64,000 bases of DNA from Candidatus Latescibacterota bacterium (GTDB lineage Bacteria; Latescibacterota; UBA2968; UBA8231), in assembly GCA_965205655.1 (NCBI GenBank), contig CBDBIJ010000110.1, forward strand, positions 35,784-99,783. The letters are read 5' to 3'. Below the pieces are notes generated by a model. The model had not been told where the DNA came from and did not search any database. It saw only the letters and a list, made by a program, of their open reading frames with translations. The position numbers and the translations under genes were made by a program. Shown here piece after piece: positions 1 through 64,000 of the stretch. Positions within the stretch are counted from its first letter, which is position 1; each line of letters starts with the position of its first letter.

Positions 1-318
1 AAGAAGGGTGTTCGGGTCGGCCGATTCTCCGCTCGTCGAAAGCAGGAGGCGGTGTTGCGCCTGCTGCGTGGGGAGGACCTGGAGGTCCTGTCCCGGGAGT
101 TGGGTGTGATGGCAGCCACGCTGAGTGAGTGGCGCGAGCAGTTCCTGGGTGGGGGTGAGTCAGCTCTGCACAGCCGTACCCGTGATGAGCGGGATGAACA
201 GATCGCCCGCCTGAAAGCGAAGGTGGGGGATCTGACGATGGACAACGAGTTGCTGGAGTCCAAGATCCATCGCCTGGAGGATGGACTCCCTTTGGCATCC
301 CGGAGGTCGAAGCGATGA
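1..318 (+). CDS. IS3-family transposase OrfA (HTH/leucine-zipper part), 5' end outside window
   Basis: Frame 1 is open from nt 1 (KKGVRVGRFSARRKQEAVLRLLRGEDLEVLSRELGV..TLSEWREQFL) with a coiled-coil tail. Its TGA overlaps the orfB ATG (ATGA, 315-318), the usual IS3 orfA/orfB layout. Confidence 0.8.
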   Translation, partial: KKGVRVGRFSARRKQEAVLRLLRGEDLEVLSRELGVMAATLSEWREQFLGGGESALHSRTRDERDEQIARLKAKVGDLTMDNELLESKIHRLEDGLPLASRRSKR

Positions 319-1223
319 GCCAGACCCAGTCGCCCTCCAGGAAGCGGCCGTACAGGCTGCAGCGTGTGTGTCGGGTCTGGCAGTTTCCTCGCTCCACCGT
401 CCACGAGCATCGGCGTCGGGCGGCTCTGCGTCCGGAGGAGCGTCTTGAGCGGAAGAAACGAGGTCCCCAAGGGCCGTGTACCGACGATGAGCTAGCTGAG
501 AAGATTCGCGAGTTGCTGAAGGCGTCCCCCTTTCACGGGGAAGGCTACCGCAAGATGTGGGCCCAGCTGCGGGCGCAGGACATCCGCACCTCGAAGGAAC
601 GCGTACGCCGTGTGATGCGCGAGCACGGCCTGCAGGTGCCGCAACGCGCCGGCCAGCCAAGGGGCCCGCAAGCACACGACGGGACGATCACCACCGAGCG
701 ACCAGACCAGATGTGGGGAACCGACTTGACCACCACCGTGACCACCGGCGAAGGCACAGCTACGGTCTTCGTGGCTGTCGACCACTGCAGCTCGGAGTGC
801 ATCGGCATTCATGCAGCGGCCACAGGCGACCGTTTCGAGGCCCTGGAGCCGATCCACCAGGGAGTCCGCGAACACTTCGGCGGCGGCGACAAGGGTATCG
901 CCGGGGGGCTGCAGCTGCGCCACGATCATGGCTCTGCGTACATGTCCGACCACTTCCAGAAACAGATCGACTTCCTGGGCATCGAGTCGTCGCCCAGCTT
1001 CGTGCGTGCCCCGGAGGGCAATGGCTGCTCCGAGCGATTCATCCGCACCCTCAAGGAGAATCTCCTGTGGGTCCGATACTTTGCCACGGTCGAAGAGCTC
1101 CGTCTTGCCCTGCTCGAATTCAAGAGAGTCTACAACGAGAAGTGGCTCCTCGAGCGACACAACTATCAGACGCCAAACCAGGTGCGCCGGAGCTTCCAGC
1201 AGGAGTTGTCCAAGGCGGCCTGA
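315..1223 (+). CDS. IS3-family transposase OrfB (rve / DDE integrase core)
   Basis: 302 aa. Motifs 'QMWGTDLT', 'VAVDHCSSECIG', 'LRHDHGSAYMS', 'PEGNGCSERFIRTLKENLL' and 'YNEKWLLERHNYQTP' are typical of the IS3 OrfB catalytic domain. Confidence 0.9.
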   Translation: MSQTQSPSRKRPYRLQRVCRVWQFPRSTVHEHRRRAALRPEERLERKKRGPQGPCTDDELAEKIRELLKASPFHGEGYRKMWAQLRAQDIRTSKERVRRVMREHGLQVPQRAGQPRGPQAHDGTITTERPDQMWGTDLTTTVTTGEGTATVFVAVDHCSSECIGIHAAATGDRFEALEPIHQGVREHFGGGDKGIAGGLQLRHDHGSAYMSDHFQKQIDFLGIESSPSFVRAPEGNGCSERFIRTLKENLLWVRYFATVEELRLALLEFKRVYNEKWLLERHNYQTPNQVRRSFQQELSKAA

Positions 1224-1301
1224 CCATCCGTCAAATCAGTGTCCAGAAACCCAGGGCTTTACAGTGCCGTTGGAAAGATAGTGCCGGGATTTGAGTGACC
1301 T

Positions 1302-1348
1302 AACAAAACAGGCACCTGCGGAATCCATGGAAAAGCTCCGCAGGTGCC
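1302..1348 (-). terminator. Rho-independent terminator after the tRNA-Arg pair
   Basis: Perfect 12-bp stem GGCACCTGCGGA/TCCGCAGGTGCC (1311-1322 / 1337-1348), followed on the minus strand by TGTTTTGTT. Confidence 0.6.
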
Positions 1349-1370
1349 CGTCACTTGTACTGCTTAAAAC

Positions 1371-1447
1371 TGGCGCACCCAGTAGGACTCGAACCCACAA
1401 CCCCCTGATCCGAAGTCAGGCGCTCTATCCAATTGAGCTATGGGTGC
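1371..1447 (-). tRNA. tRNA-Arg(TCG), CCA encoded
   Basis: Reverse complement GCACCCATAGCTCAATTGGATAGAGCGCCTGACTTCGGATCAGG...GGTTCGAGTCC..TGGGTGCGCCA. Cloverleaf with anticodon loop CTTCGGA. Confidence 0.9.
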
Positions 1448-1465
1448 CTTCGGCGTGTATGTGTT

Positions 1466-1542
1466 TGGCGCACCCAGAGGGACTCGAACCCCCAACCTTC
1501 TGATCCGTAGTCAGGCGCTCTATCCAATTGAGCTATGGGTGC
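1466..1542 (-). tRNA. tRNA-Arg(ACG), CCA encoded
   Basis: Same backbone as the neighbouring tRNA. Anticodon loop CTACGGA. Confidence 0.9.
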
Positions 1543-1592
1543 GTGGAGACCTCAGATCTGTTCCGGCGCGGAAGAAAAATAAGCCGAAGTCC

Positions 1593-2804
1593 TCAATTCT
1601 GCCAGGGTCGTTGCGACAGCTGTGGTGGAGCGCCGAGCGCCTCCAGGTACTTGTAACCGCTACCCGTATTGAAGAGCACGATCCTGTCTCCTTCGTCGAT
1701 GAGCTTCTTCTCCTGCAACCGGCGCACCGCCGCCAGCGTGGCCCCTCCTTCAGGGCAGGCGAAAATGCCGGTGTGACGCGCGAGCTCGTGCGTGGCCGCC
1801 ACGAGCTCCTCATCGGAGACGGCGACGGCGCAGCCGCCGCTTTGCCGTAGCGCCGACAGCATGAGGAAGTCGCCCACCGCTGCTGGTACTCTCAGCCCGG
1901 AGGCGATGGTGTGAGCATTCTCCCACGGGCGTGCAACCTCCGCACCTTCCTCGAAGGCGCGGACGATCGGGGCGCACCCCTCGGCCTGGACAGAGACCAT
2001 CCGCGGTCGGCGCGAGTCGATCCAGCCCATGCGTTCCATTTCGTCGAAGGCCTTCCACATGCCCACGAGACCGGTACCGCCTCCGGTGGGGTAGACGACT
2101 ACGTCCGGCAGCACCCAGTCGAACTGCTCCGCCAGCTCGTATCCCATCGTCTTCTTGCCTTCGAGTCGGTAGGGTTCCTTCAGTGTGGAGACATCGAACC
2201 AACCCTCAGCGGTCTTGCGTTCGGCCACGATCGCACCGCAATCGCTGATGAGGCCGTCCACCAGCTCTACGTGGGCGCCGCAGCTGCGGCACTCGACCTG
2301 AAACGCCGCCGGCGTGTCGGCTGGCATGAAGACGTGAGCTTCGAGATTGGCGGCGGCGGCATACGCCGCCAGCGCCCCCCCTGCGTTTCCGGCTGTCGGA
2401 ATCGCCAGTCTTCGGGCGCCCCGTGCAACTGCCGCGGTGACCGCCGCCGAGAGGCCTCGTGCCTTGAACGAGCCGGTGGGGTTGAGCGATTCGTCTTTGA
2501 CGTAGAGCGATCGGAGCCCGAGCTCCCGGCCCAGACTCTCCGCGTGGTGCACGGGGGAGAACCCCTCACCGAGTGAGACTATCTCCGCCAGCGCGCCGGC
2601 TTCATTTGATACCGGGAGCACCTCCCGATAGCGCCACATGTCTTCGCGCCGTCCGCGGAGTTCGCTCTTGCGTAGCGTCCCTTTGATTGCGTCCAGATCG
2701 TAGCGGGCGAGGAGCGGCGCGCCCTCGTCCGAGAGGCTGTGCAGCTCGTCGGCGTCGTAGCGTTTGCCGCTGCGGGAACATTCGAGATGCGTGAGATAAC
2801 TCAC
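1593..2804 (-). CDS. thrC: threonine synthase
   Basis: 403 aa. PLP-lysine motif 'NPTGSFKARG', 'VYPTGGGTG' loop, N-terminus 'HLECSRSGKRYD'. GTG start overlaps the nadD stop (GTGA 2801-2804). Confidence 0.85.
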   Translation of the reverse strand: MSYLTHLECSRSGKRYDADELHSLSDEGAPLLARYDLDAIKGTLRKSELRGRREDMWRYREVLPVSNEAGALAEIVSLGEGFSPVHHAESLGRELGLRSLYVKDESLNPTGSFKARGLSAAVTAAVARGARRLAIPTAGNAGGALAAYAAAANLEAHVFMPADTPAAFQVECRSCGAHVELVDGLISDCGAIVAERKTAEGWFDVSTLKEPYRLEGKKTMGYELAEQFDWVLPDVVVYPTGGGTGLVGMWKAFDEMERMGWIDSRRPRMVSVQAEGCAPIVRAFEEGAEVARPWENAHTIASGLRVPAAVGDFLMLSALRQSGGCAVAVSDEELVAATHELARHTGIFACPEGGATLAAVRRLQEKKLIDEGDRIVLFNTGSGYKYLEALGAPPQLSQRPWQN

Positions 2805-3385
2805 TGTCTGTAGAGCCCTTTCGAGTGGATGTACTCCTCGACACTGTCGGGCACCAACCAGCGAACCGAGAGCCCGTCGCGCAGTCGACGGCGGATATCC
2901 GTCGACGAGACCTCAACCACTGGCGTTTCCACGAGCAACATTTGCTCGGCGAGGTCCGGATCGGCGGCGCGATCGCCGGTGACTCGAGAGCCGACGACGA
3001 CGGTGCACAGCTCCAGGATTCCGGCCGGGTCGTGCCACGTTGCCATGTCGGCGACGTTGTCGGCACCGACGATGAGAAACAAATCGGCACTGGGGTTCAG
3101 TGCGCGCAGCTGTTTCAACGTGTCGACGGTATACGACTTTCCAGGTCGCTCCATTTCGACGCGGCACCCTTCGAAGTGATCGACGCCCTCGATCGCCAGC
3201 TCCAGCATCGCCCACCGATCATCGGCGCAAACGATATCGACGCGATGGTCTTTGTGCGGCGGGTCCGCCGCCACAACGAAGAGCACCGTGGTCAGAGACA
3301 GTCGCTCGTAGACGAACTGGGCCAGCAGGAGATGGCCTGTGTGAATGGGATCGAAGGTGCCGCCGATGACGCCGAGGCGTTGCAC
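2801..3385 (-). CDS. nadD: nicotinate-nucleotide adenylyltransferase
   Basis: 194 aa. 'GGTFDPIHTGHL' (HxGH) and C-terminal 'SSTDIRRRL' motifs. Confidence 0.9.
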   Translation of the reverse strand: MQRLGVIGGTFDPIHTGHLLLAQFVYERLSLTTVLFVVAADPPHKDHRVDIVCADDRWAMLELAIEGVDHFEGCRVEMERPGKSYTVDTLKQLRALNPSADLFLIVGADNVADMATWHDPAGILELCTVVVGSRVTGDRAADPDLAEQMLLVETPVVEVSSTDIRRRLRDGLSVRWLVPDSVEEYIHSKGLYRQ

Positions 3386-3388
3386 CGG

Positions 3389-4159
3389 TCATTCTCCTGG
3401 GGGTTGATCGAGATCGGAACGCCATATCAGGACGTCTCGCCTGAGCTCCTCATCCTCGCATTCGTCGATTACCTGGTCCCAGTAGAAGCGCGCTTTGTCG
3501 ATGTTGCTGTCCCTTCGCTCGACGTCACCGAGTTGCGCCATGCCCCGATAATAGATCCACGACACGTCGGGATACTCTCTGAGCAACAGCTCGTAGGTGA
3601 TCCGCGCCGCCTCCAGGAACCCCTGCCTGCGGTAGAGGTGAGCCGACTTGAACTGCTTTTCGGCGAGCCGCTCGCGACAGGCGGCGATCCGCTCGCGGGC
3701 GTCCCCGACGAGTGGGCTGCCGGGGTTGTCGTCGATGAATCGGTAGAAGTGCCGGAGCGCTTCGTGAGTCTCCTGTTGGTCGAGTTCGGGGCGGCGCATC
3801 TGAATGAAGTACGACTCGGCAGTCTGGAATTGGGCCTTTGCCGACCAGCGACAAGTGGGGTAGGCGTCCACGAGTCGCTCGTATTCGAATACGGCGTTCA
3901 CGTAGTCTTCCATCTGGAAGTAGGCCTTGGCTAGAAAAAACTGGGCGTCGCAAATCAGGACCGACCCCGGAAAGTTGCTGACGACTCGCTGGAAGTGTTC
4001 CACCGCCTCGAAGTATCTCTTGCGCTCGAGCGCCCGCTGCCCCTCATCGAAGGAATATTGAGCGCCCCTGAGATTCCGAGCTTGATTCTGGCCGCCACAC
4101 GACGCCAGCAGCGCCATCAGCCACAGCAGACTCACATATTTTTGGTAGGACCTTGGCAT
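3389..4159 (-). CDS. bamD: outer-membrane protein assembly factor BamD-like lipoprotein (TPR)
   Basis: Signal peptide with lipobox 'LLASC'. TPR-like repeats 'YFEAVEHFQRVVSNFPGS..AQFFLAKAYFQMEDY'. Envelope gene context. Confidence 0.75.
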   Translation of the reverse strand: MPRSYQKYVSLLWLMALLASCGGQNQARNLRGAQYSFDEGQRALERKRYFEAVEHFQRVVSNFPGSVLICDAQFFLAKAYFQMEDYVNAVFEYERLVDAYPTCRWSAKAQFQTAESYFIQMRRPELDQQETHEALRHFYRFIDDNPGSPLVGDARERIAACRERLAEKQFKSAHLYRRQGFLEAARITYELLLREYPDVSWIYYRGMAQLGDVERRDSNIDKARFYWDQVIDECEDEELRRDVLIWRSDLDQPPGE

Positions 4160-4190
4160 TCCCGCTCACCGAACGACTGTCGTCGTCCTT

Positions 4191-4856
4191 CTATCGTTTT
4201 GAGAAAAAAAGGTAGACCAGCGTTCCAAGGAGGGTTGATACGATCGCCGGCTCGACGAACTTGCCCCAGCTCTGCTCCTCCATCTCTGTGTTGGCGAATT
4301 CGTAGCGCGAATTCTGGAGCACTTCGAGTCTCTTTTTCGGAATTCGGTCACCCACGCGCTCGCTGGCCTCGTGCTGCCACAGCACCTCCCCATCGACGAA
4401 ACGGCTCACTTGCAAGTTGACGGAGATGCGACACTCGCGCTTGATGTGATCTCCCATCAGTCCGGACCAGCCCAGAATACCGAGGTCGATAATCCGGTAG
4501 GACAGGCGAGCATCAACGCCTTCCGTCGACGATGAATCGATAGTGACCTCGAAGCCGCGGCCGAGCATTTCCTCCACCAAAAGGTGCTCGACCAACCAGT
4601 TGGCATCGTGCTCCGACTTCGGCTCGATCAGTAGCGGGTCATCCGCCGTCAGCCCCACCTTACCGGCTTCGAGATTGCGAACGGCTTCGTCCACCACCGC
4701 TTTCGCCGTCTCTACCAGCAGGTCCATGTTGGTGGCTACTGGCTCGGCGCCTCCCAGACGACACGGGATCGTCGCGGCGAAACACACGAAAAGAATCGCC
4801 ACGCTCACGCTGGTCCGGGCTCGGGGGCCGGTCCTCATATCGACGTTGCCGGCCAC
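4191..4856 (-). CDS. hypothetical envelope protein (N-terminal signal/anchor, C-terminal TM helix)
   Basis: 221-aa ORF packed between cpoB and bamD. Hydrophobic N-terminus and C-terminal 'FVEPAIVSTLLGTLVYLFF'. No family recognised. Confidence 0.5.
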   Translation of the reverse strand: MAGNVDMRTGPRARTSVSVAILFVCFAATIPCRLGGAEPVATNMDLLVETAKAVVDEAVRNLEAGKVGLTADDPLLIEPKSEHDANWLVEHLLVEEMLGRGFEVTIDSSSTEGVDARLSYRIIDLGILGWSGLMGDHIKRECRISVNLQVSRFVDGEVLWQHEASERVGDRIPKKRLEVLQNSRYEFANTEMEEQSWGKFVEPAIVSTLLGTLVYLFFSKR

Positions 4857-4908
4857 CGCTGAGGTGACGAAGCTGCAGACAAAGGGAGTCGGGGAAGGAT
4901 AAGCCAGA

Positions 4909-5616
4909 TCACCTTGGACCCTTCAGGTAGGTCATCTCCTTCCGAGCCTCGTCGAGGTATTCGCTTTCAGGGTATTCGTCGAGAAGCTTCTGGAAGGCCA
5001 GCAGGGCATTGTCCTTCTCGCCCAGCGCGAGATAGCAACGAGCGATCTTTAGCTGTGCGTCGTCGCTTTTCTCGGTCTTGGGATAGGCGAACACCTTGGT
5101 GAACTCCGTGAGAGCCTGACGAAACTTGCCGAGACCGTAATAGCACTCCCCGGTCCAGTACTGGGAGTTATCGGCCAGGTTGCTGTAGGGTGCCATCGTC
5201 AGGATCTCTGCAAACTGGCCCAGGGCCTTGTCGTGCTGGCGGTTGCTGTAGCTGTCTCGGGCGATGCGGTACTTGTGTGGCGCGTCGAATTGACTTGGTC
5301 TGAACACGACGGGGTCCGGTGATCTGGGCGCCGCGGCGCCGGCTCCCAGCGTGTCCAAACGGCCAGCGATGGATCCAATCCGCGCCTGCTGCTGCTGCAA
5401 TTCGCGCTGCAGCTGTGAATTGCTCTCCTCGGCGGAGCGGAGGCGCTCTGCCATTGCCCGCTTTCGCTCGTAGGAAGCGTCGACGGCGCGTTTGAGGGCG
5501 TCGATCTCTTCGCGCAAATCAGCGGTCTGCGACTCCTCCATGTCCGCCGGACGTTGTCCGGCGCAGGCGAACAAACCCAGACCCAGAGTTATTGCTAGCG
5601 CCGCCACTCGTCCCAT
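4909..5616 (-). CDS. cpoB: Tol-Pal system protein CpoB/YbgF
   Basis: Signal peptide, ~70-aa coiled coil, C-terminal TPR 'NSQYWTGECYYGLGKF...AQLKIARCYLALGEKDNALLAFQKLLDEYPES'. Confidence 0.75.
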   Translation of the reverse strand: MGRVAALAITLGLGLFACAGQRPADMEESQTADLREEIDALKRAVDASYERKRAMAERLRSAEESNSQLQRELQQQQARIGSIAGRLDTLGAGAAAPRSPDPVVFRPSQFDAPHKYRIARDSYSNRQHDKALGQFAEILTMAPYSNLADNSQYWTGECYYGLGKFRQALTEFTKVFAYPKTEKSDDAQLKIARCYLALGEKDNALLAFQKLLDEYPESEYLDEARKEMTYLKGPR

Positions 5617-5620
5617 GCTG

Positions 5621-8377
5621 CTATTTGCTCTCGACGCGAAAGACGAGGTCCTCGGGAGGGTTGGCGGCGAAGTCTTCGCAGCGATCGGCGTAGAGCGCTG
5701 ACGGCCCGTCAGTAGGATCGACTTCGAGAGCTTGTTGGAAAATCTTCTGCGCCTCAGCGGACTCGAATTTTTCGTAGGACTCCAGGCCGCGATTGAAGAG
5801 CTCGAGGACGTTGCTCTTCTGACTGCTCAATTCCCCCTTCCGTTCCAGCACCTCATAGGCGGTAACGGGCTCTTCCTTGCCGACCACCCGAATGAAGTCG
5901 AGCCGGCGAGTCTCGACGATATCGTCGACCGCCGTGTGAATCGCCTCGTTCACCATGATGCCGGTGCCATACAGCTTCTGGCCGCTCTCGAATCGCGCCG
6001 CCAGGTTCACCGTATCGCCCATCATCGTGTAATCGGTGCGCGCCCGTGAACCCATATTGCCCACGACCATCGGACCGGCGGTGAGCCCCATCCGCACATG
6101 TGCGAAAATTCGCCCCTGTTTATCCCACCGGTCCCACAGTTCGTAGAGCGCCGGCGGCAGCGATTTGTCGGCTTGCCACCTCTTTCTCGCCTCGACCAAC
6201 GCCCGTTGCTGGTCGATACAGGAGAGGCAGCCGCGCACGGCGTGATCGTCCATGTAGACGGGGGCCCCGAAAAAGGCGAGGATGGCGTCGCCCTCGAACT
6301 TGTCTATGGTTCCGCCGAAGTCTTCGACGATTTCGCACATCTCGCTGAGGTAGTCGTTGATGAAGCCCACCAGCTCCGCGGGCGTGAGGCACTCGGAGAT
6401 GGTGGAGAAGCTGGCCACGTCGGAGGAGAACGACGTCATGACCCTCTCTTCGCCGCCGAGCTGATTGATCATGTCGGGGTTGTTCATGATCTGATCGACG
6501 ACGGCCGGAGCCAGGTAGTGCCCGAAGGCACCCTGCACGAAATCCTTCTCTTTCTCCTTGATGACATAGCCGTAGATGGTGATGGCGAGGTATCCCACGA
6601 CGAGAGTCGCCATCGGCGCCACGACCTCCATCCAGTAGAGGGCGTGAGTGAGGGCGAAGAAGGCGACCAGGATGTATAGGATGACCGCTGCGCCCACCAG
6701 GAAAGCTCCTGCGAGCACCCTCAGGCGGGGAACGACGAGTGACAGCAGAACCCCGAAGGCGAGAATGATGACTGCGTCGACCCAGAAGGGCATTCGATGA
6801 ATGAAGAGCCCTTCTACGATGGTGTTGACGACGCTCGGATAGATCCCGACCATCGGGTAGTCGCCCTGAAACGGCGTCACGTTGAGGTCCTCCGTTCCGG
6901 TGCCGGTGAGACCGTAGAACAGGACCTTGCCAGCCACGCTCTCCGGCGTGAGCAGGTTGCCCTTGTACATGCTGAGACGGAAGTAGTATAGCGGCCTGGA
7001 GCTTTGGGGCACGGTGCCGTCCACCAGCAGTGAGCGGACGAACTCGGCGCTCTCCGCAACGAGTGTTGGATCGTAGTCCGGAAGAGCCCGAAGCAGATCG
7101 GTGACAGCGGTATCCTGATTCTCAGCGAGCAGGTCGGCGAGCCGATTGTTGAGGGCGATCTGTTCGACCATCGCCACCTGCTCCTCATTCGGGTCGCTCA
7201 TACCCTTCTTCTTCCAGAACTCAACTGGATCCACGTCGCCGGAGTGCTGCTGAACCTCCTGCTCGATGAAACGAGCTCTGAAATAGCTGATGATCGATTC
7301 CTGGATCTTTGCCGGTTCGTCGAACCCCTCTTCGGCGAGTGCACCCATCAGAAGGTTGGGATCGCGCGCATAGTGCGGTTGCTCGCTGACGATTCGCTTG
7401 AGGCGGGTGAGGATCTCCTGCTTGGCAGCCCACCGCAACCCGATGTGGGGAAAGTGGACGAATGTCTCGTCCCAGCGGCCGACCCAGTTGACGATCATGT
7501 TTCCTTCATCATCAATCGGGATGTCGATCGTCCGGCGGCCCTCCGACGTCTGCGCGTTGGGGAGGCGTACGTGCTCGCCCGGCGTCACCTCGACGCTGGA
7601 GACGGGAACTTGGAGGTAGTCGCAGGCTGCCACGAGCGGCAGTGCGGGAAACAAGTCGTCGCCGTATTGATAAACGAGCGGGTAGCGGCGCCGCGTTCCA
7701 TCGACATCAGCGACGGTCTGGGCGAAGGCGAATCCCCTCGCCGCGTCACGGAGGATCTTCAGTGGCGGAACGAAGTCTTCGATCCGCGCGATCGTGCTCG
7801 CCGCGGGAGACATGCCCTTGGGGAGCTTGGGCGAGTTGGCGCGAATCCATTGAAGCGCCTCTTCCTTGTCGGGGGTTCGGCCTACTGTCTCGTCGCCCCA
7901 CACCGTGAACTGAGCGAGATAGACATTGTCGGCCGCTTCGATGGTTTCTTTGAAATGGCGGTCGTAATCCGCGTCGCGCAGGAGCGCCGCGACCGAAGCG
8001 CTGTCGATGCTCGACAAACGCGAGATCTCGCGTTCTGAGACCACGCGCGAAGACGGCTCCGTGAAGTAGACGTCGAAAGCGACGGCCTGGGCACCGAACT
8101 GACTCAGCACCGATATGACATCGAGATATTTGTCGCGAGTCCAGTCTTGGTACCTACCCTCTGCCTCGATGCTCTTGTCATCGATGTCGATGGTGCCGAG
8201 GCGCGGGTCCATGGGCGGCATGCCGAAAACACTGTTGCGAATGTTGAGTCGCCAGTCATAGCTGAGCAACTCGGCGCGTTCGTAGGCCTTCGTGAGCGTA
8301 AACAGCAAGACGAGGATCCCCACGAGGGGTCCGATGAGTCGTTCGAGAGCTGAGGCTCGGTTCGCTTCGGCGGCCAT
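5621..8377 (-). CDS. CHASE2-domain class III adenylate/guanylate cyclase with C-terminal TPR
   Basis: 918 aa. N-terminal TM helix plus a large periplasmic region, a TM bundle (aa ~540-620), cyclase core 'DKFEGDAILAFFGAP...MGDTVNLAARFES', TPR tail. Confidence 0.9.
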   Translation of the reverse strand: MAAEANRASALERLIGPLVGILVLLFTLTKAYERAELLSYDWRLNIRNSVFGMPPMDPRLGTIDIDDKSIEAEGRYQDWTRDKYLDVISVLSQFGAQAVAFDVYFTEPSSRVVSEREISRLSSIDSASVAALLRDADYDRHFKETIEAADNVYLAQFTVWGDETVGRTPDKEEALQWIRANSPKLPKGMSPAASTIARIEDFVPPLKILRDAARGFAFAQTVADVDGTRRRYPLVYQYGDDLFPALPLVAACDYLQVPVSSVEVTPGEHVRLPNAQTSEGRRTIDIPIDDEGNMIVNWVGRWDETFVHFPHIGLRWAAKQEILTRLKRIVSEQPHYARDPNLLMGALAEEGFDEPAKIQESIISYFRARFIEQEVQQHSGDVDPVEFWKKKGMSDPNEEQVAMVEQIALNNRLADLLAENQDTAVTDLLRALPDYDPTLVAESAEFVRSLLVDGTVPQSSRPLYYFRLSMYKGNLLTPESVAGKVLFYGLTGTGTEDLNVTPFQGDYPMVGIYPSVVNTIVEGLFIHRMPFWVDAVIILAFGVLLSLVVPRLRVLAGAFLVGAAVILYILVAFFALTHALYWMEVVAPMATLVVGYLAITIYGYVIKEKEKDFVQGAFGHYLAPAVVDQIMNNPDMINQLGGEERVMTSFSSDVASFSTISECLTPAELVGFINDYLSEMCEIVEDFGGTIDKFEGDAILAFFGAPVYMDDHAVRGCLSCIDQQRALVEARKRWQADKSLPPALYELWDRWDKQGRIFAHVRMGLTAGPMVVGNMGSRARTDYTMMGDTVNLAARFESGQKLYGTGIMVNEAIHTAVDDIVETRRLDFIRVVGKEEPVTAYEVLERKGELSSQKSNVLELFNRGLESYEKFESAEAQKIFQQALEVDPTDGPSALYADRCEDFAANPPEDLVFRVESK

Positions 8378-8458
8378 CGACAGATCCTGAGTATCTGGAT
8401 TGACACACGTACGACGGCTGTCAGCGACGCTTCACGCCGTGACAGATGGGTGGGTCAA

Positions 8459-8487
8459 ATTATAATGGAGGAGCGGAAAAATGGCCA
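8459..8487 (-). promoter_or_regulatory. candidate sigma70 promoter of the cyclase gene (TGGCCA-N17-TATAAT)
   Basis: Minus-strand TGGCCAtttttccgctcctccatTATAAT, ~80 nt upstream of the start at 8377 and just after the upstream terminator. Confidence 0.35.
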
Positions 8488-8519
8488 CACTGAGGGTAGG
8501 GGCATGACTTGACCGTCAT

Positions 8520-8551
8520 AAAAAAAACCGGCCGAGTTACTCATCGGCCGG
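8520..8551 (-). terminator. Rho-independent terminator of the 8621-9130 gene
   Basis: Stem CCGGCCGA/TCGGCCGG with an 8-nt loop, followed on the minus strand by U8. Confidence 0.75.
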
Positions 8552-8620
8552 CCTTCACAGCTTTGGAACCGAATGAATTCACATGATCGAGGTCATTCCT
8601 CCGTCATCAACCGGAAGAAT

Positions 8621-9130
8621 CTACTTCAGCGCCGCGAGCCTGTCCCGAGCCTTGCCCGCGAAGCCGCTCTTGGAGTGCTCCTTGGTAACCTGGCCGTAGT
8701 AGTCAGTGGCCTCGGCTTTCTTGCCGATCTTCTCGTAGCATTGCGCGATGAAGAACTTCTGTTTCGCTACATTGGGTCCCTTCGGGCTCTTGGCGACCGC
8801 CTTCTTGAGGGAATCGATCGCCTTGCTGAGCTTGTCCTGGCTCGGATAGCGCTTGGCGCCCTTGTAGTAGAGCTTGTCGAGGACCTGGTCCACGGCGCCG
8901 CGCACGCCGGCGACCGTCACCGTCTTCTGCAACTGGAGCGATTCCTGTTTCACCATATCGTCCACCTGGGTCCATATGGTGTTCATCCAGTCCTCGTCGA
9001 AGGCCTTCGATTTTGACTGCTCAGTACCAGCGGCTTCGGTCGCTGCCTCCTTTTTCTCTTCCAAAGCGCTCGTGGAGATGGCGCTCAATGCGATAAACGA
9101 TGCCGCGAAAGCGAGTGCAAACAGTTTCAT
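8621..9130 (-). CDS. small secreted Lys-rich protein with TPR-like C-terminus (hypothetical)
   Basis: Signal peptide 'MKLFALAFAASFIALSAIS'. SD GAGGAGGAGGG upstream. More AT-rich than its surroundings. Confidence 0.6.
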   Translation of the reverse strand: MKLFALAFAASFIALSAISTSALEEKKEAATEAAGTEQSKSKAFDEDWMNTIWTQVDDMVKQESLQLQKTVTVAGVRGAVDQVLDKLYYKGAKRYPSQDKLSKAIDSLKKAVAKSPKGPNVAKQKFFIAQCYEKIGKKAEATDYYGQVTKEHSKSGFAGKARDRLAALK

Positions 9131-9238
9131 GATTCTTCCCTCCTCCTCGTGGCCTGCAGCTGAATCGAGAATTGTCTGAGACGAGACTTTCAGTCTCGTC
9201 CCTCTGCTGATATCATCGGAAAATTCCGCTCAGTTGAC

Positions 9239-9290
9239 CATGACCGGGATCACAGTGACCGGGAATCTTTTTTTGATGATCTGGATCACA
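9239..9290 (-). promoter_or_regulatory. two CRP/FNR-family-like sites (TGTGATCCnGnTCAT) 36 bp apart
   Basis: Minus strand AAATGTGATCCAGATCATC (9275-9290) and CACTGTGATCCCGGTCATG (9239-9254). The left half matches the CRP consensus AAATGTGA, with N6 spacing to TCAT. Confidence 0.4.
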
Positions 9291-9314
9291 TTTAGATATA
9301 GTCGAGGCCATGGT

Positions 9315-10841
9315 CCCCCTTAGCAGCCTGTGGTGAAAGTCGGTGATTTTCTTGCGGCGCGGATGAGGAGCCTCTCCTTACCTTTGAGCATCAACCTTGC
9401 AGGGGAGATGCTGTCATGGCGTTGGGAAAACGGAAGCGCGCGAGCCAAGCTCAGCTGTGGGTGGCGACGCAGCACCTGAGGGCTCCGGGACATCCTTTTT
9501 ACAAGAGATTGAATGAGGTGCTGGACAAGCACGGATTCGACGAGTTTGTGGAAGAGCGGTGCACGACGTTTTACGCCGAGGGCGCCGGTCGGCCCGGCAT
9601 CCCGCCCGGGGTCTATTTCCGCCTGCTCATGATCGGCTATTTCGAGGGCATCGACTCGGAGCGTGAGATCGCCTGGCGCGTCGCCGATTCGCTGTCGTTG
9701 CGGGCATTCCTCGGCTACGAGCTCGACAAGGCTACGCCCGATCATTCGACGGTGTCTCGCACGCGCCGGCTGATCGACTTCCAGACGCATCATGAGGTCT
9801 TCGAGGGGGTGTTGAAGGTGCTGGCCACATCGAACCTGCTGAAGGGGAAGACGCTGGGCGTCGACGCCACGACGCTGGATGCCAACGCCGCCATGCGCAG
9901 CATCGTGCGCCGGGACACGGGCGAAAGTTACGAGGAGTTTCTCACGAAGTTGGCCAAGGCCTCGGGCATCGAGACGCCAACGCGAGAGGATCTGGCCAGA
10001 ATCGACAAGAAGCGCCCGAAGAAAGCGTCCAATAAGGACTGGGAACACCCGCACGATCCGGATGCCCGCATTACCAAGACGAAGGATCGTCGCACCCATC
10101 TGGCGCACAAGGTGGAGACGGCGGTGGACATGGACACCCAGGCGATCGTCGCCGTGAGTCTGCCGAGTGCCGATGAAGGCGACACCGAATCGCTGCCGTG
10201 GATGCTGGTGCGAACCGAATTGAACGTGGAGGCCGTGTCGCAGGATCCCGAGGCCAGGAAGCATCTGCATCCCAAACCGTTGTCGGAAGTCGTCACCGAC
10301 AAGGGGTATCACAGCAACGAGGTGCTGGTCGATCTCAAAGCCAGTGCCATTCGCAGCTACATTTCCGAACCGGATCGCGGGCGTCGAGATTGGAAGGACA
10401 AAGCGGAAGCACAACAGGCGGTGTATGCCAATCGCCGACGCATTCGCGGCAACCGCGGGCAGGCGCTGCGGCGTAAGCGCGGCGAGCTGCTCGAACGCCC
10501 GTATGCTCATCTGTTCGAAACCGGCGGTATGCGACGGCTGTTTCTTCGGGGCCGACAAAACATCCTCAAACGCCTCGTCATTCACGTGTGCGGCTGCAAT
10601 TTCGGCCTCCTCATGCGCACCCTCTTCGGTGCGGGCACTCCGAGGGGTATGAGGGAGGCGTTTTCCCTCATTTCGTCTCTCATCACTCAGGTTTTCGCGC
10701 CTTGGCGCGCTTTGTCGCCGCCCGTGGTTCAACTCTCGGGCACTGCTCGATTTTCGTCGCCATTGGCGGCAACTCGCACCACGAATCTCAGGCCACCCCA
10801 AATCTTCCCAAACGGGGCTTTAGCCACGGGCTGCTAGGGGC
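9315..10841 (+). mobile_element. IS5/IS1182-superfamily insertion sequence with imperfect terminal inverted repeats
   Basis: IRL CCCCTTAGCAGCCTGTGGTGAAAG (from ~9316) versus reverse complement of IRR CCCCTAGCAGCCCGTGGCTAAAG (ending ~10841). A single transposase ORF ends inside IRR. Confidence 0.75.
9416..10837 (+). CDS. IS5/IS1182-family transposase (DUF772 N-terminus + DDE)
   Basis: 473 aa. 'GRPGIPPGVYFRLLMIGYFEGIDSEREI...PDHSTVSRTRRL', 'GVDATTLDANA', 'VVTDKGYHS', 'ERPYAHL'. Confidence 0.9.
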   Translation: MALGKRKRASQAQLWVATQHLRAPGHPFYKRLNEVLDKHGFDEFVEERCTTFYAEGAGRPGIPPGVYFRLLMIGYFEGIDSEREIAWRVADSLSLRAFLGYELDKATPDHSTVSRTRRLIDFQTHHEVFEGVLKVLATSNLLKGKTLGVDATTLDANAAMRSIVRRDTGESYEEFLTKLAKASGIETPTREDLARIDKKRPKKASNKDWEHPHDPDARITKTKDRRTHLAHKVETAVDMDTQAIVAVSLPSADEGDTESLPWMLVRTELNVEAVSQDPEARKHLHPKPLSEVVTDKGYHSNEVLVDLKASAIRSYISEPDRGRRDWKDKAEAQQAVYANRRRIRGNRGQALRRKRGELLERPYAHLFETGGMRRLFLRGRQNILKRLVIHVCGCNFGLLMRTLFGAGTPRGMREAFSLISSLITQVFAPWRALSPPVVQLSGTARFSSPLAATRTTNLRPPQIFPNGALATGC

Positions 10842-10851
10842 TGCGCAGAAA

Positions 10852-11808
10852 TTAGTTGGCATTTAGACAGGTCGGATGAGGCGGTTGAATGGTGTAGTTC
10901 CATTGCGGCAAGATCGCGTCGTGTTGAATCTCGATCTGGCGGTAGAGTTCCGTGCTGATCTTTTTGCCGGTGTCGTAGCGTTTGCGGTTGAGGGTGGCAT
11001 CGACCGTCAGGCCGGTCTTTGTGGTGGTGGTGCGCAAGTAGTTGAGGATGAGCGCATAGGACTCCAGCGGCACCCCGGCCCAGTTGAGGCTGATGAAACT
11101 GAAGAGGCGGTGGTCGATGGGATTCCACTTGGAGGCTCCCGGCGGATAGTGACAGACCGTGACCGGCAGAGAGTAGCTGTGCACCAGCCGCTGGGACAGA
11201 CAGTATTTCCACAGGTGCGATTGCGCGCTGTTACTGCCGCCGGTATCGCAGAGGATGAGCAACTCGCGCATATCGGGGTGATGATACCAGCCGTAGGTGG
11301 TTAGCCAGGTTTCGATGGCGTCGACGGCGAATTCGGCGGTGTCGTGAGAGGTGCCGACGACGACCGTACCGGCGTTCCTCTGCGGGTCGTAGATGCCGTA
11401 GGGCAGGGCCACGCCAAAAGACTGAGAGCGAAAGTCGTGGGTGAGCACCTCCCGCCCCATCCAGCACCAGGTTTGCCCGGGGTTGAGGAACAGACCCACC
11501 AGCTCGCGTTTCTTGCTGTCGACGCTGATGACGGGCTGGCCCCGGTCCTCAAAGCTTGCCTTGATGGCACTGAGATGACGAAACTGCTGGTCGCGCTGCG
11601 GATGACGGGTCTCCCCGATGCTCTTGCGGTTGCGCTGCAGCGAAAAATTGAGTCGCTTGAGGCAGGCGGCCACGGTGTTCGGGCTGGCGGCGACCCCTTC
11701 GGCGGCCAGCGTCTTGCTCACGGAGCGCGTGCTCTTCCTCGACCACTTCAACCCGGTCATGGGATCACCGGCCGTGTCGTCGACCAGCAGCGCCTCGATT
11801 CGGCTCAT
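10852..11808 (-). CDS. ISAzo13-family transposase, catalytic C-terminal part
   Basis: 'GDPMTGLKWSRKSTRS', 'HPQRDQQFRHL', 'PVISVDSKKRELVG', 'ILCDTGGSNS', 'VCHYPPGASKWNPIDHRLFSFIS' match the ISAzo13 (Rhodopirellula-type DDE) family. Confidence 0.85.
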   Translation of the reverse strand: MSRIEALLVDDTAGDPMTGLKWSRKSTRSVSKTLAAEGVAASPNTVAACLKRLNFSLQRNRKSIGETRHPQRDQQFRHLSAIKASFEDRGQPVISVDSKKRELVGLFLNPGQTWCWMGREVLTHDFRSQSFGVALPYGIYDPQRNAGTVVVGTSHDTAEFAVDAIETWLTTYGWYHHPDMRELLILCDTGGSNSAQSHLWKYCLSQRLVHSYSLPVTVCHYPPGASKWNPIDHRLFSFISLNWAGVPLESYALILNYLRTTTTKTGLTVDATLNRKRYDTGKKISTELYRQIEIQHDAILPQWNYTIQPPHPTCLNAN

Positions 11809-12547
11809 GAGTTTTTTTTAATGCCGGTCGCCCGGCTCCCACAGCGCGGACGCGATCTATGGAAACGCCACCGCTGTGCAATTCCTGCCGTCCCCGAGCC
11901 ACGGTCTTGACGTTGAGCCCGGTCCAACCCGCGACGATGGTGTCGCCGCCGCGACCCAGACGCAGCGACTCGAACCCGGCATACAGACGCCGCTGCTTTT
12001 CGTTGAGGGTCGCCAGAAAGGCCTGCAGGTGGGGACGCAGGTCGGCCTCCAGACCGAGGCCCATGAAGGAGACCGCTTCGGCCTGCACCTGCTGCTGGCG
12101 GTGCGCCAGTTGCGCGGAGCCGTCGTGCACCGAGACGTACAGGTACTCGCCGCCGATCTGGTGGCGCAGCACCCGTCCGCGACGATACAGGCTCAACAGC
12201 GCGGCGTGCACCCGCACCCCGAGCACATCCTCCAGCTCGGCGGACACCCAACCGCCAGCCGCCGCGTCCACCAACTGCGCCATCGTCTCCACCAGCGTAC
12301 CATGACGCGAAAACCGGATGCCCGTAGAGGACCACAATCCATGGCCATCCCAGCGTGCGATACGCTCCAGGGTGTAATACCTGCCCGCATGAGAATAACT
12401 GCTGTGATAATCCAGCTGGCGCAGCTTGCGCAGCGCCGTCATCTTCACCGGCGTACCCAGGGCTGCCTTCACCTGTGCCAGGTCGAGCACCTTGCGCGCG
12501 TCGAAGGCCCGCACCAGCTCCTTGGTGGCGTATCGAATCGGTCGCAT
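11765..12547 (-). CDS. ISAzo13-family transposase, N-terminal part (frame change at A8 tract 11812-11819)
   Basis: The C-terminus '..LNEKQRRLYAGFESLRLGRGGDTIVAGWTGLNVKTVARGRQEL...VGAGRPALKK' matches the family N-terminal HTH region up to the conserved GGGRKK position. The downstream part continues in another frame. Confidence 0.7.
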   Translation of the reverse strand: MRPIRYATKELVRAFDARKVLDLAQVKAALGTPVKMTALRKLRQLDYHSSYSHAGRYYTLERIARWDGHGLWSSTGIRFSRHGTLVETMAQLVDAAAGGWVSAELEDVLGVRVHAALLSLYRRGRVLRHQIGGEYLYVSVHDGSAQLAHRQQQVQAEAVSFMGLGLEADLRPHLQAFLATLNEKQRRLYAGFESLRLGRGGDTIVAGWTGLNVKTVARGRQELHSGGVSIDRVRAVGAGRPALKKTHEPNRGAAGRRHGR

Positions 12548-12752
12548 ATGTTACCTTTGGGCCTGGTAGGAGCGGTGTATATACACAATAGTAACATAAC
12601 GACCAGCCAGGGGCAATGGGACCCCGTGAGAATGAATACCGCCGATACAACCAACCCATGATTATGTGCTTTCTGATCTCAACAATATCCTCATAATTAA
12701 TGGACAGCTACTAAGAACGCCTGCCGCGACAAACCCGTTCCTCAGCGGACGT

Positions 12753-15700
12753 TCATTCCCCAGAGAGCAGATCGAGATAGCCTTCATATCTGACGTCCAT
12801 TTCGACGACCTGGCGATAGATGACCGCCGCTTCGTGACGACGTCCCTGGAGATAACGAGTGATAGCCATGTTGAGCCGAATCCCGGCGTTACCCGGCATC
12901 AGTTCCTCGGCTCGCTCGAACACCGCGAACGCCTCGTCGTACTCTCCCCGACGGGCGAGAACGACGCCTTTCGAGTTGAAGGCGTCACCCATGGCGGGGT
13001 CCGCGGCGATGGCCCTCTCGAGCCGCTCTAGTGCCTTGTCCCATTCGTCCTGCTGCAGGTAGCGCACAGCGATCGCGTAGTTCTCGTCGGCCGATTCCGA
13101 GGCGGCCAGAAAGTCGAAGAGACCCTCGTAGGCTTCATCCTGGGCAACGACCTGTTGATACAGAACATCCGCCGTCTTCGGATCCCCCGACAGCTGGTAA
13201 CTCAGGGCCAGATTGAGTTGAAACCCCATCTGGTCCGGATCGAGCTGAGACGCCTGATCGAAGAGCTCACGTGCCTCCAGGTAACGGCCCTGGCGGCACA
13301 GAACGACGCCCTTGGCGTTGATGGCATCGGCGAACTGGGAATCGCTTTGCAGGGCGAAGTCGAACTGCTCCACTGCCTTGTCGAGTGACTGCTGCCGCAG
13401 ATAGCTGACACCCACATCGTAGTATCCCTGGGCATCGCCAACCGTGGCCATAAAGTCGAACAGCTCGGCGTATGAGTCGTCGAGGGCGACGACGCCTTCG
13501 AACATGAGATCGGCGGTCTGGCGCTCGCCCTTCAGGTAGTAGGCCAGGGCGATATTCATGCGGAATCCGTTGTTCTCTTCGAGCTCCAGTGCCTCGCGAA
13601 ACAATTCCAGCGATTGGTCGTATTGTCCCTGCTTCGTCAGGATGACGCCGATGGCGTTGATGGCGTCGGCGTAGTCCGGCTTCATACCCCGGGCGCGCTC
13701 CAGCATCTGGAGAGCTTTTTCCAGATGGTTGGCGCGCAGGTAGGCGACGCCCGCATCGTAGGCGCCGTCGGGCGTATCGAGGGAGGTGACGGCCCCGAGG
13801 GCGATCTGATCGGTCCGCTGGTCGAAGTAGGCGACGTCCCGCGACAGCAGACTGTCGACGGAATCGGGTGCCGGGAGGTCTATCGATACAGCTGGCAGCA
13901 CCGCCGGTTTGTAGGTCTGCAGCCACTGCTGCACATACACTTCATTGATCAGTTTGCGAGCCTTGAGCCGCTTGTATTCGGCCACGCCGTTGCGCCAGGC
14001 GTCGGCGAAGGTGAAACCGAACATCGTCGTTTCAACGGGAATCCACACCCTCCCTTCCCACACCACGTATTCGGCCGAGCTGACGAAATGATCCTCGGCT
14101 CGGTCGACGGGAATGCCGCTGTCGAACATGAGATAGATATGGCCCTTCCCCGGATCGTTGGCCTCGAGGAAGGCGGTATCGATGCTCAGGTTCTCGAGCA
14201 GCGAGGCGTAGAGAACGGTCAGGTCGTCGCAGTCCCCGATCTTCGTGTCGACCCCTTCCTCCTTGTAGAGCAGCTCGCTCGGATACTGGACGGTGTCGAA
14301 GATCGTCTTGTCATCGGAGACGTTGGCGAATGGGGTTTTCTGATCGGCCTGGTAACTCAGACTGTAGACGCCCATGGCGTCGAACAGGACGATGGCCTTG
14401 CCGATGTTCGAGCGGTTGAACTTGCGCGCCAGCAGGCCATCGTATCGTTGCACAAGGCCGCGCGCCATGCCGGCGATGGCCAAGTCGGCGGGGGTCACGA
14501 AAGCGGCTGCCATTCCCTCCACATTCCAGCTGAGTTTTCCCTTGCCGGCGACGTAGACCCGCTCGAGCTGCTTCTCCACGACCTGCTCCCGCCGGTTGCG
14601 GGTGTAGGCAACCTGGACGATCGGTGTCACGAAGTTGTCGAAGTAGGCCTCGGACTCGTTGAACAGGTCCTGATCGAAGGTCACCTTGAAGCTGTACTTC
14701 TCCGTGCTCTGGGGCGGCAGCACAACATTTTCGGTGTGGGGGATGCTCATCATCTTCGGCAACAGAACCCTAACGACGGCCTCGATCGGCCCGGCGGCGG
14801 AGTTGCCGATGACGACATCCAGAAAATCGGTCTCCTCGTAGTGCCGGTACAACGAGCGGAACACCGGGTTCGGCCGAATCGTCGCATCCTTGATTGTGAC
14901 GACTCGCGGATTGTAGGAAAGCGAAAGAGCCGTGTAGTGAGTGGCGTCGAGAATCGGGTGACGCTCGAAGGCGTAGTCGAGCTGGAGAAAGCGATACTTC
15001 ACCCCCAGTCCGAAGCCGGCTGTGGTGGCATCGCCTCGACTCTCCGGTGTGTCGAGCTCAGTCTTGAGTCCAGCCCTCAGAGCAAGCTGGCCGGCGATCC
15101 AGTACTCGGCTCCCAACCGGGCGTGATCGTCGATGTCGGCGGCGACGGTGAGGCCTTCGATCGGCTTGTGAGCCAGACCTATGCGGTACCGGGCTTCGAA
15201 CATCTCCTCGCTCAACCCTCCCTCGTGCTCCACCGAGGTGCCACCGAGGTCTTGGACTGACAGACCGAGCCTGACGCCGTACGGCAGCGGCACGAGCAGA
15301 CCGACATCGAAGCCCGTGCCGGAGGCGTTCATGACCGACGTCCCGTCGAGATCCGCATCCTGGCTGATGTATTTAGCCGTGGCACCGATAGAGGCGTTGC
15401 CGACGTACGGCTTCAGTCGCTGAATGCTGTTCCGGTAGCCGTAGGCGATGCCGAACTTGCTGTGCCCCGACTTGAGTCCGAGACCGCGGCTGACATCGTC
15501 GAAACCGCGGTAAAACCAGTCGATACCGAGGGCGTGGTTGTCTGATACCGGCAGGACGTAGCTCAGATACGACTCGTTGAGTCCCAGGCCGAAACGATCG
15601 GCATAGGACAGGTCGAGCTCCTGACGCTGCAGCGAAGCGATGGCGGCGGGGTTCAGGTTGACGGCGGTAGCGTCGGAGCCCACGGCGACGAAGGCCCCGC

Positions 15701-15857
15701 CCATGCCGATGGCTCTGACCCCCAGATCGGGCTGCTTGGAGGTGGCGGCGGAGACGGGCAGCGAGAGCAGCAGCACGGTCACCGCTGCCGCACTCACGGC
15801 GCGACAGCGCGGTGCTGGATTCGGAATCCCCTTCTCAGTCTTGAGGTATCGAGGCAC
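12753..15857 (-). CDS. fusion protein: PorV/FadL-like outer-membrane beta-barrel + transglutaminase-like Cys-His core + three TPR super-repeats
   Basis: 1034 aa. Signal peptide. 'LGVRAIGMGGAFVAVGSDATAVNLNPAAIA...HYTALSLSYN' barrel. 'GDCDDLTVLYASLLENLSID..GHIYLMF..GRVWIPVETT'. C-terminal ~345 aa of TPR. Confidence 0.8.
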   Translation of the reverse strand: MPRYLKTEKGIPNPAPRCRAVSAAAVTVLLLSLPVSAATSKQPDLGVRAIGMGGAFVAVGSDATAVNLNPAAIASLQRQELDLSYADRFGLGLNESYLSYVLPVSDNHALGIDWFYRGFDDVSRGLGLKSGHSKFGIAYGYRNSIQRLKPYVGNASIGATAKYISQDADLDGTSVMNASGTGFDVGLLVPLPYGVRLGLSVQDLGGTSVEHEGGLSEEMFEARYRIGLAHKPIEGLTVAADIDDHARLGAEYWIAGQLALRAGLKTELDTPESRGDATTAGFGLGVKYRFLQLDYAFERHPILDATHYTALSLSYNPRVVTIKDATIRPNPVFRSLYRHYEETDFLDVVIGNSAAGPIEAVVRVLLPKMMSIPHTENVVLPPQSTEKYSFKVTFDQDLFNESEAYFDNFVTPIVQVAYTRNRREQVVEKQLERVYVAGKGKLSWNVEGMAAAFVTPADLAIAGMARGLVQRYDGLLARKFNRSNIGKAIVLFDAMGVYSLSYQADQKTPFANVSDDKTIFDTVQYPSELLYKEEGVDTKIGDCDDLTVLYASLLENLSIDTAFLEANDPGKGHIYLMFDSGIPVDRAEDHFVSSAEYVVWEGRVWIPVETTMFGFTFADAWRNGVAEYKRLKARKLINEVYVQQWLQTYKPAVLPAVSIDLPAPDSVDSLLSRDVAYFDQRTDQIALGAVTSLDTPDGAYDAGVAYLRANHLEKALQMLERARGMKPDYADAINAIGVILTKQGQYDQSLELFREALELEENNGFRMNIALAYYLKGERQTADLMFEGVVALDDSYAELFDFMATVGDAQGYYDVGVSYLRQQSLDKAVEQFDFALQSDSQFADAINAKGVVLCRQGRYLEARELFDQASQLDPDQMGFQLNLALSYQLSGDPKTADVLYQQVVAQDEAYEGLFDFLAASESADENYAIAVRYLQQDEWDKALERLERAIAADPAMGDAFNSKGVVLARRGEYDEAFAVFERAEELMPGNAGIRLNMAITRYLQGRRHEAAVIYRQVVEMDVRYEGYLDLLSGE

Positions 15858-15868
15858 CTTCAGCGTCC

Positions 15869-17335
15869 CTATGGCTCTTTAATCGTTATCTGCTCGCCGC
15901 CTGAAACCGGTCCCTGTATGGGCGCCGTCTCATTGCCCGGGTAAATGACCTGAACATTGTATGGTCCGGCAGGAGCTCCGAAGATCACCTCGGCCGGGCC
16001 GCTCCCGGGCAAGACCTGTCGGTAGGCCACCAGCACAAGTGAATCCGGTTCGTTCGCGTCGAACAGGCGCACCTGGGCACCGAGACCGAAGAAGTTGTTG
16101 CCTCCCGTCTCGGGACCCTTGCCGCGAACGAGGACCTTGATGAACAGTGAGTCGGGCGTCTCGTTGTGGAGGAGACTGTTGCCAAATCCAAAACCGTTTG
16201 TTCTGTAAATGTCCGGGGCGCCGTCGCCGTCGAAATCGCCCCATCCTGCAGCAAGGTGAGGGGTGAAGACGGCGGCGATTCCCGCCTCCGCTGTGGCGTC
16301 TCGGAAGGTGCCATCGCCGTTGTTGGCCATGAGGGCGTCCGGCTGCTGTTGCCTGTCGGCTCCGGTGGCAAGGTAGAGGTCGAGATTTCCGTCCCCATCG
16401 TAGTCCGACCACGCTGCCATCGACGTCAACCAGCCGGAGCCCACCTCGCGCACATTCGCGGCTTCGCCCACATCGACGAATGTCTCGTCCCCGTCGTTGC
16501 GATACAGGCTGTTGGCGCCGACGTTCGCCACGAAGGCGTCCATGTCGCCGTCGTTGTCGTAGTCCCCCCAGGCGGCGCTCTGGCCGATTTCCTTGTTGGC
16601 GACGGACAGGGCGCAAGCGATCTCGGAGAACAAACCGCTGTCGCTCAGATCGTTGCGGTAGAGGCCGTTCTCCTGCTCTCTGTTGACGACGTAGAGGTCG
16701 AGATCACCGTCGTTGTCGTAGTCGACCCAGTTGAAGCCGTTCGTATCCCGGCGGTCTCCGACGCCCACATCGAGCACCTGAGCAAAGGTGCCGTCCGCAT
16801 TGTTGCTATAGAGCTCATTGTCGTGGTAGTACTTCCCTACATAGATGTCGAGATCGCCGTCATTGTCGTAGTCGCCCCAGCCGGACGATGTCTCATTGCC
16901 GCGCTTGTCCAGGTTGATGGAGGCAAGGCTGCGGCCGACCTCGGTGAAATCAGCGGCCTCGTTCTCGTAGAGAAAATCCTGAACTGAGAAGTCGGTGACG
17001 TAGAGGTCGAGGTCGCCGTCGTTGTCGTAGTCGCCCCAGGCGGCCGACGTGCTGTTGCCGTCCTCGATGTCGATACCGAGTGCGACCGCCGTATCGGTGA
17101 ATGTGCTGTCGCCGTTGTTTCTGTAGAGCTTGTTCGGGGGGATGATCGTTGCGGTGCCCCAATTGGTGACGTAGAGATCGAGGTTTCCGTCGCCGTCGTA
17201 ATCACCCCAGGCGAAGTTCGTGCTGAACAGGCCCGGGTTGTCCACCCCGGCTGCAACCGATATGTCGGTGAGCGTCTGCGCTTGGAGGCCGGCGGCCATG
17301 AGGCCGCAGAGAGCTACCGCTGCGAATCGCCTCAT
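15869..17335 (-). CDS. CRTAC1-like FG-GAP/VCBS repeat protein with ASPIC/UnbV C-terminal domain
   Basis: Start taken at 'MRRFAAVALCGLMAAGLQAQ' (signal peptide). At least 6 'WGDYDNDGDLDLYV' repeats. The ATG overlaps the TGA of the upstream giant gene (ATGA 17332-17335). The 17440 start in the ORF track is an Arg-rich artefact. Confidence 0.85.
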   Translation of the reverse strand: MRRFAAVALCGLMAAGLQAQTLTDISVAAGVDNPGLFSTNFAWGDYDGDGNLDLYVTNWGTATIIPPNKLYRNNGDSTFTDTAVALGIDIEDGNSTSAAWGDYDNDGDLDLYVTDFSVQDFLYENEAADFTEVGRSLASINLDKRGNETSSGWGDYDNDGDLDIYVGKYYHDNELYSNNADGTFAQVLDVGVGDRRDTNGFNWVDYDNDGDLDLYVVNREQENGLYRNDLSDSGLFSEIACALSVANKEIGQSAAWGDYDNDGDMDAFVANVGANSLYRNDGDETFVDVGEAANVREVGSGWLTSMAAWSDYDGDGNLDLYLATGADRQQQPDALMANNGDGTFRDATAEAGIAAVFTPHLAAGWGDFDGDGAPDIYRTNGFGFGNSLLHNETPDSLFIKVLVRGKGPETGGNNFFGLGAQVRLFDANEPDSLVLVAYRQVLPGSGPAEVIFGAPAGPYNVQVIYPGNETAPIQGPVSGGEQITIKEP

Positions 17336-20300
17336 CTGACCACCGCCACTACTTTCTCGGCTTGCTCGCCGGAGGCGGTGACGACGACGATGTAGAGGCC
17401 GCTGGCGACGACTCCACCATCTTCGTCGCGCCCGTTCCATGGTATCGTAAGGCGGCCCTGGCCATAGGGCTGGTCGCGCTTGATGACCCTCTCGAGTCGG
17501 CCGGAGGCGTTGTAAACCCGCACCGTGACATCTGCGGGACTGCTGAGGTCGAAAGAGACGTCAGTGATGGCTCTCAGACCCCCCGCTGGTGAGAATGCGC
17601 GCGGCTGGCAATCGAGGTCTCGGATTTTCGCGGTACCCACAGCGGCCTGCGTATCCACGAACAGGCCGAAGGTGCTCAGTTTCAGTTCCTTTACTGAAGT
17701 GGCCACCTGTTTCAGCGCCGGCTCCGATGTGCCGCCGACCCGTAGCCACTGCCCTTCTGTCAGTTCGAAGATCCCCAGCTCGCTCGGGTTGTGTTCGCCG
17801 AGGTCGCCCAGGTCGTAACGGAAGGTCATGGTCACCGGCTTGCGCAGCGCGCTCTCGCCGATATTCATCTCCCAGGCGCTGCCGACGGGAACCGGGTCCT
17901 CGCCTTGTGACGGTGCGGCGGCAGAGGAAACGGTTTTCCCCGCCGGCTGATCGGCGGCCGGGCGAATGATCACCTCCACCTTACCGATGTCGCTCGGCAG
18001 CGCATTTGGCGGGAAGTAGAGCTCGACGCTGCCCTCCGCGTTGGTCACGGTGCCGCCCGCTGCCGCGTCGGGCAGCTCTCCTGCGGTCTGAAAAGTTCCG
18101 TCGAATCCAGTCTCCGCTCTCTCGCCGAGGACCGAGCGATCGATGACGAACTCGTATTCCGTGAAGGGCCGGAAGCCTCCTTGAGGCGCGAAGTTGACGA
18201 TCGTCTGAGCCGGATCCTCAAACCCGAAACCTGTGATTGGCGTCAGCTCGAAAGGCGCATCCGGGTCCTCCTGTAGATCGACGATACGTCGAGCTCTGAG
18301 CTGGAAGCCGGACTGGTCGGCGGTGGCGACCGGTCCCGAGAATACGATCCGCACTGGGGGGGATGTCACAGACACTCCCTCGGCACCGAATGGTGGATTG
18401 GCTTCGACGAGCGTGGGCAAGTCGGTGAGAAAGGTGAATTGATCGTCGGGTCGATTCGCCAGGGCCCCCCCGAGTCGAGAGCTCACGACCACTTCATAGG
18501 AACTCCCCGAGACGAAATCGACTTCCGGCAGACTGGCTGTAAAAGTCTCGTCGACGTAGATGAACTCACCGTCCTCGAGCGCGATCGGATCGCCACCGCG
18601 GCTCAGACGGATGTTCTGCGAGTTGACCAGGTCGCGTTGCAGCGCGGCGGAAAAGACGATCTCCACACGTCTGGCTCCGGCGGCGATCGAGGTGCCGTCG
18701 GTCGGCGATGTGGAGACGACACTCGGAACGAGCGTCGCGAATCCCAGGCGAGTATCGGTGCTAGCGCGCGGGCCGCCCAACCGGGCGCTGACGACTACGT
18801 CGTACGCCGATCCCGGAATCAAATCGATCTGGGGCAGGCTGATGATGAACTGCTCCTGATCGTACAGGAACTCGTCCTCGGGCAGAGAGAGGGCTGCACC
18901 ACCCCGCGTGACCGTCACGTTTTGGGAGTTTATCAGATCCTCGTCCAACGGATCGGAAAAGGAGAGTCGAACCCGGCGAGGGCCAGCCGTTACCTCGCTG
19001 CCGCTCTCGGGCTCGGTAGAAACCACTTCAGCCACCCGCGTGGCGAAGCCCCAGCGGAAATCGTCGGTTGCTCTCGGACCCGCTACAGAGCGGGTAATCA
19101 CTACCTGATAGGAGGTGCCACCCCGCAAGCGGCCGGCCGCGGGCCCGAATGAGAGGGTACCCGCCTCGCCGTCGAAGACCGGTGCCGTGATCTGCACGGA
19201 CTGACCCTCGCCCAGCAGCCGTACATGCTCAGCTAGCTCTTCATCGTCGATGTCGGTGTCGAAAACGGCTGCGATCGTCCCTTCGAGTGCGGAAACAGCC
19301 GAATCAGCAGCGGCTGGCGCCACGCTCACCGTATCCGGTATCGCCGTCTGGAATGACCACGAAATCGGCTGGCCTGCCCCGAGTGGTCCGCTGACCGATG
19401 AATTGATTTGCACGACGTAGCCACTGCCGACCTGCCAGCCGGTTGCGGGCGCGAATCCATAGCGACCCTCGCCACGATCGGTCGGATCGTCGGCGCGCAG
19501 CTCAAGTGGCACGCCCCCACGCGCGAGGCTGAAGTTGCCGGCGCTCAATTGGTCTTCGTCGAGGGGCACGCTGAACTCGATGACCGCCTCTTCGAGGCCG
19601 ATGGTGACGTCATCGGCCCCCTCGGTAGGTAGCACCGAGACCCGGCTGGGCACGGCCGTGCTGAAACTCCAGCTATAGTCTCCCACTGCCTGTCGCAACG
19701 GACCTCCCACCACCCCCGAAACGACCACCTGGTATTGAGCCCCAGGGCGCAGGCCTTCTGCAGGTTGAAACGACAGCACTCCAGTTGTGGGGTTGTATTC
19801 CTCCTCCGTCGCATCGATGGCGCGCCCCTGCTTGAGGAGCGTCACGCTGCCCGACACTGCCTCTTCGTCGAGCAAGCCGTCGAACCCGATCGATATCGAT
19901 GGATCAGCCGCCGACACCGCAGCGTCGCCGTCGTCCGGGGTCCGTGCGGTAACCCGGGGCACGGCGGTGCTGAACGACCAGGTGAAGTCGCCCTCGGCCA
20001 CCAACCGCAGCGGCCCGGCGAGCGAGCCAGAGATCGTCACGTCGTAGCGGGAGCCTGGCTTGAGCGCTTCGCCAAGATCGATGGAAAGGGTGTTGGACGT
20101 ACCGACGAATAAAGCGTCGGCGACTACTACTGAATCGCCCTCCCGCCTTACCTGCACCGCATCAGCTTCCTCCAGTAGCGACTCGATGAGGCCGCCATCG
20201 AAGGTGGCGATTATGCGCCCGTCATCGATGGCTACGCTCGCGGTTCCGTCCGCGGGCTCGGTGCTCACGAGCTGAGGTACGTTGATGCTGAAATTCCAGG

Positions 20301-23300
20301 ATATGGCGTTCGCCGGGCGATTGCCGGCCAGGTCCTCTACGGCGGCTGACACTTCGACGCTGTACTGCGTCCCTGGCAGGAGACCCCCGGCCGGAGCCAG
20401 GACGACTGTATTGTCATCGGCGCTGTAGAGGGGGGCATCGGCCAGCGCTACAGGTGAATTTCCCGCGGTGATTTGGAAGTTGTCGGCGACGACAGTCTGC
20501 TGATCGATGGGCTCTGAAAAGGTGATCCTGAGCCGTGTCGTCGAATCTGGCACGCCAACGGCGGCGAACCCGGGCGCGGCTGAGCTGACCGCAGGCAGCT
20601 GTGTGTCGACTGAAAACACGCCGGTCGAATCGAATGGCACGAGCGTGTTTCCCTTGATGTCCTCCAGACCCCTGACAGAAACTGAAGCCGCTCCCGACGG
20701 CATGGATTCTGCAACCGTCAGCTCACCGGTCCATGTGAGCCCGGTGTAGCGAACTGTCCGGAACTGGAAAGGCTGTCCGTCGATGGTGGCCTCCACCAGA
20801 GGTTCCACATCTTTCTCCACTCCCGAATGCTCGTCGAGGAACTCGAAGGCGACGGTCACCGTCTGATCGATGCCAAAATTGGTGGTGTCGGATTCGCTCT
20901 TGCTTTTGTTCAGCGTAAGCCTGTCGATAGTCGGCGGGATGACATCGACTATGAAGTGGCTTTCTGCGCTCCAATCGGAACGCGAGTAACCCACGTCCAC
21001 TGTCTGAACAGACCAGAAGTATGTGCCGCTGACCAGTTCACCGACTGAGCGGACCAGATTGTGGCCGGCGTTGCCGGGGCCCAGTGGCAGTTGGCCTGAA
21101 ATGACCGAGTCCCCTTCCGAGGTCCTACCAAGCCGAAGATTGTAGGTGAGGCTCTCCACCGGCGGAGCACCATCGTCCGAGGCGGGAAGCCAGCTCAGGG
21201 TCACCTCGTCGCCTGCGTCCTCCGCCCGCAGTCCCGAGGGGGCGGATGGGGGCACGTTGGAGTTGAGTTGCTGCGCCGTCAGATTGTCATTGACGGCCGT
21301 CGAGGTAGTGGTACCCGAGCCGGACGAGAACAGGTCGAGATCGCCGTCGCCATCGGCATCCGCCAAGGTAACGGCGCTGAAGTCGACCCCGCGCAGAATG
21401 GGAAAAGCGTCGAGCGCGAATGCCGAGTCGGGAGCTGCCTGACCTATCGTGTTTTCATACACCCTGAAGATCTTCTGCTGCTGGCCGATGTTGCCGACCA
21501 TGACGAGGTCGAGATCCTGGTCGTTGTCGTAGTCTCCCCAGGCCAGATCACCCCCCTGGATGCCTGGAAGATCGACGTCGTCTATCTCTGCGTAGGTACC
21601 CGTGCCGTCGTTGGCGTAGATGGCTGTCGAAGGGCCGTCGCTCGCCGTCACGCCTCCGGCGGCGAGATCCAGATCGCCGTCGCGGTCGTAGTCGCCGAAG
21701 GCGAGGTCGCTGGATTCCATTCCGGGGAGATCGTTTCCGGTGTCCGCGAAGCTGACGGAGCCGCTGGCGAGATCGTTGCGATAGACGGTGAAGTCTCGAA
21801 CTCCGTCGGAGCTTACGCCGGTGACGGCCAGATCGAGATCACCGTCGCCATCCACATCGCCGAACACAGATTCGCCATTGTTGAGGCCGGTCAGGTTTAC
21901 GCCGAGGGTGTCGAAATCGCCCGCGCCATCGTTCGCCCAGATCTCGGTGAACGAAAGCTGGGCGCCAGCCTCGGTCGCGCCGCTCTGACCCATCAGAACA
22001 AAATCCAGGTCGCCGTCGTTATCCACGTCGCCCCAATCGACCGAGCTCTCGGACAGGTCGGGTCTGAAGCGGATCGCCACTGCAATCCCGGCGTTGTCGG
22101 TGCCGCCACTGGTATCGGTTCGATACAGGAAGTTCGCCCGGTTGCCGATTGCATCCTCGCCTGTGATGAACAGATCGAGATCGCCGTCGCCATCGTAGTC
22201 GCCCCACGCCAGGTCACCTTCCTGAAGGGAGACGATGTCTGCATCCACAAGCGTCAGCGTGCTACCACGATTGACGTAGAGCAGGCTCTGGGCTTCGCCG
22301 CTGCGATTGAGCCCCATGATGGCCAGGTCGATGTCCCCGTCGTCATCGTAGTCGCCCCAGCTCATGGCCGACTCCTTCAGGTCGCGGATCCGCTGATCCG
22401 AGGAGACGAACCGGGTCACGACGAACGGGTCCTCCTGGGAAAACGCCGACCGGGTGAAGGTTCCGTCTACTGACTGAACGCTCCAGACGTAGGTGTCGGG
22501 TGCCAGAGAGCGGCTCAGCACGTAACTCGTTTCGAACCCGGCATTGCCCTGCCCTACGGACAGCGAGGCTGATACGATGTCTCCCGCGCCAGCCTCGGTG
22601 CCGATGCGGATGTTGTAGCTGATTGCATCCGATTCACCGTCGCTGCCGGGACTCCAGCTGAACAGGGCCCGGGTGCTGGTGACCTCCACGGGATTGAGGC
22701 TCGCAGGCGGGTTTGGGGCCGTGTTGATCGTGGTGACGCCGAGATTGCTGTAGAGAATCGTGCGACTCTCACCCGACTCGTCGACGCCGCTCGTCACCAG
22801 ATCGACTCGGCCGTCGTCATCGTAGTCAGCCCACAAGGCGAGCCCGCCGGCAAGGCCCTCCAGATTCTGCTCGATCGACACGCCGGTAACAGACCCGTTT
22901 CGATTCTCGAACACGTGGGCTTCATAGTCGGAGACGATCGTCCGGCCCGACACGGCCAGATCGGGATCGCCGTCGTTGTCGAAGTCGACCCAGTCGAGCT
23001 GACCGCCCACGGTCTGGAAGGCGTTCAGCGAGAAATCGGTGTCGCGATTGAAGGTGCCGGCGGGCCGGTTGCGGTACAGGTACAATTGGAGAGCGCGGTT
23101 CCACACCTCGTCGTGGCCGGAGATGGCGAGATCGGGATTGCCGTCACTGTCGTAGTCGGACCAGGCGAGAGAGCCCCCCTTTACGAGTGAGTCGAAGGGC
23201 AGGGATATACCGGAGTCCAGGGTCAGAGTTCCGAGTGGATCGTTGACGTAGAACTCGGTGACCCGCCGGATGCCTCCATCGGCGATGACATTCTCACCGG

Positions 23301-24078
23301 AAATGGCGAGGTCGGGATCTCCATCGCTATCGTAGTCAGCCCAGGCGAGGTCCCCGCCATGGACGTTGATGATCGCTTCGCTGTTGAGTTCGTCGAGCCG
23401 CAGGGCCCCGTCCTCGTTCCGGTAGACGTGGGTGAGGGACGTTCCGATCTCCTCCATTCCCGAAACGACGAGATCGAGGTCGCCGTCGGTATCGTAGTCG
23501 ACCCAGCTGAGGGCTGCGTACCGCACGCCCTTGAAATTCGAATTGCCGTCGCCGTCCACCTGGCTAATGTCGAAGGATAGCAATCGATCGGCGCGTTCAG
23601 TGCCCTCTTCGTTCAGGTAGAGGCGCATGCTCTCCTCGCCGTCGTCATCCCAACCGGCGATGGCGAGGTCGAGATCGCCGTCGCTGTCGTAGTCAGCCCA
23701 ACCCAGATCGCCGAAATAGACCCCTGTCAATCGCTGGCTCTGGGTCACGTCCTCGGCGAGTAGTGCTCCGTCATTGCGCAGAACCCGGGCGATGCGTTCA
23801 CACTGGCCGTCGTCGGCGACGACCTCGCCGATGAGTGCCAGATCCATGTCGCCGTCGCTGTCGTAGTCGCCCCACCCCGCCTGCCCCGCCCAGACGCCGG
23901 GCAGCTCGAGTCCCGAGTCCTGCAGGTTCTGAGATTGCGCTTGAGAGGAGACGATGACGACCGTGAGCAGGCTCACTGCGATCGGCCAGATGCGGGCACG
24001 CGAGAGAAGGCGTACGCACCGCGGTGTAGGCAGTCCGCCCAAACAGTATTGCACCGGGTCGACTCGACTGAAGTTCAT
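17332..24078 (-). CDS. giant secreted FG-GAP/VCBS + fibronectin-III + ~10x SbsA/Big_5-type Ig repeats protein with FlgD-Ig / T9SS-type C-terminal domain
   Basis: ~2250 aa. ~20 'W(A/G)DYD(S/N/D)DGD(L/P)DL' repeats and two Fn3-like domains. The tail 'AFSPAGG..ITDVSFDLSSPADVTVRVYNASGRLERVIK...WNGRDEDGGVVASGLYIVVV' resembles FlgD_ig/Por_Secre_tail. Start uncertain (ATG 24078 preferred over TTG 24132). Confidence 0.85.
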   Translation of the reverse strand: MNFSRVDPVQYCLGGLPTPRCVRLLSRARIWPIAVSLLTVVIVSSQAQSQNLQDSGLELPGVWAGQAGWGDYDSDGDMDLALIGEVVADDGQCERIARVLRNDGALLAEDVTQSQRLTGVYFGDLGWADYDSDGDLDLAIAGWDDDGEESMRLYLNEEGTERADRLLSFDISQVDGDGNSNFKGVRYAALSWVDYDTDGDLDLVVSGMEEIGTSLTHVYRNEDGALRLDELNSEAIINVHGGDLAWADYDSDGDPDLAISGENVIADGGIRRVTEFYVNDPLGTLTLDSGISLPFDSLVKGGSLAWSDYDSDGNPDLAISGHDEVWNRALQLYLYRNRPAGTFNRDTDFSLNAFQTVGGQLDWVDFDNDGDPDLAVSGRTIVSDYEAHVFENRNGSVTGVSIEQNLEGLAGGLALWADYDDDGRVDLVTSGVDESGESRTILYSNLGVTTINTAPNPPASLNPVEVTSTRALFSWSPGSDGESDAISYNIRIGTEAGAGDIVSASLSVGQGNAGFETSYVLSRSLAPDTYVWSVQSVDGTFTRSAFSQEDPFVVTRFVSSDQRIRDLKESAMSWGDYDDDGDIDLAIMGLNRSGEAQSLLYVNRGSTLTLVDADIVSLQEGDLAWGDYDGDGDLDLFITGEDAIGNRANFLYRTDTSGGTDNAGIAVAIRFRPDLSESSVDWGDVDNDGDLDFVLMGQSGATEAGAQLSFTEIWANDGAGDFDTLGVNLTGLNNGESVFGDVDGDGDLDLAVTGVSSDGVRDFTVYRNDLASGSVSFADTGNDLPGMESSDLAFGDYDRDGDLDLAAGGVTASDGPSTAIYANDGTGTYAEIDDVDLPGIQGGDLAWGDYDNDQDLDLVMVGNIGQQQKIFRVYENTIGQAAPDSAFALDAFPILRGVDFSAVTLADADGDGDLDLFSSGSGTTTSTAVNDNLTAQQLNSNVPPSAPSGLRAEDAGDEVTLSWLPASDDGAPPVESLTYNLRLGRTSEGDSVISGQLPLGPGNAGHNLVRSVGELVSGTYFWSVQTVDVGYSRSDWSAESHFIVDVIPPTIDRLTLNKSKSESDTTNFGIDQTVTVAFEFLDEHSGVEKDVEPLVEATIDGQPFQFRTVRYTGLTWTGELTVAESMPSGAASVSVRGLEDIKGNTLVPFDSTGVFSVDTQLPAVSSAAPGFAAVGVPDSTTRLRITFSEPIDQQTVVADNFQITAGNSPVALADAPLYSADDNTVVLAPAGGLLPGTQYSVEVSAAVEDLAGNRPANAISWNFSINVPQLVSTEPADGTASVAIDDGRIIATFDGGLIESLLEEADAVQVRREGDSVVVADALFVGTSNTLSIDLGEALKPGSRYDVTISGSLAGPLRLVAEGDFTWSFSTAVPRVTARTPDDGDAAVSAADPSISIGFDGLLDEEAVSGSVTLLKQGRAIDATEEEYNPTTGVLSFQPAEGLRPGAQYQVVVSGVVGGPLRQAVGDYSWSFSTAVPSRVSVLPTEGADDVTIGLEEAVIEFSVPLDEDQLSAGNFSLARGGVPLELRADDPTDRGEGRYGFAPATGWQVGSGYVVQINSSVSGPLGAGQPISWSFQTAIPDTVSVAPAAADSAVSALEGTIAAVFDTDIDDEELAEHVRLLGEGQSVQITAPVFDGEAGTLSFGPAAGRLRGGTSYQVVITRSVAGPRATDDFRWGFATRVAEVVSTEPESGSEVTAGPRRVRLSFSDPLDEDLINSQNVTVTRGGAALSLPEDEFLYDQEQFIISLPQIDLIPGSAYDVVVSARLGGPRASTDTRLGFATLVPSVVSTSPTDGTSIAAGARRVEIVFSAALQRDLVNSQNIRLSRGGDPIALEDGEFIYVDETFTASLPEVDFVSGSSYEVVVSSRLGGALANRPDDQFTFLTDLPTLVEANPPFGAEGVSVTSPPVRIVFSGPVATADQSGFQLRARRIVDLQEDPDAPFELTPITGFGFEDPAQTIVNFAPQGGFRPFTEYEFVIDRSVLGERAETGFDGTFQTAGELPDAAAGGTVTNAEGSVELYFPPNALPSDIGKVEVIIRPAADQPAGKTVSSAAAPSQGEDPVPVGSAWEMNIGESALRKPVTMTFRYDLGDLGEHNPSELGIFELTEGQWLRVGGTSEPALKQVATSVKELKLSTFGLFVDTQAAVGTAKIRDLDCQPRAFSPAGGLRAITDVSFDLSSPADVTVRVYNASGRLERVIKRDQPYGQGRLTIPWNGRDEDGGVVASGLYIVVVTASGEQAEKVVAVVR

Positions 24079-24087
24079 GTGAAATGA

Positions 24088-24116
24088 GGGGAAAACAGCC
24101 GCGCGATTCGCGCGGC
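24088..24116 (-). terminator. terminator-like GC hairpin between the NusG paralog and the giant gene (possible attenuator)
   Basis: Minus strand GCCGCGCG-AAU-CGCGCGGC followed by UGUUUUCCCC, ~10 nt upstream of ATG 24078. Confidence 0.4.
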
Positions 24117-24207
24117 CGCTCCAAGATAGCAAACGCCCGGATGCGCGCCAATCAAAATCGCCGCACCGAGCGGATGCCGGCCGTTCCAGATAGTAGATAG
24201 ATAGTGG

Positions 24208-24789
24208 CTACAGAAGCTCGACGTCCTGCATGTCGACCTGCAAGGCGACCGCTGTGCCGAGCACGGAGACATTCAATACCAGACGAAAGGAGTCCTTACG
24301 CCGGGAGATTTTTCCCTGCACGCCGACGAGAGGCCCCCGAATGACGCGCACCTTGCGACCCCGCTTCAGCTCGGGATAGAGGGTCAGCCCAGCTCCCCTG
24401 CGGCTCGCCACGTAGATGCTGGACAGCTCCTCGAGGAGCTGCTTCTGATCGACGACCTCGATCCACTGCACGAAGTAGCCGCTGCGCATGAGATCGAGTC
24501 GCTGGGACGAATCGCAGCTTCCGAATATGTACCCGGGGAAGAGCGGCACCTCGAAGCTGTAGCGCCGTTGCCCTTTGCGTTTTCGAGGTGTGCTCAATCG
24601 TAGCGGCAGGTAGTGGCGCAGCGATAAGTCCTGCCAGACGCCCGCCGCCTTCTTCTCGCATCGAGGCCGGGTGTGGAAAGCGTACCACGCGCGCTCGGAC
24701 TCGGTTGCGAAAAGACGGGAGGCCTCATCCTCGGGCGCCTCCTCGGTTGCGCAATCGACAGCTGTAGCGCGATTCGTTTCCGTCATCAA
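24208..24789 (-). CDS. NusG-family paralog (RfaH/UpxY-like transcription antiterminator)
   Basis: 193 aa. NGN-type 'WYAFHTRPRCEKKAA...YLPL...PLFPGYIFG' plus KOW 'GRKVRVIRGPLVGVQGKI'. It is not in the canonical secE-nusG-rplK context. Confidence 0.8.
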   Translation of the reverse strand: MMTETNRATAVDCATEEAPEDEASRLFATESERAWYAFHTRPRCEKKAAGVWQDLSLRHYLPLRLSTPRKRKGQRRYSFEVPLFPGYIFGSCDSSQRLDLMRSGYFVQWIEVVDQKQLLEELSSIYVASRRGAGLTLYPELKRGRKVRVIRGPLVGVQGKISRRKDSFRLVLNVSVLGTAVALQVDMQDVELL

Positions 24790-24879
24790 GGCTCTTACGC
24801 AACGTCTGGCCGGCGACTAAGAGAATGGCCTCCCATGGCACCATTGAGGCTCCACAGAAGACCACTCGATCCGAATAAC

Positions 24880-24957
24880 TGGGGTGAGTGACGGGAATCG
24901 AACCCGCGGCCTCCAGGGCCACAACCTGGCGCTCTAACCGACTGAGCTACACCCACC
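24880..24957 (-). tRNA. tRNA-His(GTG) with G-1, CCA encoded
   Basis: Reverse complement G-GTGGGTGTAGCTCAGTCGGTTAGAGCGCCAGGTTGTGGCCCTGG...TTCGATTCCCGTCACTCACCCCA. Confidence 0.85.
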
Positions 24958-25044
24958 ACAAGGCTGCTCGGCGGAAGCATTTCACATCAAAACCGGACCA
25001 CCGTCCAAGCAGTCGAAGACCGTTCTCTCAACACTCTTTGTGAC

Positions 25045-25121
25045 TGGCGTGCCCAGCAGGACTCGAACCTGCGACATTCTGCTTAGAAGGCAGATGCTCT
25101 ATCCAGCTGAGCTATGGGCAC
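25045..25121 (-). tRNA. tRNA-Arg(TCT), CCA encoded
   Basis: Reverse complement GTGCCCATAGCTCAGCTGGATAGAGCATCTGCCTTCTAAGCAGA...GGTTCGAGTCCTGCTGGGCACGCCA. Confidence 0.9.
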
Positions 25122-25390
25122 TTCTCTAACATACAGCGGGACCTGAAGTTACGGCCCGATTCTACTAAGAAACGGTACACCCCTGTCGAATGCAAGAGGA
25201 GTGGGAGTGGCTGATCTGCAGCGAATGGTTTGGTGATCGAAAGCGGTGACAGACGATTCCCAGGGGAGCGCTACTCCGAGCCGCGCGCAGACCTTCCTGG
25301 TCTCATTCTGCTCCATCTTGGCGTAGCCGTTCTTCCCGAACCAGGACATGCTCATCGGGAGGCGGATTCATTTGAGCTGCGGGATATAGC

Positions 25391-25468
25391 TGGTCGGGGT
25401 GGTCGGATTCGAACCGACGACCCCCTGCTCCCAAAGCAGGTGCGCTAACCGGACTGCGCTACACCCCG
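25391..25468 (-). tRNA. tRNA-Pro(TGG), CCA encoded
   Basis: Reverse complement CGGGGTGTAGCGCAGTCCGGTTAGCGCACCTGCTTTGGGAGCAGG...GGTTCGAATCCGACCACCCCGACCA. Confidence 0.9.
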
Positions 25469-25527
25469 ACGGAAATATGAAAGTACGGACGGTGGATGAG
25501 GCCGGCAACGCGGTGCGGCGATGCGAA

Positions 25528-26367
25528 TCAGCCTGCGGGCGCGGGCTGGTGGCGAGCTGCTTCGATCTCGTCGCGCAACGACTCTGCGGCGCGACGGGCG
25601 GCATCCTGGAAATCACTTCCATCGGAGGCGTAGATGACCGAGCGCGAGGCGTTGATAATGATGCCGCCGCTATCCGGAGTGTCACCGTAGAGAACGGCGC
25701 TTTCCACATCGCCGCCCTGGGCGCCGACGCCGGGAATCAAGAAGGGAAGCTCCGGCGCCAGGGCTCGCAGGTTTTGCAGCGACTCTGATTTGGTAGCGCC
25801 CACCACCAGTCCGACGTTTCCATGCTCGTCCCAGTCGGCTGCCTTTTCAGCGACGCGCTCGTAGAGCGGGCGTCCGTCAACATTCAGGGTTTCGAGATCT
25901 TCGGACCCCGGGTTGGATGTCAGACAGAGAAGAAACACGCCCCGGTCCGCATACGAGAGGAAGGGCGCCACCGCGTCACGGCCCATATACGGATTTACCG
26001 TGAGCGCTCCGGCTCCGAGCTCGTCGAACATCATGCGGGCGTAGCGCTCGGCGGTGTTGCCGATGTCGCCTACCTTGGCGTCGACGATAGCTGGGATGTG
26101 ATTGGGAACATGCTCCAGAGTCGATGCCAGGGTCGACCAGCCGCTTTCGCCCAGGGCCCCGTAGAAGGCGAAGTTCGGTTTGTAGGCACACACGAGATCG
26201 GCGGTGGCATCGATGATCGCACGGTTGAATTCGAGCACGTCGAGTCGTCGGCCGCGGCCGTTGCGGGGCAGTTTCCCGGGATCGGGGTCCAGCCCCACAC
26301 AAAGGAGGGAGTTATTGGCGCCGGAGGCAGCGGAGAGTTTCTCTCTGAATCCGGGTTTCGTCTCCAC
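25528..26367 (-). CDS. pyrF: orotidine 5'-phosphate decarboxylase (type 2)
   Basis: 'LLCVGLDPDP', 'AYKPNFAFY', 'VDAKVGDIGNTAE'. GTG 26367 is preferred because it sits 2 nt after the upstream stop. The ORF-track ATG 26400 would overlap the upstream gene by 32 nt. Confidence 0.85.
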   Translation of the reverse strand: METKPGFREKLSAASGANNSLLCVGLDPDPGKLPRNGRGRRLDVLEFNRAIIDATADLVCAYKPNFAFYGALGESGWSTLASTLEHVPNHIPAIVDAKVGDIGNTAERYARMMFDELGAGALTVNPYMGRDAVAPFLSYADRGVFLLCLTSNPGSEDLETLNVDGRPLYERVAEKAADWDEHGNVGLVVGATKSESLQNLRALAPELPFLIPGVGAQGGDVESAVLYGDTPDSGGIIINASRSVIYASDGSDFQDAARRAAESLRDEIEAARHQPAPAG

Positions 26368-26368
26368 C

Positions 26369-27502
26369 TCAGAAACCGCCCTCTCCCATCTCCGGCTCAA
26401 CGGGCTCGGTTTCCTCGAGCAGCTCGTCGATAAAACCGTCGTCTATAGGCTCTTCGTCGAGGTAGTCCCTTGCCGTTGAGTCGACGAATACCGATTCGTA
26501 TCCACTCGTTTCGACAGATGGAGGCTCTGGGCCGAGGATGAAGATCACGCGGCACTGCGTCAGGAAATCTCCTTCCATGTCCGCCATCCTCGCCCTGACA
26601 CCGCTGTCCCTGCTGATCACGACATCGCTGTTGTAGAGTCCGGAGAGGGCGACGGCTTCGACGACGAAGGGATTGGCCTCGGTGCCGCCGATGCGGTCGC
26701 TCGATGCGGCGCGGGCGATATCCTTGTCGTAGCCGACTATTCCCAAGCGCACGGCGTAATCTCTGTCTACGTGGTCGGCGCTGTAGATAACCCGGTCGTC
26801 GGTATCGATGATCCGCGGCGACATACTTGGTGTGAGATCCGTTCCTCGCGCATCGACGATCAGTCCCGTGTACGGTTCGGGTGGTACGAAGACGAGAAGC
26901 GAATCCGATTCCGTCAGCTCGAGCGACGGCAGATCTCGCGCCGGCGATTCGGCCGATGTTGAGTCTGGCAGCGGCAACACGGCGTCGGCCATCTCGCCGA
27001 GCAGATCCAGCTTCAGGGCGATACGGAAGAGTTCGCCCTCCTGCTCTCGACTGCCCGTGAGAACTCGAGCACCTTTGACGATGCCTTCGACTCTGGCGCG
27101 GATCGAGTCGTCGCTGACCATCGCCATGCTCACCGTGGTCTGACCATCAATCTGGACCTCCCCGATGATCTCGAGGAGATTGCGGTAGGCGACGAGCTTG
27201 GCAGCGCGAAAGCCCATCAGCCTGGCACGCACCGGATTGGCTTCGGCGGGAGCTGCTCCCTCGCCGTAGACGACGAGGCTGCTTTCAGTCCAGTCGAGGC
27301 TGCCCTCGATGCGACTCCTCTCAGAGGACTCGACTTCGATCGTCTCAACGACGTCCTGGCCGTCGACGGCATTCGCTGCAGGCGTCAGCGTGGCCAGGAC
27401 GAGGAGGAAGGCAAGTAGCAAGAGGGAATCCTTGGGGGAAAATGGGACAGCGGAGTGGCTCTGTAAGCCGAGTTCTGTCCGCGCCAGGCGCGGGGCGATC
27501 AT
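26369..27502 (-). CDS. LPP20-like secreted/lipoprotein-family protein (hypothetical)
   Basis: Signal sequence '..LLLLAFLLVLATLTPAANA'. 'PVRARLMGFRAAKLVAYRNLLEIIGEVQIDGQTTV' resembles the LPP20 family. ATG 27502 lies inside rnpB, so the start is uncertain (alternative TTG ~27421). Confidence 0.6.
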   Translation of the reverse strand: MIAPRLARTELGLQSHSAVPFSPKDSLLLLAFLLVLATLTPAANAVDGQDVVETIEVESSERSRIEGSLDWTESSLVVYGEGAAPAEANPVRARLMGFRAAKLVAYRNLLEIIGEVQIDGQTTVSMAMVSDDSIRARVEGIVKGARVLTGSREQEGELFRIALKLDLLGEMADAVLPLPDSTSAESPARDLPSLELTESDSLLVFVPPEPYTGLIVDARGTDLTPSMSPRIIDTDDRVIYSADHVDRDYAVRLGIVGYDKDIARAASSDRIGGTEANPFVVEAVALSGLYNSDVVISRDSGVRARMADMEGDFLTQCRVIFILGPEPPSVETSGYESVFVDSTARDYLDEEPIDDGFIDELLEETEPVEPEMGEGGF

Positions 27503-27840
27503 TCATCTGGGGTCGCGGTTGCCCGCGGCCTCCGTGCGGCCTACCCGGGAGTCGACGAGGCGGACCACCTCTCCTCCCCTATTTGGCCTTGCTCCGGATG
27601 AGGTTTGCCTTGCCGTCGCCGTCGCCGGCGACGCGGTGAGCTCTTACCTCACCCTTTCACCCTTACCGCCCGGCTGACGCCGAAGCGGCGGTTTGCTTTC
27701 TGCTGCACTTTCTGTGGGGTCGCCCCCCCTGGGCGTTACCCAGCATCCTGTCCTGTGGAGCTCGGACTTTCCTCACCCCGACCTGGCGGGCGTCCCGAAG
27801 GTTCCCGCCGGCCGGCAGCGCGATCGCCCGAGCCACTCCG
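27451..27840 (-). ncRNA. rnpB: RNase P RNA, bacterial type A
   Basis: Reverse complement contains GAGGAAAGTCCGAGCTCCACAGG, GGTAACGCC, AGGGTGAAAGGGTGAGGTAAGAGCTCACC, CAAGGCCAAATAGGGG and ACAGAACTCGGCTTACAG. P1 pairs CGGAGTGGCTC (5') with GAGCCACTCCG (3'). Confidence 0.92.
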
Positions 27841-27904
27841 CCGTCAACATCGATCGATCGTGTCTGCATGGTCCAGTTGTAAGGACCGCGAGCGGCCTCG
27901 ACCG

Positions 27905-28615
27905 CTACGAGGACTCCTCGTCCCAGACCAGGATTGCCCCACAGCTCTCACAATTCAGGACCTGATCGTTGCGGCGGGCATTGCTTTTCTGCTGCGCCGG
28001 GAGCTGTCGATAACAGACGCCGCAGGAAGCCTTCCTCACCGCGGCGACGCGTAGTCCTCGAAAGCTGCGGCTGCGCTGGTAGATACCGATCAGATTCTGA
28101 TCGATGCCCCGCATGGCTTGATCACGGCGCGAATTGACGCCGTCGACCTGTCCTTGTATCGAGTCGAGCTTGGACTGCAGTTCGTCGATGACCGATTGCT
28201 GAGCTTCCCGAATCTCCTCGAGGTCCTGCCCCTCGATTTCCGTCTGCTCCTGCGTGGCCTCTGCGGATTCGATGATTTCGAGAATCTCAGTCTCGCATTC
28301 GGACATCTTGTTCTTACAGGACTCTATCTCGAGCTGAAGGGCGTCGTACTCCTTGTTGGTCGTGACTTCCGCGAAGCGTGCCTCGTGCTTCTTGAGATCC
28401 TCCTTGGCGCTATCGAGCTGTCTCTCGAAGTGTCGCTGCTGCTTCTCCAGCTCTTCGGTCCTGTCGGTCAACTCCTTGAGCCTCAGCTCAGCCTGATCTA
28501 TCTCGCTCCGCCGCTGGGAGATCTCCTCTGGGTATTGACTCTTCGCTTCTTCTAGCGCCTGCAATTCCCGATCCACCTCTTGTACTCTCAACAACTGCAG
28601 TAGATCGTCCTTCAT
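27905..28615 (-). CDS. coiled-coil + C4 zinc-ribbon protein (DUF164/COG1579 family)
   Basis: Start taken at 'MKDDLLQLLRVQEVDRELQ'. Long coiled coil. C-terminal 'CGVCYRQLP...LNCESCGAILV'. Confidence 0.75.
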   Translation of the reverse strand: MKDDLLQLLRVQEVDRELQALEEAKSQYPEEISQRRSEIDQAELRLKELTDRTEELEKQQRHFERQLDSAKEDLKKHEARFAEVTTNKEYDALQLEIESCKNKMSECETEILEIIESAEATQEQTEIEGQDLEEIREAQQSVIDELQSKLDSIQGQVDGVNSRRDQAMRGIDQNLIGIYQRSRSFRGLRVAAVRKASCGVCYRQLPAQQKSNARRNDQVLNCESCGAILVWDEESS

Positions 28616-28825
28616 ATGTAGCACCGCCTCACTTGGGGCAAACTCGACATCCGCCACCAGCTCCCTTCGCGGGCTTGGCGTGGTGTACGGATACGAAAAA
28701 GTGCACCCCGCGGGTGCACCTCTCTTCAGCGAATCGTTTGTCTCGGTCACTCATAATGAGATTAAGAAAACTACTGCGTTTGCTGTGTCGGTCAACCCTT
28801 GCGAGCCGAGGTATCGTCCAGTTGC

Positions 28826-29779
28826 TCACTCGGCATTCGCTCTTCGAATCCTCGCGACTTCTGACTCGGCACTGTCGGCTGCGGCGTCGCGCTGTAGCTC
28901 TCTCAGAAGTGCCGCCAGGTCCTCAAGGGCCGCGGCGCGTTCGAATGGGTCGCCGACGTGAGCGTAGATTTCGGCCGCGGTGCGATACATCGACAGAGCC
29001 TCCTGGTGGCGCTGCTGCACGTCGTAGAGCACGCCCAGGGCGTGATGGGTCCTGGCGAGATGACTTCCATGACCGGTGCTCTCGGTCTGGATCTCGAGGG
29101 CCTGTAGGTACATCCCCTCCGCTTGCTCATAGCTGTCGTTGATGTACAGATCGAATGCCCGCGCGTATAGCATGAGGCCCATTGAGAGCGCTGCCAGTGA
29201 GTCGGCGCGAACGCTGTCGCCGCGGGCGCTATAGGTCTTGCCCAGGCCTCCGAGAGTGTACGCCAGGAAATCATCGTGAGGCTCGAGCGCAGTGATTCCC
29301 TCGTCCTTCATCGACAGGATCTGCAAGTAAAGAGATTCGGAGCGCGAGTAGTCTTCGCGGGCCAGGCTGAGGTCGGCGAGGCTCGCCAGAGTGCCGACGA
29401 TCAAGTACCCGGGGGCGTGATCGGCGTCTTGACCGTTCGTCTGAGCCGTCAGGAGGCGCTGGTAGAGGCTTTCGGCTTTTGCCACTTCACCGCGAATCGC
29501 GTGGACGCGGGCAAGTCCTCCCAAAACCCTGGCAAACTCTTCGCCGGTTGCCAGCTCCTCACGGTCCGGAGCTCGCTCGATGGCCGCGGCGGCGGCTCGG
29601 TAGTGCCTGGCGGCGGCGTCGAATTGACGTCGCTGCGCGGCGTCCTCGGCTGCCATCAGGCGCTGTCTCCAAGCCTCGTGTTCGCCCTCCGAGCTCCCGT
29701 CATCCCCACCGCAGGCGCAAAGGGCGCACACACTTGCGAGAGCAAACAGCAGGCGGTTGGAGAATGCTCTGTCCCGCAT
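28826..29779 (-). CDS. TPR-repeat lipoprotein (hypothetical)
   Basis: Start taken at 'MRDRAFSNRLLFALASVCALCACGG' (lipobox), followed by TPR_12-like repeats. Confidence 0.7.
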   Translation of the reverse strand: MRDRAFSNRLLFALASVCALCACGGDDGSSEGEHEAWRQRLMAAEDAAQRRQFDAAARHYRAAAAAIERAPDREELATGEEFARVLGGLARVHAIRGEVAKAESLYQRLLTAQTNGQDADHAPGYLIVGTLASLADLSLAREDYSRSESLYLQILSMKDEGITALEPHDDFLAYTLGGLGKTYSARGDSVRADSLAALSMGLMLYARAFDLYINDSYEQAEGMYLQALEIQTESTGHGSHLARTHHALGVLYDVQQRHQEALSMYRTAAEIYAHVGDPFERAAALEDLAALLRELQRDAAADSAESEVARIRRANAE

Positions 29780-29878
29780 TGTATCGAATACGCTGCTGGC
29801 GCTTCTGATTCGACCCGTAAAAAAACCCCCGGAAAGCGGCTCTCCGGAATCGTGCCAGCTCTCCAAGGCTCAGTTCAT

Positions 29879-29910
29879 GGTGACGTGAGCTATGGGTGAC
29901 GTGAGCTATG
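29879..29910. repeat. perfect 2 x 16-nt tandem repeat GGTGACGTGAGCTATG abutting the tRNA-Val 3' end
   Basis: Read directly: 29879-29894 is identical to 29895-29910. Confidence 0.85.
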
Positions 29911-29911
29911 A

Positions 29912-29988
29912 TGGTGGGCGATACTAGATTTGAACTAGTGACCTCTGGTATGTGAAACCAGCGCTCTAACCAACTGAGCTAATCGCCC
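29912..29988 (-). tRNA. tRNA-Val(CAC), CCA encoded
   Basis: Reverse complement GGGCGATTAGCTCAGTTGGTTAGAGCGCTGGTTTCACATACCAGAGGTCACTAGTTCAAATCTAGTATCGCCCACCA. Confidence 0.9.
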
Positions 29989-30095
29989 ATTTTTTATCCG
30001 CGATGAAATTAGATCTCCCCCGCGGCCGCTGCAAGAATCGTCCGCGACCGGGACAGACAATATAGGAGCCCGCGGAGCCCGTATCTAACGGTCTC

Positions 30096-31478
30096 CTATA
30101 CCAGCTGATGCGCTCGTTCCTCCTTGAATACCTTGACTACATGCCTGAGGGCGTTCGCCGTGTGTTGGATATCGTCTCCCGTGTGGACGGCGGAGACAAA
30201 CCCCCCGGGCCAGGAGTTGACATCGACGCCCTGCGCCAGCATTCCTGAGCGGACTTCCTGCGACAGCGATGCCGGAGCCCCGTCCTTCAGATCCTTGTAA
30301 TGGAGCGCTCCGGCGAGGATATCGTCGGCCGTGACGTCCAGATCATTGTTGTTGGGGAAAATGTGAAGGTCGGAGGAGATGCCGTAGACGACCCAGTTGA
30401 CGCCCTCGTCGCGGATGACCTCTCTCAGGGCGTCGCGCAGCATCGCTCCATTCCGTGTTGCCCTCTCCACGATGTCCGTCGTCTTGATGAGCTCCAGCTG
30501 CACCCGTCCGGCGGCGGCGGACAGCGGGTTGGCGTTGTAGGTCCCGAAATGGGCAATACGGCGCTCGGTGTTCCACTGTGGATCGTCCCTCAGCGTCAGC
30601 ATGTCCATGATCTCGGCGCTGCCGACGACGGCGCCACCTGGCAGGCCGCCCGCCACCACTTTGGCCAGGGTGGCCATATCTGGCTTGATGCCGAGGAGTT
30701 CCTGGGCACCTCCGCGGGCGACTCGAAAACCGCAGATCACCTCGTCGAATATGAGCAGGACGCCGTGCTGTTCGGTCACTTCCCTGAGCTGCTTCACGAA
30801 CTCCGGCGGCGCCGGGACCTGCCCGAAGGCAGTGCCGGTGGGTTCGAGGATGACGGCGGCGATGTCGTCAGTGCTCTGAAGAATCTGGCTGACGCGATCG
30901 ATTTCGTTCGGAGGACACATGACGATGTTGCTCGCCATTTCCGGCGTGATACCCGCCGGCAGCGAGCCGTCATAGTGAGAGGTGGAGGCGAAGGCGACCT
31001 GATCGTGCCAGCCGTGGAAATGACTTTCGAATCGGAGGATCTTGTTTTTTCTCTTGAAAGCCCGGGCAATGCGAAAGGCCATGAGAGTCGACTCGGTACC
31101 GGACGACGTGAACCGGACTTTTTCAGCGCACGGCACGAGCTCCGTGATGAGGTCGGCCCACTCCACTTCCATCTCGTGGGATGCGCCATAGTGCGTTCCG
31201 AGGGCGACCTGCTCCCGAACGGCCTCGACGATTACGGGGTGGCTGTGACCCATGATGAGGGCTCCGTGTCCGCCGAAGTAGTCGACGTACTCGTTGCCGT
31301 CCACGTCCCATTTGCGCGATCCCTGCGCCCGCTCCACGAACGGTGGATAGGGGTTGTGCAGTCTGGAGTCGTGGGTGACGCCGCTGGGGAAGGATGCGAG
31401 CGCCCGCTCGTTCAGGACCTGAGACTTTGGCGTCTTCTCTACGTACTCGCGGATCAGCGTTGATTTGTGCTCACTCAT
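30096..31478 (-). CDS. class-III (GSA-aminomutase-like) PLP-dependent aminotransferase
   Basis: Start at 'MSEHKS' with SD GGAGGAA. 'DGNEYVDYFGGHGALIMGH', 'FTSSGTESTLMAFRIAR', 'LIFDEVICGFR', 'FGTYNANP'. Confidence 0.85.
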   Translation of the reverse strand: MSEHKSTLIREYVEKTPKSQVLNERALASFPSGVTHDSRLHNPYPPFVERAQGSRKWDVDGNEYVDYFGGHGALIMGHSHPVIVEAVREQVALGTHYGASHEMEVEWADLITELVPCAEKVRFTSSGTESTLMAFRIARAFKRKNKILRFESHFHGWHDQVAFASTSHYDGSLPAGITPEMASNIVMCPPNEIDRVSQILQSTDDIAAVILEPTGTAFGQVPAPPEFVKQLREVTEQHGVLLIFDEVICGFRVARGGAQELLGIKPDMATLAKVVAGGLPGGAVVGSAEIMDMLTLRDDPQWNTERRIAHFGTYNANPLSAAAGRVQLELIKTTDIVERATRNGAMLRDALREVIRDEGVNWVVYGISSDLHIFPNNNDLDVTADDILAGALHYKDLKDGAPASLSQEVRSGMLAQGVDVNSWPGGFVSAVHTGDDIQHTANALRHVVKVFKEERAHQLV

Positions 31479-31856
31479 GGGTTCCTCCTGCAAGAGCCGT
31501 TGCTCTTTCTCCTCCATCTATCCACAATGACAGCGGAATTAATAAAAGGTCATAGCGCCCGTTTGCCAATCCAATTAAGGAAAGGTCCTCGAAACGCCGG
31601 GCGTCGTTCCTGCCAGTTGATTCTTTTATCGGGATCCGAGAGTTTACGTGCAGGCATCGGCGCTTCCCGCCGGTCGACCATCCTCCCCCATCTCCGCTTT
31701 ATCGGCATCGGCCGGCGATTGCTCCCAGGCCTTCGAGGTCTTCGTGTACGTGGGATCGATTCTTGCCACCTGAATGGAGCTAGCGGCCGCTGAACGGCGT
31801 TGTAACAGCAGGGGGTGTGACAAAATGAAACAGATATGTGTCGAAACGGGCTCGCG

Positions 31857-33764
31857 ATGAGGGCGCACGACCGCATCGATCTAGAGGGAGGTCTCAGGAA
31901 GCTGGGCCTCGCGGAGTTCCGCGGAGGCCAACGGCAGGCAATCGAGACCCTGCTCGAGGTGGGGCGGCTCCTCCTCGTCGCCCCCACCGGGGGAGGGAAG
32001 AGTCTGACGTATCAACTTCCGGCTGCGTGTCTGCCGGGCACGGCCCTCGTCGTGTCGCCCTTGATATCGCTCATGCACGACCAGGTTCAGGCTCTCGAAG
32101 AGCGCGGCGTCGCCGCGACATACCTTGCCGGCACGCTCGACGGAGACCAGCTAGGACGCCGCATGGCGGCGGCGGCGCGCGGAGCCTTCAAGCTCGTCTA
32201 CGTCGCCCCGGAGCGCCTCGCGCACGAGGGTTTCCGCGCCATGCTCGCGAAGCTCCAGTGCTCGCTCGTTGCCGTGGACGAAGCCCACTGCATCAGTCAG
32301 TGGGGGCACGACTTTCGCCCGGAATACATGCAGATCGGCGAGTTGCTCGAGCAGCTTCCACAGGCGCTCGTGCTCGCCTGCACGGCTACGGCGACGCCGG
32401 TTGTGCGCGATGAGATCCTGGAACGGCTTCAGATGCCTCCCGATACGCCGCAGATACTGCGCGGTTTTGCCCGTCCCAACCTGGCGCTGCGGGTTCGCGA
32501 ATCCGCCAGCAAGGCTGAGCGCCGGCTTCTCGTTGACGTTACTCTGCACAAAAGTCTCGGCGAGCCGGGCCAGGCGGATGGCACGGCAATCATCTATGCG
32601 CCGACACGCCGGAGCACGGAGCAGGAGGCAGATCGCCTGCGGCAGGCCGGTTGGGTCGCCGCCGCCTACCACGCCGGAATGGACGGTGGGCACCGAGAGC
32701 AGGTACAAGGAGCATTCGCCGGCGGCGAACTGGAGGTGGTGGTGGCGACGAACGCCTTCGGAATGGGGATTGATCGCCACGATGTGCGCTGCGTCATGCA
32801 TCTGGCCCCACCGGACTCGCTCGAAGCCTACTATCAAGAGGCCGGGCGGGGCGGGCGCGACGGAGGAGATGCGATCTGTCTCCTGATCGTCTCGCCGGGC
32901 GACATGGCCCTGCGCCGGCATCTCATTGAGAGGGACGTCGAGGGTCGCGAGCCCGACGAAGAGACGGTGCGTCACAAATGGAATCTATTTTTAGAGCTCA
33001 TGAGGTGGGCGGAAGGCGGCGGCTGTCGACACGACGCCATCCTGCGCTACTTCGGCGACGAGGCGGAGACCCTGCACGGCTGCGGTCGCTGTGACGTGTG
33101 TCTCGAACTCGCCGAGGATCATTGCGATCCCGAAGAGGTCAGCACGATCGTACGCAAGGCCCTCTGCGGAGTAGCCCGGATCGATGGACGCTTCGGAATT
33201 CAAGCCGCCGCCAAGCTTTTGCGCGGCGCTGCCGACGAGCGTCTGCAATGGTCGGGCCTGGAGCACACGCCGACATTCGGAGTGCTGGCTGACCACCCGG
33301 AAGAATGGCTGCTCAGGCTGCTGCGACGCTGCGTCACAGCCGGATGGATAGACTTTTCCGGAGGAGAGAGGCCCGTGGTCGTCCTCACCGAGGAGGGCCG
33401 GTCGGTCATTCACGCCAGGCGGCCGGCGCGACTGCTGCTGCCGCCGCTGGCGCGAGCGCTGCCGACAGCGGGGTCGTCGGCGCAAGTTCGGCGGAAGAAA
33501 TCCGGGAGTGACTTCGACAGCGAGCTCGACGAGTCGGGAAGGGCTCTCTTTGAGGCCTTGCGCGCATATCGCATCGAGACCGCTCGCGAAGCAAAGGTGC
33601 CTCCCTACGTCATCGCCAGCGACCGCACCCTGCGCGACATCGCAGCGCTTCGCCCCGACAGCATCGAGGAGCTCAAGCTGGCGCACGGAATAGGACCGTC
33701 CAAGGCCGAGAAGTACGGCGAAGACCTGCTCCAGCTGATCAGGACAGCCGACCGAAGTGAATAA
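31857..33764 (+). CDS. recQ: ATP-dependent DNA helicase RecQ (with HRDC domain)
   Basis: 'FRGGQRQAIE', 'APTGGGKSLTYQLPA', 'VAVDEAHCISQWGHDFRP', 'TNAFGMGIDRHDVRCV', Zn motif 'CRH...CGRCDVC', C-terminal HRDC 'LFEALRAYR...VPPYVIASDRTLRDIA'. Confidence 0.92.
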   Translation: MRAHDRIDLEGGLRKLGLAEFRGGQRQAIETLLEVGRLLLVAPTGGGKSLTYQLPAACLPGTALVVSPLISLMHDQVQALEERGVAATYLAGTLDGDQLGRRMAAAARGAFKLVYVAPERLAHEGFRAMLAKLQCSLVAVDEAHCISQWGHDFRPEYMQIGELLEQLPQALVLACTATATPVVRDEILERLQMPPDTPQILRGFARPNLALRVRESASKAERRLLVDVTLHKSLGEPGQADGTAIIYAPTRRSTEQEADRLRQAGWVAAAYHAGMDGGHREQVQGAFAGGELEVVVATNAFGMGIDRHDVRCVMHLAPPDSLEAYYQEAGRGGRDGGDAICLLIVSPGDMALRRHLIERDVEGREPDEETVRHKWNLFLELMRWAEGGGCRHDAILRYFGDEAETLHGCGRCDVCLELAEDHCDPEEVSTIVRKALCGVARIDGRFGIQAAAKLLRGAADERLQWSGLEHTPTFGVLADHPEEWLLRLLRRCVTAGWIDFSGGERPVVVLTEEGRSVIHARRPARLLLPPLARALPTAGSSAQVRRKKSGSDFDSELDESGRALFEALRAYRIETAREAKVPPYVIASDRTLRDIAALRPDSIEELKLAHGIGPSKAEKYGEDLLQLIRTADRSE

Positions 33765-33815
33765 GGCGGTCGTCAGCGCATGTGCTCACGACCGCCTCTT
33801 ACGCCTGCTCGATAG

Positions 33816-33892
33816 TGGTGGGCCCAGTAGGACTCGAACCTACGACCAACGGATTATGAGTCCGCCGCTCTAACCAACTGAGCTATGGGCCC
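33816..33892 (-). tRNA. tRNA with CAT anticodon (elongator Met or, more likely, Ile2/lysidine type), CCA encoded
   Basis: Reverse complement GGGCCCATAGCTCAGTTGGTTAGAGCGGCGGACTCATAATCCGTTGGTCG...GGGCCCACCA. G1:C72 excludes an initiator. C4/C5 in the acceptor stem and the anticodon stem resemble E. coli ileX. Confidence 0.85.
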
Positions 33893-34002
33893 TTCTGTCA
33901 GAGCTGGGATAATGAAGCTAGGGGACGCGGATTGACGGTCAAGGCCGAATCGCGAGAGGCCTCAACTGTGAAAGATTTGCTACGAACTCCTCGCAGTCGC
34001 TG

Positions 34003-35775
34003 TCAGTGGGTTCCCAAACTCTGGCGGGCCCGGATGAGCTCCGCGACTTCGGCGTTGATGCGGGAGACATCTCCGTCCTGAGAGTCCTGCACGGCTTCTC
34101 GAAGCTCCCGTCTCGACTGCTGTATCTGACGGGTCAGCGCCTCCTTCTGGAAACGCAGGATATGGTCTTGCCACTGCTCTCGAACATGGGACTCGTCGAA
34201 GCCCTCCATCGCACACAGCGAGATGAGCTGCGTCAGCGACTCGTCTTCGACGCCGCTCATCAGCTGGGATAGATCGAGGCTGTCCGTGTCGCCATGCTCT
34301 TCGAACAGAAGTCCTGCAAGGCGGCAACACCTCGCGTCGGTCATGTCGTTCGGCTCGAGTTGTTGCGCCGTTGGCGCGATGAGCTCGGGATGAAGCAGAA
34401 GGAGACCGAGGAACTCCCGCTCCGTTCTCGGCGGATCGGGCAACTGCTCTGACGGCGCCTCGCCGGGCTCAGGGCGGCGTTGGGGGCCGCGCTGCAGCGA
34501 GCGCTGCACCGTCTGCCGCAGGGCTTTCTCGTCGATGCCGAAACGTTCCGCCGTGCACCGGAAGAGGTGATCGAGGCGCACGGGCTCCCGGCACCGGGCA
34601 AACAGGGGTTGTACCGCCTGAACGGCTCGATCTCTGCCACCCAGGCTCCGCAGATCGAACTGGTGCGCGAGCTTTGAGAGGAAGTAATCGAGCGCCGGCT
34701 CGGCTGCCTCGATAGCGGCCTCCAGCGACGCTCGGCCTTCCGCGCGCACGAATGAGTCCGGATCGTGATCCCGGGGAAGCGACACGACGCCGGCATCGAC
34801 CCCGGCTGCGAGCAGCACCTCGATGCCGCGCATGGCAGCCGTCGATCCGGCGGAATCTCCGTCGAAAAGCAACACGACCCGGTGTGTGTAGCGCCCCAGC
34901 GTGCGGCAGTGCTCTTCTGTGAGGGACGTGCCCGATGAGGCGACGACGTTCGGGACTTCGTGTTGCACGAGACTGAGGACATCCATGTAGCCCTCCACGA
35001 CGATGGCGCAATCTCGCTTGCGGATGTCGTCGCGCGTCGAGCTCAGCCCGTACAGAACAGAGCTCTTGTGATATATGGGAGTCTCGGGCGAGTTGAGATA
35101 TTTCGGCTCGTCATCCGATGCGAGCGCGCGGGCGCCGAACCCGACGGTTCGGTCGGACAGATTGGCGATGGGGAAGATGAGGCGATTTCGAAAGCGATCG
35201 TAATGACCGGGGCCCCTGCGGCTCGGCAGTGCCAGTCCGGCCTTCTCGAGGAGCTCGGGTTTGAAACCGCGGCGATCCGCCACTGGGAGGAAGTCCGTCC
35301 ATCCGCCCGGGGCATAGCCGAGGGCGAAGCGATCGATCGTCTCGTCCGCGATGCCGCGCCGGCGAAGGTAACCCAGCGCCGCGGCTCCCACCTCCTGACC
35401 CAGCATATGGTGGAAGTACTTCTTCGCCAGCTCGCTGGCCCTGAAGAGCTGGTCGGCGACCTCGCTCTCACCGTCACCTTTGCGAGGCAGCGGAATGCCA
35501 GAGCGGTCGGCGAGAAAGGAGACGGCTTCGACGAAGCTGACTCGATCGACTTCCTGCAGAAACGTGAAGATGTTCCCCCCTGCACCGCAGCCGAAACAGC
35601 GATATATCTGCAGCTCCGGATTGACGCTGAAAGAGGGAGTCTTCTCGTCATGGAAGGGACACAGACCGAAGAAGTTCCGACCGCGCTGCTTCAGCTGTAC
35701 GTGCTCCGATACGACGTCGACAATATCGGCTGTCGAACGGATGCGATCGATAGTCTCTTCGGGGATGCGGGCCAT
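34003..35775 (-). CDS. dnaG: DNA primase
   Basis: Zn finger 'CPFHDEKTPSFSVNPELQIYRCFGCG', TOPRIM 'VVEGYMDVL...LFDGDSAG'. 590 aa. Confidence 0.92.
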   Translation of the reverse strand: MARIPEETIDRIRSTADIVDVVSEHVQLKQRGRNFFGLCPFHDEKTPSFSVNPELQIYRCFGCGAGGNIFTFLQEVDRVSFVEAVSFLADRSGIPLPRKGDGESEVADQLFRASELAKKYFHHMLGQEVGAAALGYLRRRGIADETIDRFALGYAPGGWTDFLPVADRRGFKPELLEKAGLALPSRRGPGHYDRFRNRLIFPIANLSDRTVGFGARALASDDEPKYLNSPETPIYHKSSVLYGLSSTRDDIRKRDCAIVVEGYMDVLSLVQHEVPNVVASSGTSLTEEHCRTLGRYTHRVVLLFDGDSAGSTAAMRGIEVLLAAGVDAGVVSLPRDHDPDSFVRAEGRASLEAAIEAAEPALDYFLSKLAHQFDLRSLGGRDRAVQAVQPLFARCREPVRLDHLFRCTAERFGIDEKALRQTVQRSLQRGPQRRPEPGEAPSEQLPDPPRTEREFLGLLLLHPELIAPTAQQLEPNDMTDARCCRLAGLLFEEHGDTDSLDLSQLMSGVEDESLTQLISLCAMEGFDESHVREQWQDHILRFQKEALTRQIQQSRRELREAVQDSQDGDVSRINAEVAELIRARQSLGTH

Positions 35776-36291
35776 GGGAGGCGAATGCTGCGGGCCGTTG
35801 GCGGCTCGCCGGGCTCGATGCGTTTCGGTTAAGCTACCTTGCCACTGTTACCCAGTCAAAAGGAAGGGTGACAACCACTGGTGGTGTCATCGATCCAAAC
35901 TTTACCCCTCCCGTTGTGGTTGGTCGAGCATTTATTTAACAGGCTTCATGGAACCGTCGCAAGCCTGCTGCACCGCGGGAGTCGAGGCTGCCTGATTGTC
36001 GGCGGACGCGTGTGGTGTCCTGTATCACAGTCCGATCTTGCCGAGAGGCGTATCTTTCACATCGTCTTGTTGTCCGATCTGTCCGCCCGGGTGGCTGGTA
36101 GTGACAGCGGGTGTGCGGACGTAACTCAATACGTGGCAACCGGTTGTGTGTTTTCAGCGGCATCGAGGGCTTGGGGGGAGATTTTGTTGTCCGGCCGCCT
36201 CCGTTGGCCGGTCGCGAGCTTTCCAATAGGTTGCAGACCAGGGTGAAATTTGGGTGTTTCGCCGCGAACGGGGAAGTCTACAAGAAATTCC

Positions 36292-36319
36292 TTGACTTGG
36301 GGTGACAATGCCCTAAATT
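36292..36319 (+). promoter_or_regulatory. candidate sigma70 promoter (TTGACT-N16-TAAATT) for paralog 1
   Basis: Read from sequence. It would give a ~170-nt leader. Confidence 0.3.
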
Positions 36320-36493
36320 AAGCACGCTTTTCCCGATCTATATGAGAAGTAAATCCTGTTCTCGACTTGAGTTGGGAGAATTCGACCACGCGCGTTGAAA
36401 CGGCCGCGCGCCGCGACGGCGTCAAGGTGTGTGCTCCACGATTGACAGTTTAAATGTGTCTCAAAGTGAAATCGACGAGGAGGATAAGGGATT

Positions 36494-38260
36494 ATGTCGA
36501 GAGGTAACAAGATGTTCTTAACCAGCGCTGGGCTGCTGTTTCTGGCTGTGGCAATCATGTGGGCGAACCCTGCGGCGGCACGCTCAGTCACGGGTTCAGT
36601 TGCAGCGGTGGACAACGTAGCTCCCGATCCTCCGGCCAGTGCGGAAGCCTTCCCCGGTGCGGGTGGTGTCGACGTGTCCTGGGAACTGTCCCCCTCGGAG
36701 GGAGTGCGCCAAACGGCAGTTGGTAGAGACTTCACGTCGTTTGGCACCTTCGCCAACACGCGCGACGTAACGGGCTACAATGTCTGGTACAGCGAGAGTG
36801 GAGCTGACTTCGTGGCAATCCCGGGCGCCAGTGGCGGCCCCCCGACTGTAGGCCCTGGCGTGAGCGCCTACCTGGATGAGGGCGCCGTTAGCGGCCCCAG
36901 CTATGTCTACAGAGTGACGGCCTGGGACGGAACGAACGACAGCGACCCCACCGAGACCGGTCCGGTGAGTCTCGGCCCGCCGCCGGTGCTCATCATGGCG
37001 ACGGACGACATCGATCTCGGCTCGGTCGGCCCTGGCGGCACCAGCTCTGAGACCGTCACCGTGACGAACGATGCTGACGACGCCGAGGCCCTGCTGTTCG
37101 TCCGACTCGAAGTGGAAGGCGACGGCTTCAGCGTCTCCGACGAGTCGATCACCGTCGCCGCGAACGCCTCGGGTACCTTCGACGTGAGTTTCGATGCGAC
37201 GGGCGTCGGCGACCTCAACGGCGACTACGTGGGAACCCTGACGGTCAGCACGAACGACCCGGATCCGGATGACCGCGTGGTCGAGATTGGTCTGAGCGCC
37301 ACAGTCGCAGGTGGCGTCGATGTGGCGAGCGTTTCGCTCAGCGCTGAGTCAATCAGCTTCGGCCAGGTTCTTATCGACGAGACTTCGGACAGGACACTGA
37401 CGATCACAAACAATGGCGGCCTCGACCTCGAAGCGACACTGGCGCTTGCCGGAGACTCCGAATTCACGATTTCTACCGACATGGCAACCGTCGCAGCTGG
37501 TACCACCGCTGACGTGACTGTGACTTTCTCGCCGGTAGCGGAAGCGACCTCTTCTGCTACACTGACTGTTTCGAGCAACGATCCCCACAATCCGACTCTC
37601 GATGTGTCCCTGTCCGGTAGCGGCGTGACCGAAATCGTCGGGCCAGGGGTGGTGCAGGTCACAGTCCAGGACGTGCAGATGACCTTCGCCATGGATCTGA
37701 ACCTCACGGATCAGATGGCCGTGGACGATTTCACGGCCGCTTTCAAGACGGCACTCGCCGCTGAGCTGGGCATTTCCGTGGACAGAATCATCAACATCAC
37801 TCTCACTGCGGGCAGCACGATCGTCGACTTCCAGATCATCGAGGATGCTGACCCGGCGAGCACGGAACCTTCCGCTGCTGCTGCGGTGACCGCTCTTGAG
37901 ACTGCAGTCACTACCGATGCGACGGTTTTCTCGGGTCTCAATCTCGGTGATGCCTCCGGCGTTGCAGGTGTCGCCATGGCAGTCAGCATTCAGCCGGTCG
38001 ACGACAACGGCAACGCGATTCTGGGTTGGTTCACGCGCGGTGGCACGTCGGTCAGCTTGGATGACTTCTTTGCCTTCGACGATGCCTTCGGCAGCGCTGT
38101 CGGTGAGCCATCCTTTGACACCCTGTTCGACATCGCCGGTGACACGGCGAGTGACCCCCCCGACGGCTCTGTCGGATTCGGTGACTTCTTCCGCTTCGCC
38201 GATGACTTCGGCAAGACGGTTGCCAACGCCGCTGATGTCCAGGCGTTGCTCGGAATCTGA
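36494..38260 (+). CDS. secreted surface protein paralog 1: Fn3-like + 2 ASH/choice-of-anchor-D-like Ig domains + alpha/beta module + C-terminal duplicated EF-hand/dockerin-like module
   Basis: 588 aa. SD GAGGAGGA. Signal 'FLTSAGLLFLAVAIMWANPAAA'. 'VDNVAPDPP'. 'IDLGSVGPGGTSSETVTVTND...TLTVSTNDP'. Tail '..LDDFFAFDDAFG...FGDFFRFADDFGKTVAN'. Confidence 0.8.
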   Translation: MSRGNKMFLTSAGLLFLAVAIMWANPAAARSVTGSVAAVDNVAPDPPASAEAFPGAGGVDVSWELSPSEGVRQTAVGRDFTSFGTFANTRDVTGYNVWYSESGADFVAIPGASGGPPTVGPGVSAYLDEGAVSGPSYVYRVTAWDGTNDSDPTETGPVSLGPPPVLIMATDDIDLGSVGPGGTSSETVTVTNDADDAEALLFVRLEVEGDGFSVSDESITVAANASGTFDVSFDATGVGDLNGDYVGTLTVSTNDPDPDDRVVEIGLSATVAGGVDVASVSLSAESISFGQVLIDETSDRTLTITNNGGLDLEATLALAGDSEFTISTDMATVAAGTTADVTVTFSPVAEATSSATLTVSSNDPHNPTLDVSLSGSGVTEIVGPGVVQVTVQDVQMTFAMDLNLTDQMAVDDFTAAFKTALAAELGISVDRIINITLTAGSTIVDFQIIEDADPASTEPSAAAAVTALETAVTTDATVFSGLNLGDASGVAGVAMAVSIQPVDDNGNAILGWFTRGGTSVSLDDFFAFDDAFGSAVGEPSFDTLFDIAGDTASDPPDGSVGFGDFFRFADDFGKTVANAADVQALLGI

Positions 38261-38475
38261 CCGAAAAATCATCTCTTTAGCCATGTCCCCGCTACCAGGG
38301 GGCAGGGTTTTTTTGTGCGGTGTCCCCGATCAGTCCTGTTCAGCGTGGGATGGGCCGATGTGGGGTGCGGCTCGATGAGTGACGGGGATCACGGCGCCGA
38401 ACCCTCCCGCCGGGTATGGTTCACAGGCACTCGCTCGAGGCAGACTGTCGACCTTCAGGGGCGACTTTTTTCTGC

Positions 38476-38504
38476 TTGACCTTCGCCTATCGCCAGTGTA
38501 GCTT
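38476..38504 (+). promoter_or_regulatory. candidate sigma70 promoter TTGACC-N17-TAGCTT for paralog 2
   Basis: Same -10 hexamer and spacing as the candidate rho promoter at 40464-40492. Confidence 0.45.
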
Positions 38505-38562
38505 TTCACTTACGCCAATTCGTAGAGGCGGGAAGATCCCTCTTTGAGAGGAGGCAACGCCG

Positions 38563-39618
38563 ATGGAAAAGTCGATTCGTATCGCCGCCGGTCTGGCCCT
38601 GGTAGCTCTCGCATTCCCCGCATATGCGGCTGCCGCCGTTTCGCAGCCTGTGCGGTCCGTTGACAACATTCCGCCCGAGCCGGTGACCGACCTGGTGGCT
38701 CTGGGCAGCGAGACCGGGGTCGTCCTCACCTGGAGTCTGTCAGTCGACGACGCTGTCTCCTTCACCCCCTTCGGCGATGTCATCGTGCCGCGGAGTGGGG
38801 TGCAGGGATACCGCATTTACAGAGAAAGCGACGTGCTGGGCGAGGAGCTGATCATCTCCCTCGCACCTGGCGTTTCCGAATTCATCGACGCCGGCGCCGC
38901 GGGCGGGGTCACCTACAAATACTCTGTCCGTCCATTCGATCTGGACAACGAGACGGACGTCGTAGTGGCGCCTGGCTCAGCCGATGACCTGGCCAGGATC
39001 GTTGCCCTGGGCGGGGCACCCTCAGTCGTCGTCGTGGTCAGCGTCATGGGGTCGATGACCTTCGATATCGACCTGGATTTCGATGATCAAGTCGTCGTCG
39101 ATGCCTTCGAAGCCGACTTCATCGCACTCGTGTCTAACGAGCTCGGCATCAGTCCCGACCGAATCAGGATCGTCGAGATCAGGGCGGGCAGCGTCATCGT
39201 CGATTTCGAGATCCTCGAGCCGCCAGAAGGGATCGAAGAGCCCGCAGCGGCAGACGCTTTGTCGACGCTCATAGCGCTCGTTGAAGACACTGAGACAGAT
39301 GAGTTCGTGACGCTGGCTCCTGTTCTTTCGATTGAGGATGAGACGACGAGCGAGGCCGTCGTCATTCCCAAGCCGGTGGATCCCGATGGCGACCCGATCC
39401 TCGGCTGGTTCACCCGCACAGGCGGCAGCGTCAGCTTCAGCGATTTCTTCGCCTTCGCCGATCACTTCGGCGAGACCTCTGCCGACGACGGCTGGGATGC
39501 CGCATTCGATATCGTCGTCGACGAGACGATCGACTTCAGCGACTTCTTCAAGTTTGCCGATGATTTCGGCAAGACGGTGGCCAATGCTGTGGAGATACAG
39601 GGGCTGCTCGGAAACTGA
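38563..39618 (+). CDS. secreted surface protein paralog 2: Fn3-like + alpha/beta module + C-terminal EF-hand/dockerin-like module
   Basis: 351 aa. Signal 'IAAGLALVALAFPAYAAA'. 'VDNIPPEP'. Tail 'ILGWFTRTGGSVSFSDFFAFADHFG...IDFSDFFKFADDFGKTVAN'. Confidence 0.8.
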   Translation: MEKSIRIAAGLALVALAFPAYAAAAVSQPVRSVDNIPPEPVTDLVALGSETGVVLTWSLSVDDAVSFTPFGDVIVPRSGVQGYRIYRESDVLGEELIISLAPGVSEFIDAGAAGGVTYKYSVRPFDLDNETDVVVAPGSADDLARIVALGGAPSVVVVVSVMGSMTFDIDLDFDDQVVVDAFEADFIALVSNELGISPDRIRIVEIRAGSVIVDFEILEPPEGIEEPAAADALSTLIALVEDTETDEFVTLAPVLSIEDETTSEAVVIPKPVDPDGDPILGWFTRTGGSVSFSDFFAFADHFGETSADDGWDAAFDIVVDETIDFSDFFKFADDFGKTVANAVEIQGLLGN

Positions 39619-39646
39619 ACAGCTGCCCTCTCTCGTCGTGCAAAAA

Positions 39647-39679
39647 CCCCGCCCTTGCTATGGAGCGGGGTTTTCTTTT
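39647..39679 (+). terminator. Rho-independent terminator after paralog 2
   Basis: CCCCGC-12 nt-GCGGGG followed by TTTTCTTTT. Confidence 0.7.
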
Positions 39680-39694
39680 GCGCCGTCCACTGTC

Positions 39695-40432
39695 ATGTTG
39701 CTCTGCCTCGCCCTTGCGGGCGTGTCGCTGTGGCCCCAGGCGGGCGCGACACGTGTCATTTCGGCGGTCGTCTCCAGCACCGACGACATACCACCTGCAC
39801 CACCATCGCACATTCAGGCAGCGGATCGGCCAGACGACAGTGGCGGTCACGTCGTCGTGACATGGGTGCTGTCTCCTGATGACAGGATCGTGTTTGTCGC
39901 ATTCGGCTCCGGCTCGGTCGTTACCGCCGCCGGTCCAGCGTCAGTCTTCCGGAGGCGGGGCATTTCGGATTACAGCATCTATCGCCTGCTCGTGGGCGGG
40001 GTTGCCACCCTCATCGGAGAAGTCGCCGCAGGCACCGACCGATTCGTCGACGGCAGCGCGCCGGACAATGTCGCGCTCCGCTATGAGGTACGTTCCTTCG
40101 ATGACGCTCACGAGACAGCCCCGGAGCTGGTTCCCGGATCGCCGGAGGATCTCGCCCGTACCGCGGTGGCCCTCGACAATGCCGCTCAACCTGTAGATGA
40201 GAACGGTCTGGTGGTGCAGGGATGGTTCAACCGCACAGACAACAAAGTGGGACTGGATGATTTCTTCCTGTTTGCCGACCGCTTCGGTCGAATCGAGGGC
40301 GAGATCTCCTTCGATGCCAGATTTGACCTCGATGGGAACGCGAGAATCGATTTCGAGGACTTCTTCATTTTCAGCGACAACTTTGGCAAGACGGTGGCCA
40401 ATTTCGACGAGATCTCAGGGGAGAGCGGCTGA
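39695..40432 (+). CDS. secreted surface protein paralog 3: Fn3-like + C-terminal EF-hand/dockerin-like module
   Basis: 'MLLCLALAGVSLWPQAGA', 'TDDIPPAPP', tail 'VQGWFNRTDNKVGLDDFFLFADRFG...FDLDGNARIDFEDFFIFSDNFGKTVAN'. Start uncertain (in-frame GTG at 39638 lies inside the terminator hairpin). Confidence 0.7.
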   Translation: MLLCLALAGVSLWPQAGATRVISAVVSSTDDIPPAPPSHIQAADRPDDSGGHVVVTWVLSPDDRIVFVAFGSGSVVTAAGPASVFRRRGISDYSIYRLLVGGVATLIGEVAAGTDRFVDGSAPDNVALRYEVRSFDDAHETAPELVPGSPEDLARTAVALDNAAQPVDENGLVVQGWFNRTDNKVGLDDFFLFADRFGRIEGEISFDARFDLDGNARIDFEDFFIFSDNFGKTVANFDEISGESG

Positions 40433-40463
40433 GGTATCGAGCCCATCCCAGGGGTGAAACCTC

Positions 40464-40492
40464 TTGACAAGCGGCGTCTTTCTCTATAGCTT
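40464..40492 (+). promoter_or_regulatory. candidate sigma70 promoter TTGACA-N17-TAGCTT giving a ~360-nt rho leader
   Basis: Read from sequence. The leader is long and in part C-rich. Confidence 0.45.
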
Positions 40493-40856
40493 GTTTGCGA
40501 TACCTGCAAGACAGTTATCCTCAGTCAAATCCGCAGGGTCTTCGGCGATGTCTCCCGACGGCCCGCTCGCACTTTCAACCACCACCGCCTCACTTCAGCT
40601 TTATTTCATCAGACTGGACTCCACCGTTTAGAATAAAGAAGTACCCGACAATACATCGATGACGCACCGTCGGCTTCGTTCTCGGGAGACGATCGGGGAT
40701 GTTCCCCGCCCCCGTGGTGCGAACTGATGTTGGAATTTGTTTGTAGCCGGTTTCGGGGTAGAAGATAGAGCGCCCCGCAGCGCTGGTTGGCTCTTGATTC
40801 GACCAACCACCACTTGACGTTCCATCGCACAAAGCGCAAAGCGAAAGGTCATCCAT

Positions 40857-42125
40857 ATGCCCCCTGAGCGAACGAAGCTGAACATCGTTGACCTCCAAGC
40901 GATGAATATCCTCGATCAGCACGAGCTCGCGAAGCAGCTCGACGTACCGGAGTTCCATGCACTGCGGAAGCAGGAGCTCATCTTCGCCATCCTGAAGGCA
41001 CAGACTGAGCGCAGCGGGCTTCTGTTCGCCCAGGGCGTCCTGGAGGTACTGGAGGAAGGCTTCGGCTTTCTGCGCTCACCCAGTTACAACTATCTCCCGG
41101 GACCCGACGACATCTATGTCTCGCACTCGCAGATCAAGCGCTTCGCCCTCCGCACCGGCGATACCATATCGGGCCAGATCCGACCCCCGAAGAACGACGA
41201 GAAGTACTTCGCCCTCCTGAGAGTCGAGGCGATCAACTTCGAAGATCCTGAGGTCACAAAATCGAAAACCATCTTCGAAAACCTGACAGCGCTTCATCCC
41301 GATGAGCGCTTGGGCCTCGAACACGATCCGAAGGACATGACGACGCGCATTCTCGACCTCCTGTCCCCGATCGGGAAGGGTCAGCGGGGGTTGATCGTCG
41401 CCCCTCCCTTTACTGGCAAGACAGTTCTGCTTCAAAAAATCGCCAACGCCGTTACTCGCAACCACACTGATGTGATCGTCATCGTTCTGCTCATCGACGA
41501 GCGCCCGGAAGAAGTGACGGATATGCTCAGGTCAGTCAATGGCGAGGTCGTGAGCTCGACCTTCGACGAGCCCGCCACCCGCCACGTGCAGGTGGCCGAG
41601 ATGGTGATCGAAAAGGCGCGGCGTCTGGTCGAGCACAGGCGGGATGTGGTCGTCCTGCTGGACAGCATCACCCGACTTGCCCGGGCCTACAACACCGTCA
41701 CGCCCCACAGCGGCCGTATTCTCACCGGTGGCGTGGATTCGACGGCCTTGCAGTGGCCGAGGCGATTCTTCGCGGCTGCCCGCAATGTCGAAGAAGGCGG
41801 CAGCCTCACCATCATCGGCACCGCTCTGGTGGATACGGGCAGCCGCATGGACGAGGTCATTTTCGAGGAGTTCAAGGGAACGGGAAACATGCAGGTAACC
41901 CTCGATCGCAAACTGAGCAACCGGCGGACATACCCCGCCATCGACGTTACAGCGACGAGCACCCGCAAGGAGGAGTTGCTCATGACCGAGTACGAGCTGA
42001 ACCGCTCCTATGTCCTGCGGCGCATCCTGAACCAGATGGGCATCACCGAGGGGATGGAGTTTCTCCTCGAGCGGATGCAGAGCACCAAGTCGAACGAGGA
42101 GTTTCTCAAGGTAATGAACGAGTAG
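40857..42125 (+). CDS. rho: transcription termination factor Rho
   Basis: 422 aa. 'GFGFLRS', '[15 protein letters not shown]', '[12 protein letters not shown]', '[13 protein letters not shown]', '[18 protein letters not shown]'. Confidence 0.95.
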
Positions 42126-42254
42126 CGCCACCGGGCCCGCAGGGGCCAGCCGCAGCTCAAGTTGGCTTTTTATACGGGCTCCTAAGTTGCGTTTCCCCGT
42201 CGCGGCGTTAGATTTACCACCCATCAGACCTCACGACCAGCAGGTGATTCGATT

Positions 42255-42656
42255 ATGAAGAACGACCTTCATCCCGACTACAGTCCGGTGGTTTTTCACG
42301 ACGTGAGTAGCGATTTCAAGATACTCACGCGCTCGACGGTGACCTCGGAAGAGACCATTCAGTGGGAGGACGGCAACACCTACCCACTCGTAAGGGTCGA
42401 AATCAGTTCGGCCTCGCATCCGTTCTACACCGGCAAACGCCAGCAAATTGCCGAGCGCGGCGGGCGCATCGAGCAGTTCAGGCGGCGCTACGGAACATCG
42501 GAGCCGGCTGCAGACACCAGCTCCGAAAGCGCGCAAACGGATAGTGTCGAGGCGAATGCCGAATCTGTGGAGCCCGCCGCAGAGTCCGTACCATCCGAAG
42601 CGTCCGCTGCCGCGGCGGACGCTTCCGGCGACACCGAGACCTCGGCGGACAGCTAG
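42255..42656 (+). CDS. rpmE: 50S ribosomal protein L31, Cys-less (type B-like) with ~55-aa acidic Ser/Ala/Glu tail
   Basis: 'MKNDLHPDY...HPFYTGKRQ...[11 protein letters not shown]'. No CxxC motif anywhere in the protein. Confidence 0.85.
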
Positions 42657-42672
42657 TTCTACGACGTACAAG

Positions 42673-42714
42673 TGGTAAGACCCTGCCGCGAGCAGTTGGT
42701 CTTACCATTTTTTT
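42673..42714 (+). terminator. Rho-independent terminator after rpmE
   Basis: Perfect 10-bp stem TGGTAAGACC/GGTCTTACCA followed by T7. Confidence 0.8.
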
Positions 42715-42774
42715 GTACCTGCCATTCGCGGTCTGCAATCGCCTCGCGACCCTACCTGGTCGCATTGGGAAATC

Positions 42775-43854
42775 GTGCTCGACAAACTCGCCGAAATCCA
42801 AAAACGCTACGAGGGTCTGAACGAGCAGCTCGCCGATCCTAAGACTGCGACGAATCCGTCCCTGTATCAGAGGTTGGCAAAGGAAGTCGGCGACCTGCGG
42901 GATATCGTGGCGAAGGCCCAGAGGTACCGTGAGTGCGTCGAACGCCGCGAAGAAGCTGAGCAGATCATCGCCGAGAAGGGGGGAGACGCTGAGCTAGTCG
43001 AGCTCGCCCATGCCGAACTGGAGGACGTGCAGGGAGAGCTCGAGCACCTCGAAGCGGACATCCGGGTGCAGCTCATCCCGAAGGATCCCAACGATTCCCG
43101 CAACGCTATCGTCGAGATCCGCGCCGGCGCCGGCGGGGACGAAGCGGGTCTGTTCGCCGCCGATCTCTACCGCATGTACACACGCTACGCCGAGCACCAC
43201 AACCTGAAAGTGGAGGCGCTGTCCTCCAGCACCAATCCCTCAGGTGGATTCAAGGAGGTCGTCTTCATGGTGTCCGGTGGCTCGGCGTTCGGCGATCTGA
43301 AATTCGAAAGCGGCGTCCACCGGGTGCAGCGAGTTCCCAAAACAGAGGCCAGCGGCCGCATCCACACATCCGCCGCTTCGGTGGCCGTTCTGCCCGAGGC
43401 GGAAGAAGTGGAAGTCGAGATCGACGCCGAGGATCTTGAAATCGATGTGTTCCGGTCGAGTGGTCCGGGTGGGCAGAGCGTGAATACGACCGATTCGGCT
43501 GTACGCATCACCCACAAACCCTCCGGTCTAGTCGTCAGCTGTCAGGATGAGAAGTCGCAGCTCAAGAACAAGAACAAGGCGATGAAGGTTCTGCGGGCGC
43601 GCCTCTTCGACATGTATCAGACGGAGCAGAACGAGAAGCTTTCCCGGGAGCGGAGGCAGCAGATCGGCAGCGGCGACCGCAGCGCCAAGATCCGCACCTA
43701 CAATTTTCCCCAGGGACGGGTCACCGATCACCGCATCTCTCTGAGTCTGTACCGCCTTGAGGGAATTCTCGAGGGCGAGATCGACGAATTCGGTGCAACA
43801 ATTGGCGTCCGCCCAGCAGGAGCAGGCGCTGTCCAACGCCGGGCCTGGCCCTGA
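42775..43854 (+). CDS. prfA: peptide chain release factor 1 (3' end apparently frameshifted; corrected end ~43864)
   Basis: 'RAGAGGDEA', '[12 protein letters not shown]' (PxT), '[11 protein letters not shown]' (GGQ). The last ~20 codons read better in the +1 frame. Confidence 0.9.
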
Positions 43855-43860
43855 GTCCGG

Positions 43861-44742
43861 GTGAGCAGGCACCGCAACCGCAAGCCCCCTCCTGGGACGC
43901 TCGACCTGCTCGTCGAGGCGAATAGGCTGCTCGCCTCCGCGGGGATCCGGGACTCGCAACTGGAGGCGGAGCTGCTGCTCGCCTCGGCCCTCGGAACGAG
44001 CCGAGGCGACCTCTATGTGCCGCCGGGGAAAGACCCGACGCAGGCCGAGGCGGAGAGGTTTCTCGACTTCGTCGTGCAGAGGATGGCGCGGGCACCGATC
44101 CAGTACATCACCGGTGAGGCAGCGTTCCGACACCTCGCCGTGCTCGTCGGCGACGCCGTGCTCATTCCGCGACCGGAAACGGAAATCCTGGTCGAAACAG
44201 CACTCGAGTTCCTCGGCGCTCGAAACGCGTCGACGCTGCTGGAGCCGGGCTGTGGATCTGGAGCAGTTGCCGTATCGCTGGCCTTCGAGTGCGCGTCAGC
44301 GCAAATCGTGGCCACTGACATCGACCAGTCGGCCATCCGTATTGCGCGCGAGAATGCGAAGCGCTATGGGGTCCGGCAGCGGATCGGTTTTCTCTGCGGC
44401 GATCTGTTCGCTCCCGTCGGACGCGCGGCTCGCTTCGACGCGATCGTGTGCAATCCTCCCTATGTGCAGAGCTGCGAGCTCGCCTCTCTCGACCCGGAGA
44501 TCCGCGATTACGAGCCTCACCTGGCTCTCGACGGCGGGCCGGACGGCCTCGTGTTCTTTCGTCGCATAGCCGCGGAGGCGGCGAGCCTGCTTGAGCCGGG
44601 AGGTCGCTTGCTGCTCGAGGTTGGCGATGGCCAGTCCGCAACGGTAGTTGAGCTGCTGCAGCGATCGGGTCGCTACACCGCCATCGAGGTGCGCGACGAT
44701 CTGAATGGTATTGCGAGAGTGGTATCCGGCCGCCGAGACTGA
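43861..44742 (+). CDS. prmC: release-factor glutamine N5-methyltransferase
   Basis: 'LEPGCGSGAVAV' SAM motif, 'VCNPPYV' (NPPY). Located downstream of prfA. Confidence 0.9.
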   Translation: MSRHRNRKPPPGTLDLLVEANRLLASAGIRDSQLEAELLLASALGTSRGDLYVPPGKDPTQAEAERFLDFVVQRMARAPIQYITGEAAFRHLAVLVGDAVLIPRPETEILVETALEFLGARNASTLLEPGCGSGAVAVSLAFECASAQIVATDIDQSAIRIARENAKRYGVRQRIGFLCGDLFAPVGRAARFDAIVCNPPYVQSCELASLDPEIRDYEPHLALDGGPDGLVFFRRIAAEAASLLEPGGRLLLEVGDGQSATVVELLQRSGRYTAIEVRDDLNGIARVVSGRRD

Positions 44743-45021
44743 CCGGCAGTCCCTCTTGTCGCGGTTTGACTACAGTTCCGTCACCAATTCGCACACCGAT
44801 ACATCCCTTCACCGGCCTCTCGCCTTCAGCACAGGCAGACGTAACTATCAATTATATCAGCTGATTGGGCCGCAGTAGCTCGGGGCTCCGATTGGCGTGG
44901 TACGATCGTTGTTTCTGCTCTCTGCGAGCGACCGCAATGAGGCGATTGCTCGGGCAGCTTGGCGACGGCTGCGCGGACTTCGATTCGACCCCAGGCGGGG
45001 TTCGGGTGTGCGAAAACTTAC

Positions 45022-45060
45022 TTGACGACTGCACATAAAAATACTATCTTTTTGTGCAGT
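45022..45060 (+). promoter_or_regulatory. candidate recA promoter TTGACG-N17-TATCTT bracketed by inverted repeat ACTGCACA...TGTGCAGT
   Basis: Read from sequence. The left arm (45028-45035) lies just after the -35 and the right arm (45053-45060) lies at about +1. Confidence 0.45.
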
Positions 45061-45191
45061 TATCAGGGTCGTGAATCCCCAGAGGAAGTTTCCGACAGCC
45101 GTCGCGGCTGCCTCTCCCATTCAACAGCACGACGACTCCCACAGATGGCGATTGCCGATCAGATGGGGGCGATACGAGGAGGAATTCGAGT

Positions 45192-46394
45192 ATGGTATCG
45201 GCAAAAATCGATGCACGCGGCAACGGCAAGGACAAGGAGAAGGCAGTCGAGGAGGCCCTTGCCCAGGTAGAGAAACAATTCGGCAAGGGTGCCATCATGC
45301 GGCTCGGGGAATCTTGTGTGGTGGAGGTGGATGCGATCCCGACGGGGTGCCTTTCCCTCGACGCAGCCCTCGGAATCGGCGGCATACCGCGTGGGCGAAT
45401 CATCGAAATGTTCGGTCCCGAATCAGCCGGCAAGACGATGTGCAGTCTCCATATGGTGGCCGAGGCCCAGAAGCGGGGTGGCATAGCCGCCTTCGTCGAC
45501 GCGGAGCACGCTCTCGATGTGTCATTTGCCCGCAAGCTGGGTGTCGATGTAGAGAATCTGCTCGTCGCGCAACCGGATTCCGGGGAGGAAGCCCTAGAAA
45601 TCACTGATACACTTGTCCATAGCGGGGCCCTCGATATCATCGTGATCGATTCGGTAGCAGCTCTGGTGCCTCGGGCGGAACTCGAGGGTGAGATGGGCGA
45701 CGCCCAGATGGGTCTTCAGGCTCGCCTCATGTCGCAGGCGATGCGCAAGCTGACCGGATCGATTCAGAAATCGAGAACGACCGTCATTTTCATAAATCAG
45801 CTGCGCATGAAGATCGGCGTCGTGTTCGGCAATCCCGAAACCACCACCGGAGGACGAGCTCTGTGTTTCTACGCCTCGGTGCGACTGGACATTCGCAGCA
45901 TCGGCAACATCAAGGATGGCGATGAGGTGATCGGGCGTCGAACGAGGATCAAAGTGGTCAAGAACAAGGTGGCCCCACCATTCAAAGAGGCGGAGTTCGA
46001 CGTTCTCTTTCGGGGGGACGATGCGGGAATTTCCAGGGAAGGCGACCTGCTCGATCTCGGCGTAAACAACCGGATCATCGACAAGAGCGGCACCTGGTTT
46101 TCCTACGGCAGCGAGCGCATCGGGCAGGGACGAGAGAACGCACGTCTCTATTTGCGGGAGAATCCGGAAGTCGCCCAAAGCATCGAGACGGCAGTGCGCG
46201 AAGCCCTCAACATATCTGTCACCCCGCCAACGGCAGGGTCTACGCCAACGGCGGGGCCCGAACCCTCGAAGACGAATCCCGATGCGACTTCGATGGCGGG
46301 CAATGGCGAAAACGCTGCAACCAAGGCGACTCAGCAGAAAGCCGGCTCTCGCCGATCGGCGACCAGGAAAGAGACCGCACTAGCTAAAAACTGA
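45192..46394 (+). CDS. recA: recombinase RecA (with ~50-aa low-complexity C-terminal extension)
   Basis: SD GAGGAGGA. '[15 protein letters not shown]', '[10 protein letters not shown]', '[21 protein letters not shown]', '[22 protein letters not shown]'. Confidence 0.95.
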
Positions 46395-46470
46395 CCTTCC
46401 TCACCCCACATTCTCTCTCCCCTCTCCTTGCGAGGCGGCCGGCAACGGCCGATCCGGGCTCGCAAAAACA

Positions 46471-46509
46471 AGGGCTGCTCCGACAACGGGAGCGGCCCTT
46501 CACTTTTTA
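46471..46509 (+). terminator. Rho-independent terminator after recA
   Basis: 11-bp stem AGGGCTGCTCC/GGAGCGGCCCT (one G-U pair) followed by TCACTTTTT. Confidence 0.65.
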
Positions 46510-46550
46510 GCGCTCGGTGGATCAATTAGATTAGGGACCGAGGCAGATCA

Positions 46551-46886
46551 ATGGATCCACGTTGGGTTATCAAGAAGGACGAGTGGTCGGAGGAGAGCGC
46601 CAACGCGCTCCAATTCTTCGAAGAGCTGTGGATCCTCTTTACCGTTGAGGAGCTCCTCAGACGCTTCCCCGTCATCCTGGAGTACTACCTCAGAAACGAC
46701 ATCCAGAAACGCGTCGACAGCTCGGCGTTACACACGAGCCAGGCGGATTTTCACATCGAGACCATCGTCAACTACCTGGAGACCTCCGCCGAGGGGGTCT
46801 TCGTCCTCAAGCGTCACCTGACACCGGACATGGTGAAGGACCGAATCATTCTCCTCAGAGCGTTCGAAAACACAGCTGCAGAATGA
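46551..46886 (+). CDS. hypothetical protein (111 aa) in the position where recX is often found
   Basis: GC3-rich ORF with GAGG 8 nt upstream. No family recognised and not RecX-like by eye. Confidence 0.45.
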   Translation: MDPRWVIKKDEWSEESANALQFFEELWILFTVEELLRRFPVILEYYLRNDIQKRVDSSALHTSQADFHIETIVNYLETSAEGVFVLKRHLTPDMVKDRIILLRAFENTAAE

Positions 46887-47050
46887 CTAGAGAGCGATCG
46901 GCTAGATAGACCCATGGCCCGGCTCTCATGGTCCCCCCCTTCCTTAGCTGCCTGCCTTTTTCCTCTTCGGATCCTGCCCCCTCCTGTTGAACGCAGCCGC
47001 GGCGGCCCGTTCGGACTCGAGTAAAGTCTGGTCCGGCAAGCGGTTGCCCA

Positions 47051-47090
47051 AATAAAAGAAAGCGCCTGCGGGGAGCGCAGGCGCTTTCTT
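47051..47090 (-). terminator. Rho-independent terminator of hsp20
   Basis: 13-bp stem GAAAGCGCCTGCG/CGCAGGCGCTTTC with a 5-nt loop, followed on the minus strand by TTTTATTT. Confidence 0.7.
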
Positions 47091-47112
47091 CTGCTTCAGC
47101 GTGACCGAGTTA

Positions 47113-47544
47113 TTAGCTGGCAATTACCGCGATCTGCTTGGTCCTGGCGTTCTCGGCCTTTGGCAGCGTCACGTTCAGCACGCCATCACCGTAGGAGGCC
47201 GAAATCGCCCCGGCCTCCACCAGGCCGGGGAGCTGAAAGCTTCTGGTGAAGGCGCCGTAGGATCGCTCGACGCGGCGCAGGTGCTTCTCTTCCGTCTCGC
47301 TTTCCCGTTTCTTTTCACCGGCGATCGTGAGAGATCCGTCGGCGACGGTAACGCTCACTTCCTCCGGTTTCAGGCCGGGTAGCTCCGCGGAAACGACGAT
47401 CTCCTCATCGGTTTCCGAGACATCGACGGAGGGCGCCCAAGCGGTCTGAAAACGCTTCCCGGATGTCGGCGCGCCCCAGAAACTGTCGAGGACGCGGCTC
47501 AGGTCGAAGACCTCGTTTGGGGGTTGCCAGCGAATGAGTGCCAT
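47113..47544 (-). CDS. Hsp20/alpha-crystallin small heat-shock protein
   Basis: Start at 'MALIRWQP' with SD AAAGGAG. 'PSVDVSETDEEIVVSAELPGLKPEEVSVTV..LTIAGEKK....RSYGAFTRSFQLP..V....ISASYGDGVLNVTLPK'. Confidence 0.9.
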   Translation of the reverse strand: MALIRWQPPNEVFDLSRVLDSFWGAPTSGKRFQTAWAPSVDVSETDEEIVVSAELPGLKPEEVSVTVADGSLTIAGEKKRESETEEKHLRRVERSYGAFTRSFQLPGLVEAGAISASYGDGVLNVTLPKAENARTKQIAVIAS

Positions 47545-47604
47545 GATCGACTCCTTTCGTTTAGACGATGCGTATGGTGTTGTTGAGTGTCGATGGCGGA
47601 AGGA

Positions 47605-47619
47605 TCGCAAAGGCTGTGC
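47605..47619 (-). promoter_or_regulatory. sigma54 (-24/-12) promoter TGGCAC-N5-TTGC upstream of hsp20
   Basis: Minus strand gcgcTGGCACagcctTTGCgat. The GG and GC dinucleotides have the canonical spacing. 62 nt lie between the TTGC and the ATG. Confidence 0.55.
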
Positions 47620-47662
47620 CAGCGCCTTTCAGAGGGACTTCCATGGTTCGGGTCCGTGCTAT

Positions 47663-47677
47663 GACTGCCATAATGGC
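47663..47677. promoter_or_regulatory. palindrome CTGCCAT-a-ATGGCAG, candidate enhancer-binding-protein site
   Basis: Perfect 7+7 inverted repeat ~50 bp upstream of the -24 element. The half-site ACTGCCAT recurs at 47713-47720. Confidence 0.3.
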
Positions 47678-48236
47678 AGCGTTCCGTGTAGATCAACCCA
47701 TGAATCGACAGCGAACTGCCATTTTGTCCTCATGGCGCGGTGACGGATTCTGGTAACATCCACACCCCACCGTTCGGGCGGGATTGATGCTGATTGAGAG
47801 GTTTGCGGGCTGGTCGCGGTCGGTCGAGTGATCAGCGTAGCCGGAGGAACGGAGGCGGCTACTCCTCTTCCTGTACAGGGCCGCGCGTGTGGGACGGATC
47901 AATTTCCCTCTCGCGGCATCTCTCAACTGCTGTCGATGGTCGACCTCGTCCTTGAGCCCCCTTCAGATCCTGCGTCAACCTGCTATTCTTGCCAAGACTA
48001 TGAAGGAGAGTCTCCATGGCAGTCATTCTACCGAGGAGTTAGGTGAATTCCAACCCCTATTTCCTCGCAGTCAGTACTTGTACGGACACCGAAGCCGTGT
48101 TGAGAGGTCCTGATCAAATTGCTACTTTGGGCGTTCCCGAGGCGAGGCCGTTGTCGCAGTGGTAGTCCAGGTGCGCGTGAGAAAGCCCCGGAAAGCGTGC
48201 ATCCATTTCCAGGGCTTCTCGTGCGGATATTAAAAA

Positions 48237-48313
48237 TGGTGGGCGATACTAGATTTGAACTAGTGACCTCCTGCATGTCAAGCAGGCACTCTAACCAACT
48301 GAGCTAATCGCCC
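48237..48313 (-). tRNA. tRNA-Val(GAC), CCA encoded
   Basis: Reverse complement GGGCGATTAGCTCAGTTGGTTAGAGTGCCTGCTTGACATGCAGGAGGTCACTAGTTCAAATCTAGTATCGCCCACCA. Confidence 0.9.
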
Positions 48314-48338
48314 GGCGCGAGAAAATCTATCCTCGCCG

Positions 48339-48800
48339 ATGACCAGGGTCAACAGCGTGCGTGCATCCTTGAAGATCTCCGTCGTCTCGTATCAGAAACA
48401 CGCCCGCTCCGATTGCGAAGAGGCGGCGGCCGAGTACATCAAACGAGTGAGCCCGCATGCGGAGATCGAGCTTCACTCGATTCGCAAATGGACCTCGGCG
48501 ACAGGAGTGCCGGAGAAACTGCTGCAGAGGGGACGGCTGATAGGTCTGTTCGTTGACGGAACTGCCTTTACGTCAGAAAACATGGCGCAGCGGCTGCAGG
48601 AGCTTATGAACAGCGGCCACTCCCGCCTCGTCTTCCTCATCGGGGGTGCGGAGGGTATGCCAGAAAAGGCCGCGCAGCAGGTCCATGAGCGCTGGTCGCT
48701 GTCGAAGCTCACCTTTTCACATCAGATGGCCAAACTCATTCTCCTCGAGGCTCTTTATCGCTCTTTCGATATCCTGCACGGGGGCAACTACCACAAATAG
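48339..48800 (+). CDS. rlmH: 23S rRNA (pseudouridine1915-N3)-methyltransferase RlmH
   Basis: 'LVFLIGGAEGMP...WSLSKLTFSHQMAKLILLEALYRSFDILHGGNYHK'. The true start is possibly TTG 48369 ('LKISVVSYQK'). Confidence 0.85.
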   Translation: MTRVNSVRASLKISVVSYQKHARSDCEEAAAEYIKRVSPHAEIELHSIRKWTSATGVPEKLLQRGRLIGLFVDGTAFTSENMAQRLQELMNSGHSRLVFLIGGAEGMPEKAAQQVHERWSLSKLTFSHQMAKLILLEALYRSFDILHGGNYHK

Positions 48801-48826
48801 GCGTCGAGACTGAACGGTCGCGGCGT

Positions 48827-48861
48827 CTGAGGCCTCACCTGCAGCAGCTGTGAGGCCTCAG
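48827..48861. terminator. perfect 12-bp hairpin between convergent rlmH and carboxypeptidase genes
   Basis: CTGAGGCCTCAC-11 nt-GTGAGGCCTCAG. No clear U-tract. It overlaps the stop codon at 48858. Confidence 0.35.
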
Positions 48862-50033
48862 AAGTAGCTCAGAACCATCTCCCAGAGGCTCATTCGAGTC
48901 ACTGCCTTCTCGGCGACGAGGTCGACCTGAGCGAGAATGCTGTCGCCGATGCTGACTTTCAGCAGGCCGAGCTTTTGACCCTTTTCGATTGGCGCGGGAT
49001 GCTCGGCCGGCAGTTCGACGCTCCGCGTCAGCAGTTGCCGCTGCCGTGTCGTAAGTACGGCTATGACTGAATCTGAAGTGACCGCCGTGGCCTCCGGTTC
49101 CACGCCCCACTCCAACGCCACGTGCCCGAGGGGCTCGCCCGCTCGGACGAGATCGACTTTGGAAAAGTGGTTGAACCCCCAGATCAGTAACCGGGCACTT
49201 TCCCGATCGCGCGTCTTTTCGTTTGGACAGCCCATCATTGCGGAGATGAGGCGCATATCGCCCCGTCTGGCCGTAGCGACCAGACAGTAGCCGGCGCGCT
49301 CGGTGTATCCCGTTTTCAGTCCGTCGAGCCCCTGGAATCTGCCGAGAAGCTTGTTTCTGTTGTAGAGATCGAACTCGCCGTTGCGAAATGTCGTGTAGCG
49401 GACTGACGACCATGCGACAATGCGTTCGTGGTCGACAGCCGCACGGGCAATCATGGTGAGGTCACGCGCCGAGGAAAAGTTGCCGCTTGCCCTCGGTGTG
49501 TCGTCCAGTCCGTGGACGTTCACGCAGCGGGTGTTCTCGAGACCGAGGAGTTCGGCCTTGCTGTTCATCAGGTCAACGAATCCGTCCACCGAACCGCCTA
49601 GGTGCTCCGCCACGGCGACGCAGGCATCATTCGCGGACTGGATGACGATAGCCTCCATCATTTCGCCGAGCGTGAAGATCTCTCCGTGTCTCAGGTACAC
49701 CTGCGATCCGCCGATTCGACTGGCCCACGCCGAGGTCAGCACGGAGTCCGACAGGGAATACCGCCCGTCGGCGACGGCGTCCATGACGACGAGTTGGAGA
49801 AGGAGTTTCTGAGTGCTGGCAGGCGAGCGACGGGCATCCGCATCGTGCTGAAAAAGGACGGACCCCATCTCGTCCTCGATCAGAATGGCAGAAGCGAACT
49901 TCGGATCGTCGCCCACCTTGAAGGTAACGGCGCCGAGGGGAGGCGGGGTTGAGAGCAGGCTACTGGAGATACCACACGCGGTGAGAAGAAGGCGGGCGTG
50001 GGTCTTGGCGGGGCAGTTCAACGATCGCGGCAC
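48858..50033 (-). CDS. D-alanyl-D-alanine carboxypeptidase (PBP5/6, S11 family)
   Basis: 'SPASTQKLL' (SxxK), 'QSANDA' (SxN), 'LKTGYTERAG' (KTG). Signal peptide present. Confidence 0.85.
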   Translation of the reverse strand: MPRSLNCPAKTHARLLLTACGISSSLLSTPPPLGAVTFKVGDDPKFASAILIEDEMGSVLFQHDADARRSPASTQKLLLQLVVMDAVADGRYSLSDSVLTSAWASRIGGSQVYLRHGEIFTLGEMMEAIVIQSANDACVAVAEHLGGSVDGFVDLMNSKAELLGLENTRCVNVHGLDDTPRASGNFSSARDLTMIARAAVDHERIVAWSSVRYTTFRNGEFDLYNRNKLLGRFQGLDGLKTGYTERAGYCLVATARRGDMRLISAMMGCPNEKTRDRESARLLIWGFNHFSKVDLVRAGEPLGHVALEWGVEPEATAVTSDSVIAVLTTRQRQLLTRSVELPAEHPAPIEKGQKLGLLKVSIGDSILAQVDLVAEKAVTRMSLWEMVLSYF

Positions 50034-50038
50034 CCGTG

Positions 50039-50632
50039 TCAGTTCAGTGACGGATCTTCGGGAATGAAAGACATGGGCGCGTATTTACCCCCGAGTGAGT
50101 GGAGGGCCTCGTGCCACACCTGGCCGGGCTCCTCCGAGAACACCTGTTCCACATCGCCCGGGCAGAGCACCCACGCTCCTAGCGCGATCTCGGCTTCGAG
50201 CTGGCCCGGCGACCAGTCCGCGTATCCCAGATAGAACCGCAGCTGGGCTTTGTCCGAATCGGAGGCAGAGGTGTGCTCGCGCAGCGCGTCCAGGTCACCG
50301 CCGGCATAGAGTCCGTCACAAATCTGGGTGCTCTTCTCGCCGAGTTGGTCGACCCTGTGCAGAAAGATGAGCGACCCCGGATCTACTGGTCCCCCCTGAA
50401 AAAACATCCCGCTCAGTGTGCCTCCGCTCTCCTTAAGCCCCTTCGTAAGATTCTGCAGCTCATCGCTCGAATAGAGATTGGCACGCTCTCCCAGAGGCCT
50501 GTTGATGATGACGCCGAGGGTGTACTCGTCCGGCACGTGCTGCAACAGGAGAACGACGGTGCGGGTGAACGTTTCTTCCTCGAGGCCGAGCGAGGCGATG
50601 AGAAACGTTCCGGGCTCGAGTGCTGCGGGCAT
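50039..50632 (-). CDS. YqgE/AlgH-family protein (UPF0301)
   Basis: Start at 'MPAALEPGTFLIASLGLEEETFTRTVVLLLQH..EYTLGVIINRPLG'. The upstream part of the ORF-track ORF is an artefact. Confidence 0.8.
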   Translation of the reverse strand: MPAALEPGTFLIASLGLEEETFTRTVVLLLQHVPDEYTLGVIINRPLGERANLYSSDELQNLTKGLKESGGTLSGMFFQGGPVDPGSLIFLHRVDQLGEKSTQICDGLYAGGDLDALREHTSASDSDKAQLRFYLGYADWSPGQLEAEIALGAWVLCPGDVEQVFSEEPGQVWHEALHSLGGKYAPMSFIPEDPSLN

Positions 50633-50729
50633 GGGACTCCTCGATGGTTGAGACTCTGGCGGCCTTTCTGCGCGGGTGACGAAGATAAAGTACGCGTGCA
50701 GGCATTCAAAGAGGGGGCAACGTCTACTG

Positions 50730-51905
50730 TCAATAGAGTAGGTGCCTGCCGCGCAGGTCCATGAACGGCCGGCGCTCGGCCTCCCATTCGAGCGCCAGGT
50801 CGGCGACTTCCGCCCCCGCGTCGAGGGCCAACCGGATTCGGTCCGTTCCTGCGAGCTTGTCGAAATTGTGGATCCCCTCTTCGGGAATGCGCCAGGCAAA
50901 ATGCTCCGGCCACCTGCGTTTTACGGCGGCCACCGCCTCGAAGCCGGTAGTCACCGGGAGGAAATTCGTCCGGTCGACAACGTGGAGCTGAGCGCCGCCA
51001 CACGACTGGCCCTCGTACTTGCCGAAGGCAGGCACGAACCGCACAGGACGAAAAGCAGCTCCGGGCAACAGCAGACTGTTCAGTTCGTCGGCGAGGCGGA
51101 ATCCGTCAATGAATGGAGCTCCGACCTGCTCGAAGGGACGCGCCGTGCCGCGTCCTTCGGAAATGTTTGTTCCCTCGAAGAAGCACATACCCGGATACAC
51201 GACGGCAGTCTCTACACTGGGCATGTTTGGTGATGGCGGCACCCACTCGAGGTGAGTCTCCTCCCAGAAGCAGTCTCGCCTCCAGCCCGCCATTTCCACG
51301 ACGTTGAGATCGGCCTCGACTCCGGCGTCTTCGTTCAACAACCGGGCCAGCTCGCCCAGCGTCATGCCGTAGCGAACCGGGATTGGATGGATGCCGACAA
51401 AGGATGCGAACGCGGGATCGAGAACGTTACCCTCGACGGCCGCGCCGATCGGGTTCGGTCGATCGAGGATGACGAAGGGGATCGCTCTCTCAGCGCAGGC
51501 CTTCATGGCCAGATAGATGGTAGATACGTATGTGTAAAAGCGAACGCCCACATCCTGGATGTCGCAGACGACAACGTCGAGCTCTCGCAGCATGGCGTCG
51601 CCTGGCTGCCGCACCAGCCCGTAGAGGCTGTAGACGGGTACTCCGGAACCCGCGTCGCGCTCGGTGTCGACCCTCACACCGTCCTCGGAATCACCCCGGA
51701 AGCCGTGCTCCGGTCCGAACAGCGCACGCAACTCCACGCCCGACGTGCGGTGCATTCGGTCGGCTGTCCGTTCCATGTTCGAATTCACACCGGATTGATT
51801 GGTAATGAGGCCCACCCGCTTTCCTTCTACCAAGTGGAAAACCTCATCGAAGAGCCGCTCGTTCCCCAGCTGTATCGGCACGCGAGAGAGGGGTGAGTGG
51901 TTCAA
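50730..51905 (-). CDS. DUF1343-family protein (NamZ-like exo-beta-N-acetylmuramidase family)
   Basis: 'GKRVGLITNQSGV', 'LFGPEHGFRGD', 'VCDIQDVGVRFYTYVST', 'FVILDRPNP'. Confidence 0.85.
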   Translation of the reverse strand: MNHSPLSRVPIQLGNERLFDEVFHLVEGKRVGLITNQSGVNSNMERTADRMHRTSGVELRALFGPEHGFRGDSEDGVRVDTERDAGSGVPVYSLYGLVRQPGDAMLRELDVVVCDIQDVGVRFYTYVSTIYLAMKACAERAIPFVILDRPNPIGAAVEGNVLDPAFASFVGIHPIPVRYGMTLGELARLLNEDAGVEADLNVVEMAGWRRDCFWEETHLEWVPPSPNMPSVETAVVYPGMCFFEGTNISEGRGTARPFEQVGAPFIDGFRLADELNSLLLPGAAFRPVRFVPAFGKYEGQSCGGAQLHVVDRTNFLPVTTGFEAVAAVKRRWPEHFAWRIPEEGIHNFDKLAGTDRIRLALDAGAEVADLALEWEAERRPFMDLRGRHLLY

Positions 51906-52504
51906 GGGTGATGCGAGGCAGTGCGCTCTACTCGCCGCATGACAAAGGCGATGCCCCCGAGAAGGCTGGCGATGATTCCGGCTGCGTAGCCGAGCAGCGA
52001 CATGGCCAATGCGGCGCTTTCAACCGATCCGATGGAGCTGAAAAGCTCCACCATGATGTTCTCTCTCACACCGAGGCCGCCGATGGAGATCGGCAGCGCC
52101 GCAATGACGGCGGCCACGGGTTGGAAGGCGACGAAGAAGACGACTTTCACCTGTAGCCCGACGGCCAAACCCGCCGTCCAGTAAACGAGTATGCGGCAGA
52201 GCTGAACACCGAGTGAAACCGCCCAGGCGCAAACGAGCAGAGGGACTCGATGCCGGTATAGGACGATGCTGCGGCGCAGGCGAGAGACGAGCTCGGCGAT
52301 AAAAGCTGGGAGCAAGGGAACGATGAGGCGGTCCTCCAGAAAGGTGCCGGCCCGCCGGCTCAATCCCATGGCCAACAGCAGGACGAGGCCGAGCCATACC
52401 GGAAACAGGGCGGTCACGAGCTGGGAATCCCTGACCTGGCAGACGCACACATAGGCTATCAGCGCCAGAGTGCAGGTTGAAAAAAGCCCGATGAATCGAT
52501 CCAC
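51902..52504 (-). CDS. UPF0104 (LPG-synthase-TM / flippase-like) membrane protein, C-terminal segment after a frame change
   Basis: Multi-TM 'VDRFIGLFSTCTLALIAY...ALPISIGGLGVRE'. It continues the N-terminal segment from another frame. Confidence 0.7.
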   Translation of the reverse strand: MDRFIGLFSTCTLALIAYVCVCQVRDSQLVTALFPVWLGLVLLLAMGLSRRAGTFLEDRLIVPLLPAFIAELVSRLRRSIVLYRHRVPLLVCAWAVSLGVQLCRILVYWTAGLAVGLQVKVVFFVAFQPVAAVIAALPISIGGLGVRENIMVELFSSIGSVESAALAMSLLGYAAGIIASLLGGIAFVMRRVERTASHHP

Positions 52505-52838
52505 GAACGTCGCCGGTCAGACGTTTCACGTCGTAGATCCTGAGCGCGTCGCCGCCGATGTTGCCGAGCAGGACGTTGTTGAAGAACACGCCGATCCAGT
52601 AGAACACGAGACTCTGGCGAAAGCTGATCTTCAGCGTCTGACCCCGCAGCAGCAGGTGCCACTGGACAGCGCCGAGGGCGTTGCTGAGCGCGAAGAGCAG
52701 GACCGCCACGGCGAAGAGACCGATGTCGGTGGCGGCGAAGGCGTCGCCGAAGCCCTCGAGATCGGCCTTTGACAACAGGTACCACAGGAAACCGGCACTG
52801 ACTGCGATCTTCAGTCCGACGTTCGCTGCGGCCCTCAT
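52020..52838 (-). CDS. UPF0104 membrane protein, N-terminal segment (authentic frame only ~52515-52838)
   Basis: 'KIAVSAGFLWYLL...VFFNNVLLGNIGGDALRIYDVKRL', then Arg/Pro-rich out-of-frame text. Confidence 0.7.
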   Translation of the reverse strand: MRAAANVGLKIAVSAGFLWYLLSKADLEGFGDAFAATDIGLFAVAVLLFALSNALGAVQWHLLLRGQTLKISFRQSLVFYWIGVFFNNVLLGNIGGDALRIYDVKRLTGDVRGSIHRAFFNLHSGADSLCVRLPGQGFPARDRPVSGMARPRPAVGHGIEPAGRHLSGGPPHRSLAPSFYRRARLSPAPQHRPIPASSPSARLRLGGFTRCSALPHTRLLDGGFGRRATGESRLLRRLPTRGRRHCGAADLHRRPRCEREHHGGAFQLHRIG

Positions 52839-53878
52839 TGGGTCGCGTCCTTCCCCATGATCGAGACTGCCGTCCGCCTACGAAAGACAAAGTACTGGAG
52901 CAGAATGCTCCCGGCGTAGATGCCCTCCGTATTGCGATCAGCGCTGGCTCGCGCCAGGGCTCTGCTCGCCCGCCGGCGGCGGTGCAGATTGGCCGGATGA
53001 GTGAGAAACCATAGGAACGACGCCAGTGGCGCCGGTACCAACCTCCACGAACCGCTGGCGAGGTAGAGCACAGCCGACAGAAACTCCAAGCAGAGGCGGA
53101 GCGGCAGCAACCACACGAGTCGCGCTGCAGGCAGGTTCTTGTATAGCATGACCAGGTTGTTGCGGTGGTTGAGGTAGGACTTGGTGTAGCTATGAGACGG
53201 CAGCGAAAAACCCGAGTGGTGGATGACGACGGAGTTGGGCACCGCCATGATTCGGTAGCCTGCCAGACGCAGCCGCCAGCACAGATCGATCTCCTCGAAA
53301 TGCATGAAGAAGCCGAGATCGAGCAGGCCGACCTCGCGCGCTGCCGCGACGCGCAGAAAGAGAGCGGAGCCGCAGGCCCAGAACAGAGGAACTGGCTCGT
53401 CGTACTGTCTTTCGTCGGCCTCGAGGTAATCGAAGACGCGCCCGCGACAGAAAGTGTAACCGAGGCGGTCGATATGGCCTCCGCCGGCACCGCTGTAGTC
53501 GAACATGCCTGTCTGACTGGCGGACAAAAGTTTAGGCTGGCACGCGGCGACCGTGGGGTCGGCCTCCGCCATCTCCACGAGCGGTCGCAGCCAGTCGGAG
53601 GTGACCCTCGTGTCGTCGTTGAGCAGCACGGCGTAGCGCGTTGACGTTTCGGCAAGGCCGCGGTTGCAAGCCTGACTGAAGCCGAGGTTGCGCTCATTTC
53701 TGATGACCTCTACCTCGGGGAACTGCTCTCGCGCGGCGCGAAGGCTCGGCGCATCAGGGCCATTGTCGACGACGATGACGCGGATGGGCGAGCCGCTGTG
53801 CTCGAAGAGGGATTCGAGGCAGTCGACGAGTATCTCGGCACTCAGGTGAGGGATGATGATCGTGACGGGTTCGCTCAC
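52835..53878 (-). CDS. family-2 glycosyltransferase with C-terminal membrane segment
   Basis: 'VTIIIPHLS...VIVVDNG...NLGFSQACNRG...LLNDDT...FEEIDLCWRLRLAGY'. GTGA overlap with the upstream gene and ATGA overlap with the downstream gene. Confidence 0.85.
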   Translation of the reverse strand: MSEPVTIIIPHLSAEILVDCLESLFEHSGSPIRVIVVDNGPDAPSLRAAREQFPEVEVIRNERNLGFSQACNRGLAETSTRYAVLLNDDTRVTSDWLRPLVEMAEADPTVAACQPKLLSASQTGMFDYSGAGGGHIDRLGYTFCRGRVFDYLEADERQYDEPVPLFWACGSALFLRVAAAREVGLLDLGFFMHFEEIDLCWRLRLAGYRIMAVPNSVVIHHSGFSLPSHSYTKSYLNHRNNLVMLYKNLPAARLVWLLPLRLCLEFLSAVLYLASGSWRLVPAPLASFLWFLTHPANLHRRRRASRALARASADRNTEGIYAGSILLQYFVFRRRTAVSIMGKDATQ

Positions 53879-56676
53879 AGGTCCCGCGTAGCGCTCTCGG
53901 TTGCGGCGGAGTCCTCCTCCACATCGAAGACGCCGTCTTTAGAGCCCTCTCGTTTCTGAACGGCGTTCATCAGGACTTGCTCGTCCCTGGCGGCCGAGTC
54001 GGTGGCACCGTACTCGGCCTGATAATCCCGGATCAGCTGAAGCGCGTCGTCCAGTTTGCCGCCGGCCTGCAGCGTAGCGGCCAGCTCGCGATAGGCGTCA
54101 TAGCGCTCTGGCTCGCGAACGATGATGAGGCGATAGACGCGTTCGGCTCGATCGTACTCTCGATAGGTGCCCAAAAGGATGCTTCCCACCGCCAGCGCGT
54201 TTTCGTAGGTAGCCGAGGAGTGGTGTCCGTATGTGCTGAGCAACGCATCGCCGGCGCGTTCGAGAAACTCGGCGCCGATTGCGTGCGAGCCAGACTCCCG
54301 GTGGTGCTCGCTCGCGGAGTAGAAAATCTCCCAGCTGAGGGGGATGGTGTCGGATGCCCATCGAAAGAGGACGGCGAGATCGTCGGGGCGCTCTTCCGAC
54401 TTGTATGCCTCCGCGAGGCTGAGGACACAGGCGCGGTAGTTCCCCAGGAGGCGCGTCGTGTTCTCGTCCTTGTAGATCTCCGGGTCGTTGATACCGCGAA
54501 AACGGTACACCTCGAACATGTTTCGCTCCAGAGCCTCCGTCGCCGCGCCCGTCACCTTTTCGGGGACCAGCTTCATCGTCATCCCCTGCATGCTGAGGTA
54601 GGGATCCAGGTCGACGCGATTGTTGCCTGCCACGGTGATGGCGAAATGGATAGGGCGCTCCCAGGCGTTCCACCCCACGATGCCGATGACCATGACATCC
54701 TGCACCCGCAGCACGTCGTGTCCAGCGGACGCCGACACCTTTACGTCCAGTCCCAGCTCGGCAAACTCGAGCGGGGTTTTCGGGGTGGGCCAGGCCCTTT
54801 TGTAGAGGTCGACCATCTGGGTGTCGGTGAGGGTGGAATCGATGTAGGAATCAGGCAGCCTGATCTCTACTTTCGGCTCGCGATCGCGCAGCTGTTTGAT
54901 GTACCAGTTCGTGTTGAGCAGACTCAGGTTGACGACCCGAATGTCGCGCCGGATTCCCTCCACTTCCTGCAGGAACCAAAGTGGAAACGTGTCGTTGTCG
55001 CCGTTCGTGAACAGAAGGCTGTTCGGCTCACAGGTCTGCAACAGGTTGTAGGCGTAGTCGTAAGCGATATGGTCGCCGGTGCGGTCCTGGATGTGGTAGA
55101 GTTTGGCGCCGATTCCAACCGGCAGCGCGAGCCCGAGGCAGGCGACACCGATTGAGAGTGGCCGAGCCAGCGCCAGACTGGTGCGGGCGTATTCCACGAG
55201 ACCTACCCACCCCAACCCCATCCACAGGGCGAAAGCGTAGAACATGCCTCCGAACACATAGTGCCGCTCTCGCGGCTGCGGGTCTTGCATGTTCAGGTAG
55301 AAGGACAGGCCGAACCCCATAACGATGAGGAGCGCAGCAAGAGCGGCGAAGCGGCGCCAGTCCTTGACCGCGTGCCAGATGAGTCCTCCTAATCCAAGGG
55401 CGTAGGGGATGAGTGAAACGGAGATGATGTGGGGTACGCTCTCGGTTGCCCAGCGGAACCCCACCTCCCGCGACAGCAGAGGGAAGGGGAACTGCTGAAA
55501 GAAGTACTTCATCTGCTGGTCCCACAACTGATACACCCGCGAGGCGCGTGGCTCGAGCATCGACAGGAGCATGCTTTCCGACCCGTACTGCTCGCGATTG
55601 AGAAATTTGACGAAAGCCGCCCAGGTCTCCGGATCGTTTTCGTCAATCGCCGGATTCAGGCCGGAGCGGATGAAGAGCGCCGTGTAGGTCGAGTAGCCGA
55701 GGGCGAACAAGACTCCCGCTCCCACAAGGATGGCCAGAGCCCGCTGGTCGGACTGGTAAAGATGGTAGGTGAGCCAGGCTCCGGCGCCGACCACGGCTAT
55801 ATTGGTCAGTCCGTCGGCATCGAAGAGGGCTTCGGCGATGACGACGGCCGCACCGGCGCCCGTGAGCGCGATGACGGTGGGACGCAGGTCGTGATGGTTG
55901 ACCCAGACATGGGCGTAGAAGACGATGGCAGCGGCCGCTGCCAGTCCGCCGATCAGCTGGGCTGACTCGGGATGACTCGCGAAGAAGGTGACGAAGAACA
56001 GTCCTTCGAGGCCGATGCCCACGGCCACCAGTACGAGACGGCGCAACTTTTCGTCAGCGAACCAGACCAGGATAAGCAGGGCCGGGATGGTGAGCAGACA
56101 CAGCATGTGGATGCCGCCGCCCAGGCCGAACAGGTAGGCCAGCAAAAAGAGCCAGCGATCCTCGAGGGCGCCGTGCTGCGTACCGTCCCAATAAACGATG
56201 AGCCAGACGCCGAGGGCTGCGAAGAGGATGGAATAACCGTATACCTCAGCTTCAGTGGCGTTGAACCAGTAGGTGTAAGAAACGGCCAGAGACAGGGATG
56301 CGACGACAGCTCCTAGGATGACGCTCACGTCGCGGTGGTCGCCGAACGGTTCGAGCGCCCGCCCTCCCAGGGTCCGTCTCGCCAGCGATACCGTCGTCAG
56401 GTAGGTACACCAGATTGCTATGGCAGACGACAACACGGACATGAGCACGACGCGCCACGCCGGTTCACCGACGGGCAGTAGTGAAAAGAGTCTGCCCAAC
56501 AGGACGTAGAGTGGCGCCCCGGGCGGATGCGGCACGCCGAGGATATAGGAGGACGCGATGAATTCACCCGTGTCCCAGAAGGACACGCCGGGCGCCATCG
56601 TTTTGAGGTAGAGCAGGAAAGTGAAGATGAAAACGCCGATACCGACGTATCGATGCACCCTTACAATTGAAGCCAT
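53875..56676 (-). CDS. DUF2723 (TMEM260-like, GT-C-type) membrane glycosyltransferase with C-terminal TPR
   Basis: 'KTMAPGVSFWDTGEFIASSYILGVPHPPGAPLYVLLGRLF', at least 10 TM helices, a large periplasmic domain, TPR tail. Confidence 0.85.
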   Translation of the reverse strand: MASIVRVHRYVGIGVFIFTFLLYLKTMAPGVSFWDTGEFIASSYILGVPHPPGAPLYVLLGRLFSLLPVGEPAWRVVLMSVLSSAIAIWCTYLTTVSLARRTLGGRALEPFGDHRDVSVILGAVVASLSLAVSYTYWFNATEAEVYGYSILFAALGVWLIVYWDGTQHGALEDRWLFLLAYLFGLGGGIHMLCLLTIPALLILVWFADEKLRRLVLVAVGIGLEGLFFVTFFASHPESAQLIGGLAAAAAIVFYAHVWVNHHDLRPTVIALTGAGAAVVIAEALFDADGLTNIAVVGAGAWLTYHLYQSDQRALAILVGAGVLFALGYSTYTALFIRSGLNPAIDENDPETWAAFVKFLNREQYGSESMLLSMLEPRASRVYQLWDQQMKYFFQQFPFPLLSREVGFRWATESVPHIISVSLIPYALGLGGLIWHAVKDWRRFAALAALLIVMGFGLSFYLNMQDPQPRERHYVFGGMFYAFALWMGLGWVGLVEYARTSLALARPLSIGVACLGLALPVGIGAKLYHIQDRTGDHIAYDYAYNLLQTCEPNSLLFTNGDNDTFPLWFLQEVEGIRRDIRVVNLSLLNTNWYIKQLRDREPKVEIRLPDSYIDSTLTDTQMVDLYKRAWPTPKTPLEFAELGLDVKVSASAGHDVLRVQDVMVIGIVGWNAWERPIHFAITVAGNNRVDLDPYLSMQGMTMKLVPEKVTGAATEALERNMFEVYRFRGINDPEIYKDENTTRLLGNYRACVLSLAEAYKSEERPDDLAVLFRWASDTIPLSWEIFYSASEHHRESGSHAIGAEFLERAGDALLSTYGHHSSATYENALAVGSILLGTYREYDRAERVYRLIIVREPERYDAYRELAATLQAGGKLDDALQLIRDYQAEYGATDSAARDEQVLMNAVQKREGSKDGVFDVEEDSAATESATRDL

Positions 56677-56712
56677 AGATCTCCCAATATACCAATGCGG
56701 GAGTTTTTGCGG

Positions 56713-57369
56713 CTACTCATGCACGAGGTCTACAGAACCCCAGGTGCTCGGATCGTGTGCCAGATGGGGGTCGCGGCTCACCGACCACGACTGCGTACCG
56801 CAGTCGATGTCCCGGAGAACGTAGTTGAAGCCGAGTCGCTCGAACTCCCGCGGCTGAAATCCGTTCATCCCCTCCGCTGGAAGGGCGACTTCCATGCGAT
56901 AGCTGCGCGTCAGGCGACGCAGGCCGACTCGAATCGACTCCTCCGGGCAGGGCGGCGCTTGCTCCCGTGCCTTGTCGATGGAGGTCTGTCTACCGATTGG
57001 ACTCTTGCCGTCGCGGCCGCTACCGCCCGGCGTGAAGAAAAAGTGGTGACAAAATCTATTGGCCCGGTGGCTGTCTTTGACATCCCGCGTATCGATCCAC
57101 AATTCGAGGCAGTCACCATGCCAGTAGTTCTTCGGATCGATCTTGTAGTTCTTCTTCCGAGGCACTTCGACGGCGAAGTAGAGGCCGTCGTCGTTCCACC
57201 CCATGTAGACGTCGGCGAAGCTCGCCTGACCTTCAACTCCCATGAGATCGGGAATGCGGAAGGAGTCGTCCCAGTCGCGCAGATTGCCATCGACAACAGG
57301 GGCGGCTTCCCGGTATCGACAACGGAACGAGAAACTGAAAAAGGCGCGCTGCGGAACGCTGAGGTTCAC
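56713..57369 (-). CDS. CBM9-like carbohydrate-binding-domain protein (no signal peptide seen)
   Basis: 'PVVDGNLRDWDD...FADVYMGWNDDGLYFAVEV...GDCLELWIDTRD'. Confidence 0.6.
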   Translation of the reverse strand: MNLSVPQRAFFSFSFRCRYREAAPVVDGNLRDWDDSFRIPDLMGVEGQASFADVYMGWNDDGLYFAVEVPRKKNYKIDPKNYWHGDCLELWIDTRDVKDSHRANRFCHHFFFTPGGSGRDGKSPIGRQTSIDKAREQAPPCPEESIRVGLRRLTRSYRMEVALPAEGMNGFQPREFERLGFNYVLRDIDCGTQSWSVSRDPHLAHDPSTWGSVDLVHE

Positions 57370-57373
57370 GTCT

Positions 57374-60300
57374 TCACTTCACCTCCACCTTCGAATCCGC
57401 GGCGAGCGCAGCTTTGAGGATTCGTCCGGTATGGGACTGTTTGCGGCGCGCCACCTGCTCAGGCGTTCCGCATGCGACGACGGACCCGCCATCGTCACCA
57501 CCCTCGGGACCGAGATCGATAACGTGGTCGCACGACTTGATGACGTCGGGGTTGTGCTCCACTACGACGGCGGTATTTCCCGCGTCCACGAGGCGCTCGA
57601 TAACCTCGAGCAATCGTTGAATGTCGGCGAAGTGCAGGCCCGTCGTTGGCTCGTCCATGATGTAAACGGTGTTACCGGTACCCGGTCTGGCCAGCTCAGC
57701 GGCCAGTTTGAGCCGCTGTGCCTCGCCACCCGACAGCGTGGTAGACGACTGGCCGAGGCTGATGTATCCCAGGCCGACATCTTCCATGACCTGCAGGCGC
57801 TGGCAGACGGCGTGGACGTTGGCGAAGAGCTCGATGTTTCGACTCACTGTCATTTCGAGGACGTCGGCGATGGAGCGTCCCTTGAAGCTGATCTGCAGCA
57901 TATCGTTCGTGTAGCGCTGTCCCTGACAGGCATCGCAGCGGACCCACACATTGGGCAGGAAGTGCATTTCGATACACCTGAAGCCCAGTCCCTCGCAGGA
58001 CTCGCAGCGGCCGCCGGCGCGGTTGAAGCTGAAACGCCCGGCGTTAAAGCCGCGCATCCTGGCCTCGGGTAGGCGAGCGAAAAGCTGGCGAATCAGGTCG
58101 AAGAGCCCCATGACCGTGGCGGGGGTGCTGCGCGGCGAGTGGCCGATCGGTGATTGATCGATGTTGATGACCTTGTCGACGTGCTCGATTCCGCGAATCT
58201 CGTCGCAGTCTCCGACGGAACGGGAGGAGTTGGGCGAGAGGCAGGCCGCGAGTCCGGCGTGAAGGATTTCCTCCACCAGCGAGCTCTTGCCCGAGCCGGA
58301 CACACCGGTGACACAGACGATCATGCCGAGGGGAATCTGCACGTCCACGTTCTTGAGATTGTTCTGCCGGGCGCCGATGATAGTCAGGTGCTGTTCGTTG
58401 CCTTTCCGGCGACGACCAGGCACCGGGATAGTCAGCTTCCCGCGGAGATAGGCGACGGTCTTCGAATGGTGATTTCCCGCTTTCCGAGATTGCCTCAGCT
58501 TGCCGGGTGGGCCGCTGGCGACGACTCTGCCTCCCTCAGTGCCGGCGCCTGGTCCAAGATCGACCACATGGTCCGCCGCTTCGAGGGTGTCGCGGTCGTG
58601 CTCGACGACGACGACGGTGTTTCCGAGATCCCTCAACTGCTCCAACGCCCGCAGGAGCCTGGCGGTGTCTCGCGCATGGAGACCGATTGTGGGCTCGTCC
58701 AGGAGATAGAGTACCCCGGTCAGGCCCGAACCGATCTGACCGGCCAGACGAATGCGCTGCGCTTCGCCCCCCGAGAGAGTGCCGGCTCGCCGTTCGAGCG
58801 AGATATACCCCAGCCCGACGCGATCGAGAAAACGCAGTCGCGTGCGGATCTCCTGCAGCAACTCGCCCGATACTTCGGCTTCGCGATCGTCGAGTTCGAG
58901 CGACTCGAAGAACTCGAGACTCTCATCGATCGGCCAGCGGAGGATGTCGACGATGGTTGCATCACGCAGCTGCACGGCCCGACTCTCCGGCTTGATGCGG
59001 CTGCCTTCACAGGCCGAGCACGGCACCTGGCGCAAGAGGCCCTTGTAGCGCGGCGCGCTGCGGGCGATTCCGTCCACCGTCGGCAGTAGGCCTCGATATC
59101 TGAAGCCGATGCCGTTGTCGAGCGACAGCGTGCGGTCGCCGGCTCCGTAAAGGAGATGACGTCGCCCTTCGGCCGAAAGTTCGGCGACTGGTGCGTCCAG
59201 GTCGAAGCCCAGTGCCTGCCCCGCCACCTCGATTGAACGGGCAAAGTCGCTGTCGTCGAGCGGTCCCCATAGCGCCACCGCTCCCTCTCGAATTGAGATG
59301 CGGAGGTCGGGGATGAGAGCATCCCGATCCAGCCCTTCGCCCGTCCCCAGGCCATCGCACACCGGACACATGCCCTGGTGATGATTGAAGGAGAAGCTCT
59401 GGGGCGTGAGTGGATCGAAACTGCGGGCGCATTCGGGGCAGGAGAAACGGCGGCTCAAGCGCTCCTCGCCATCTTCTCCCTCTGGGAGGGTGTCACCTGG
59501 AGCGCTGAGGATGACGAGCTCGCCTCCAGAGAGCTCCAGGGCCCGCTCCACACCCTCGGTCAGGCGAGATCTGTCCCTGGCGCGTACCGCGAGTCGATCG
59601 ACGATGAGCTCGACATGGTGGCGGTGTCTGCGTTCGAGCTCGATGCGCTTCTGCAGCTCGTGAATCTCGCCGTCGATGCGGACACGGGCGAAACCGTCAC
59701 GCTTGGCGCGGGCGAGCAGTGTTTCGTAGCCCCCGTTGCGCCCCGGTTCGAGGGGTGCGAGCAGGTATATGCGGCTGCCCTCGGGCATGCGGAGAATGCG
59801 ATTGACCATCTGTTCGGCTGTCTGCGAACCGACTGCTACGGAGCAGCGCGGGCAGTATTGCGCGCCGATTGTGGCGTAGAGAGCACGGACATAGTCGTAC
59901 ACCTCTGTGACGGTGCCCACCGTTGAACGAGGGTTTCTGCTCGGGGCCTTCTGCTCGATCGCGATGGCCGGCGATAGACCTGTGATGCGCTCCACTTTTG
60001 GCTTTTGCATCTGATCGAGAAACTGGCGCGCGTAGGCGGACAGCGACTCCACGTAGCGACGCTGCCCTTCGGCATAGATGGTATCGAAGGCGAGGGACGA
60101 CTTGCCTGAGCCACTCACTCCCGAGACAACCGTCATCTTGTCCCGCGGGATGCTGACGTCAACATTGCGCAGATTGTGCATGCTGGCGCCGACGACCTCT
60201 ATGTTGCGAATCCAGCTGTCGCCGCTGCGACTACCGCGGCGGCGACCATTCGTCCGCTTTCTGGAGGATGCGTTGCGCCGTCGCCTCGACTGTCCGAGAA

Positions 60301-61312
60301 CGTCCTTCAGGATCATCCCGGTGTGCGATTCCTTCACCTGCGCGACCTGCTCCGGCGATCCCGCGGCCACGATGCGCCCACCGATCTCCCCTCCCTCCGG
60401 ACCCATATCGATGATGTAGTCGGCTGTCTTGATGACCTCCATGTTGTGCTCGATGACGACGACCGTATTCCCCTGCTCCGCGAAGGTGTGGAGGATGCGC
60501 AGCAGCTTGTCGATGTCGGCGAAGTGGAGGCCGGTGGTGGGCTCGTCGAGAATGTAGAGCGTGCGACCGGTGCTCCTGCGACACAGCTCCTTGGCGAGCT
60601 TGACGCGTTGCGCCTCGCCCCCGGAGAGGGTCGGAGCGGGCTGGCCCAGTTTGATGTAGCCGAGGCCCACGTCGTGCAGCGTCTGCAGGATGCGCTTGAT
60701 GTGAGGGATGTTGGCGAACAAGTCGACCGCCACCTCCACCTCCATGTCGAGGACATCGGCGACGGAGTAGCCCTTGTATCTTATTGTCAGAGTCTCGCGG
60801 TTGAAGCGACGGCCCTCGCACGCCTCGCAGGTTACCCACACGTCCGAGAGGAACTCCATCTCTACCAGGTTGGCTCCGTTGCCGTCGCATGCCTCGCAGC
60901 GACCGCCGCGCACGTTGAAGCTGAAGCGACCCTGTTTGTAGCCGCGGACTTTCGAGTCGGGCAGTTGAGCGAAGAGCTGTCGGATGGGTGTGAGGGCGTC
61001 CGTGTATGTCGCCGGGTTCGATCGCGGCGTGCGCCCGATCGGCCTCTGGTCGATGCGGATCACCTTGTCGAGGTGCTCCACCCCTTTGATGGCATCGTGG
61101 TGTCCGGGCTCGGTCTGGGCCCGGTGAAGGGTGTTGTCCAGGGACTTGAAGACGATGTCGTTGACGAGCGAGCTCTTGCCGGAGCCCGAAACGCCGGTCA
61201 CACAGGTAAACAGACCGAGGGGGAACTTCACCTCGATATCGTCGAGGTTGTTGTGACTCGCGCCGACGACGGTGAGCCATTTATCATTCGGATTGCGACG
61301 TTGTGCCGGCAC
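57374..61312 (-). CDS. uvrA: UvrA-UvrA tandem fusion, segment 3 (C-terminal ABC half of module 1 + Arg-rich linker + complete module 2)
   Basis: 1312 aa. '..[16 protein letters not shown]...[15 protein letters not shown]...' then '[62 protein letters not shown]' restarts a full UvrA. Confidence 0.85.
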
Positions 61313-62403
61313 CGGATCTGCTCGGCTCCGGAGAGATAGCCTGCCGTGACCGACTCGGCGCAGGCGGTGACCGCCTCGGGAGTACCGCTGACGACGAGCT
61401 CGCCGCCTCGCTCGCCGGCACCGGGACCGAAATCGACGAGCAGATCGGACTGGCGCATGGTGTCCTCGTCGTGCTCGACGATGACGACGGTATTGCCGAC
61501 GTCACGCAGTCGCTGCAGTGTGTCGAGGAGGCGGCGGTTGTCCCGATGGTGGAGACCGATGGAGGGCTCGTCCAGGATATACAACACCCCCACGAGGCCG
61601 GAACCGATCTGGCTCGCCAATCGAATGCGCTGCGACTCGCCGCCGGAGAGCGTGTGAGCGCCCCGGTCTAGGGTCAGGTAGCCCAGACCGATATCCACGA
61701 GGAGATCGAGGCGTCCGCGTATCTCCTTGAGGGCGTCTTCGGCGATGATGGCCTTCGTATCGTTCAATTGCAGACACTGGAAGAAATCGCGCGTCTGGTC
61801 GATTGGCAGGGCGGCGAGCTCCGGGAGGTTGTGTCCCCCGATGAGCACGGACATGGCCTCCGGGCGAAGGCGCCCACCCTGGCAGGTATGACAGATCTCA
61901 GAGCTTGCGTACGCGCTCAGCTCCCGGCGGGCGCGGGGATTGTCGCTGTGAAAGCGCTCCTCCACCCATGCAAGGGCGCCGTCGTATCGATCCTTGTGCG
62001 ACCAGGTGCCGTTCTGTCCCTTGTAGAAGAACTCGAGCTTTTCATCGCCGAGGCCGTGAAGGAACCCGTTCTTCTGGGCGCGGCTGAGGCGGCGCCACGG
62101 AGTTTCGAGGTCGAATCCCAGGTGTTTGGCGGCACCTTCGTAGAGGTGCATGCGCCAGCGATTGCTCGTGATGTCGCCCAGCGATTCCACGGCGCCGTCG
62201 AGGATCGACTTGCCCGGGTCGGGAATCATCAGCCGTTCGCTCATGACGACCTTCGAGCCGAGGCCGCCGCACCCTGAGCACATTCCCTGCGGGTTGTTGA
62301 AGGAGAACATCTGCGGCGTCGGCTCCTGATAGGAGATACCGCAGTTGGGACAGTCGAAGTTGGCGCTCAGAAGCCGATCCTCGCCGCCCTCCATTGACAC
62401 CAC
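61228..62403 (-). CDS. uvrA: UvrA-UvrA tandem fusion, segment 2 (middle of module 1)
   Basis: '[39 protein letters not shown]', '[34 protein letters not shown]'. Confidence 0.85.
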
Positions 62404-63106
62404 GAGCGTGCCGTCGCCGATGCGCAGGGGCGCCGTCCACGGCTTCGCCGAGCCGGCTGCCGATGTCGCCGCTCACGACGAGGCGGTCTATGACCAGATC
62501 GATGTTGTGGCGGCTGTAGCGATCGAATTCGGGCGCCTCTTCGATGTTGACGATCTGGCCATCCACCCGCACTCGCAGGTAGCCGTCCTTCTGAAGCTGC
62601 TCGAACAGCTCGTGATACTCCCCCTTGCGCTCCTGCACGAGGGGTGCCAGCACGTGAATGCGGCTGCCCTCGGGCAGCGACGCGATGCGACCGGCGATCT
62701 CGTCGCGAGTCTGGGCTCCGATCTGGGAGCCGCACTCCACGCAATGGGGCGTGCCGCAGCGAGCGAACAGGACGCGGAGATAGTCGTGCACCTCCGTGAT
62801 CGTCCCCACGGTGGAGCGGGGGTTTGCGCCACCCGATTTCTGCGAGATGGAGATCGTCGGGGCCAGACCGGTGATTTGATCGACGTCCGGCTTTTCCATC
62901 TGCCCCAGAAACTGGCGCGCGTAGGCCGACAGGGAGGCGACATATCGCCGCTGGCCCTCGGCATAGAGCGTGTCGAAGGCCATAGAAGACTTGCCCGACC
63001 CGCTCACCCCCGTGAAGCAGATGAGCCGGTTTTTGGGCAGCTCGATATCCACGTTCTTGAGGTTGTGGACGCGTGCGCCCCTGACGAGGATGTTGCCGGT
63101 TTCCAT
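62042..63106 (-). CDS. uvrA: UvrA-UvrA tandem fusion, segment 1 (N-terminus of module 1; authentic frame ~62428-63106)
   Basis: '[62 protein letters not shown]'. Out-of-frame text follows 'GEAVDGA'. Confidence 0.85.
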
Positions 63107-63115
63107 TTAAGAATC

Positions 63116-63155
63116 GAGGGAGAGAGGGCGGCGACGAGGGAGAGAGGGCGGCGAC
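63116..63155. repeat. perfect 2 x 20-nt tandem duplication GAGGGAGAGAGGGCGGCGAC
   Basis: Read directly. It lies 10-50 nt upstream of the uvrA-fusion ATG (63106), in the divergent intergenic region. Confidence 0.85.
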
Positions 63156-63297
63156 TTGGGGTCGCGGGGAAAGCCGAATTTTTGAATGTATTGCGCCGTG
63201 AAGACCGGAGCAAGACTGAAACTCGCGCGATTGACCGGCGCGGCGGCCCCCGCTACTATGGCTGCGGCCGGAGCAGCCAGAGGATAAACGAGCTGAG

Positions 63298-64000
63298 ATG
63301 ATCAATCTGGGCGTCAATACGGTGCTGTTCGCCGGGTTCGACCTCGAGATCGCGATGGAACAGATCGCCTGGGCGGGCTACGACGGCGTAGAGCTGTCTG
63401 CCATCCAGGGGATGTGTGAACATCTCGATCTGGATGAGCACGACAGCCAGATCGCCGACATCAAGGGCCTGGCGGAGCGCTTCGAGTTGGAGCTTCTGGC
63501 CATGGAGGTGGCGTCGCTGGATGAAGCGCGACTGGCGAAGGCCTTCGAGGCAGCCTCGAAGCTCGCCATCCCGATCGTCAATGTTTGCCCGGGTGGAACG
63601 AGCGGCGATGAGCGGGAGTTCGAACGTCAGATGGAGGTGTTGCAGGCGATGGCCGAGCGAGCCGAGTCCTATGGCGTCACCCCTGTGCGCCAAGGCACAT
63701 GTGGGCCAGTGCATTCACGACACGCCGACGACCCTCGCGGCGATGGAGCGAATCGCCTCGAAGGGGTTCGGCGTGGACATGGACCCGAGTCATATCTACC
63801 GCGCCAGCGGCGGAGAGGACCCGGCTGAGGCGCTGCAAGCGGTCATTTCGCGGGTGTGCGGCACGTCCATATTTCGCGACTGCCGCGAGGATCTTCGCGC
63901 CACTGGGGGCGGGCCTGGCGCCCCCGAAGACCAAACCTGTGGCCGCGGCGGCATCGACCTGAAAGCCTACGTGAGGGTGTTGAATGAATCGGGACTCGAC
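63298..64000 (+). CDS. sugar phosphate isomerase/epimerase (xylose-isomerase-like TIM barrel), frame change at C4 run 63680-63683, 3' end beyond window
   Basis: 'MINLGVNTVLFAG..LEIAMEQIAWAGYDGVELS'. After 63683 the family-like text 'LCAKAHVGQCIHDTPTTLAAMERI..GFGVDMDPSHIYRAS..GRGGIDL' continues in frame +1 to the window end. Confidence 0.75.

Follow-up and report, generated by a model that had tools for sequence, protein, structure and literature searches.

A predicted operon coding for a giant FG-GAP/Ig-repeat protein, a propeller protein and a PorV/PorQ-like barrel fused to a transglutaminase-fold domain in Latescibacterota and other phyla

In the T9SS, C-terminal domains of type A are shuttled by PorV (PMC5562754), whereas type-B cargo genes adjoin those of their cognate PorP/SprF barrels, and the TPR-plus-beta-propeller protein PorE is a periplasmic component that completes the anchoring complex and bridges it to the cell wall (PMC9143113, PMC12618676). 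SprB-SprF and PG1035-PorP-PorE are both organized with a large C-terminal-domain cargo gene beside a dedicated outer-membrane barrel gene, and the T9SS may exist in FCB phyla besides Bacteroidota (PMC11285876). Two further systems are relevant here: the specialized NusG paralogs UpxY, RfaH, and LoaP, such paralogs often being the first gene of, or adjacent to, long target operons (PMC7819879), and the Lap paradigm of adhesin release (PMC3032545, PMC4359373).

A locus in a 64-kb stretch of Latescibacterota DNA (the window) has the ingredients that are common to the type-B T9SS systems, namely a sorting-domain cargo, a barrel, TPRs, and a propeller. It differs from them in that the barrel belongs to the PorV/PorQ family rather than to PorP/SprF, the cargo tail is type-A-like/FlgD_ig rather than type B, and, unlike in PorE, the TPRs form part of the barrel protein and a distinct FG-GAP protein supplies the propeller; the operon also adds a transglutaminase (TG)-fold domain, is without an OmpA_C domain, and is found in host phyla outside Bacteroidota.

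Four open reading frames on the minus strand form the locus (Table 1), with the strand and coordinates reported in an earlier note made from the sequence alone. The TGA of the giant gene and the ATG of the FG-GAP gene overlap as ATGA, so that the latter is predicted to be translationally coupled to the former, and 11 nt separate the FG-GAP stop codon from the barrel/TG/TPR gene; the overlap and the 11-nt gap are as previously described. The description of the genes as having almost no spacing applies to the last three only, as a 129-nt spacer lies between the nusG-like stop codon and the giant-gene ATG.

Table 1. Features of the locus and its flanks, in window coordinates
Feature	Coordinates	Strand	Basis
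CHASE2 sensor + class III nucleotide cyclase, 918 aa	5621-8377	-	Conserved block member
Small secreted TPR protein, 169 aa, CpoB/YbgF/PorW-like TPR	8621-9130	-	Conserved block member
Transposase-bearing insertion	9416-12547	.	Pfam, NCBIfam
Barrel/TG/TPR fusion protein	12753-15857	-	Open reading frame; profile matches, alignment, structure models
TG-fold core (residues 442-662)	13872-14534	-	Conservation, Pfam in relatives, Foldseek
CRTAC1-like 7-blade FG-GAP propeller protein	15869-17335	-	Open reading frame; Pfam, DxDxDG motifs, PDB match
Giant secreted protein, 2248 aa	17332-24078	-	Open reading frame; Pfam, NCBIfam, self-profile search
C-terminal sorting domain (residues 2173-2237)	17368-17562	-	FlgD_ig, Por_Secre_tail
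Eight tandem Big_5 Ig-like repeats (residues 1158-1997)	18088-20607	-	Self-profile search
5' leader hairpin, GCCGCGCG-AAT-CGCGCGGC then UUUU	24095-24119	-	Read from sequence
Sigma-70-like promoter motif	24123-24151	-	TTGGCG (-35), 17 nt, TATCTT (-10)
Specialized NusG paralog (NGN + KOW, UpxY-like)	24208-24786/9	-	Open reading frame; Pfam, NCBIfam, PDB matches
tRNA-Pro, tRNA-Arg, tRNA-His cluster, directly upstream	24880-25468	-	ARAGORN, Rfam

The giant protein is organized as a signal peptide, a seven-blade FG-GAP propeller, an Fn3 domain, a second FG-GAP propeller, and a second Fn3 domain, followed by Ig-like domains, the Big_5 repeats, a linker, and a C-terminal FlgD_ig/T9SS type-A-like sorting domain. 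Pfam reports FG-GAP_3 in nine stretches, two Fn3 domains, and Big_5 at 234 bits, there are 13 DxDxDG blades, and the tail is matched both by FlgD_ig (36.6 to 42 bits; cut-off, 27) and by NCBIfam TIGR04183, Por_Secre_tail (23.3 bits, i.e., at the threshold of 23); the FG-GAP, Fn3, and Ig-repeat architecture and the FlgD-Ig/T9SS-type tail that had been read from the sequence are thus both recovered. In a 99%-identical relative (L084) the giant protein is 2345 aa long, and one repeat stretch of ~330 nt in the window aligns to that locus twice. Orthologues labelled KSB1 and Zixibacteria have a single Big_5, and none was detected in the Marinimicrobia-labelled orthologue. FG-GAP and FlgD_ig are retained in the KSB1 (L052) and Marinimicrobia (L060) orthologues, and FG-GAP and Big_5 in that of Zixibacteria (L075), where FlgD_ig was not found at E<=0.001. 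Because the C-terminal domain is T9SS-type and the unit codes for no translocon, the giant protein would depend on a T9SS encoded elsewhere, and the earlier description of the unit as self-contained is not supported. As that note had observed, the window has no T9SS core genes: none was found with Pfam or NCBIfam among 48 of the larger open reading frames, which were chosen by a GC3 screen and include some of only 100 to 199 aa.

The small propeller protein carries a signal peptide and, C-terminally, a short beta-rich stretch; it has no sorting tail. FG-GAP_3 matches it at 170.7 bits across seven stretches, it contains seven DxDxDG motifs, and CRTAC1 (9etn_A) is its only PDB sequence match (E 2.8e-8). 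Like CRTAC1 and the integrin-alpha FG-GAP domains, this protein and the two propellers of the giant one are seven-bladed with DxDxDG Ca-binding motifs; unlike in CRTAC1, UnbV_ASPIC is undetected, even at E<=1 on the C-terminal 113 residues, and the context is a bacterial envelope. The proposed CRTAC1-like FG-GAP/ASPIC protein keeps its FG-GAP and CRTAC1 likeness, and ASPIC was not recovered, whereas most of the other proposed domains were.

The barrel/TG/TPR protein comprises a signal peptide, a barrel (residues 47 to 313), a beta-sandwich and TG-fold domain (together residues 318 to 690, with C543, H573, and E609), and three TPR modules (residues 690 to 1034). The barrel matches the full length of the PorV/PorQ family profile (positions 13 to 324 of 326; E 1e-23), although at 84.4 bits it is under the family cut-off of 90, and its PorV equivalog score of 28.7 is far under the cut-off of 250; a distant homologue (P0105) is named "PorV/PorQ family protein" by NCBI. 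Canonical PorV is a stand-alone barrel of ~390 aa, whereas the fusion has ~720 extra residues and is linked to a single cargo gene. GDCDD, with the catalytic-type Cys543 (codon at 14229 to 14231), is invariant in 51 sequences, and the His and Glu show 90% or higher conservation. Transglut_core matches 6 of 13 family members and DUF553 matches 5 of 13, and Pfam finds no Transglut_core in the window copy. Structure models of the fusion have a pLDDT of 94.4, and the TG or a related papain-like fold is shared by most of the best Foldseek PDB matches of the TG core (3isr, LapG, Rad4, PNGase, RavJ, PeiW/P, and TG2), at modest E-values (7e-3; TM 0.3 to 0.4). The beta-barrel/transglutaminase-like/TPR fusion of the earlier note is upheld by the family match, the GDCDD Cys, the Pfam matches in relatives, the fold comparison, and the TPRs. 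The His has been lost from a small subclade (P0081 to P0083), one member of which, P0082, carries Gln in place of the Glu as well, so catalysis by the TG-fold domain may not be essential. The beta-sandwich-plus-TG module recurs in other proteins, joined there to TPRs and to NHL-type (ScyF-like) propeller or PorZ-like segments, and these are the domain types found next to it in the operon as well. We found no published description of a PorV/PorQ-like barrel fused to a TG-fold domain and TPRs, and an outer-membrane barrel joined to a transglutaminase-like enzyme appears to be an undescribed protein type.

The presence of LapG among the best fold matches (4u65_E, E 8.9e-3; 4fgq) raises the question of a Lap-like release, in which the periplasmic TG-fold domain would be a LapG-type protease that cuts either the giant adhesin itself or its retention segment and frees it from the surface, with the CHASE2 cyclase providing inside-out signal control. 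As in LapG/LapD/LapA (PMC3032545), a giant repeat-rich protein, a periplasmic Cys-His-acid TG-fold domain, and a cyclic-nucleotide enzyme are co-encoded, here across phyla. However, the likeness to LapG is at the superfamily level only, non-LapG members of the fold match the TG core equally well, and the operon is without a LapD-like receptor, a T1SS, or an RTX adhesin; its cyclase belongs to class III (cAMP/cGMP) rather than to the diguanylate cyclases, and the TG domain is tethered to the barrel rather than soluble. We regard such a release mechanism as quite unlikely.

In genomes labelled Latescibacterota, KSB1, or Zixibacteria, the genes for the giant, propeller, and barrel-fusion proteins lie side by side in 47 evaluable loci, and do so wherever the flank is long enough; over the 47 loci the median gaps are 5 nt (giant/propeller) and 0 nt (propeller/barrel), and 4-nt overlaps are frequent. 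With few exceptions, loci with sufficient flank have a giant orthologue upstream of the barrel gene, and in Marinimicrobia-labelled loci a large-protein gene adjoins the barrel gene, with no separate propeller gene seen. From gene order and spacing, the three genes clearly form a tightly coupled predicted operon, conserved in several little-studied candidate phyla of the FCB superphylum. This agrees with the earlier view that the arrangement is not a chance neighborhood. Adjacency inherited by closely related genomes without any shared function is very improbable: many loci do belong to a single phylum, with long-range synteny that extends as far as a PALP gene, but wider synteny is lost in KSB1- and Zixibacteria-labelled genomes, where the core order survives, and in Marinimicrobia-labelled genomes, where the large-protein/barrel pairing survives, and the 4-nt overlaps are conserved.

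The conserved block extends beyond the limits first proposed (12753 to 24789), as the core is usually accompanied by two further genes, one for a small TPR protein and the other for a CHASE2 cyclase (CHASE2, 117 bits; Guanylate_cyc, 45.6 bits). In nearly all loci, KSB1-, Zixibacteria-, and Marinimicrobia-labelled ones among them, the small TPR gene comes after the barrel gene, typically ~50 to 550 nt away (0.8 to 1.1 kb in L045, L047, and L053); the cyclase gene is adjacent in Latescibacterota-, KSB1-, and Zixibacteria-labelled loci, and in those labelled Marinimicrobia it lies upstream of the cargo gene. In the window both are displaced by an insertion that splits the block between the barrel and small TPR genes and is absent at the same position from nearly all related loci; its plus strand codes for a DUF772 transposase and its minus strand for a split transposase of the ISAzo13 family.

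CpoB-like, BamD, and NadD genes come after the block in close relatives, and since some of these (CpoB-like, BamD) are housekeeping envelope genes, the barrel fusion could be a general envelope component. It would then be a housekeeping outer-membrane protein, either a general shuttle for all FlgD_ig-tailed cargo or an outer-membrane-to-cell-wall tether, and the propeller proteins merely its most conserved neighbors or clients. The occurrence of fusion relatives in at least 577 GTDB species genomes, their high conservation (60 to 80% identity among Latescibacterota-labelled sequences), and the precedent of a single PorV that serves all type-A cargo in Bacteroidota (PMC12618676) are consistent with this. 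Yet the FG-GAP cargo/barrel adjacency is kept across phyla at 35 to 45% identity, whereas the BamD/CpoB linkage is not, and overlaps of start and stop codons, which are frequent, suggest that it is co-expressed with these partners in particular, which leaves a housekeeping role as an unlikely, if realistic, alternative.

The NusG paralog contains NusG NGN (38.9 bits) and KOW (20.3 bits) domains, matches PDB NusG at E 1.4e-6, and scores best with UpxY in NCBIfam (72.5; cut-off, 100), followed by RfaH (41.8), LoaP (33.3), and NusG (28.5), all under the curated cut-offs; its assignment as a NusG/RfaH/UpxY-like factor is sound. It resembles UpxY, RfaH, and LoaP in its NGN and KOW domains and in having as its neighbor a long operon with a cell-surface product (PMC7819879), and, as with UpxY, a relative with 51% identity is found at the head of a polysaccharide cluster. 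Unlike these factors, it lies upstream of the operon promoter motif and not within the transcript, and it is restricted to a subset of lineages. It is present in 9 of ~19 evaluable close-clade loci (the window and eight others), always immediately upstream of the operon and co-oriented, and in none of more than 20 distant loci; its relatives (51 to 55% identity) occur in other contexts, and no recruitment element was identified for it. The promoter motif, in the spacer downstream of the paralog gene, has one match in the window versus 0.01 expected, and is present in 16 of 18 distinct close-clade loci examined, 25 to 72 nt before the giant-gene ATG, nine of them with the paralog and seven without.

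A promoter-like motif in the spacer that is kept with or without the paralog makes a single NusG-led transcription unit unlikely. The earlier interpretation of the four genes as one such unit, a self-contained surface-display module, drew on their shared strand, and the position of the paralog immediately upstream in nine loci and the tendency of specialized NusG paralogs to head or adjoin their targets (PMC7819879) also favor it; but with the paralog missing in every distant relative and in roughly half of the close ones, homologous paralogs in unrelated contexts, and no translocon in the unit, we give it little credence. The NusG paralog is best read as an accessory, lineage-specific neighbor outside the conserved operon, and the three-gene core as having its own promoter-like motif. 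The observation in the earlier note is thus confirmed and its interpretation partly supported, with the giant/propeller/barrel order conserved and the paralog excluded from membership.

The leader between promoter and giant gene (44 nt; -24.0 kcal/mol by RNAfold) contains a hairpin that looks like a terminator or stabilizer; its sequence is not conserved, and similar hairpins are present in L022 and L031, both without the paralog. Upstream, tRNA-His is shared with L002, L004, L007, L013, L015, L022, L025, L031, L032, L036, and L051, and the stretch from tRNA-His to the operon promoter is a variable slot.

The best overall explanation, which we consider to have an even chance of being correct, is a T9SS-style cargo with a dedicated barrel as shuttle or anchor, and an accessory NusG paralog. 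The giant protein would be exported by Sec and carried across the outer membrane, by means of its FlgD_ig/T9SS-type C-terminal domain, through a T9SS-like translocon encoded elsewhere, to display two Ca-binding integrin-like propellers on an Ig-repeat stalk. The fusion would be a cargo-dedicated PorV/PorQ-family barrel that receives or holds this C-terminal domain at the outer membrane. As a general rule an even-stranded barrel has its two ends on the periplasmic side, and it is solely by this rule that the C-terminal extension, with its beta-sandwich, Cys-His-Glu TG-fold domain, and TPR scaffold, is placed in the periplasm. The extension and the CRTAC1-like propeller protein may tether and/or process the complex, in a manner resembling the anchoring of type-B cargo by PorP/SprF barrels and the TPR-plus-propeller PorE, and the small TPR protein and CHASE2 cyclase probably add assembly or signal control. 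In a subset of Latescibacterota-labelled lineages, the NusG paralog may act as an accessory processivity or antitermination factor on the transcript of more than 11 kb.

All four minus-strand open reading frames (ORFs) that the earlier note assembled into a NusG-paralog-led surface-protein operon of about 12 kb are present where it placed them (see table), and the near-absence of spacing holds for three of them, with the ATG of the 488-aa gene overlapping the TGA of the giant gene and the 1034-aa gene beginning 11 nt past the preceding stop. The stop of the NusG-like gene and the ATG of the giant gene are separated by 129 nt, however, and although the proposed module is a real unit, it is both larger and older than first described and is not led by the NusG paralog. 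It is a translationally coupled three-gene operon that is conserved across phyla, with a small TPR protein and a CHASE2 cyclase as two further conserved partners and the NusG paralog as an optional upstream neighbour.

Features of the conserved operon, its surroundings and other parts of the window
Feature	Coordinates	Strand	Type
CHASE2 class III cyclase	5621-8377		
Small TPR protein, 169 aa	8621-9130		
DUF772-family transposase	9416-10837	+	
ISAzo13-family transposase, split, two overlapping ORFs	10852-11808 and 11765-12547	-	
Barrel/TG/TPR fusion, 1034 aa	12753-15857	-	ORF
Small propeller protein, 488 aa	15869-17335	-	ORF
Giant protein, 2248 aa	17332-24078	-	ORF
NusG-like protein, 192 aa	24208-24786	-	ORF
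377-aa ORF	26369-27502		
RNase P RNA	27448-27839		
tRNA-Met	33816-33892		
588-aa protein	36494-38260		
TMEM260-like protein O-mannosyltransferase (933 aa), GT2 glycosyltransferase, LPG_synthase_TM protein and CBM9-like protein	52835-57369	-	
UvrA-like ORF, 1312 aa, and overlapping 391-aa ORF	57374-62403		

Relatives of the barrel fusion number at least 577 when each GTDB species is represented by one genome, and its closest homologues are mostly from Latescibacterota-labelled MAGs, with some labelled Gemmatimonadetes. Synteny was assessed by tblastn of the window proteins against 80 loci, with phylum names as they appear in the sequence records. The order of giant protein, propeller protein and barrel fusion is kept in every sufficiently flanked locus labelled Latescibacterota, KSB1 or Zixibacteria, and in nearly all of these the 169-aa TPR protein and the CHASE2 class III cyclase come next; loci labelled Marinimicrobia have the cyclase gene upstream of the cargo gene and show no separate gene for the small propeller protein. 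Across 47 loci the two intergenic gaps measure 5 and 0 nt in the median, with frequent 4-nt overlaps; that mere inherited synteny explains the adjacency of these genes is scarcely credible. The conserved neighbourhood looked for after the earlier note is found for these three genes but not for the NusG paralog, which an iterative profile search of all loci detects in eight loci besides the window and in no others.

In the window, the transposase genes (9416-12547) separate the barrel-fusion gene from the small TPR gene, and in this genome the TPR and cyclase genes beyond them may no longer be coupled to the operon; no convincing terminal repeats of the transposase-bearing insertion were found. 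CpoB-like, BamD, NadD and PALP genes lie further downstream in close relatives only. A tRNA-His genomic island was considered and rejected, as synteny of the operon extends across phyla, conserved genes flank it, and variation is confined to the short slot separating tRNA-His from the promoter; no integrase gene turned up beside the operon.

The spacer between the NusG-like and giant genes contains TTGGCG-N17-TATCTT, the sole match in the 64-kb window, where 0.01 are expected by chance. Of the 18 distinct close-clade loci examined, 16 have the same motif 25 to 72 nt before the giant-gene start, nine with the NusG paralog and seven without it, and the intergenic DNA around it is otherwise unalignable. 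Because the motif is conserved irrespective of the paralog, the operon very probably has its own promoter, as judged from sequence conservation, with the paralog, which sits upstream of the motif, outside the unit. The reading of all four genes as a single NusG-led unit is therefore very unlikely; the paralog, where found, directly precedes the giant gene in the same orientation, but about 10 close loci and more than 20 distant ones do not have it. The motif emerged solely through cross-locus comparison, and generic consensus promoter and terminator scans of the region returned nothing useful. The 44-nt leader contains a -24 kcal/mol hairpin followed by UUUU, and a role for this as a paralog-specific attenuator was rejected; its sequence is not conserved, and no such attenuator can be claimed since comparable hairpins are present in paralog-free loci.

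The NusG paralog has an NGN-then-KOW architecture, with Pfam matches to NusG NGN (38.9 bits, cut-off 22.2) and to KOW (20.3 bits, just under the cut-off of 22.3), and the UpxY, RfaH and NusG profiles align full length. The best-scoring family is UpxY (NF033644) at 72.5 bits, which fails its cut-off of 100, and scores against the RfaH, LoaP and NusG families are all under their cut-offs. An exact match (P0112) is present in L084, the locus from a sister assembly, and relatives at 51-55% identity are located elsewhere, one of them heading a glycosyltransferase and epimerase cluster in a UpxY-like context and others in unrelated neighbourhoods. The slot between tRNA-His and the giant gene in at least 10 other close-clade loci holds an RfaE-II/TagD-like cytidylyltransferase of ~160 aa or nothing recognisable, and in one locus the cytidylyltransferase gene occurs together with the paralog. 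At window positions 24789-24880 and the equivalent sites in L001-L051, the occupant is variably the paralog, the cytidylyltransferase (VFTNGCFDxLHxGH), both or neither. The patchy distribution of the paralog illustrates how recruitment of a specialised elongation factor beside a pre-existing long operon can occur.

Profile searches recover most of the domains claimed for these proteins. The giant protein matches FG-GAP, fn3, Big_5, FlgD_ig and, marginally, Por_Secre_tail; its 13 DxDxDG blades fit two propellers, and its tandem Big_5 repeats number exactly eight. By inspection it starts with a Sec signal peptide, a hydrophobic segment followed by SSQAQSQ and then by an AQxQNL motif that is kept in orthologues, and its last ~75 residues match Pfam FlgD_ig at 36.6-42 bits (cut-off 27), with a marginal pass for Por_Secre_tail (TIGR04183; 23.3 bits against a cut-off of 23). 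Distant orthologues are shorter (1373-1499 aa), that labelled KSB1 having FG-GAP, one Big_5 and FlgD_ig, that labelled Zixibacteria FG-GAP and one Big_5, and that labelled Marinimicrobia FG-GAP and FlgD_ig, so the eight-repeat stalk is an expansion within the close relatives. In the 99% identical L084 assembly the giant protein is 2345 aa, about 97 aa longer than in the window, and a repeat stretch of ~330 nt (19646-19974) aligns twice to L084, which suggests that L084 has one additional Big_5 repeat. Over the repeats and the C-terminal part, DNA identity between window 18088-20607 and L084 10709-17746 is down to 94%, and the difference in repeats could be adhesin-like repeat variation or assembly collapse.

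Several other features of the window are of note. The window and L084 diverge beyond tRNA-Met (L084 1-1072), with a phage-type integrase in L084 and a DnaG primase in the window, suggesting an integrative element at this tRNA in one of the two genomes. The 588-aa protein contains choice-of-anchor D and ASH/HYDIN Ig-like domains and is probably another surface or secreted protein, with no sorting tail detected at the thresholds used. Human TMEM260 reportedly mannosylates Ig-like IPT domains, and it is pure speculation that the giant protein and other Ig-repeat surface proteins might be glycosylated by the cluster containing the TMEM260-like protein. The 377-aa ORF as annotated overlaps at its 5' end with the class A RNase P RNA (279 bits), and its true start is probably further downstream. 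The UvrA-like ORF has extra ATPase regions and an 85-nt overlap with the 391-aa ORF, in which a UvrA DNA-binding domain is found; the pair may represent a frameshift-split, very long UvrA-class gene or a duplicated-UvrA fusion.

The small propeller protein has seven FG-GAP blades, and its sole PDB sequence match is CRTAC1. The UnbV_ASPIC domain assigned to it in the earlier note was not found, even at E<=1 on the C-terminal 113 residues.

The barrel fusion appears to be an undescribed protein. Residues 47-313 match the PorV/PorQ family (NF033709; E 1e-23) over profile positions 13-324 of 326, with a score of 84.4 bits that is under the cut-off of 90; the score against the PorV equivalog is 28.7 against a cut-off of 250, and the Pfam matches of the barrel are only weak ones to OMP_b-brl, FadL and UPF0164. 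Residues 690-1034 are TPRs. The fusion is genetically linked to a cargo bearing a C-terminal sorting domain, and a role as a general housekeeping shuttle or tether is rather unlikely. The KSB1-labelled locus L052 has a second cargo-like gene (108-3803) directly upstream of the FG-GAP cargo gene, coding for a 1231-aa protein that combines Fn3 and purple-acid-phosphatase-N repeats with a FlgD_ig / Por_Secre_tail / CHU_C tail, and the barrel fusion may thus serve more than one neighbouring cargo in some lineages.

Between the barrel and the TPRs is a transglutaminase (TG)-like region with Cys, His and Glu in the order required of the superfamily and within conserved motifs. Cys543 of GDCDD is invariant in alignments of 14 to 51 homologues (51 sequences), and H573 (GHIY) and E609 (WIPVETT) are at least 90% conserved, with the His lost in a small subclade (P0081-P0083). 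There is no Pfam match in the TG region of the window copy, but 6 of 13 fusion-family members match Transglut_core (best E 1e-4) and 5 of 13 match DUF553 (best E 1.6e-6); the thiol-enzyme assignment has support at the superfamily level. An AlphaFold model of residues 318-690 (pLDDT 94.4) has a beta-sandwich followed by an alpha/beta core and finds transglutaminase 2 (TG2) and factor XIII among PDB folds at E~1e-3, with the TG2 alignments covering ~400 columns of sandwich and core alike. Because matches to the N-terminal beta-sandwich (complement C3, ASF1) dominated the fold search with this 373-aa model, the core was re-modelled alone (pLDDT 94.4), and its best PDB matches are mostly of the TG fold or related papain-like folds, including 3isr (a Cytophaga putative cysteine protease, probability 0.98), LapG, Rad4/PNGase, RavJ, PeiW/PeiP and TG2; these are modest, with E 7e-3 at best and TM 0.3-0.4. 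A TG-core profile against PDB sequences gave only spurious matches to LpxC (E~0.16).

The sandwich-plus-TG module has 1925 representative relatives, and its fusion partners elsewhere are TPRs and NHL-type (ScyF-like) propeller or PorZ-like segments, combinations that echo the gene neighbourhood of the operon. In five other proteins (P0241, P0244, P0256, P0263 and P0298) the module, there combined with TPR, PorZ-like or NHL-type (ScyF-like) propeller segments, is a weak match (E 1e-8 to 1e-14) to the first ~300 residues of "anti-phage protein ProA", an NCBIfam model, and from these varied combinations the module is a mobile domain of several architectures.

The presence of LapG among the fold matches and the linkage of a cyclase gene raise the question of a Lap-like system for release of the giant protein. 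The TG core resembles the LapG fold at the superfamily level only, however, the conserved block is without LapD or a T1SS, and the cyclase combines CHASE2 with a class III domain, in contrast to LapADG, which comprises a soluble LapG protease, the c-di-GMP receptor LapD and an RTX adhesin secreted by a T1SS; Lap-like release is a doubtful explanation. The closest precedent is the PorP/SprF-PorE module of Bacteroidota, in which genetically linked type-B cargo, a PorP/SprF barrel and PorE (TPR plus propeller) form complexes (PMC9143113, PMC12618676); the general type-A shuttle is PorV (PMC5562754). This likeness is functional or architectural only, as the barrel of the operon matches the PorV/PorQ type and the cargo tail is FlgD/Por_Secre_tail rather than type B, and no PorP/SprF or type-B model is among the listed NCBIfam matches of the barrel and tail.

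The reading that we infer for this system pairs a T9SS cargo with its cognate shuttle or anchor in the outer membrane. The giant protein would be a Sec-exported T9SS-type cargo displaying integrin-like propellers on an Ig-repeat stalk, and the PorV-family barrel its dedicated shuttle or anchor. The C-terminal sandwich/TG-fold/TPR extension of the barrel is predicted to be periplasmic, since an even-stranded barrel has both ends facing the periplasm, and may tether or process the complex together with the CRTAC1-like propeller. T9SS core genes (SprA/Sov, PorK/L/M/N, PorU/V) are absent from the 64-kb window, as the earlier note had observed for porK/L/M/N and sov. Possible T9SS hosts include several other FCB phyla, with Latescibacterota not named (PMC11285876), and our literature searches found no listing of Latescibacterota as a T9SS host and nothing joining Latescibacteria with type IX secretion or PorV with transglutaminase-like proteins; the top-ranked T9SS literature matches do not mention FG-GAP or CHASE2.

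A broader and quite tentative proposal, which we consider improbable as it stands, is that four FCB candidate phyla share an undescribed envelope machine, in which the PorV-family barrel, with its periplasmic Cys-His-Glu TG-fold enzyme and TPR scaffold, would be dedicated to docking and processing the integrin-like double-propeller surface protein, and the CHASE2 cyclic-nucleotide sensor would govern the retention of that protein at the surface or its release. Such a machine, if real, would form a T9SS-era analogue of Lap-type inside-out control of adhesins, as well as a new class of T9SS shuttle, one that brings its own enzymatic activity.

To our knowledge, nearly all work on type IX secretion concerns Bacteroidota, and we found no description of a PorV-family barrel joined covalently to a thiol-enzyme-like domain and TPRs. 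The operon provides a concrete pair of cargo and barrel, conserved between phyla, in FCB lineages that are uncultured and labelled Latescibacterota, KSB1, Zixibacteria and Marinimicrobia. The giant protein is an obvious candidate for the main adhesin of these abundant bacteria of the sea and of sediments, or for the structure by which they attach to particles. If the fusion is a shuttle or anchor, it would extend the arrangement of a specialised shuttle next to its cargo from PorP/SprF to PorV-family barrels, and would point to enzymatic processing on the periplasmic side.

What the first reader, a model, noticed from the sequence alone, without database searches (positions are those of the whole stretch)
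12753..15857. One polypeptide fusing a PorV/FadL-like barrel, a transglutaminase-like Cys-His core and TPR super-repeats
aa ~45-316: 'LGVRAIGMGGAFVAVGSDATAVNLNPAAIA' plus amphipathic strands ending 'HYTALSLSYN'. This reads like a PorV/PorQ/UPF0164-type outer-membrane barrel. That is motif recognition from memory, not a search.

aa ~520-650: 'GDCDDLTVLYASLLENLSID..KGHIYLMF..GRVWIPVETT' reproduces the Cys/His/acidic spacing of the transglutaminase-like cysteine-protease core (C543, codon 14229-14231; H573; E609).

aa ~690-1034: three tandem ~115-aa TPR units.

In T9SS, the PorV barrel and the PorU cysteine-protease sortase are separate proteins that cleave and attach CTD cargo. Here a barrel and a thiol-enzyme fold are fused, and the gene sits just downstream of a CTD-bearing cargo gene.

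Hypothesis: this is a fused, minimal CTD-processing/attachment device. I know of no characterised protein with this architecture.
Basis: partly seen in the sequence, partly recalled or inferred. Interest (0 to 1): 0.7.

Follow-up and report, generated by a model that had tools for sequence, protein, structure and literature searches.

The report
PorV-barrel fused to periplasmic thiol-enzyme cassette
This gene encodes an outer-membrane PorV-type barrel fused to a periplasmic transglutaminase-like enzyme and TPR scaffold; the enzyme half is a widespread, unstudied cassette found in at least eight phyla, and it appears to work with a small partner protein and a membrane cyclase rather than as a cargo "sortase".

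Summary
The ORF (minus strand, 12753-15857) encodes:
- a PorV/PorQ-family barrel; a profile of the barrel region hits solved PorV 6H3I at E 9e-19
- an Ig-like sandwich
- a transglutaminase-like core with an invariant GDCDD motif and a Cys-His-Glu triad (244 of 249 relatives)
- three ~114-aa TPR units

AlphaFold2 gives pLDDT 87 for the whole protein and 93 for the middle part.

Barrel-type relatives are tightly linked to FlgD-Ig/T9SS-CTD cargo genes (33 of 37 loci), so cargo docking is plausible.

Three results argue against a PorU-like surface sortase:
- The Ig-TG-TPR part follows the last strand of a PorV-type barrel directly, which places it in the periplasm.
- It is an independent cassette (about 1,900 clusters). 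In Nitrospirota, Proteobacteria and Spirochaetes, phyla reported to lack T9SS, it is fused to NHL or Reg_prop propellers or a small N-terminal module.
- It has its own conserved partners: a small secreted protein with a near-invariant VAGVRGAE..YWKG motif, and a CHASE2 nucleotide cyclase.

One lineage has lost the catalytic His, the motif and the cyclase together, yet keeps the barrel and the cargo.

Best model: a cargo-docking barrel coupled to a periplasmic thiol peptidase and cyclase signalling unit. No paper in the searched library describes it.

The parts
12753..15857 (-). Whole ORF: barrel-Ig-TG-TPR protein. 1034 aa from GTG; the probable true start is the GTG at nt 15797 (aa 21), giving 1014 aa.
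   Evidence: the 100%-identical P0001 is 1014 aa
15747..15797 (-). Probable signal peptide (aa 21-37, VSAAAVTVLLLSLPVSA)
   Evidence: read from the sequence; low-confidence helix in the model; inference
14910..15725 (-). PorV/PorQ-family outer-membrane beta-barrel with an N-terminal FadL-like plug motif (aa 45-316)
   Evidence: NF033709 E 1e-23; 42 of 45 relatives hit it; PDB PorV 6h3i_F E 9e-19 with a profile; AF2 strands at aa 79-315
14547..14909 (-). Ig-like beta-sandwich (aa 317-437), starting 4 residues after the last barrel strand
   Evidence: AF2 models; Foldseek Ig-like, MG and FXIII sandwich hits; local HMM finds it in every cassette protein
13878..14546 (-). Transglutaminase-like alpha/beta core (aa 438-660)
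   Evidence: Pfam Transglut_core/DUF553 hits in homologues; FXIII/TG2 Foldseek hits; conservation
14229..14231 (-). Codon of C543 (TGC), the predicted nucleophile, inside the invariant GDCDD motif
14139..14141 (-). Codon of H573, the predicted general base
   Evidence: replaced by R or G only in the P0070/75/76 lineage
14031..14033 (-). Codon of E609, the predicted third triad residue (WIPVETT)
13788..13877 (-). Linker containing a long helix (aa 664-688) between the TG core and the TPR region
   Evidence: AF2 secondary structure
12756..13787 (-). TPR solenoid: three ~114-aa super-repeats (13440-13778, 13095-13439, 12756-13094), each of three TPRs plus a capping helix
   Evidence: Pfam TPR hits; units 36-44% identical; relatives carry 0-4 units
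15869..17440 (-). FG-GAP propeller protein without a CTD. Probable start is M36 at nt 17335, which overlaps the stop of the upstream gene by 4 nt. Conserved immediately upstream of the barrel gene.
17332..24132 (-). Giant FG-GAP / fn3 / Big_5 x6 protein with a C-terminal FlgD-Ig / T9SS type-A sorting domain (about nt 17335-17574). The presumed cargo docked on the barrel.
   Evidence: Pfam and TIGR04183 hits; a same-strand CTD neighbour in 33 of 37 barrel-type loci
8621..9130 (-). Small secreted partner (169 aa): signal peptide, near-invariant motif VAGVRG (nt 8897-8914), ..LYYKG, then a YbgF/CpoB/BamD-like TPR domain
   Evidence: (hhalign 99.5%)
5621..8377 (-). CHASE2 sensor fused to a class III nucleotidyl cyclase (918 aa)
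   Evidence: Pfam; a neighbour in 28 of 37 barrel-type loci and in 6 proteobacterial cassette loci
9416..12659 (.). Two insertion-sequence transposase genes that separate the cassette gene from its partner in this genome only: IS1182/IS5-like at 9416-10837 (+), and ISAzo13-family at 10852-11808 (-) with an upstream ORF at 11805-12659 (-)
   Evidence: in relatives the gap is 20-300 nt. IS ends were not found.

Best explanation
This is an envelope-spanning unit made of two separable halves.

Half 1, outer membrane. A PorV/PorQ-type barrel most likely docks the retained C-terminal sorting domain of the co-encoded giant FG-GAP/Big_5 surface protein. PorQ holds PorZ this way, PorV holds PorU, and PorP-like barrels hold type-B CTD proteins.

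Half 2, periplasm. It hangs directly under the barrel and consists of an Ig-like sandwich, a transglutaminase-fold Cys-His-Glu enzyme and a TPR scaffold. This cassette is an ancient, mobile module. I propose it acts as a thiol peptidase on, or together with, the small secreted protein encoded next to it (near-invariant motif VAGVRGAE..YWKG followed by a CpoB-like TPR domain). I also propose that it feeds the periplasmic CHASE2 sensor of the neighbouring nucleotide cyclase. The state of a surface or propeller protein would then be converted into a cyclic-nucleotide signal.

The propeller link. In phyla without T9SS the propeller is fused to the cassette. Here the propeller is a separate T9SS cargo, joined to the cassette non-covalently through the barrel.

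What is shown:
- the domain identities
- conservation of the triad
- the gene linkages
- distribution of the cassette outside T9SS phyla
- the coupled loss in one lineage

What is inferred:
- periplasmic location
- CTD docking on the barrel
- peptidase chemistry
- the small protein as substrate
- the direction of signalling
For: Barrel identity:
-. PDB PorV scores E 9e-19, and the alignment reaches PorV residue 395 of 402.

Cargo linkage:
- A same-strand CTD neighbour is present in 33 of 37 barrel-type loci, including the distant Brevinema-labelled L059, whose neighbour is a 2910-aa Big_5 x17 / FG-GAP / FlgD_ig protein.

Precedent for a dedicated barrel beside its CTD protein, with a periplasmic TPR partner:
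- the PorP-PorE-PG1035 complex and SprF-SprB (PMC9143113)
- PorU, PorZ and PorA keep their CTDs (PMC11285876)

Enzyme likely active:
- C-H-E in 84 of 84 species loci (H and E are independent of the search pattern)
- C-H-E in 140 of 142 unbiased phmmer hits

The cassette is an independent module:
- 1,926 clusters at E <= 1e-3
- N-terminal partners are the PorV barrel (37 loci), NHL propellers (28), Reg_prop (3) and a ~200-aa module (about 10)
- signal peptides on all the complete N-termini inspected

Partners:
- The small protein lies directly downstream in 29 of 37 barrel loci and 25 of 48 non-barrel loci.
- It is homologous across both sets (hhalign 99.5%, E 4e-22).
- In 52 sequences G75 is 98% conserved, R77 98% and G78 100%.
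- The CHASE2 cyclase is a neighbour in 28 of 37 barrel loci and 6 proteobacterial non-barrel loci.

Coupled loss:
- P0070/P0075/P0076 have H573 replaced by R or G; P0075 also has E replaced by Q.
- In the two loci that could be fetched, L085 (P0070) and L086 (P0075), the cargo, the FG-GAP gene, the barrel gene and the small partner are kept.
- The cyclase gene is absent from both loci.
- The partner's motif is degenerate there: SAGVPPAGQE (L085) and SAGVPPARQE (L086).

Functional precedent:
- LapG is a periplasmic, Ca-dependent, transglutaminase-fold Cys protease. It releases a giant adhesin under cyclic-nucleotide control (PMC4359373, PMC3032545).
Against: - No experiment exists for any member of the family.
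- The window protein itself gets no direct Pfam or PDB hit for the TG core.
- Foldseek support for the TG fold is weak: E about 1e-4 to 1e-3, TM 0.2-0.25, mixed with generic Ig-like hits.
- Periplasmic location is inferred from the PorV alignment and the short linker. Model coordinates could not be inspected, and DSSP shows 16 strand segments rather than a clean 14.
- The motif link is imperfect. The L003/L033/L034 clade keeps the triad and the cyclase, but its partner reads VAARRHGD. Some barrel-type loci (L028, L035, L043, L070) and most spirochaete and Reg_prop types keep the triad with no partner or cyclase nearby.
- The coupled loss comes from one lineage (three protein clusters, two loci).
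- The motif contains no conserved Gln or Lys. That argues against cross-linking at this site, but it does not prove cleavage.
- Presence of a canonical T9SS in these genomes was not tested.
Confidence: 0.45

Rival explanations
1. One reading: a fused, minimal CTD-processing and attachment device. The PorV-like barrel captures the cargo CTD, and the fused Cys-His enzyme cleaves it and/or attaches the cargo, standing in for PorU.
For: - Very strong linkage of barrel-type members to CTD genes.
- The thiol triad is conserved.
- The PorV-family barrel is the known CTD receptor (PMC11285876).
- Transglutaminase-fold enzymes can in principle act as peptidases or transamidases (PMC3495828).
Against: - The enzyme follows the last strand of a PorV-type barrel after 4 residues. 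It has no CTD of its own and ends in a TPR solenoid, so it should be periplasmic, whereas CTD removal occurs at the surface (PMC11285876).
- The cassette is abundant in phyla reported to lack T9SS, and there it has no CTD neighbour in 47 of 48 loci.
- The His-less lineage keeps barrel and cargo but loses the cyclase and the partner's motif. This ties catalysis to those components rather than to the cargo.
- The fold is unrelated to the gingipain-like fold of PorU (my own knowledge).
Confidence: 0.12
2. A purely structural scaffold. The TG-like domain is a non-catalytic peptide-binding module, as in Rad4 or Cyk3. The protein only tethers the outer membrane and its cargo to periplasmic partners or the cell wall, like PorP-PorE, BamD or CpoB-type TPR proteins.
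For: - Inactive TG-like domains that bind peptides are known (PMC3495828).
- The His-less lineage is still maintained as a full-length gene with cargo and partner.
- Large TPR arrays vary in copy number.
- The locus sits next to CpoB-like and BamD genes.
Against: - Near-universal retention of Cys, His and Glu, plus the acidic GDCDD context, across at least eight phyla and about 250 diverse sequences. This is hard to explain without catalysis.
- Loss of His is confined to one lineage and is accompanied by the other losses.
Confidence: 0.15
3. LapG-like release switch. The periplasmic TG-fold protease cleaves a periplasm-exposed segment of the giant adhesin-like cargo, or of the 523-aa FG-GAP protein, to shed it from the barrel. 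The cyclase controls shedding.
For: - The parts list closely parallels the Lap system: a giant repeat adhesin, an outer-membrane anchor, a periplasmic TG-fold Cys protease with acidic residues beside the nucleophile, and an inner-membrane cyclic-nucleotide protein (PMC4359373, PMC3032545).
- The D-C-D-D context is invariant.
Against: - No Pfam BTLCP/LapG hit among 19 cores at E <= 1.
- LapG is not among the top 50 Foldseek hits.
- No LapD-type receptor was seen.
- T9SS cargo is thought to be wholly external once docked, so no periplasmic segment is expected.
- CHASE2 cyclases sense outside-in, the opposite direction to LapD.
- Propeller-fused forms have no separate adhesin.
Confidence: 0.13
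4. An exopolysaccharide or other polymer export porin with a periplasmic TPR scaffold, comparable to BcsC, PgaA, PelB or AlgK/E. This is suggested by the upstream UpxY-like antiterminator.
For: - TPR plus outer-membrane barrel in one polypeptide.
- Weak BcsC and PrsT hits.
- A UpxY-like gene at 24208-24789.
- Wzz and cytidylyltransferase genes near L001.
Against: - Those hits cover only the TPR region.
- The barrel is specifically PorV family.
- The domain order is reversed.
- The cassette occurs without a barrel.
- No glycosyltransferase or polymerase gene is conserved in the neighbourhood.
Confidence: 0.03

Closest known systems
PorV (F. johnsoniae, PDB 6H3I) and the PorV/PorQ family of T9SS outer-membrane barrels
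   Same: The N-terminal 270 aa are homologous over essentially the whole barrel (E 9e-19 to solved PorV; NF033709 E 1e-23). They carry the same N-terminal G-x-G-G-A..NPA motif. The gene lies in the same operon as a CTD-bearing cargo gene.
   Different: Known PorV and PorQ are stand-alone proteins of about 330-400 aa. This one carries a 720-aa periplasmic extension. It scores 5.6 bits below the NCBIfam cut-off. It appears dedicated to one co-encoded cargo rather than acting as a general shuttle.
PorP-PorE-PG1035 and SprF-SprB anchoring complexes (PMC9143113)
   Same: An outer-membrane 14-strand barrel, a periplasmic TPR- and propeller-containing partner and a surface CTD protein, encoded side by side. 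The barrel anchors the CTD protein.
   Different: Here the periplasmic part is fused to the barrel, contains a thiol-enzyme fold and has no OmpA_C peptidoglycan-binding domain. The barrel is of PorV/Q type, not PorP type. The cargo CTD is type A / FlgD-Ig-like.
LapG / LapD / LapA system (BTLCP family; PMC4359373, PMC3032545)
   Same: A periplasmic transglutaminase-fold cysteine enzyme with acidic residues next to the nucleophile, a giant repeat surface protein held at an outer-membrane barrel, and an inner-membrane cyclic-nucleotide signalling protein.
   Different: No detectable sequence relationship beyond the shared fold (no PF06035 hit). The triad is C-H-E, not C-H-D. The partner is a CHASE2 cyclase (a signal producer), not a c-di-GMP receptor. 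The enzyme is tethered rather than soluble.
PorU, the T9SS C-terminal signal peptidase/sortase
   Same: A thiol enzyme associated with a PorV-type barrel and with CTD cargo.
   Different: PorU is surface-located, carries its own CTD and has a gingipain-type fold. The present domain has a transglutaminase fold, has no CTD, is predicted to be periplasmic, and also occurs in phyla without T9SS.
Animal transglutaminases (factor XIII A, TG2)
   Same: The same two-domain order, beta-sandwich then catalytic core. They are among the best Foldseek matches; the TG2 alignment spans about 398 columns.
   Different: Sequence identity is 10-17% and TM-scores are 0.2-0.25. The third residue is Glu rather than Asp. 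There are no C-terminal barrel domains.
NCBIfam NF058533 'anti-phage protein ProA'
   Same: The first ~330 positions of this 1903-position profile match the Ig+TG cassette (L058 E 7.5e-17; 5 of 45 barrel-type relatives, best E 1e-14).
   Different: The score is far below the cut-off (60 against 1500 bits). The rest of ProA is unrelated. No paper on it was found, so nothing can be transferred.

Membership tests
PorV/PorQ family (NCBIfam NF033709; solved PorV 6H3I) | Full-length match to the family profile above the curated cut-off | tested here: inconclusive
   E 1e-23, profile positions 13-324 of 326, but 84.4 bits against a cut-off of 90. 42 of 45 relatives match at E <= 1e-8, best 2e-35. NCBI names the homologue P0108 a 'PorV/PorQ family protein'.
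PorV/PorQ family (NCBIfam NF033709; solved PorV 6H3I) | Homology to an experimentally solved PorV barrel, closer than to generic FadL/TodX | tested here: met
   The profile of 14 barrel regions hits 6h3i_F at E 9.3e-19 (PorV residues 35-239 and 328-395 of 402). TodX and FadL score only E 9e-4 to 0.07.
PorV/PorQ family (NCBIfam NF033709; solved PorV 6H3I) | Closed FadL-type beta-barrel with an N-terminal plug segment | tested here: met
   AF2 at pLDDT about 90 shows short helices at aa 47-76, then 14-16 strand segments at aa 79-315. The exact strand count could not be checked without coordinates.
PorV/PorQ family (NCBIfam NF033709; solved PorV 6H3I) | Binds the CTD of T9SS cargo and operates with a T9SS | not testable with these tools
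   Only genomic linkage is available: a CTD gene in 33 of 37 loci. T9SS core genes are not in the 64-kb window, and the rest of the genome could not be read.
Transglutaminase-like superfamily (Pfam Transglut_core PF01841 / DUF553 PF04473) | Significant match to a family HMM | tested here: inconclusive
   The window protein has no hit even at E <= 10. Of homologous cores, 13 of 19 hit PF01841 (best 3.4e-5) and 10 of 19 hit PF04473 (best 1.7e-6). P0085 (24.9 bits) and L038 (26.5 bits) exceed the 20.5-bit cut-off.
Transglutaminase-like superfamily (Pfam Transglut_core PF01841 / DUF553 PF04473) | Cys at the start of a helix, then His and Asp/Glu on successive strands, in that order | tested here: met
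   C543 precedes helix 543-556. H573 lies on strand 573-579. E609 lies at the end of strand 603-608. C-H-E is conserved in 84 of 84 and 244 of 249 sequences.
Transglutaminase-like superfamily (Pfam Transglut_core PF01841 / DUF553 PF04473) | Papain/transglutaminase-like fold | tested here: met
   Foldseek of the pLDDT 92.7 model returns factor XIII and TG2 with prob 0.9-1.0 and E 4e-4 to 1e-3, but low TM and mixed with Ig-like hits. Support is modest.
PorU-type T9SS sortase | Surface-located enzyme with its own retained CTD, restricted to T9SS organisms | tested here: not met
   No CTD is present; the C-terminus is a TPR array. The position after the last PorV-type strand implies the periplasm. 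The cassette is present in Nitrospirota, Proteobacteria and Spirochaetes.
LapG / BTLCP (Pfam PF06035) | Match to the BTLCP profile or to a LapG structure | tested here: not met
   No PF06035 hit at E <= 1 in 19 cores. No LapG entry among the top 50 PDB fold matches. No PDB sequence hit with the core profile.
Inverse autotransporter (intimin/invasin type) | N-terminal barrel whose lumen carries a linker that exports the C-terminal passenger | tested here: not met
   The barrel is PorV family with an N-terminal plug. Only 4 residues separate the last strand from the Ig domain. No intimin or invasin family hit.
BcsC / PgaA / PelB-type TPR-porins | N-terminal periplasmic TPR followed by a C-terminal polysaccharide porin | tested here: not met
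   The domain order is reversed. BcsC similarity is confined to the TPR region: 35 bits against a cut-off of 858.

The most novel reading that the evidence does not exclude
The Ig-TG-TPR cassette, its small VAGVRGAE-motif partner and the CHASE2 cyclase together form a previously unrecognised periplasmic proteolytic signalling pathway. It is widespread (about 1,900 protein clusters, at least eight phyla). If so, it would offer the first candidate input for the orphan CHASE2 sensor domain. In the FCB phyla the pathway has been plugged into type IX secretion through a PorV-type barrel, so that the presence or load of a surface propeller/adhesin cargo is reported to the cytoplasm as a cyclic nucleotide.
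Probability: 0.3. Interest if true: 0.8.

Novelty: new variant of a known kind. Interest (0 to 1): 0.62.

Why it matters
Three points.

1. It would be the first PorV/PorQ-family barrel with a built-in periplasmic enzyme and scaffold. That implies T9SS cargo docking can be wired to events in the periplasm and to second-messenger signalling, not only to surface attachment.

2. The analysis uncovers a large, uncharacterised protein cassette with a near-invariant active site (GDCDD / His / Glu), found in many uncultured and biogeochemically important phyla: Latescibacterota, Marinimicrobia, Gemmatimonadota, Nitrospirota, iron-oxidising Proteobacteria and Spirochaetes. It also identifies a specific small partner protein that can be tested as a substrate.

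3. To my knowledge the ligand of the CHASE2 sensor domain is unknown. A genetically linked periplasmic peptidase and motif protein give a concrete hypothesis that is testable in vitro.

Tried and rejected
- Translating the + strand gives only stop-riddled sequence; the gene is on the - strand.
- Direct sequence searches with the middle region found nothing: Pfam at E <= 10, NCBIfam, PDB phmmer and a PDB profile of the core (A3).
- The single-sequence barrel search against PDB also found nothing. Only the barrel profile worked.
- Foldseek with the full-length model returned only TPR proteins.
- Foldseek of the middle domain against viral structures gave only generic Ig-like matches.
- Literature searches found no description of the architecture: PorV + transglutaminase-like + TPR, Latescibacteria + type IX secretion, CHASE2 + transglutaminase, and CHASE2 + gene neighbourhood + TPR.
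- Two searches for the NCBIfam name 'ProA' found nothing relevant.
- tblastn of the cassette against plasmids gave no match.
- Terminal inverted repeats of the two IS elements were not found.
- Rejected readings: inverse autotransporter, polysaccharide porin and LapG orthologue (see the membership tests).
- P0076 could not be located on any contig.

Full report
**1. The observation**

The window holds a 1034-codon ORF at 12753-15857, on the minus strand. An identical database protein is 1014 aa long (P0001). The start is therefore probably the GTG at aa 21, in front of a hydrophobic signal sequence. C543 is the TGC at 14229-14231.

AlphaFold2 with a 45-sequence alignment gives a confident model (mean pLDDT 87.4). 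It contains:
- short helices at aa 47-76
- a beta-barrel at aa 79-315
- an all-beta domain at aa 320-437
- an alpha/beta domain at aa 449-646
- a long helix at aa 664-688
- a helical repeat region to aa 1020

**2. The barrel**

- The PorV/PorQ family model NF033709 matches aa 47-313 over profile positions 13-324 of 326. E is 1e-23 and the score is 84.4 bits, just under the 90-bit cut-off.
- 42 of 45 relatives match the same model. 40 match 'PorV2', 18 match PorV proper and 8 match PorQ.
- A profile of 14 diverse barrel regions (A4) hits the solved F. johnsoniae PorV (6h3i_F) at E 9.3e-19. The alignment runs to PorV residue 395 of 402. FadL and TodX barrels reach only E 9e-4 or worse.

**3. The thiol-enzyme core**

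The window protein has no direct Pfam, NCBIfam or PDB sequence hit in aa 317-690. The family-level evidence is nevertheless consistent:
- 13 of 19 homologous cores hit Pfam Transglut_core and 10 of 19 hit the transglutaminase-like DUF553. No rival family appears.
- Two homologues exceed the DUF553 gathering score.
- G541-D542-C543-D544-D545 is invariant in the 45-sequence alignment. H573 and E609 are >=90% conserved.
- A separate model of aa 313-700 reaches pLDDT 92.7 and pTM 0.90. Its PDB fold matches include factor XIII and transglutaminase 2. The TG2 alignments span about 398 columns, covering sandwich plus core. E-values are only 1e-4 to 1e-3, TM-scores are low, and generic Ig-like hits are mixed in.
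- C543 opens a helix, and H573 and E609 lie on or at the end of later strands, as in the superfamily (PMC3495828).
- In phmmer hits that were not selected through the motif, 140 of 142 keep C-H-E and 137 of 142 keep GDCDD.

I accept the transglutaminase-like assignment and consider the enzyme probably active.

**4. The TPR region**

The TPR region consists of three units of 113-115 aa, 36-44% identical to each other. Relatives carry between zero and about four units.

**5. Genomic context in the window (all on the minus strand)**

| Position | Gene |
|---|---|
| 24208-24789 | UpxY-like antiterminator |
| 17332-24132 | 2266-aa FG-GAP/fn3/Big_5 protein ending in a FlgD-Ig / T9SS type-A sorting domain |
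| 15869-17440 | 523-aa FG-GAP protein without a CTD |
| 12753-15857 | the barrel-Ig-TG-TPR gene |
| 9416-12659 | two IS transposase genes |
| 8621-9130 | 169-aa secreted TPR protein |
| 5621-8377 | CHASE2 + class III nucleotidyl cyclase |
| 4909-5616 | CpoB-like TPR protein |
| 3389-4159 | BamD-like protein |

The rest of the window is housekeeping genes and contains no T9SS core genes.

**6. Relatives of the full architecture**

The full architecture is conserved in 112 protein clusters, mostly annotated 'tetratricopeptide repeat protein'. They come from Latescibacterota, Gemmatimonadota, Handelsmanbacteria and others.

The gene order [CTD giant] - [FG-GAP ~500 aa] - [barrel gene] - [small ~170-180 aa protein] - [CHASE2 cyclase] recurs in distant members. 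In the two most divergent loci examined, the ~500-aa FG-GAP gene (L003, L004) or the small protein (L004) is missing or too diverged to detect.

**7. Distribution of the cassette**

A scan of one genome per species with the GDCDD pattern found at least 578 relatives. I analysed the 80 best loci, L001-L004 and the window with local HMMs.

- 37 loci are barrel-type: Latescibacterota, Gemmatimonadota, Marinimicrobia, KSB1 and a Brevinema-labelled MAG.
- 48 loci lack the PorV barrel. They still have the same Ig + TG + TPR cassette at the C-terminal end of the protein.
- Of the 41 non-barrel proteins with an N-terminal region long enough to classify, 28 carry NHL propellers (often with fn3 or extra TPRs), 3 carry Reg_prop propellers with Y_Y_Y, and about 10 carry a ~200-aa N-terminal module.
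- These non-barrel loci come from Nitrospirota, Gallionellaceae, Mariprofundaceae, Acidiferrobacterales, Deltaproteobacteria, Spirochaetes and WOR-3.
- Every complete N-terminus I inspected has a signal peptide.
- An exhaustive phmmer search with aa 317-690 finds 1,926 clusters at E <= 1e-3 and 1,555 at E <= 1e-10. The cassette almost always follows 200-1300 aa of variable N-terminal sequence.

The cassette is therefore an independent, widespread module. T9SS genes are reported to be absent outside the FCB group (PMC11285876), so the cassette cannot be a T9SS-specific sortase.

**8. Linkage statistics**

| Neighbour on the same strand | Barrel-type loci | Barrel-type, >=3 kb both flanks | Non-barrel loci |
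|---|---|---|---|
| CTD-bearing gene | 33 of 37 | 22 of 24 | 1 of 48 |
| CHASE2 cyclase | 28 of 37 | 21 of 24 | 6 of 48 |

- All six non-barrel loci with a cyclase are proteobacterial. The one checked with Pfam has CHASE2 + Guanylate_cyc.
- The Brevinema-labelled locus has a 2910-aa Big_5 x17 / FG-GAP / FlgD_ig gene directly upstream.

The barrel correlates with CTD cargo. The cassette correlates with other partners.

**9. The small partner**

- The most conserved neighbour of non-barrel cassette genes is a ~130-220-aa gene directly downstream, present in 24 loci. It has TPR_6/YfiO-like hits.
- It is homologous to the small protein downstream of barrel-type genes (hhalign 99.5%, E 4e-22).
- With a joint profile it is found in 29 of 37 barrel loci and 25 of 48 non-barrel loci.
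- Across 52 sequences it has a signal peptide and a variable region. Then comes a near-invariant motif, (T)VAG(V/I)RGAE..(L)Y(Y/W)KG, with G75 at 98%, R77 at 98% and G78 at 100% conservation. A CpoB/YbgF-like TPR domain follows.

**10. A natural experiment**

- Three clusters (P0070, P0075, P0076; 797-800 aa) have H573 replaced by R or G. P0075 also has E609 replaced by Q. GDCDD is intact in all three.
- The loci of P0070 (L085) and P0075 (L086) could be fetched; P0076 could not be located. Both keep the CTD giant, the FG-GAP gene, the barrel gene and the small partner in the usual order.
- The CHASE2 cyclase gene is gone. The partner is followed directly by the CpoB-like and BamD-like genes that follow the cyclase elsewhere.
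- The partner's motif reads SAGVPPAGQE in L085 and SAGVPPARQE in L086, not VAGVRGAE.

Catalytic His, motif and cyclase are thus lost together, while barrel and cargo persist. This is a single lineage, but it is the pattern expected if catalysis, motif and cyclase form one pathway that is separable from cargo docking.

Two counter-examples exist:
- The L003/L033/L034 clade keeps the triad and the cyclase with a divergent motif (VAARRHGD).
- Several loci keep the triad with no partner or cyclase nearby.

**11. Mechanism**

PorV-type barrels bind CTDs. PorQ-PorZ, PorV-PorU and PorP-like/type-B pairs show that a barrel can permanently hold a CTD protein. Such barrels are often encoded beside their client and work with a periplasmic TPR partner (PMC9143113; PMC11285876). 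I therefore infer that this barrel docks the adjacent FG-GAP/Big_5 cargo.

The cassette begins 4 residues after a strand that aligns with the last strand of PorV. It has no CTD and has periplasmic-type partners. I infer that it is periplasmic.

The motif contains no conserved Gln or Lys, so peptidase chemistry is more likely than cross-linking at that site. This is an inference.

The closest functional precedent is LapG. It is a periplasmic, Ca-dependent, transglutaminase-fold protease, and it controls a giant adhesin together with a cyclic-nucleotide protein (PMC4359373, PMC3032545). There is no specific sequence or fold match to LapG.

Propellers are fused to the cassette where T9SS is absent. 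Where T9SS is present they are encoded as separate CTD cargo next to a barrel-cassette fusion. This 'Rosetta-stone' relationship suggests that the barrel replaces a covalent link between propeller and cassette.

**12. Verdict**

- The architecture is real, is conserved, and was not found described in the papers searched.
Cargo linkage and possible docking hold up. A PorU-like processing role for the thiol domain does not.
- It is a new variant built from known domain families, and it exposes a large uncharacterised cassette system.

Main limits:
- no experiments exist for any member
- Foldseek scores are weak
- topology is inferred, not measured
- the coupled loss comes from one lineage
- the presence of a T9SS in these genomes was not tested

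Noticed in passing
window 8621-9130 (-); motif at 8897-8914: The small secreted partner protein carries a near-invariant motif VAGVRGAE..LYYKG across 52 sequences from many phyla. The window copy has a 2-aa deletion right after it (GVRG--AVDQ instead of GVRGAEAED).
   Followed up: yes
L085 9001-12032 and L086 5167-8204 (loci of P0070 and P0075): A lineage in which the catalytic His of the TG core, the partner's motif and the CHASE2 cyclase gene are all lost together. The barrel, the CTD cargo and the FG-GAP gene are kept.
   Followed up: yes
window 9416-12659: Two IS transposase genes sit between the cassette gene and its partner genes: IS1182/IS5-like on the + strand, and ISAzo13-family on the - strand with an unassigned 284-aa ORF upstream. 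In relatives this gap is 20-300 nt, so the operon is split in this genome. IS ends were not located.
   Followed up: partly
L058 aa 801-1123 (nt 9698-10666); also 5 of 45 members of alignment A1: The Ig+TG cassette matches the first ~330 positions of NCBIfam NF058533 'anti-phage protein ProA' (E 7.5e-17, far below the cut-off). No paper on ProA was found, and the meaning of the match is unknown.
   Followed up: partly
window 15869-17440 and 17332-24132 (-): The listed ORFs overlap by about 109 nt. If the 523-aa FG-GAP gene starts at M36 (nt 17335, MRRFAAVALCGL... signal peptide), the overlap shrinks to a 4-nt ATGA-type junction, which suggests translational coupling with the giant CTD gene.
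   Followed up: partly
window 24208-24789 (-): A UpxY/NusG-like antiterminator gene (NF033644 E 4e-20, below the cut-off) lies directly upstream of the 6.8-kb cargo gene. It may be needed to transcribe the long operon. It was not seen in the same position in L001.
   Followed up: no
window 3389-5616 (-): A CpoB-like coiled-coil + TPR protein (4909-5616), a 221-aa unknown (4191-4856) and a BamD/YfiO-like lipoprotein (3389-4159) follow the cyclase. The same order is found in L001, L085 and L086, so envelope-biogenesis genes are syntenic with the locus in this lineage.
   Followed up: partly
L067, L065, L076, L080, L081, L084 and others (Spirochaetales, WOR-3): About ten cassette proteins of roughly 700 aa carry a shared ~200-aa N-terminal module. 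A related 678-aa protein (P0111), which is not one of these loci, gives a weak OMP_b-brl hit at its N-terminus (E 0.001). The module may be a second, smaller outer-membrane barrel anchor for the same cassette.
   Followed up: partly
window 53875-56676 (-) and 57374-61312 (-): A 933-aa TMEM260-like protein O-mannosyltransferase homologue, and an unusually long (1312 aa) UvrA-like ABC protein with an internal DUF4350-like insert. Neither is related to the finding.
   Followed up: no

Follow-up and report, generated by a model that had tools for sequence, protein, structure and literature searches.

Three secreted paralogous proteins encoded between dnaG and rho in a Candidatus Latescibacterota genome share a C-terminal module of about 80 residues, and this module is a divergent dockerin: it adds to a docking system already known and does not represent a new sorting signal. 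The same genome encodes cohesins, proteins with a T9SS CTD and the SprA translocon, and the three genes are conserved across the lineage. We consider it reasonably probable that the trio are non-enzymatic clients docking on surface-anchored cohesins in a non-cellulosomal system. Taken alone, the finding is an incremental annotation and not a new kind of system. The window mentioned below is the whole stretch of DNA analysed, 64,000 nucleotides long.

Organization and conservation of the locus

Three forward-strand open reading frames (588, 351 and about 245 aa) lie between the two flanking housekeeping genes:

34003-35775, - strand, dnaG, flanking the trio
36494-38260, + strand, gene 1, 588 aa, start ATG 36494
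38563-39618, + strand, gene 2, 351 aa, aligned with 33 orthologs
39695-40432, + strand, gene 3, 245 aa, with orthologs of 237-272 aa in loci L020, L021, L022, L029 and L040
40857-42125, + strand, rho, flanking the trio

The reading frame of gene 3 opens at TTG 39332, and its likely start is ATG 39695 (245 aa) or GTG 39638. Public sequencing runs containing the locus resemble metagenomic DNA, at about 3x and with flat depth, and yield no sign of transcripts.

In every related locus spanning both flanks, dnaG is followed by one to three trio-type genes and then by rho, the recurrent order being dnaG, paralog(s), rho, rpmE, prfA, prmC. Of the 75 genomes of the same GTDB family, 74 are matched by a gene-2 profile at E<=1e-10, and the GC content of the block agrees with that of its neighbours. 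This lineage-wide synteny and uniform composition contradict the earlier note, which had taken the trio for accessory genes set among housekeeping ones. The second tandem pair, on contig C106, tried as a paralogous locus, was rejected as such: it has its own dnaG and represents the same locus in a co-binned relative.

Domain architecture

The common plan previously proposed for the three proteins (signal-peptide-like N-terminus, Fn3 domain, shared C-terminal module) was confirmed, with the following parts in residues:

Gene 1: signal peptide, about 1-29; Fn3, about 36-165; two choice-of-anchor-D/ASH Ig domains, about 170-378; alpha/beta middle domain, about 385-500; dockerin, 501-588
Gene 2: signal peptide, about 1-24; Fn3, about 30-135; alpha/beta middle domain, about 152-268; dockerin, 269-351
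Gene 3: short signal peptide; Fn3, about 25-150; dockerin, 165-245

The signal peptides are probably of the Sec type, judging from a pattern kept in 33 orthologs (K/R n-region, hydrophobic core, A-x-A). The N-terminal domain has an invariant D..P.P in the three-way alignment and no match to the Pfam fn3 model; in the AlphaFold2 model of gene 2 (pLDDT 77.6) it adopts an Fn3 fold, with strands at residues 42-125 and Foldseek Fn3 matches at probability 1.0 (target TM 0.55-0.74). The Ig pair reported for gene 1 also stands: it matches NF012200 with 83 bits (cut-off 45) and PF22544 with 73 bits, in two stretches, and gene 1 exceeds the curated cut-off for choice-of-anchor D/ASH membership (NF012200, PF15780, PF22544). 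For the middle domain of genes 1 and 2 the PDB sequence search gave no match, and the only hits were sub-threshold ones to TRADD-like_N (10 of 14 members, best E 1e-4) and FAZ1_cons; its order of strands and helices in the gene 2 model is ferredoxin-like, b-a-b-b-a-b-b.

As the earlier note had maintained, the tail is no T9SS CTD, PEP-CTERM or LPXTG signal, models for these having no match on the trio. In particular, Por_Secre_tail, FlgD_ig and CHU_C did not match genes 1-3, and a CTD HMM built from this genome matched 57 proteins, none of them belonging to the trio.

The C-terminal module is a divergent dockerin

The modules, with the evidence available for each, are located as follows:

37994-38257, + strand, dockerin module of gene 1 (HMM match 502-590 of the ORF, E 2e-39)
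39367-39615, + strand, dockerin module of gene 2 (model, Foldseek and PDB profile matches)
40187-40429, + strand, dockerin module of gene 3 (profile matches, alignment, module phylogeny)

The earlier note had left this module unnamed, while considering it strongly constrained and guessing at docking as its role. The constraint is evident in the pattern invariant across the three paralogs, W-F-.-R...D-F-F-.-F...F-G...D-F-F-.-F-.-D-.-F-G-K-T-V-A-N; the module is an already described domain, the dockerin, and a docking role would fit this assignment. Genes 1, 2 and 3 all carry two repeats, '..V.(F/L).DFF.FAD.FG', giving the loop-helix arrangement of dockerins. The AlphaFold2 model of the gene 2 module (pLDDT 95.9, pTM 0.82) has a helix after each loop and a further C-terminal helix, and when it was compared with the PDB by Foldseek, 20 of the 21 matches were dockerins (11 at probability 0.99-1.00), with an rmsd of 1.3-2.3 A over 53-61 residues and a TM of 0.75 to 2y3n_B.

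Sequence profiles lead to the same family. With a profile made only from modules of this family, all seven PDB matches at E<0.2 were dockerins, the best being 4wi0_B (E 1.2e-4) and the others 4u3s_B, 2y3n_B, 5g5d_B, 2b59_B, 3kcp_A and 5k39_B; adding the canonical dockerin copies of the genome brought the best E to 7e-8, with calmodulins appearing at E>0.03 only. Searched against 1.84 billion representatives, the family-only profile retrieves proteins on which Pfam Dockerin_1 lies above its cut-off on the matched stretch (P0070, 31.7 bits, residues 125-173 vs 128-181; P0095, 122.8 bits). Profiles were required for this identification: the gene 1 module as a single sequence found nothing in the PDB, and neither Pfam Dockerin_1 (PF00404) nor the EF-hand models match genes 1-3 even at E=1. 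A canonical dockerin copy from another part of the genome also stays below the Dockerin_1 cut-off of 22.9, with 16.7 bits.

Pfam probably misses the trio because loop 1 is degenerate, reading GWFTR instead of D-x-N-x-D; in other genera the gene 1 tail has a canonical loop, 'GDFDG..V.FDDFF'. Calcium ligands of dockerins (D or N at positions 1, 3, 5, 9 and 12 of both repeats) are incomplete in the trio: in loop 1, W, T and G stand where the ligands of positions 1, 3 and 5 would be, together with a one-residue insertion. Gene 3 keeps a canonical loop 2 (DLDGNARIDFED), that of gene 2 departs at position 3 alone (Val, as in most gene-2 orthologs) and that of gene 1 is disrupted by a 7-residue insertion. 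Each module is thus predicted to hold one classical calcium site at most, and with these three ligands missing from loop 1 and Val in loop 2 of most gene-2 orthologs neither calcium binding nor a classical cohesin interface is assured. The subfamily is further marked by a short N-terminal beta extension, a C-terminal helix and the invariant W, F and R in loop 1.

Concerted evolution had been suggested to explain the similarity of the three tails. In the module phylogeny, those of gene 1, gene 2 and gene 3 group with their orthologs from other genomes and not by genome, and concerted evolution was therefore rejected; identical residues share the same codon in 31 of 48, 18 of 42 and 24 of 40 cases (23, 22 and 20 expected), about as codon usage predicts.

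Cohesins and other dockerins in the genome

A cross-tabulation of the genome ORFs gave 57 CTD proteins, 12 cohesin-bearing and 19 dockerin-bearing ORFs. A T9SS CTD is present on 11 of the 12 cohesin-bearing ORFs; 11 of the 19 dockerin-bearing ones have a dockerin only, and such dockerin-only proteins never carry a CTD. A profile of the genome's cohesin-like domains matches two known cohesins, those of NagJ and ScaB, at E 1e-5 (NagJ best, 9e-6), and Pfam Cohesin PF00963 is above cut-off in one protein (C86, 1304 aa). Most cohesin proteins of the genome carry a dockerin of their own (Doc-Coh-CTD), and the extended dockerin type directly adjoins the cohesin in giant Fn3-Doc-Coh-CTD proteins. Outside the trio the module stands about 300 aa before the C-terminus in proteins of 1.1-2.1 kaa and near the N-terminus in others. 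SprA is encoded in the genome, and a single secretin was found. None of the cohesin ORFs is a conserved neighbour of the trio across related loci. A small cohesin-CTD anchor on C69 was set aside as evidence, being frameshifted and lacking a clear signal peptide.

Proposed role and alternative explanations

We propose that genes 1-3 encode Sec-exported, non-catalytic modular proteins acting as clients in a cohesin-dockerin system that extends through the genome and is non-cellulosomal. Its "sockets", the cohesins, are found almost only on T9SS-CTD proteins, which would be cell-surface-anchored cargo, and the dockerin would plug the trio onto these cohesins non-covalently, probably in a calcium-dependent manner, adding an Fn3/Ig surface to a protein assembly of the cell envelope. 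As the trio has no T9SS CTD, the crossing of the outer membrane towards surface cohesins is a point against this model, and the split between cohesins on T9SS cargo and dockerin-only proteins devoid of a sorting domain sharpens the question of how that membrane is crossed.

The dockerin fold might instead serve without docking on cohesin: it could stabilise the protein as an EF-hand pair that binds calcium or associates with itself, or it could bind some other ligand, for example a polysaccharide, peptidoglycan or a different domain within the trio. The degenerate loop 1, the subfamily-specific W/F/R, the N- and C-terminal extensions and the lack of a cohesin gene linked to the locus speak for this explanation, but about a dozen true cohesin homologs are encoded in the genome, the extended dockerin adjoins a cohesin in the giant proteins and every close structural match is a cohesin-binding dockerin, so that we regard it as unlikely. 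Somewhat less probable still is an action in the periplasm, where the dockerin would bind T9SS cargo that bears a cohesin, either ahead of its export or while this proceeds; the trio would then leave as a passenger through the SprA translocon or serve as an escort. In its widest form, which we hold equally improbable, the dockerin-only, CTD-less proteins of the lineage, with the near-universal trio as core example, would bind cohesin-CTD cargo in the periplasm and travel with it to the cell surface through the T9SS translocon, folded together in one complex. T9SS exports folded proteins, and the distribution of domains is compatible with such a route: Sec-type signal peptides and no CTD in the trio, a CTD on nearly all cohesin ORFs and on no dockerin-only protein. 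Against it, we know of no demonstration of piggy-back export through T9SS, and a secretin-based route is also available in the genome. If true, cohesin-dockerin pairing would act both as a tether at the surface and as an adaptor for export, and the fixed dnaG/rho slot and consensus promoters would identify the trio as an envelope component that this Latescibacterota family makes constitutively. Docking on surface cohesins, the reading we prefer, also fares far better than a novel signal for sorting or secretion whose copies concerted evolution keeps alike, carried by an accessory block that was inserted recently. Short stretches of the tails are alike even as nucleotides, and all three proteins have the module at the C-terminus, but it is internal in many others, and its clustering by ortholog, the chance-level synonymous codon matches and the lineage-wide synteny make this explanation very improbable.

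Comparison with known systems

The best profile and structure matches of the module are type II and X-dockerins of clostridial cellulosomes, with which it shares the fold of two loop-helix repeats, the residues V/I and D at loop positions 8 and 12, respectively, and '...FGK(T)' following helix 3. The matched structures include the Cel48 dockerin of Pseudobacteroides cellulosolvens (2y3n_B), the ScaA XDoc of Acetivibrio cellulolyticus (4u3s_B/4wi0_B) and the CipA XDoc of C. thermocellum (2b59_B, 3kcp_A). However, the trio belongs to a diderm Latescibacterota bacterium instead of a Firmicute, the module is borne by Fn3/Ig proteins that are non-enzymatic, loop 1 reads GWFTR, 'DFFxFAD' helices replace 'D(L/A)xxLxxxLL' and Pfam Dockerin_1 is blind to the trio; cohesins are anchored by a T9SS CTD in this genome, by SLH or sortase in clostridial cellulosomes. 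Cohesin-dockerin pairs outside cellulose degradation are likewise found in Clostridium perfringens NagJ/NagH (2ozn, 2jh2, 2o4e): the NagH dockerin is among the fold matches of the module, and the NagJ cohesin is the one closest to the cohesin profile of the genome. NagJ and NagH are enzymes, glycoside hydrolases from the toxin complex of a Gram-positive species, whereas the trio has no catalytic domain and a T9SS context.

A precedent comes from FCB-group MAGs (Ca. Stygibacter, Cloacimonadota), where a predicted cellulosome-like system consists of dockerin-tagged secreted proteins and a cohesin scaffoldin that bears a T9SS CTD (PMC8542988). There, as here, signal peptide and C-terminal dockerin occur without a CTD, and cohesin proteins carry one; but the Cloacimonadota clients are hydrolases or peptidases and the scaffoldin combines tandem cohesins with CBMs, whereas the trio has no enzyme domain, Doc-Coh-CTD proteins predominate among the cohesin proteins and, throughout the GTDB family, the genes of the clients keep their place between dnaG and rho. 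"Cellulosome-affiliated" enzymes have been reported in Latescibacteria according to work cited in PMC7081726. None of the papers searched linked Latescibacteria with both dockerin and cohesin.

Conserved "hypothetical proteins" that almost all genomes of this uncultured Latescibacterota family, from marine and freshwater habitats, encode hence gain a name and a testable class of partners. Standard Pfam annotation overlooks their dockerin subtype, in which the first calcium loop is degenerate and the helices are of the DFFxFAD kind, and cohesin-dockerin systems in FCB-group MAGs are for this reason probably under-counted.

Promoters and terminators

The following putative signals were found around the trio:

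35831-35859, - strand, promoter-like site for dnaG, TTGACT-N17-TAGCTT, an exact TTGAC-N18-TAGCTT match
36292-36319, + strand, predicted gene 1 promoter, TTGACT-N16-TAAATT, the sole sigma-70-like site in the scan
38284-38311, + strand, terminator-like hairpin with T7, 3' of gene 1
38476-38504, + strand, promoter-like site for gene 2, TTGACC-N17-TAGCTT
39647-39680, + strand, predicted intrinsic terminator 3' of gene 2, CCCCGCCC...GGGCGGGG-like stem plus TTTTCTTTT, kept in relatives
40464-40492, + strand, promoter-like site 5' of rho, TTGACA-N17-TAGCTT

The long non-coding stretch of 0.7 kb noticed before the trio is real (718 bp, 35776-36493). It holds two divergent consensus promoters and a leader of about 170 nt, while its greater part, about 430 nt, lies outside these elements; an Rfam scan of the window and of the 0.9-kb upstream region gave no RNA family in this gap, and the 171-nt leader of gene 1 folds no better than shuffled sequences (z = -1.0). 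An S-layer-like abundance of the trio finds no support in its average codon usage (40-56th percentile against a clean 8-gene reference set).

Genes 1 and 2 are each predicted to have their own consensus housekeeping-type promoter and terminator, and transcription of gene 3 probably depends on read-through. The gene 2 terminator hairpin appears as 'KPRP..GF' in translated upstream regions of L020, L021 and L040. The gene 1 promoter falls inside the sole segment of the intergenic region conserved by blastn, and TTGAC[T/C]-N16/17-TA(A/T)AAT-like sites are present 100-256 nt 5' of the first gene in 24 of 24 related loci and in C106. Exact TTGAC-N18-TAGCTT occurs three times in the window, against 0.00 expected, and across the genome 34 copies have the N18 spacing, compared with 1-3 at other spacings.

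The three genes and their common plan

Between dnaG and rho, three genes lie on the same strand.

34003-35775, minus strand: dnaG, flanking the trio
36494-38260, plus strand: gene 1, ORF of 588 aa
38563-39618, plus strand: gene 2, ORF of 351 aa
End at 40432, plus strand: gene 3, ORF with its start most likely at ATG 39695 (245 aa) or GTG 39638
40857-42125, plus strand: rho, the other flank of the trio

The ORFs and a three-way alignment agree with the earlier description of these genes as secreted paralogs with a shared tail: all N-termini are hydrophobic and signal-peptide-like, the N-terminal domain starts with D-(N/D)-(I/V)-(P/A)-P-x-P, and the tail of ~80 aa carries two 'DFFxF(A/S)DxFG' segments and GKTVAN at its end. 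Gene 1 also contains two choice-of-anchor-D/ASH Ig domains with scores exceeding the curated cut-offs. In the AlphaFold2 model of the whole of gene 2 (pLDDT 77.6), residues 42-125 form an Fn3 sandwich, in agreement with Foldseek (probability 1.0), and residues 155-267 form an alpha/beta domain of order b-a-b-b-a-b-b, for which similarity to TRADD-like_N and FAZ1_cons was sub-threshold and a PDB sequence search gave no match. A search for catalytic domains in genes 1-3 found none.

A contig from the public run X1 carries an in-frame deletion of 663 bp within gene 1 (window 36971-37635) that takes out both choice-of-anchor-D Ig domains; it is a natural domain-loss variant from a related population.

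The tail is a divergent dockerin

The tail of genes 1-3 had zero matches among Pfam and NCBIfam models, and the T9SS, PEP-CTERM and LPXTG sorting models of these collections were silent on all three genes, as the earlier note had anticipated. When proteins with the same tail were sought elsewhere in the genome (4.0 Mb, 150 contigs, 84% complete), sequence search and HMM found the module in ~15 other ORFs, often in an internal position. There the repeats are textbook dockerin/EF-hand loops ('GDFNGDGxVDLDDFFxFADxFG'), followed by a cohesin-like domain and then by a T9SS C-terminal sorting domain (CTD). Aligned together, canonical and window copies grade continuously from 'GDFNGD..VD' into 'GWFTR.G..V'.

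A profile built solely from the gene 1-3 family (A4) matched dockerin chains exclusively at E<0.2 in the PDB (best E 1.2e-4); with the canonical genome copies added, the top match was 2y3n_B (7e-8) and calmodulins came only at E>0.03. The AlphaFold2 model of the module (pLDDT 95.9, pTM 0.82) retrieved dockerins in 20/21 Foldseek matches against the PDB, with type II/X-dockerins leading (2y3n_B, TM 0.75; 3kcp_A and 2b59_B, rmsd 1.3 A). Searched against 1.84 billion representative proteins, A4 found 3207 clusters at E<=1e-3, and in some of the retrieved proteins (P0070, P0095, P0081 and P0118) the matched stretch is Pfam Dockerin_1 above cut-off. Four independent tests thus place the module among the dockerins, and it is therefore an already described domain, divergent in sequence; the earlier reading of the tail as an unrecognised module fails against the PDB profiles, the structural comparison and the A4 retrieval alike.

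Compared with classical dockerins, the trio subfamily has a degenerate loop 1, a variable loop 2 and two subfamily-specific additions: 'PVDxxGxxILG', which extends the N-terminus by a short beta segment, and 'NAxEIQxLLG', which forms a helix at the C-terminus. All 33 gene-2 orthologs keep the W, F and R of 'GWFTR'. Since loop 1 of gene 2 has W, T and G at ligand positions 1, 3 and 5, plus a one-residue insertion, its sequence indicates that the first calcium site has almost certainly been lost. Loop 2 is canonical in gene 3 (DLDGNARIDFED), lacks one ligand in gene 2, where position 3 is Val, and is broken by an insertion in gene 1. By analogy with type II dockerins, such asymmetry may point to a single binding mode.

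In six loci from other genera (L021, L023, L027, L038, L040 and L045), the gene-1 ortholog, taken as the first gene after dnaG, ends in 'GDFDG..V.FDDFF ... GKSGTYV', a canonical dockerin with two loops, unlike the gene-2 type; gene 1 of the window's clade bears a gene-2-type tail. The tail may thus have been exchanged, or the partner may have changed, in the course of evolution.

Concerted evolution had been proposed for the tails on account of their nucleotide likeness. In a maximum-likelihood tree of 35 modules, however, gene-3 modules form one group (100/99), the window gene-1 module groups with gene-1 modules of L020, L047 and contig C106, and gene-2 modules sort by lineage; clustering by genome is absent save for obvious duplicates of recent date in L047 and one pair in L025 with moderate support. 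The same codon is used at 31/48, 18/42 and 24/40 identical residues, where codon usage predicts 23, 22 and 20. There is thus no concerted evolution; the genome is GC-biased and the conserved residues are under purifying selection, which explains the nucleotide likeness, consistent with the strong constraint on the tail that had also been suggested.

Candidate cohesin partners and T9SS anchoring

The genome's cohesin-like domains are real cohesin homologs, and their profile matches the NagJ cohesin (9e-6) and ScaB cohesins; Pfam Cohesin exceeds its cut-off in one protein. The genome also encodes the SprA translocon and one secretin.

Cross-tabulation of ORFs by genome-built HMMs
T9SS-CTD proteins: 57 ORFs
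Cohesin-bearing: 12 ORFs; 11/12 end in a CTD, the remaining one looks frameshifted
Dockerin-bearing: 19 ORFs; 7 with dockerin, cohesin and CTD, 1 with dockerin and CTD, 11 with dockerin only (including the trio and two ORFs of C106, a duplicate copy of the locus)

From this cross-tabulation, cohesin sockets ride on T9SS cargo, and a second class of proteins bears the plug alone; a study of Cloacimonadota MAGs (PMC8542988) infers the same arrangement there. For Latescibacteria, 'cellulosome-affiliated' enzymes were reported by Farag et al. 2017, as cited in PMC7081726. The trio dockerins are a new member, with degenerate loop 1, of the known non-cellulosomal cohesin-dockerin systems with T9SS anchoring, and they would bind cohesins of the same genome in a calcium-dependent manner. 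The main unexplained point is that the trio has no CTD, and its route across the outer membrane is one that we infer. Because of this missing CTD there is room for a role of the trio in the periplasm, or for its hitch-hiking outward.

Two near-identical dockerin-cohesin-CTD proteins of this MAG, a 460-aa ORF on contig C15 and a 431-aa ORF on contig C58, differ by a 29-aa deletion that merges both dockerin repeats into one; this is either a half-dockerin variant or an assembly/strain artefact. On contig C69 (~18.9-19.6 kb), a small ORF with cohesin and T9SS CTD has a size fitting a monovalent surface anchor; it is frameshift-split in the assembly and a clear signal peptide was not seen.

Conservation of the dnaG-rho block

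The trio represents a real and well-conserved gene family. For gene 2, the protein collection contains 61 homologs, all named 'hypothetical protein' and one labelled Latescibacterota, and full-length orthologs align at 44-97% identity; the genome records are Latescibacterota MAGs, some of them filed under Gemmatimonadota. All related loci spanning both flanks share one order: dnaG (minus strand), a gap of 0.5-0.7 kb, a gene-1-like, a gene-2-like and an optional gene-3-like gene, rho, rpmE, prfA and prmC. Loci carry between one and three paralogs; a single one is of the gene-3 type, and in one genome all three are gene-1-like. Across the phylum, the gene-2 profile (E<=1e-10) matched 146/168 genomes, and 74/75 of the same GTDB family, counts that include some other proteins matched only in part, through Fn3 or the dockerin. 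The GC content of the trio (0.58-0.64) matches that of the flanks; its codon usage, examined as a sign of high expression, is average. The recurrent synteny and the phylum-wide matches thus identify the block as ancient and fixed in this lineage and not, as previously thought, an accessory insertion in a housekeeping stretch.

Contig C106 of the same MAG (8.6 kb) holds a second, ~80%-identical dnaG, gene 1, gene 2 and start of gene 3. With a MAG contamination of 2.7%, its most likely origin is a co-binned relative or strain, not a duplication.

Transcription signals

The long non-coding stretch noted before gene 1 measures 718 bp. Signals located by sequence match, and one terminator, were as follows.

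35831-35859, minus strand: dnaG promoter-like site, TTGACn-N17-TAGCTT
36292-36319, plus strand: gene-1 promoter of conserved type, TTGACT-N16-TAAATT
38476-38504, plus strand: gene-2 promoter-like site, TTGACC-N17-TAGCTT
39647-39680, plus strand: terminator hairpin after gene 2, kept at orthologous sites in L020, L021 and L040
40464-40492, plus strand: promoter-like site before rho, TTGACn-N17-TAGCTT

The window has three copies of TTGACn-N17-TAGCTT (before dnaG, gene 2 and rho), where 0 are expected; the whole genome has 34 at exactly this spacing against 1-3 at other spacings, and for TA..TT at the same spacing 109 against 8. TTGACn-N17-TAGCTT probably represents this genome's consensus for housekeeping promoters, in which the -10 hexamer is unusual. 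The gene-1 promoter type was present in 24/24 related loci examined, 100-256 nt 5' of the first gene. The predicted gene-1 leader of ~170 nt matched no Rfam family, and its fold was not unusual; 35860-36291, the ~430 nt between the divergent promoters, had no homologous ORF or Rfam match, and its conservation ends at the closest relatives.

Genes 1 and 2 are each followed by a hairpin-plus-T-run terminator. Gene 3 starts 15 nt past the second of these, with no recognisable promoter upstream. When translated, the hairpin after gene 2 mimics a conserved 'KPRP..GF' peptide, because of which the GTG start of gene 3 at 39638 may be over-favoured.
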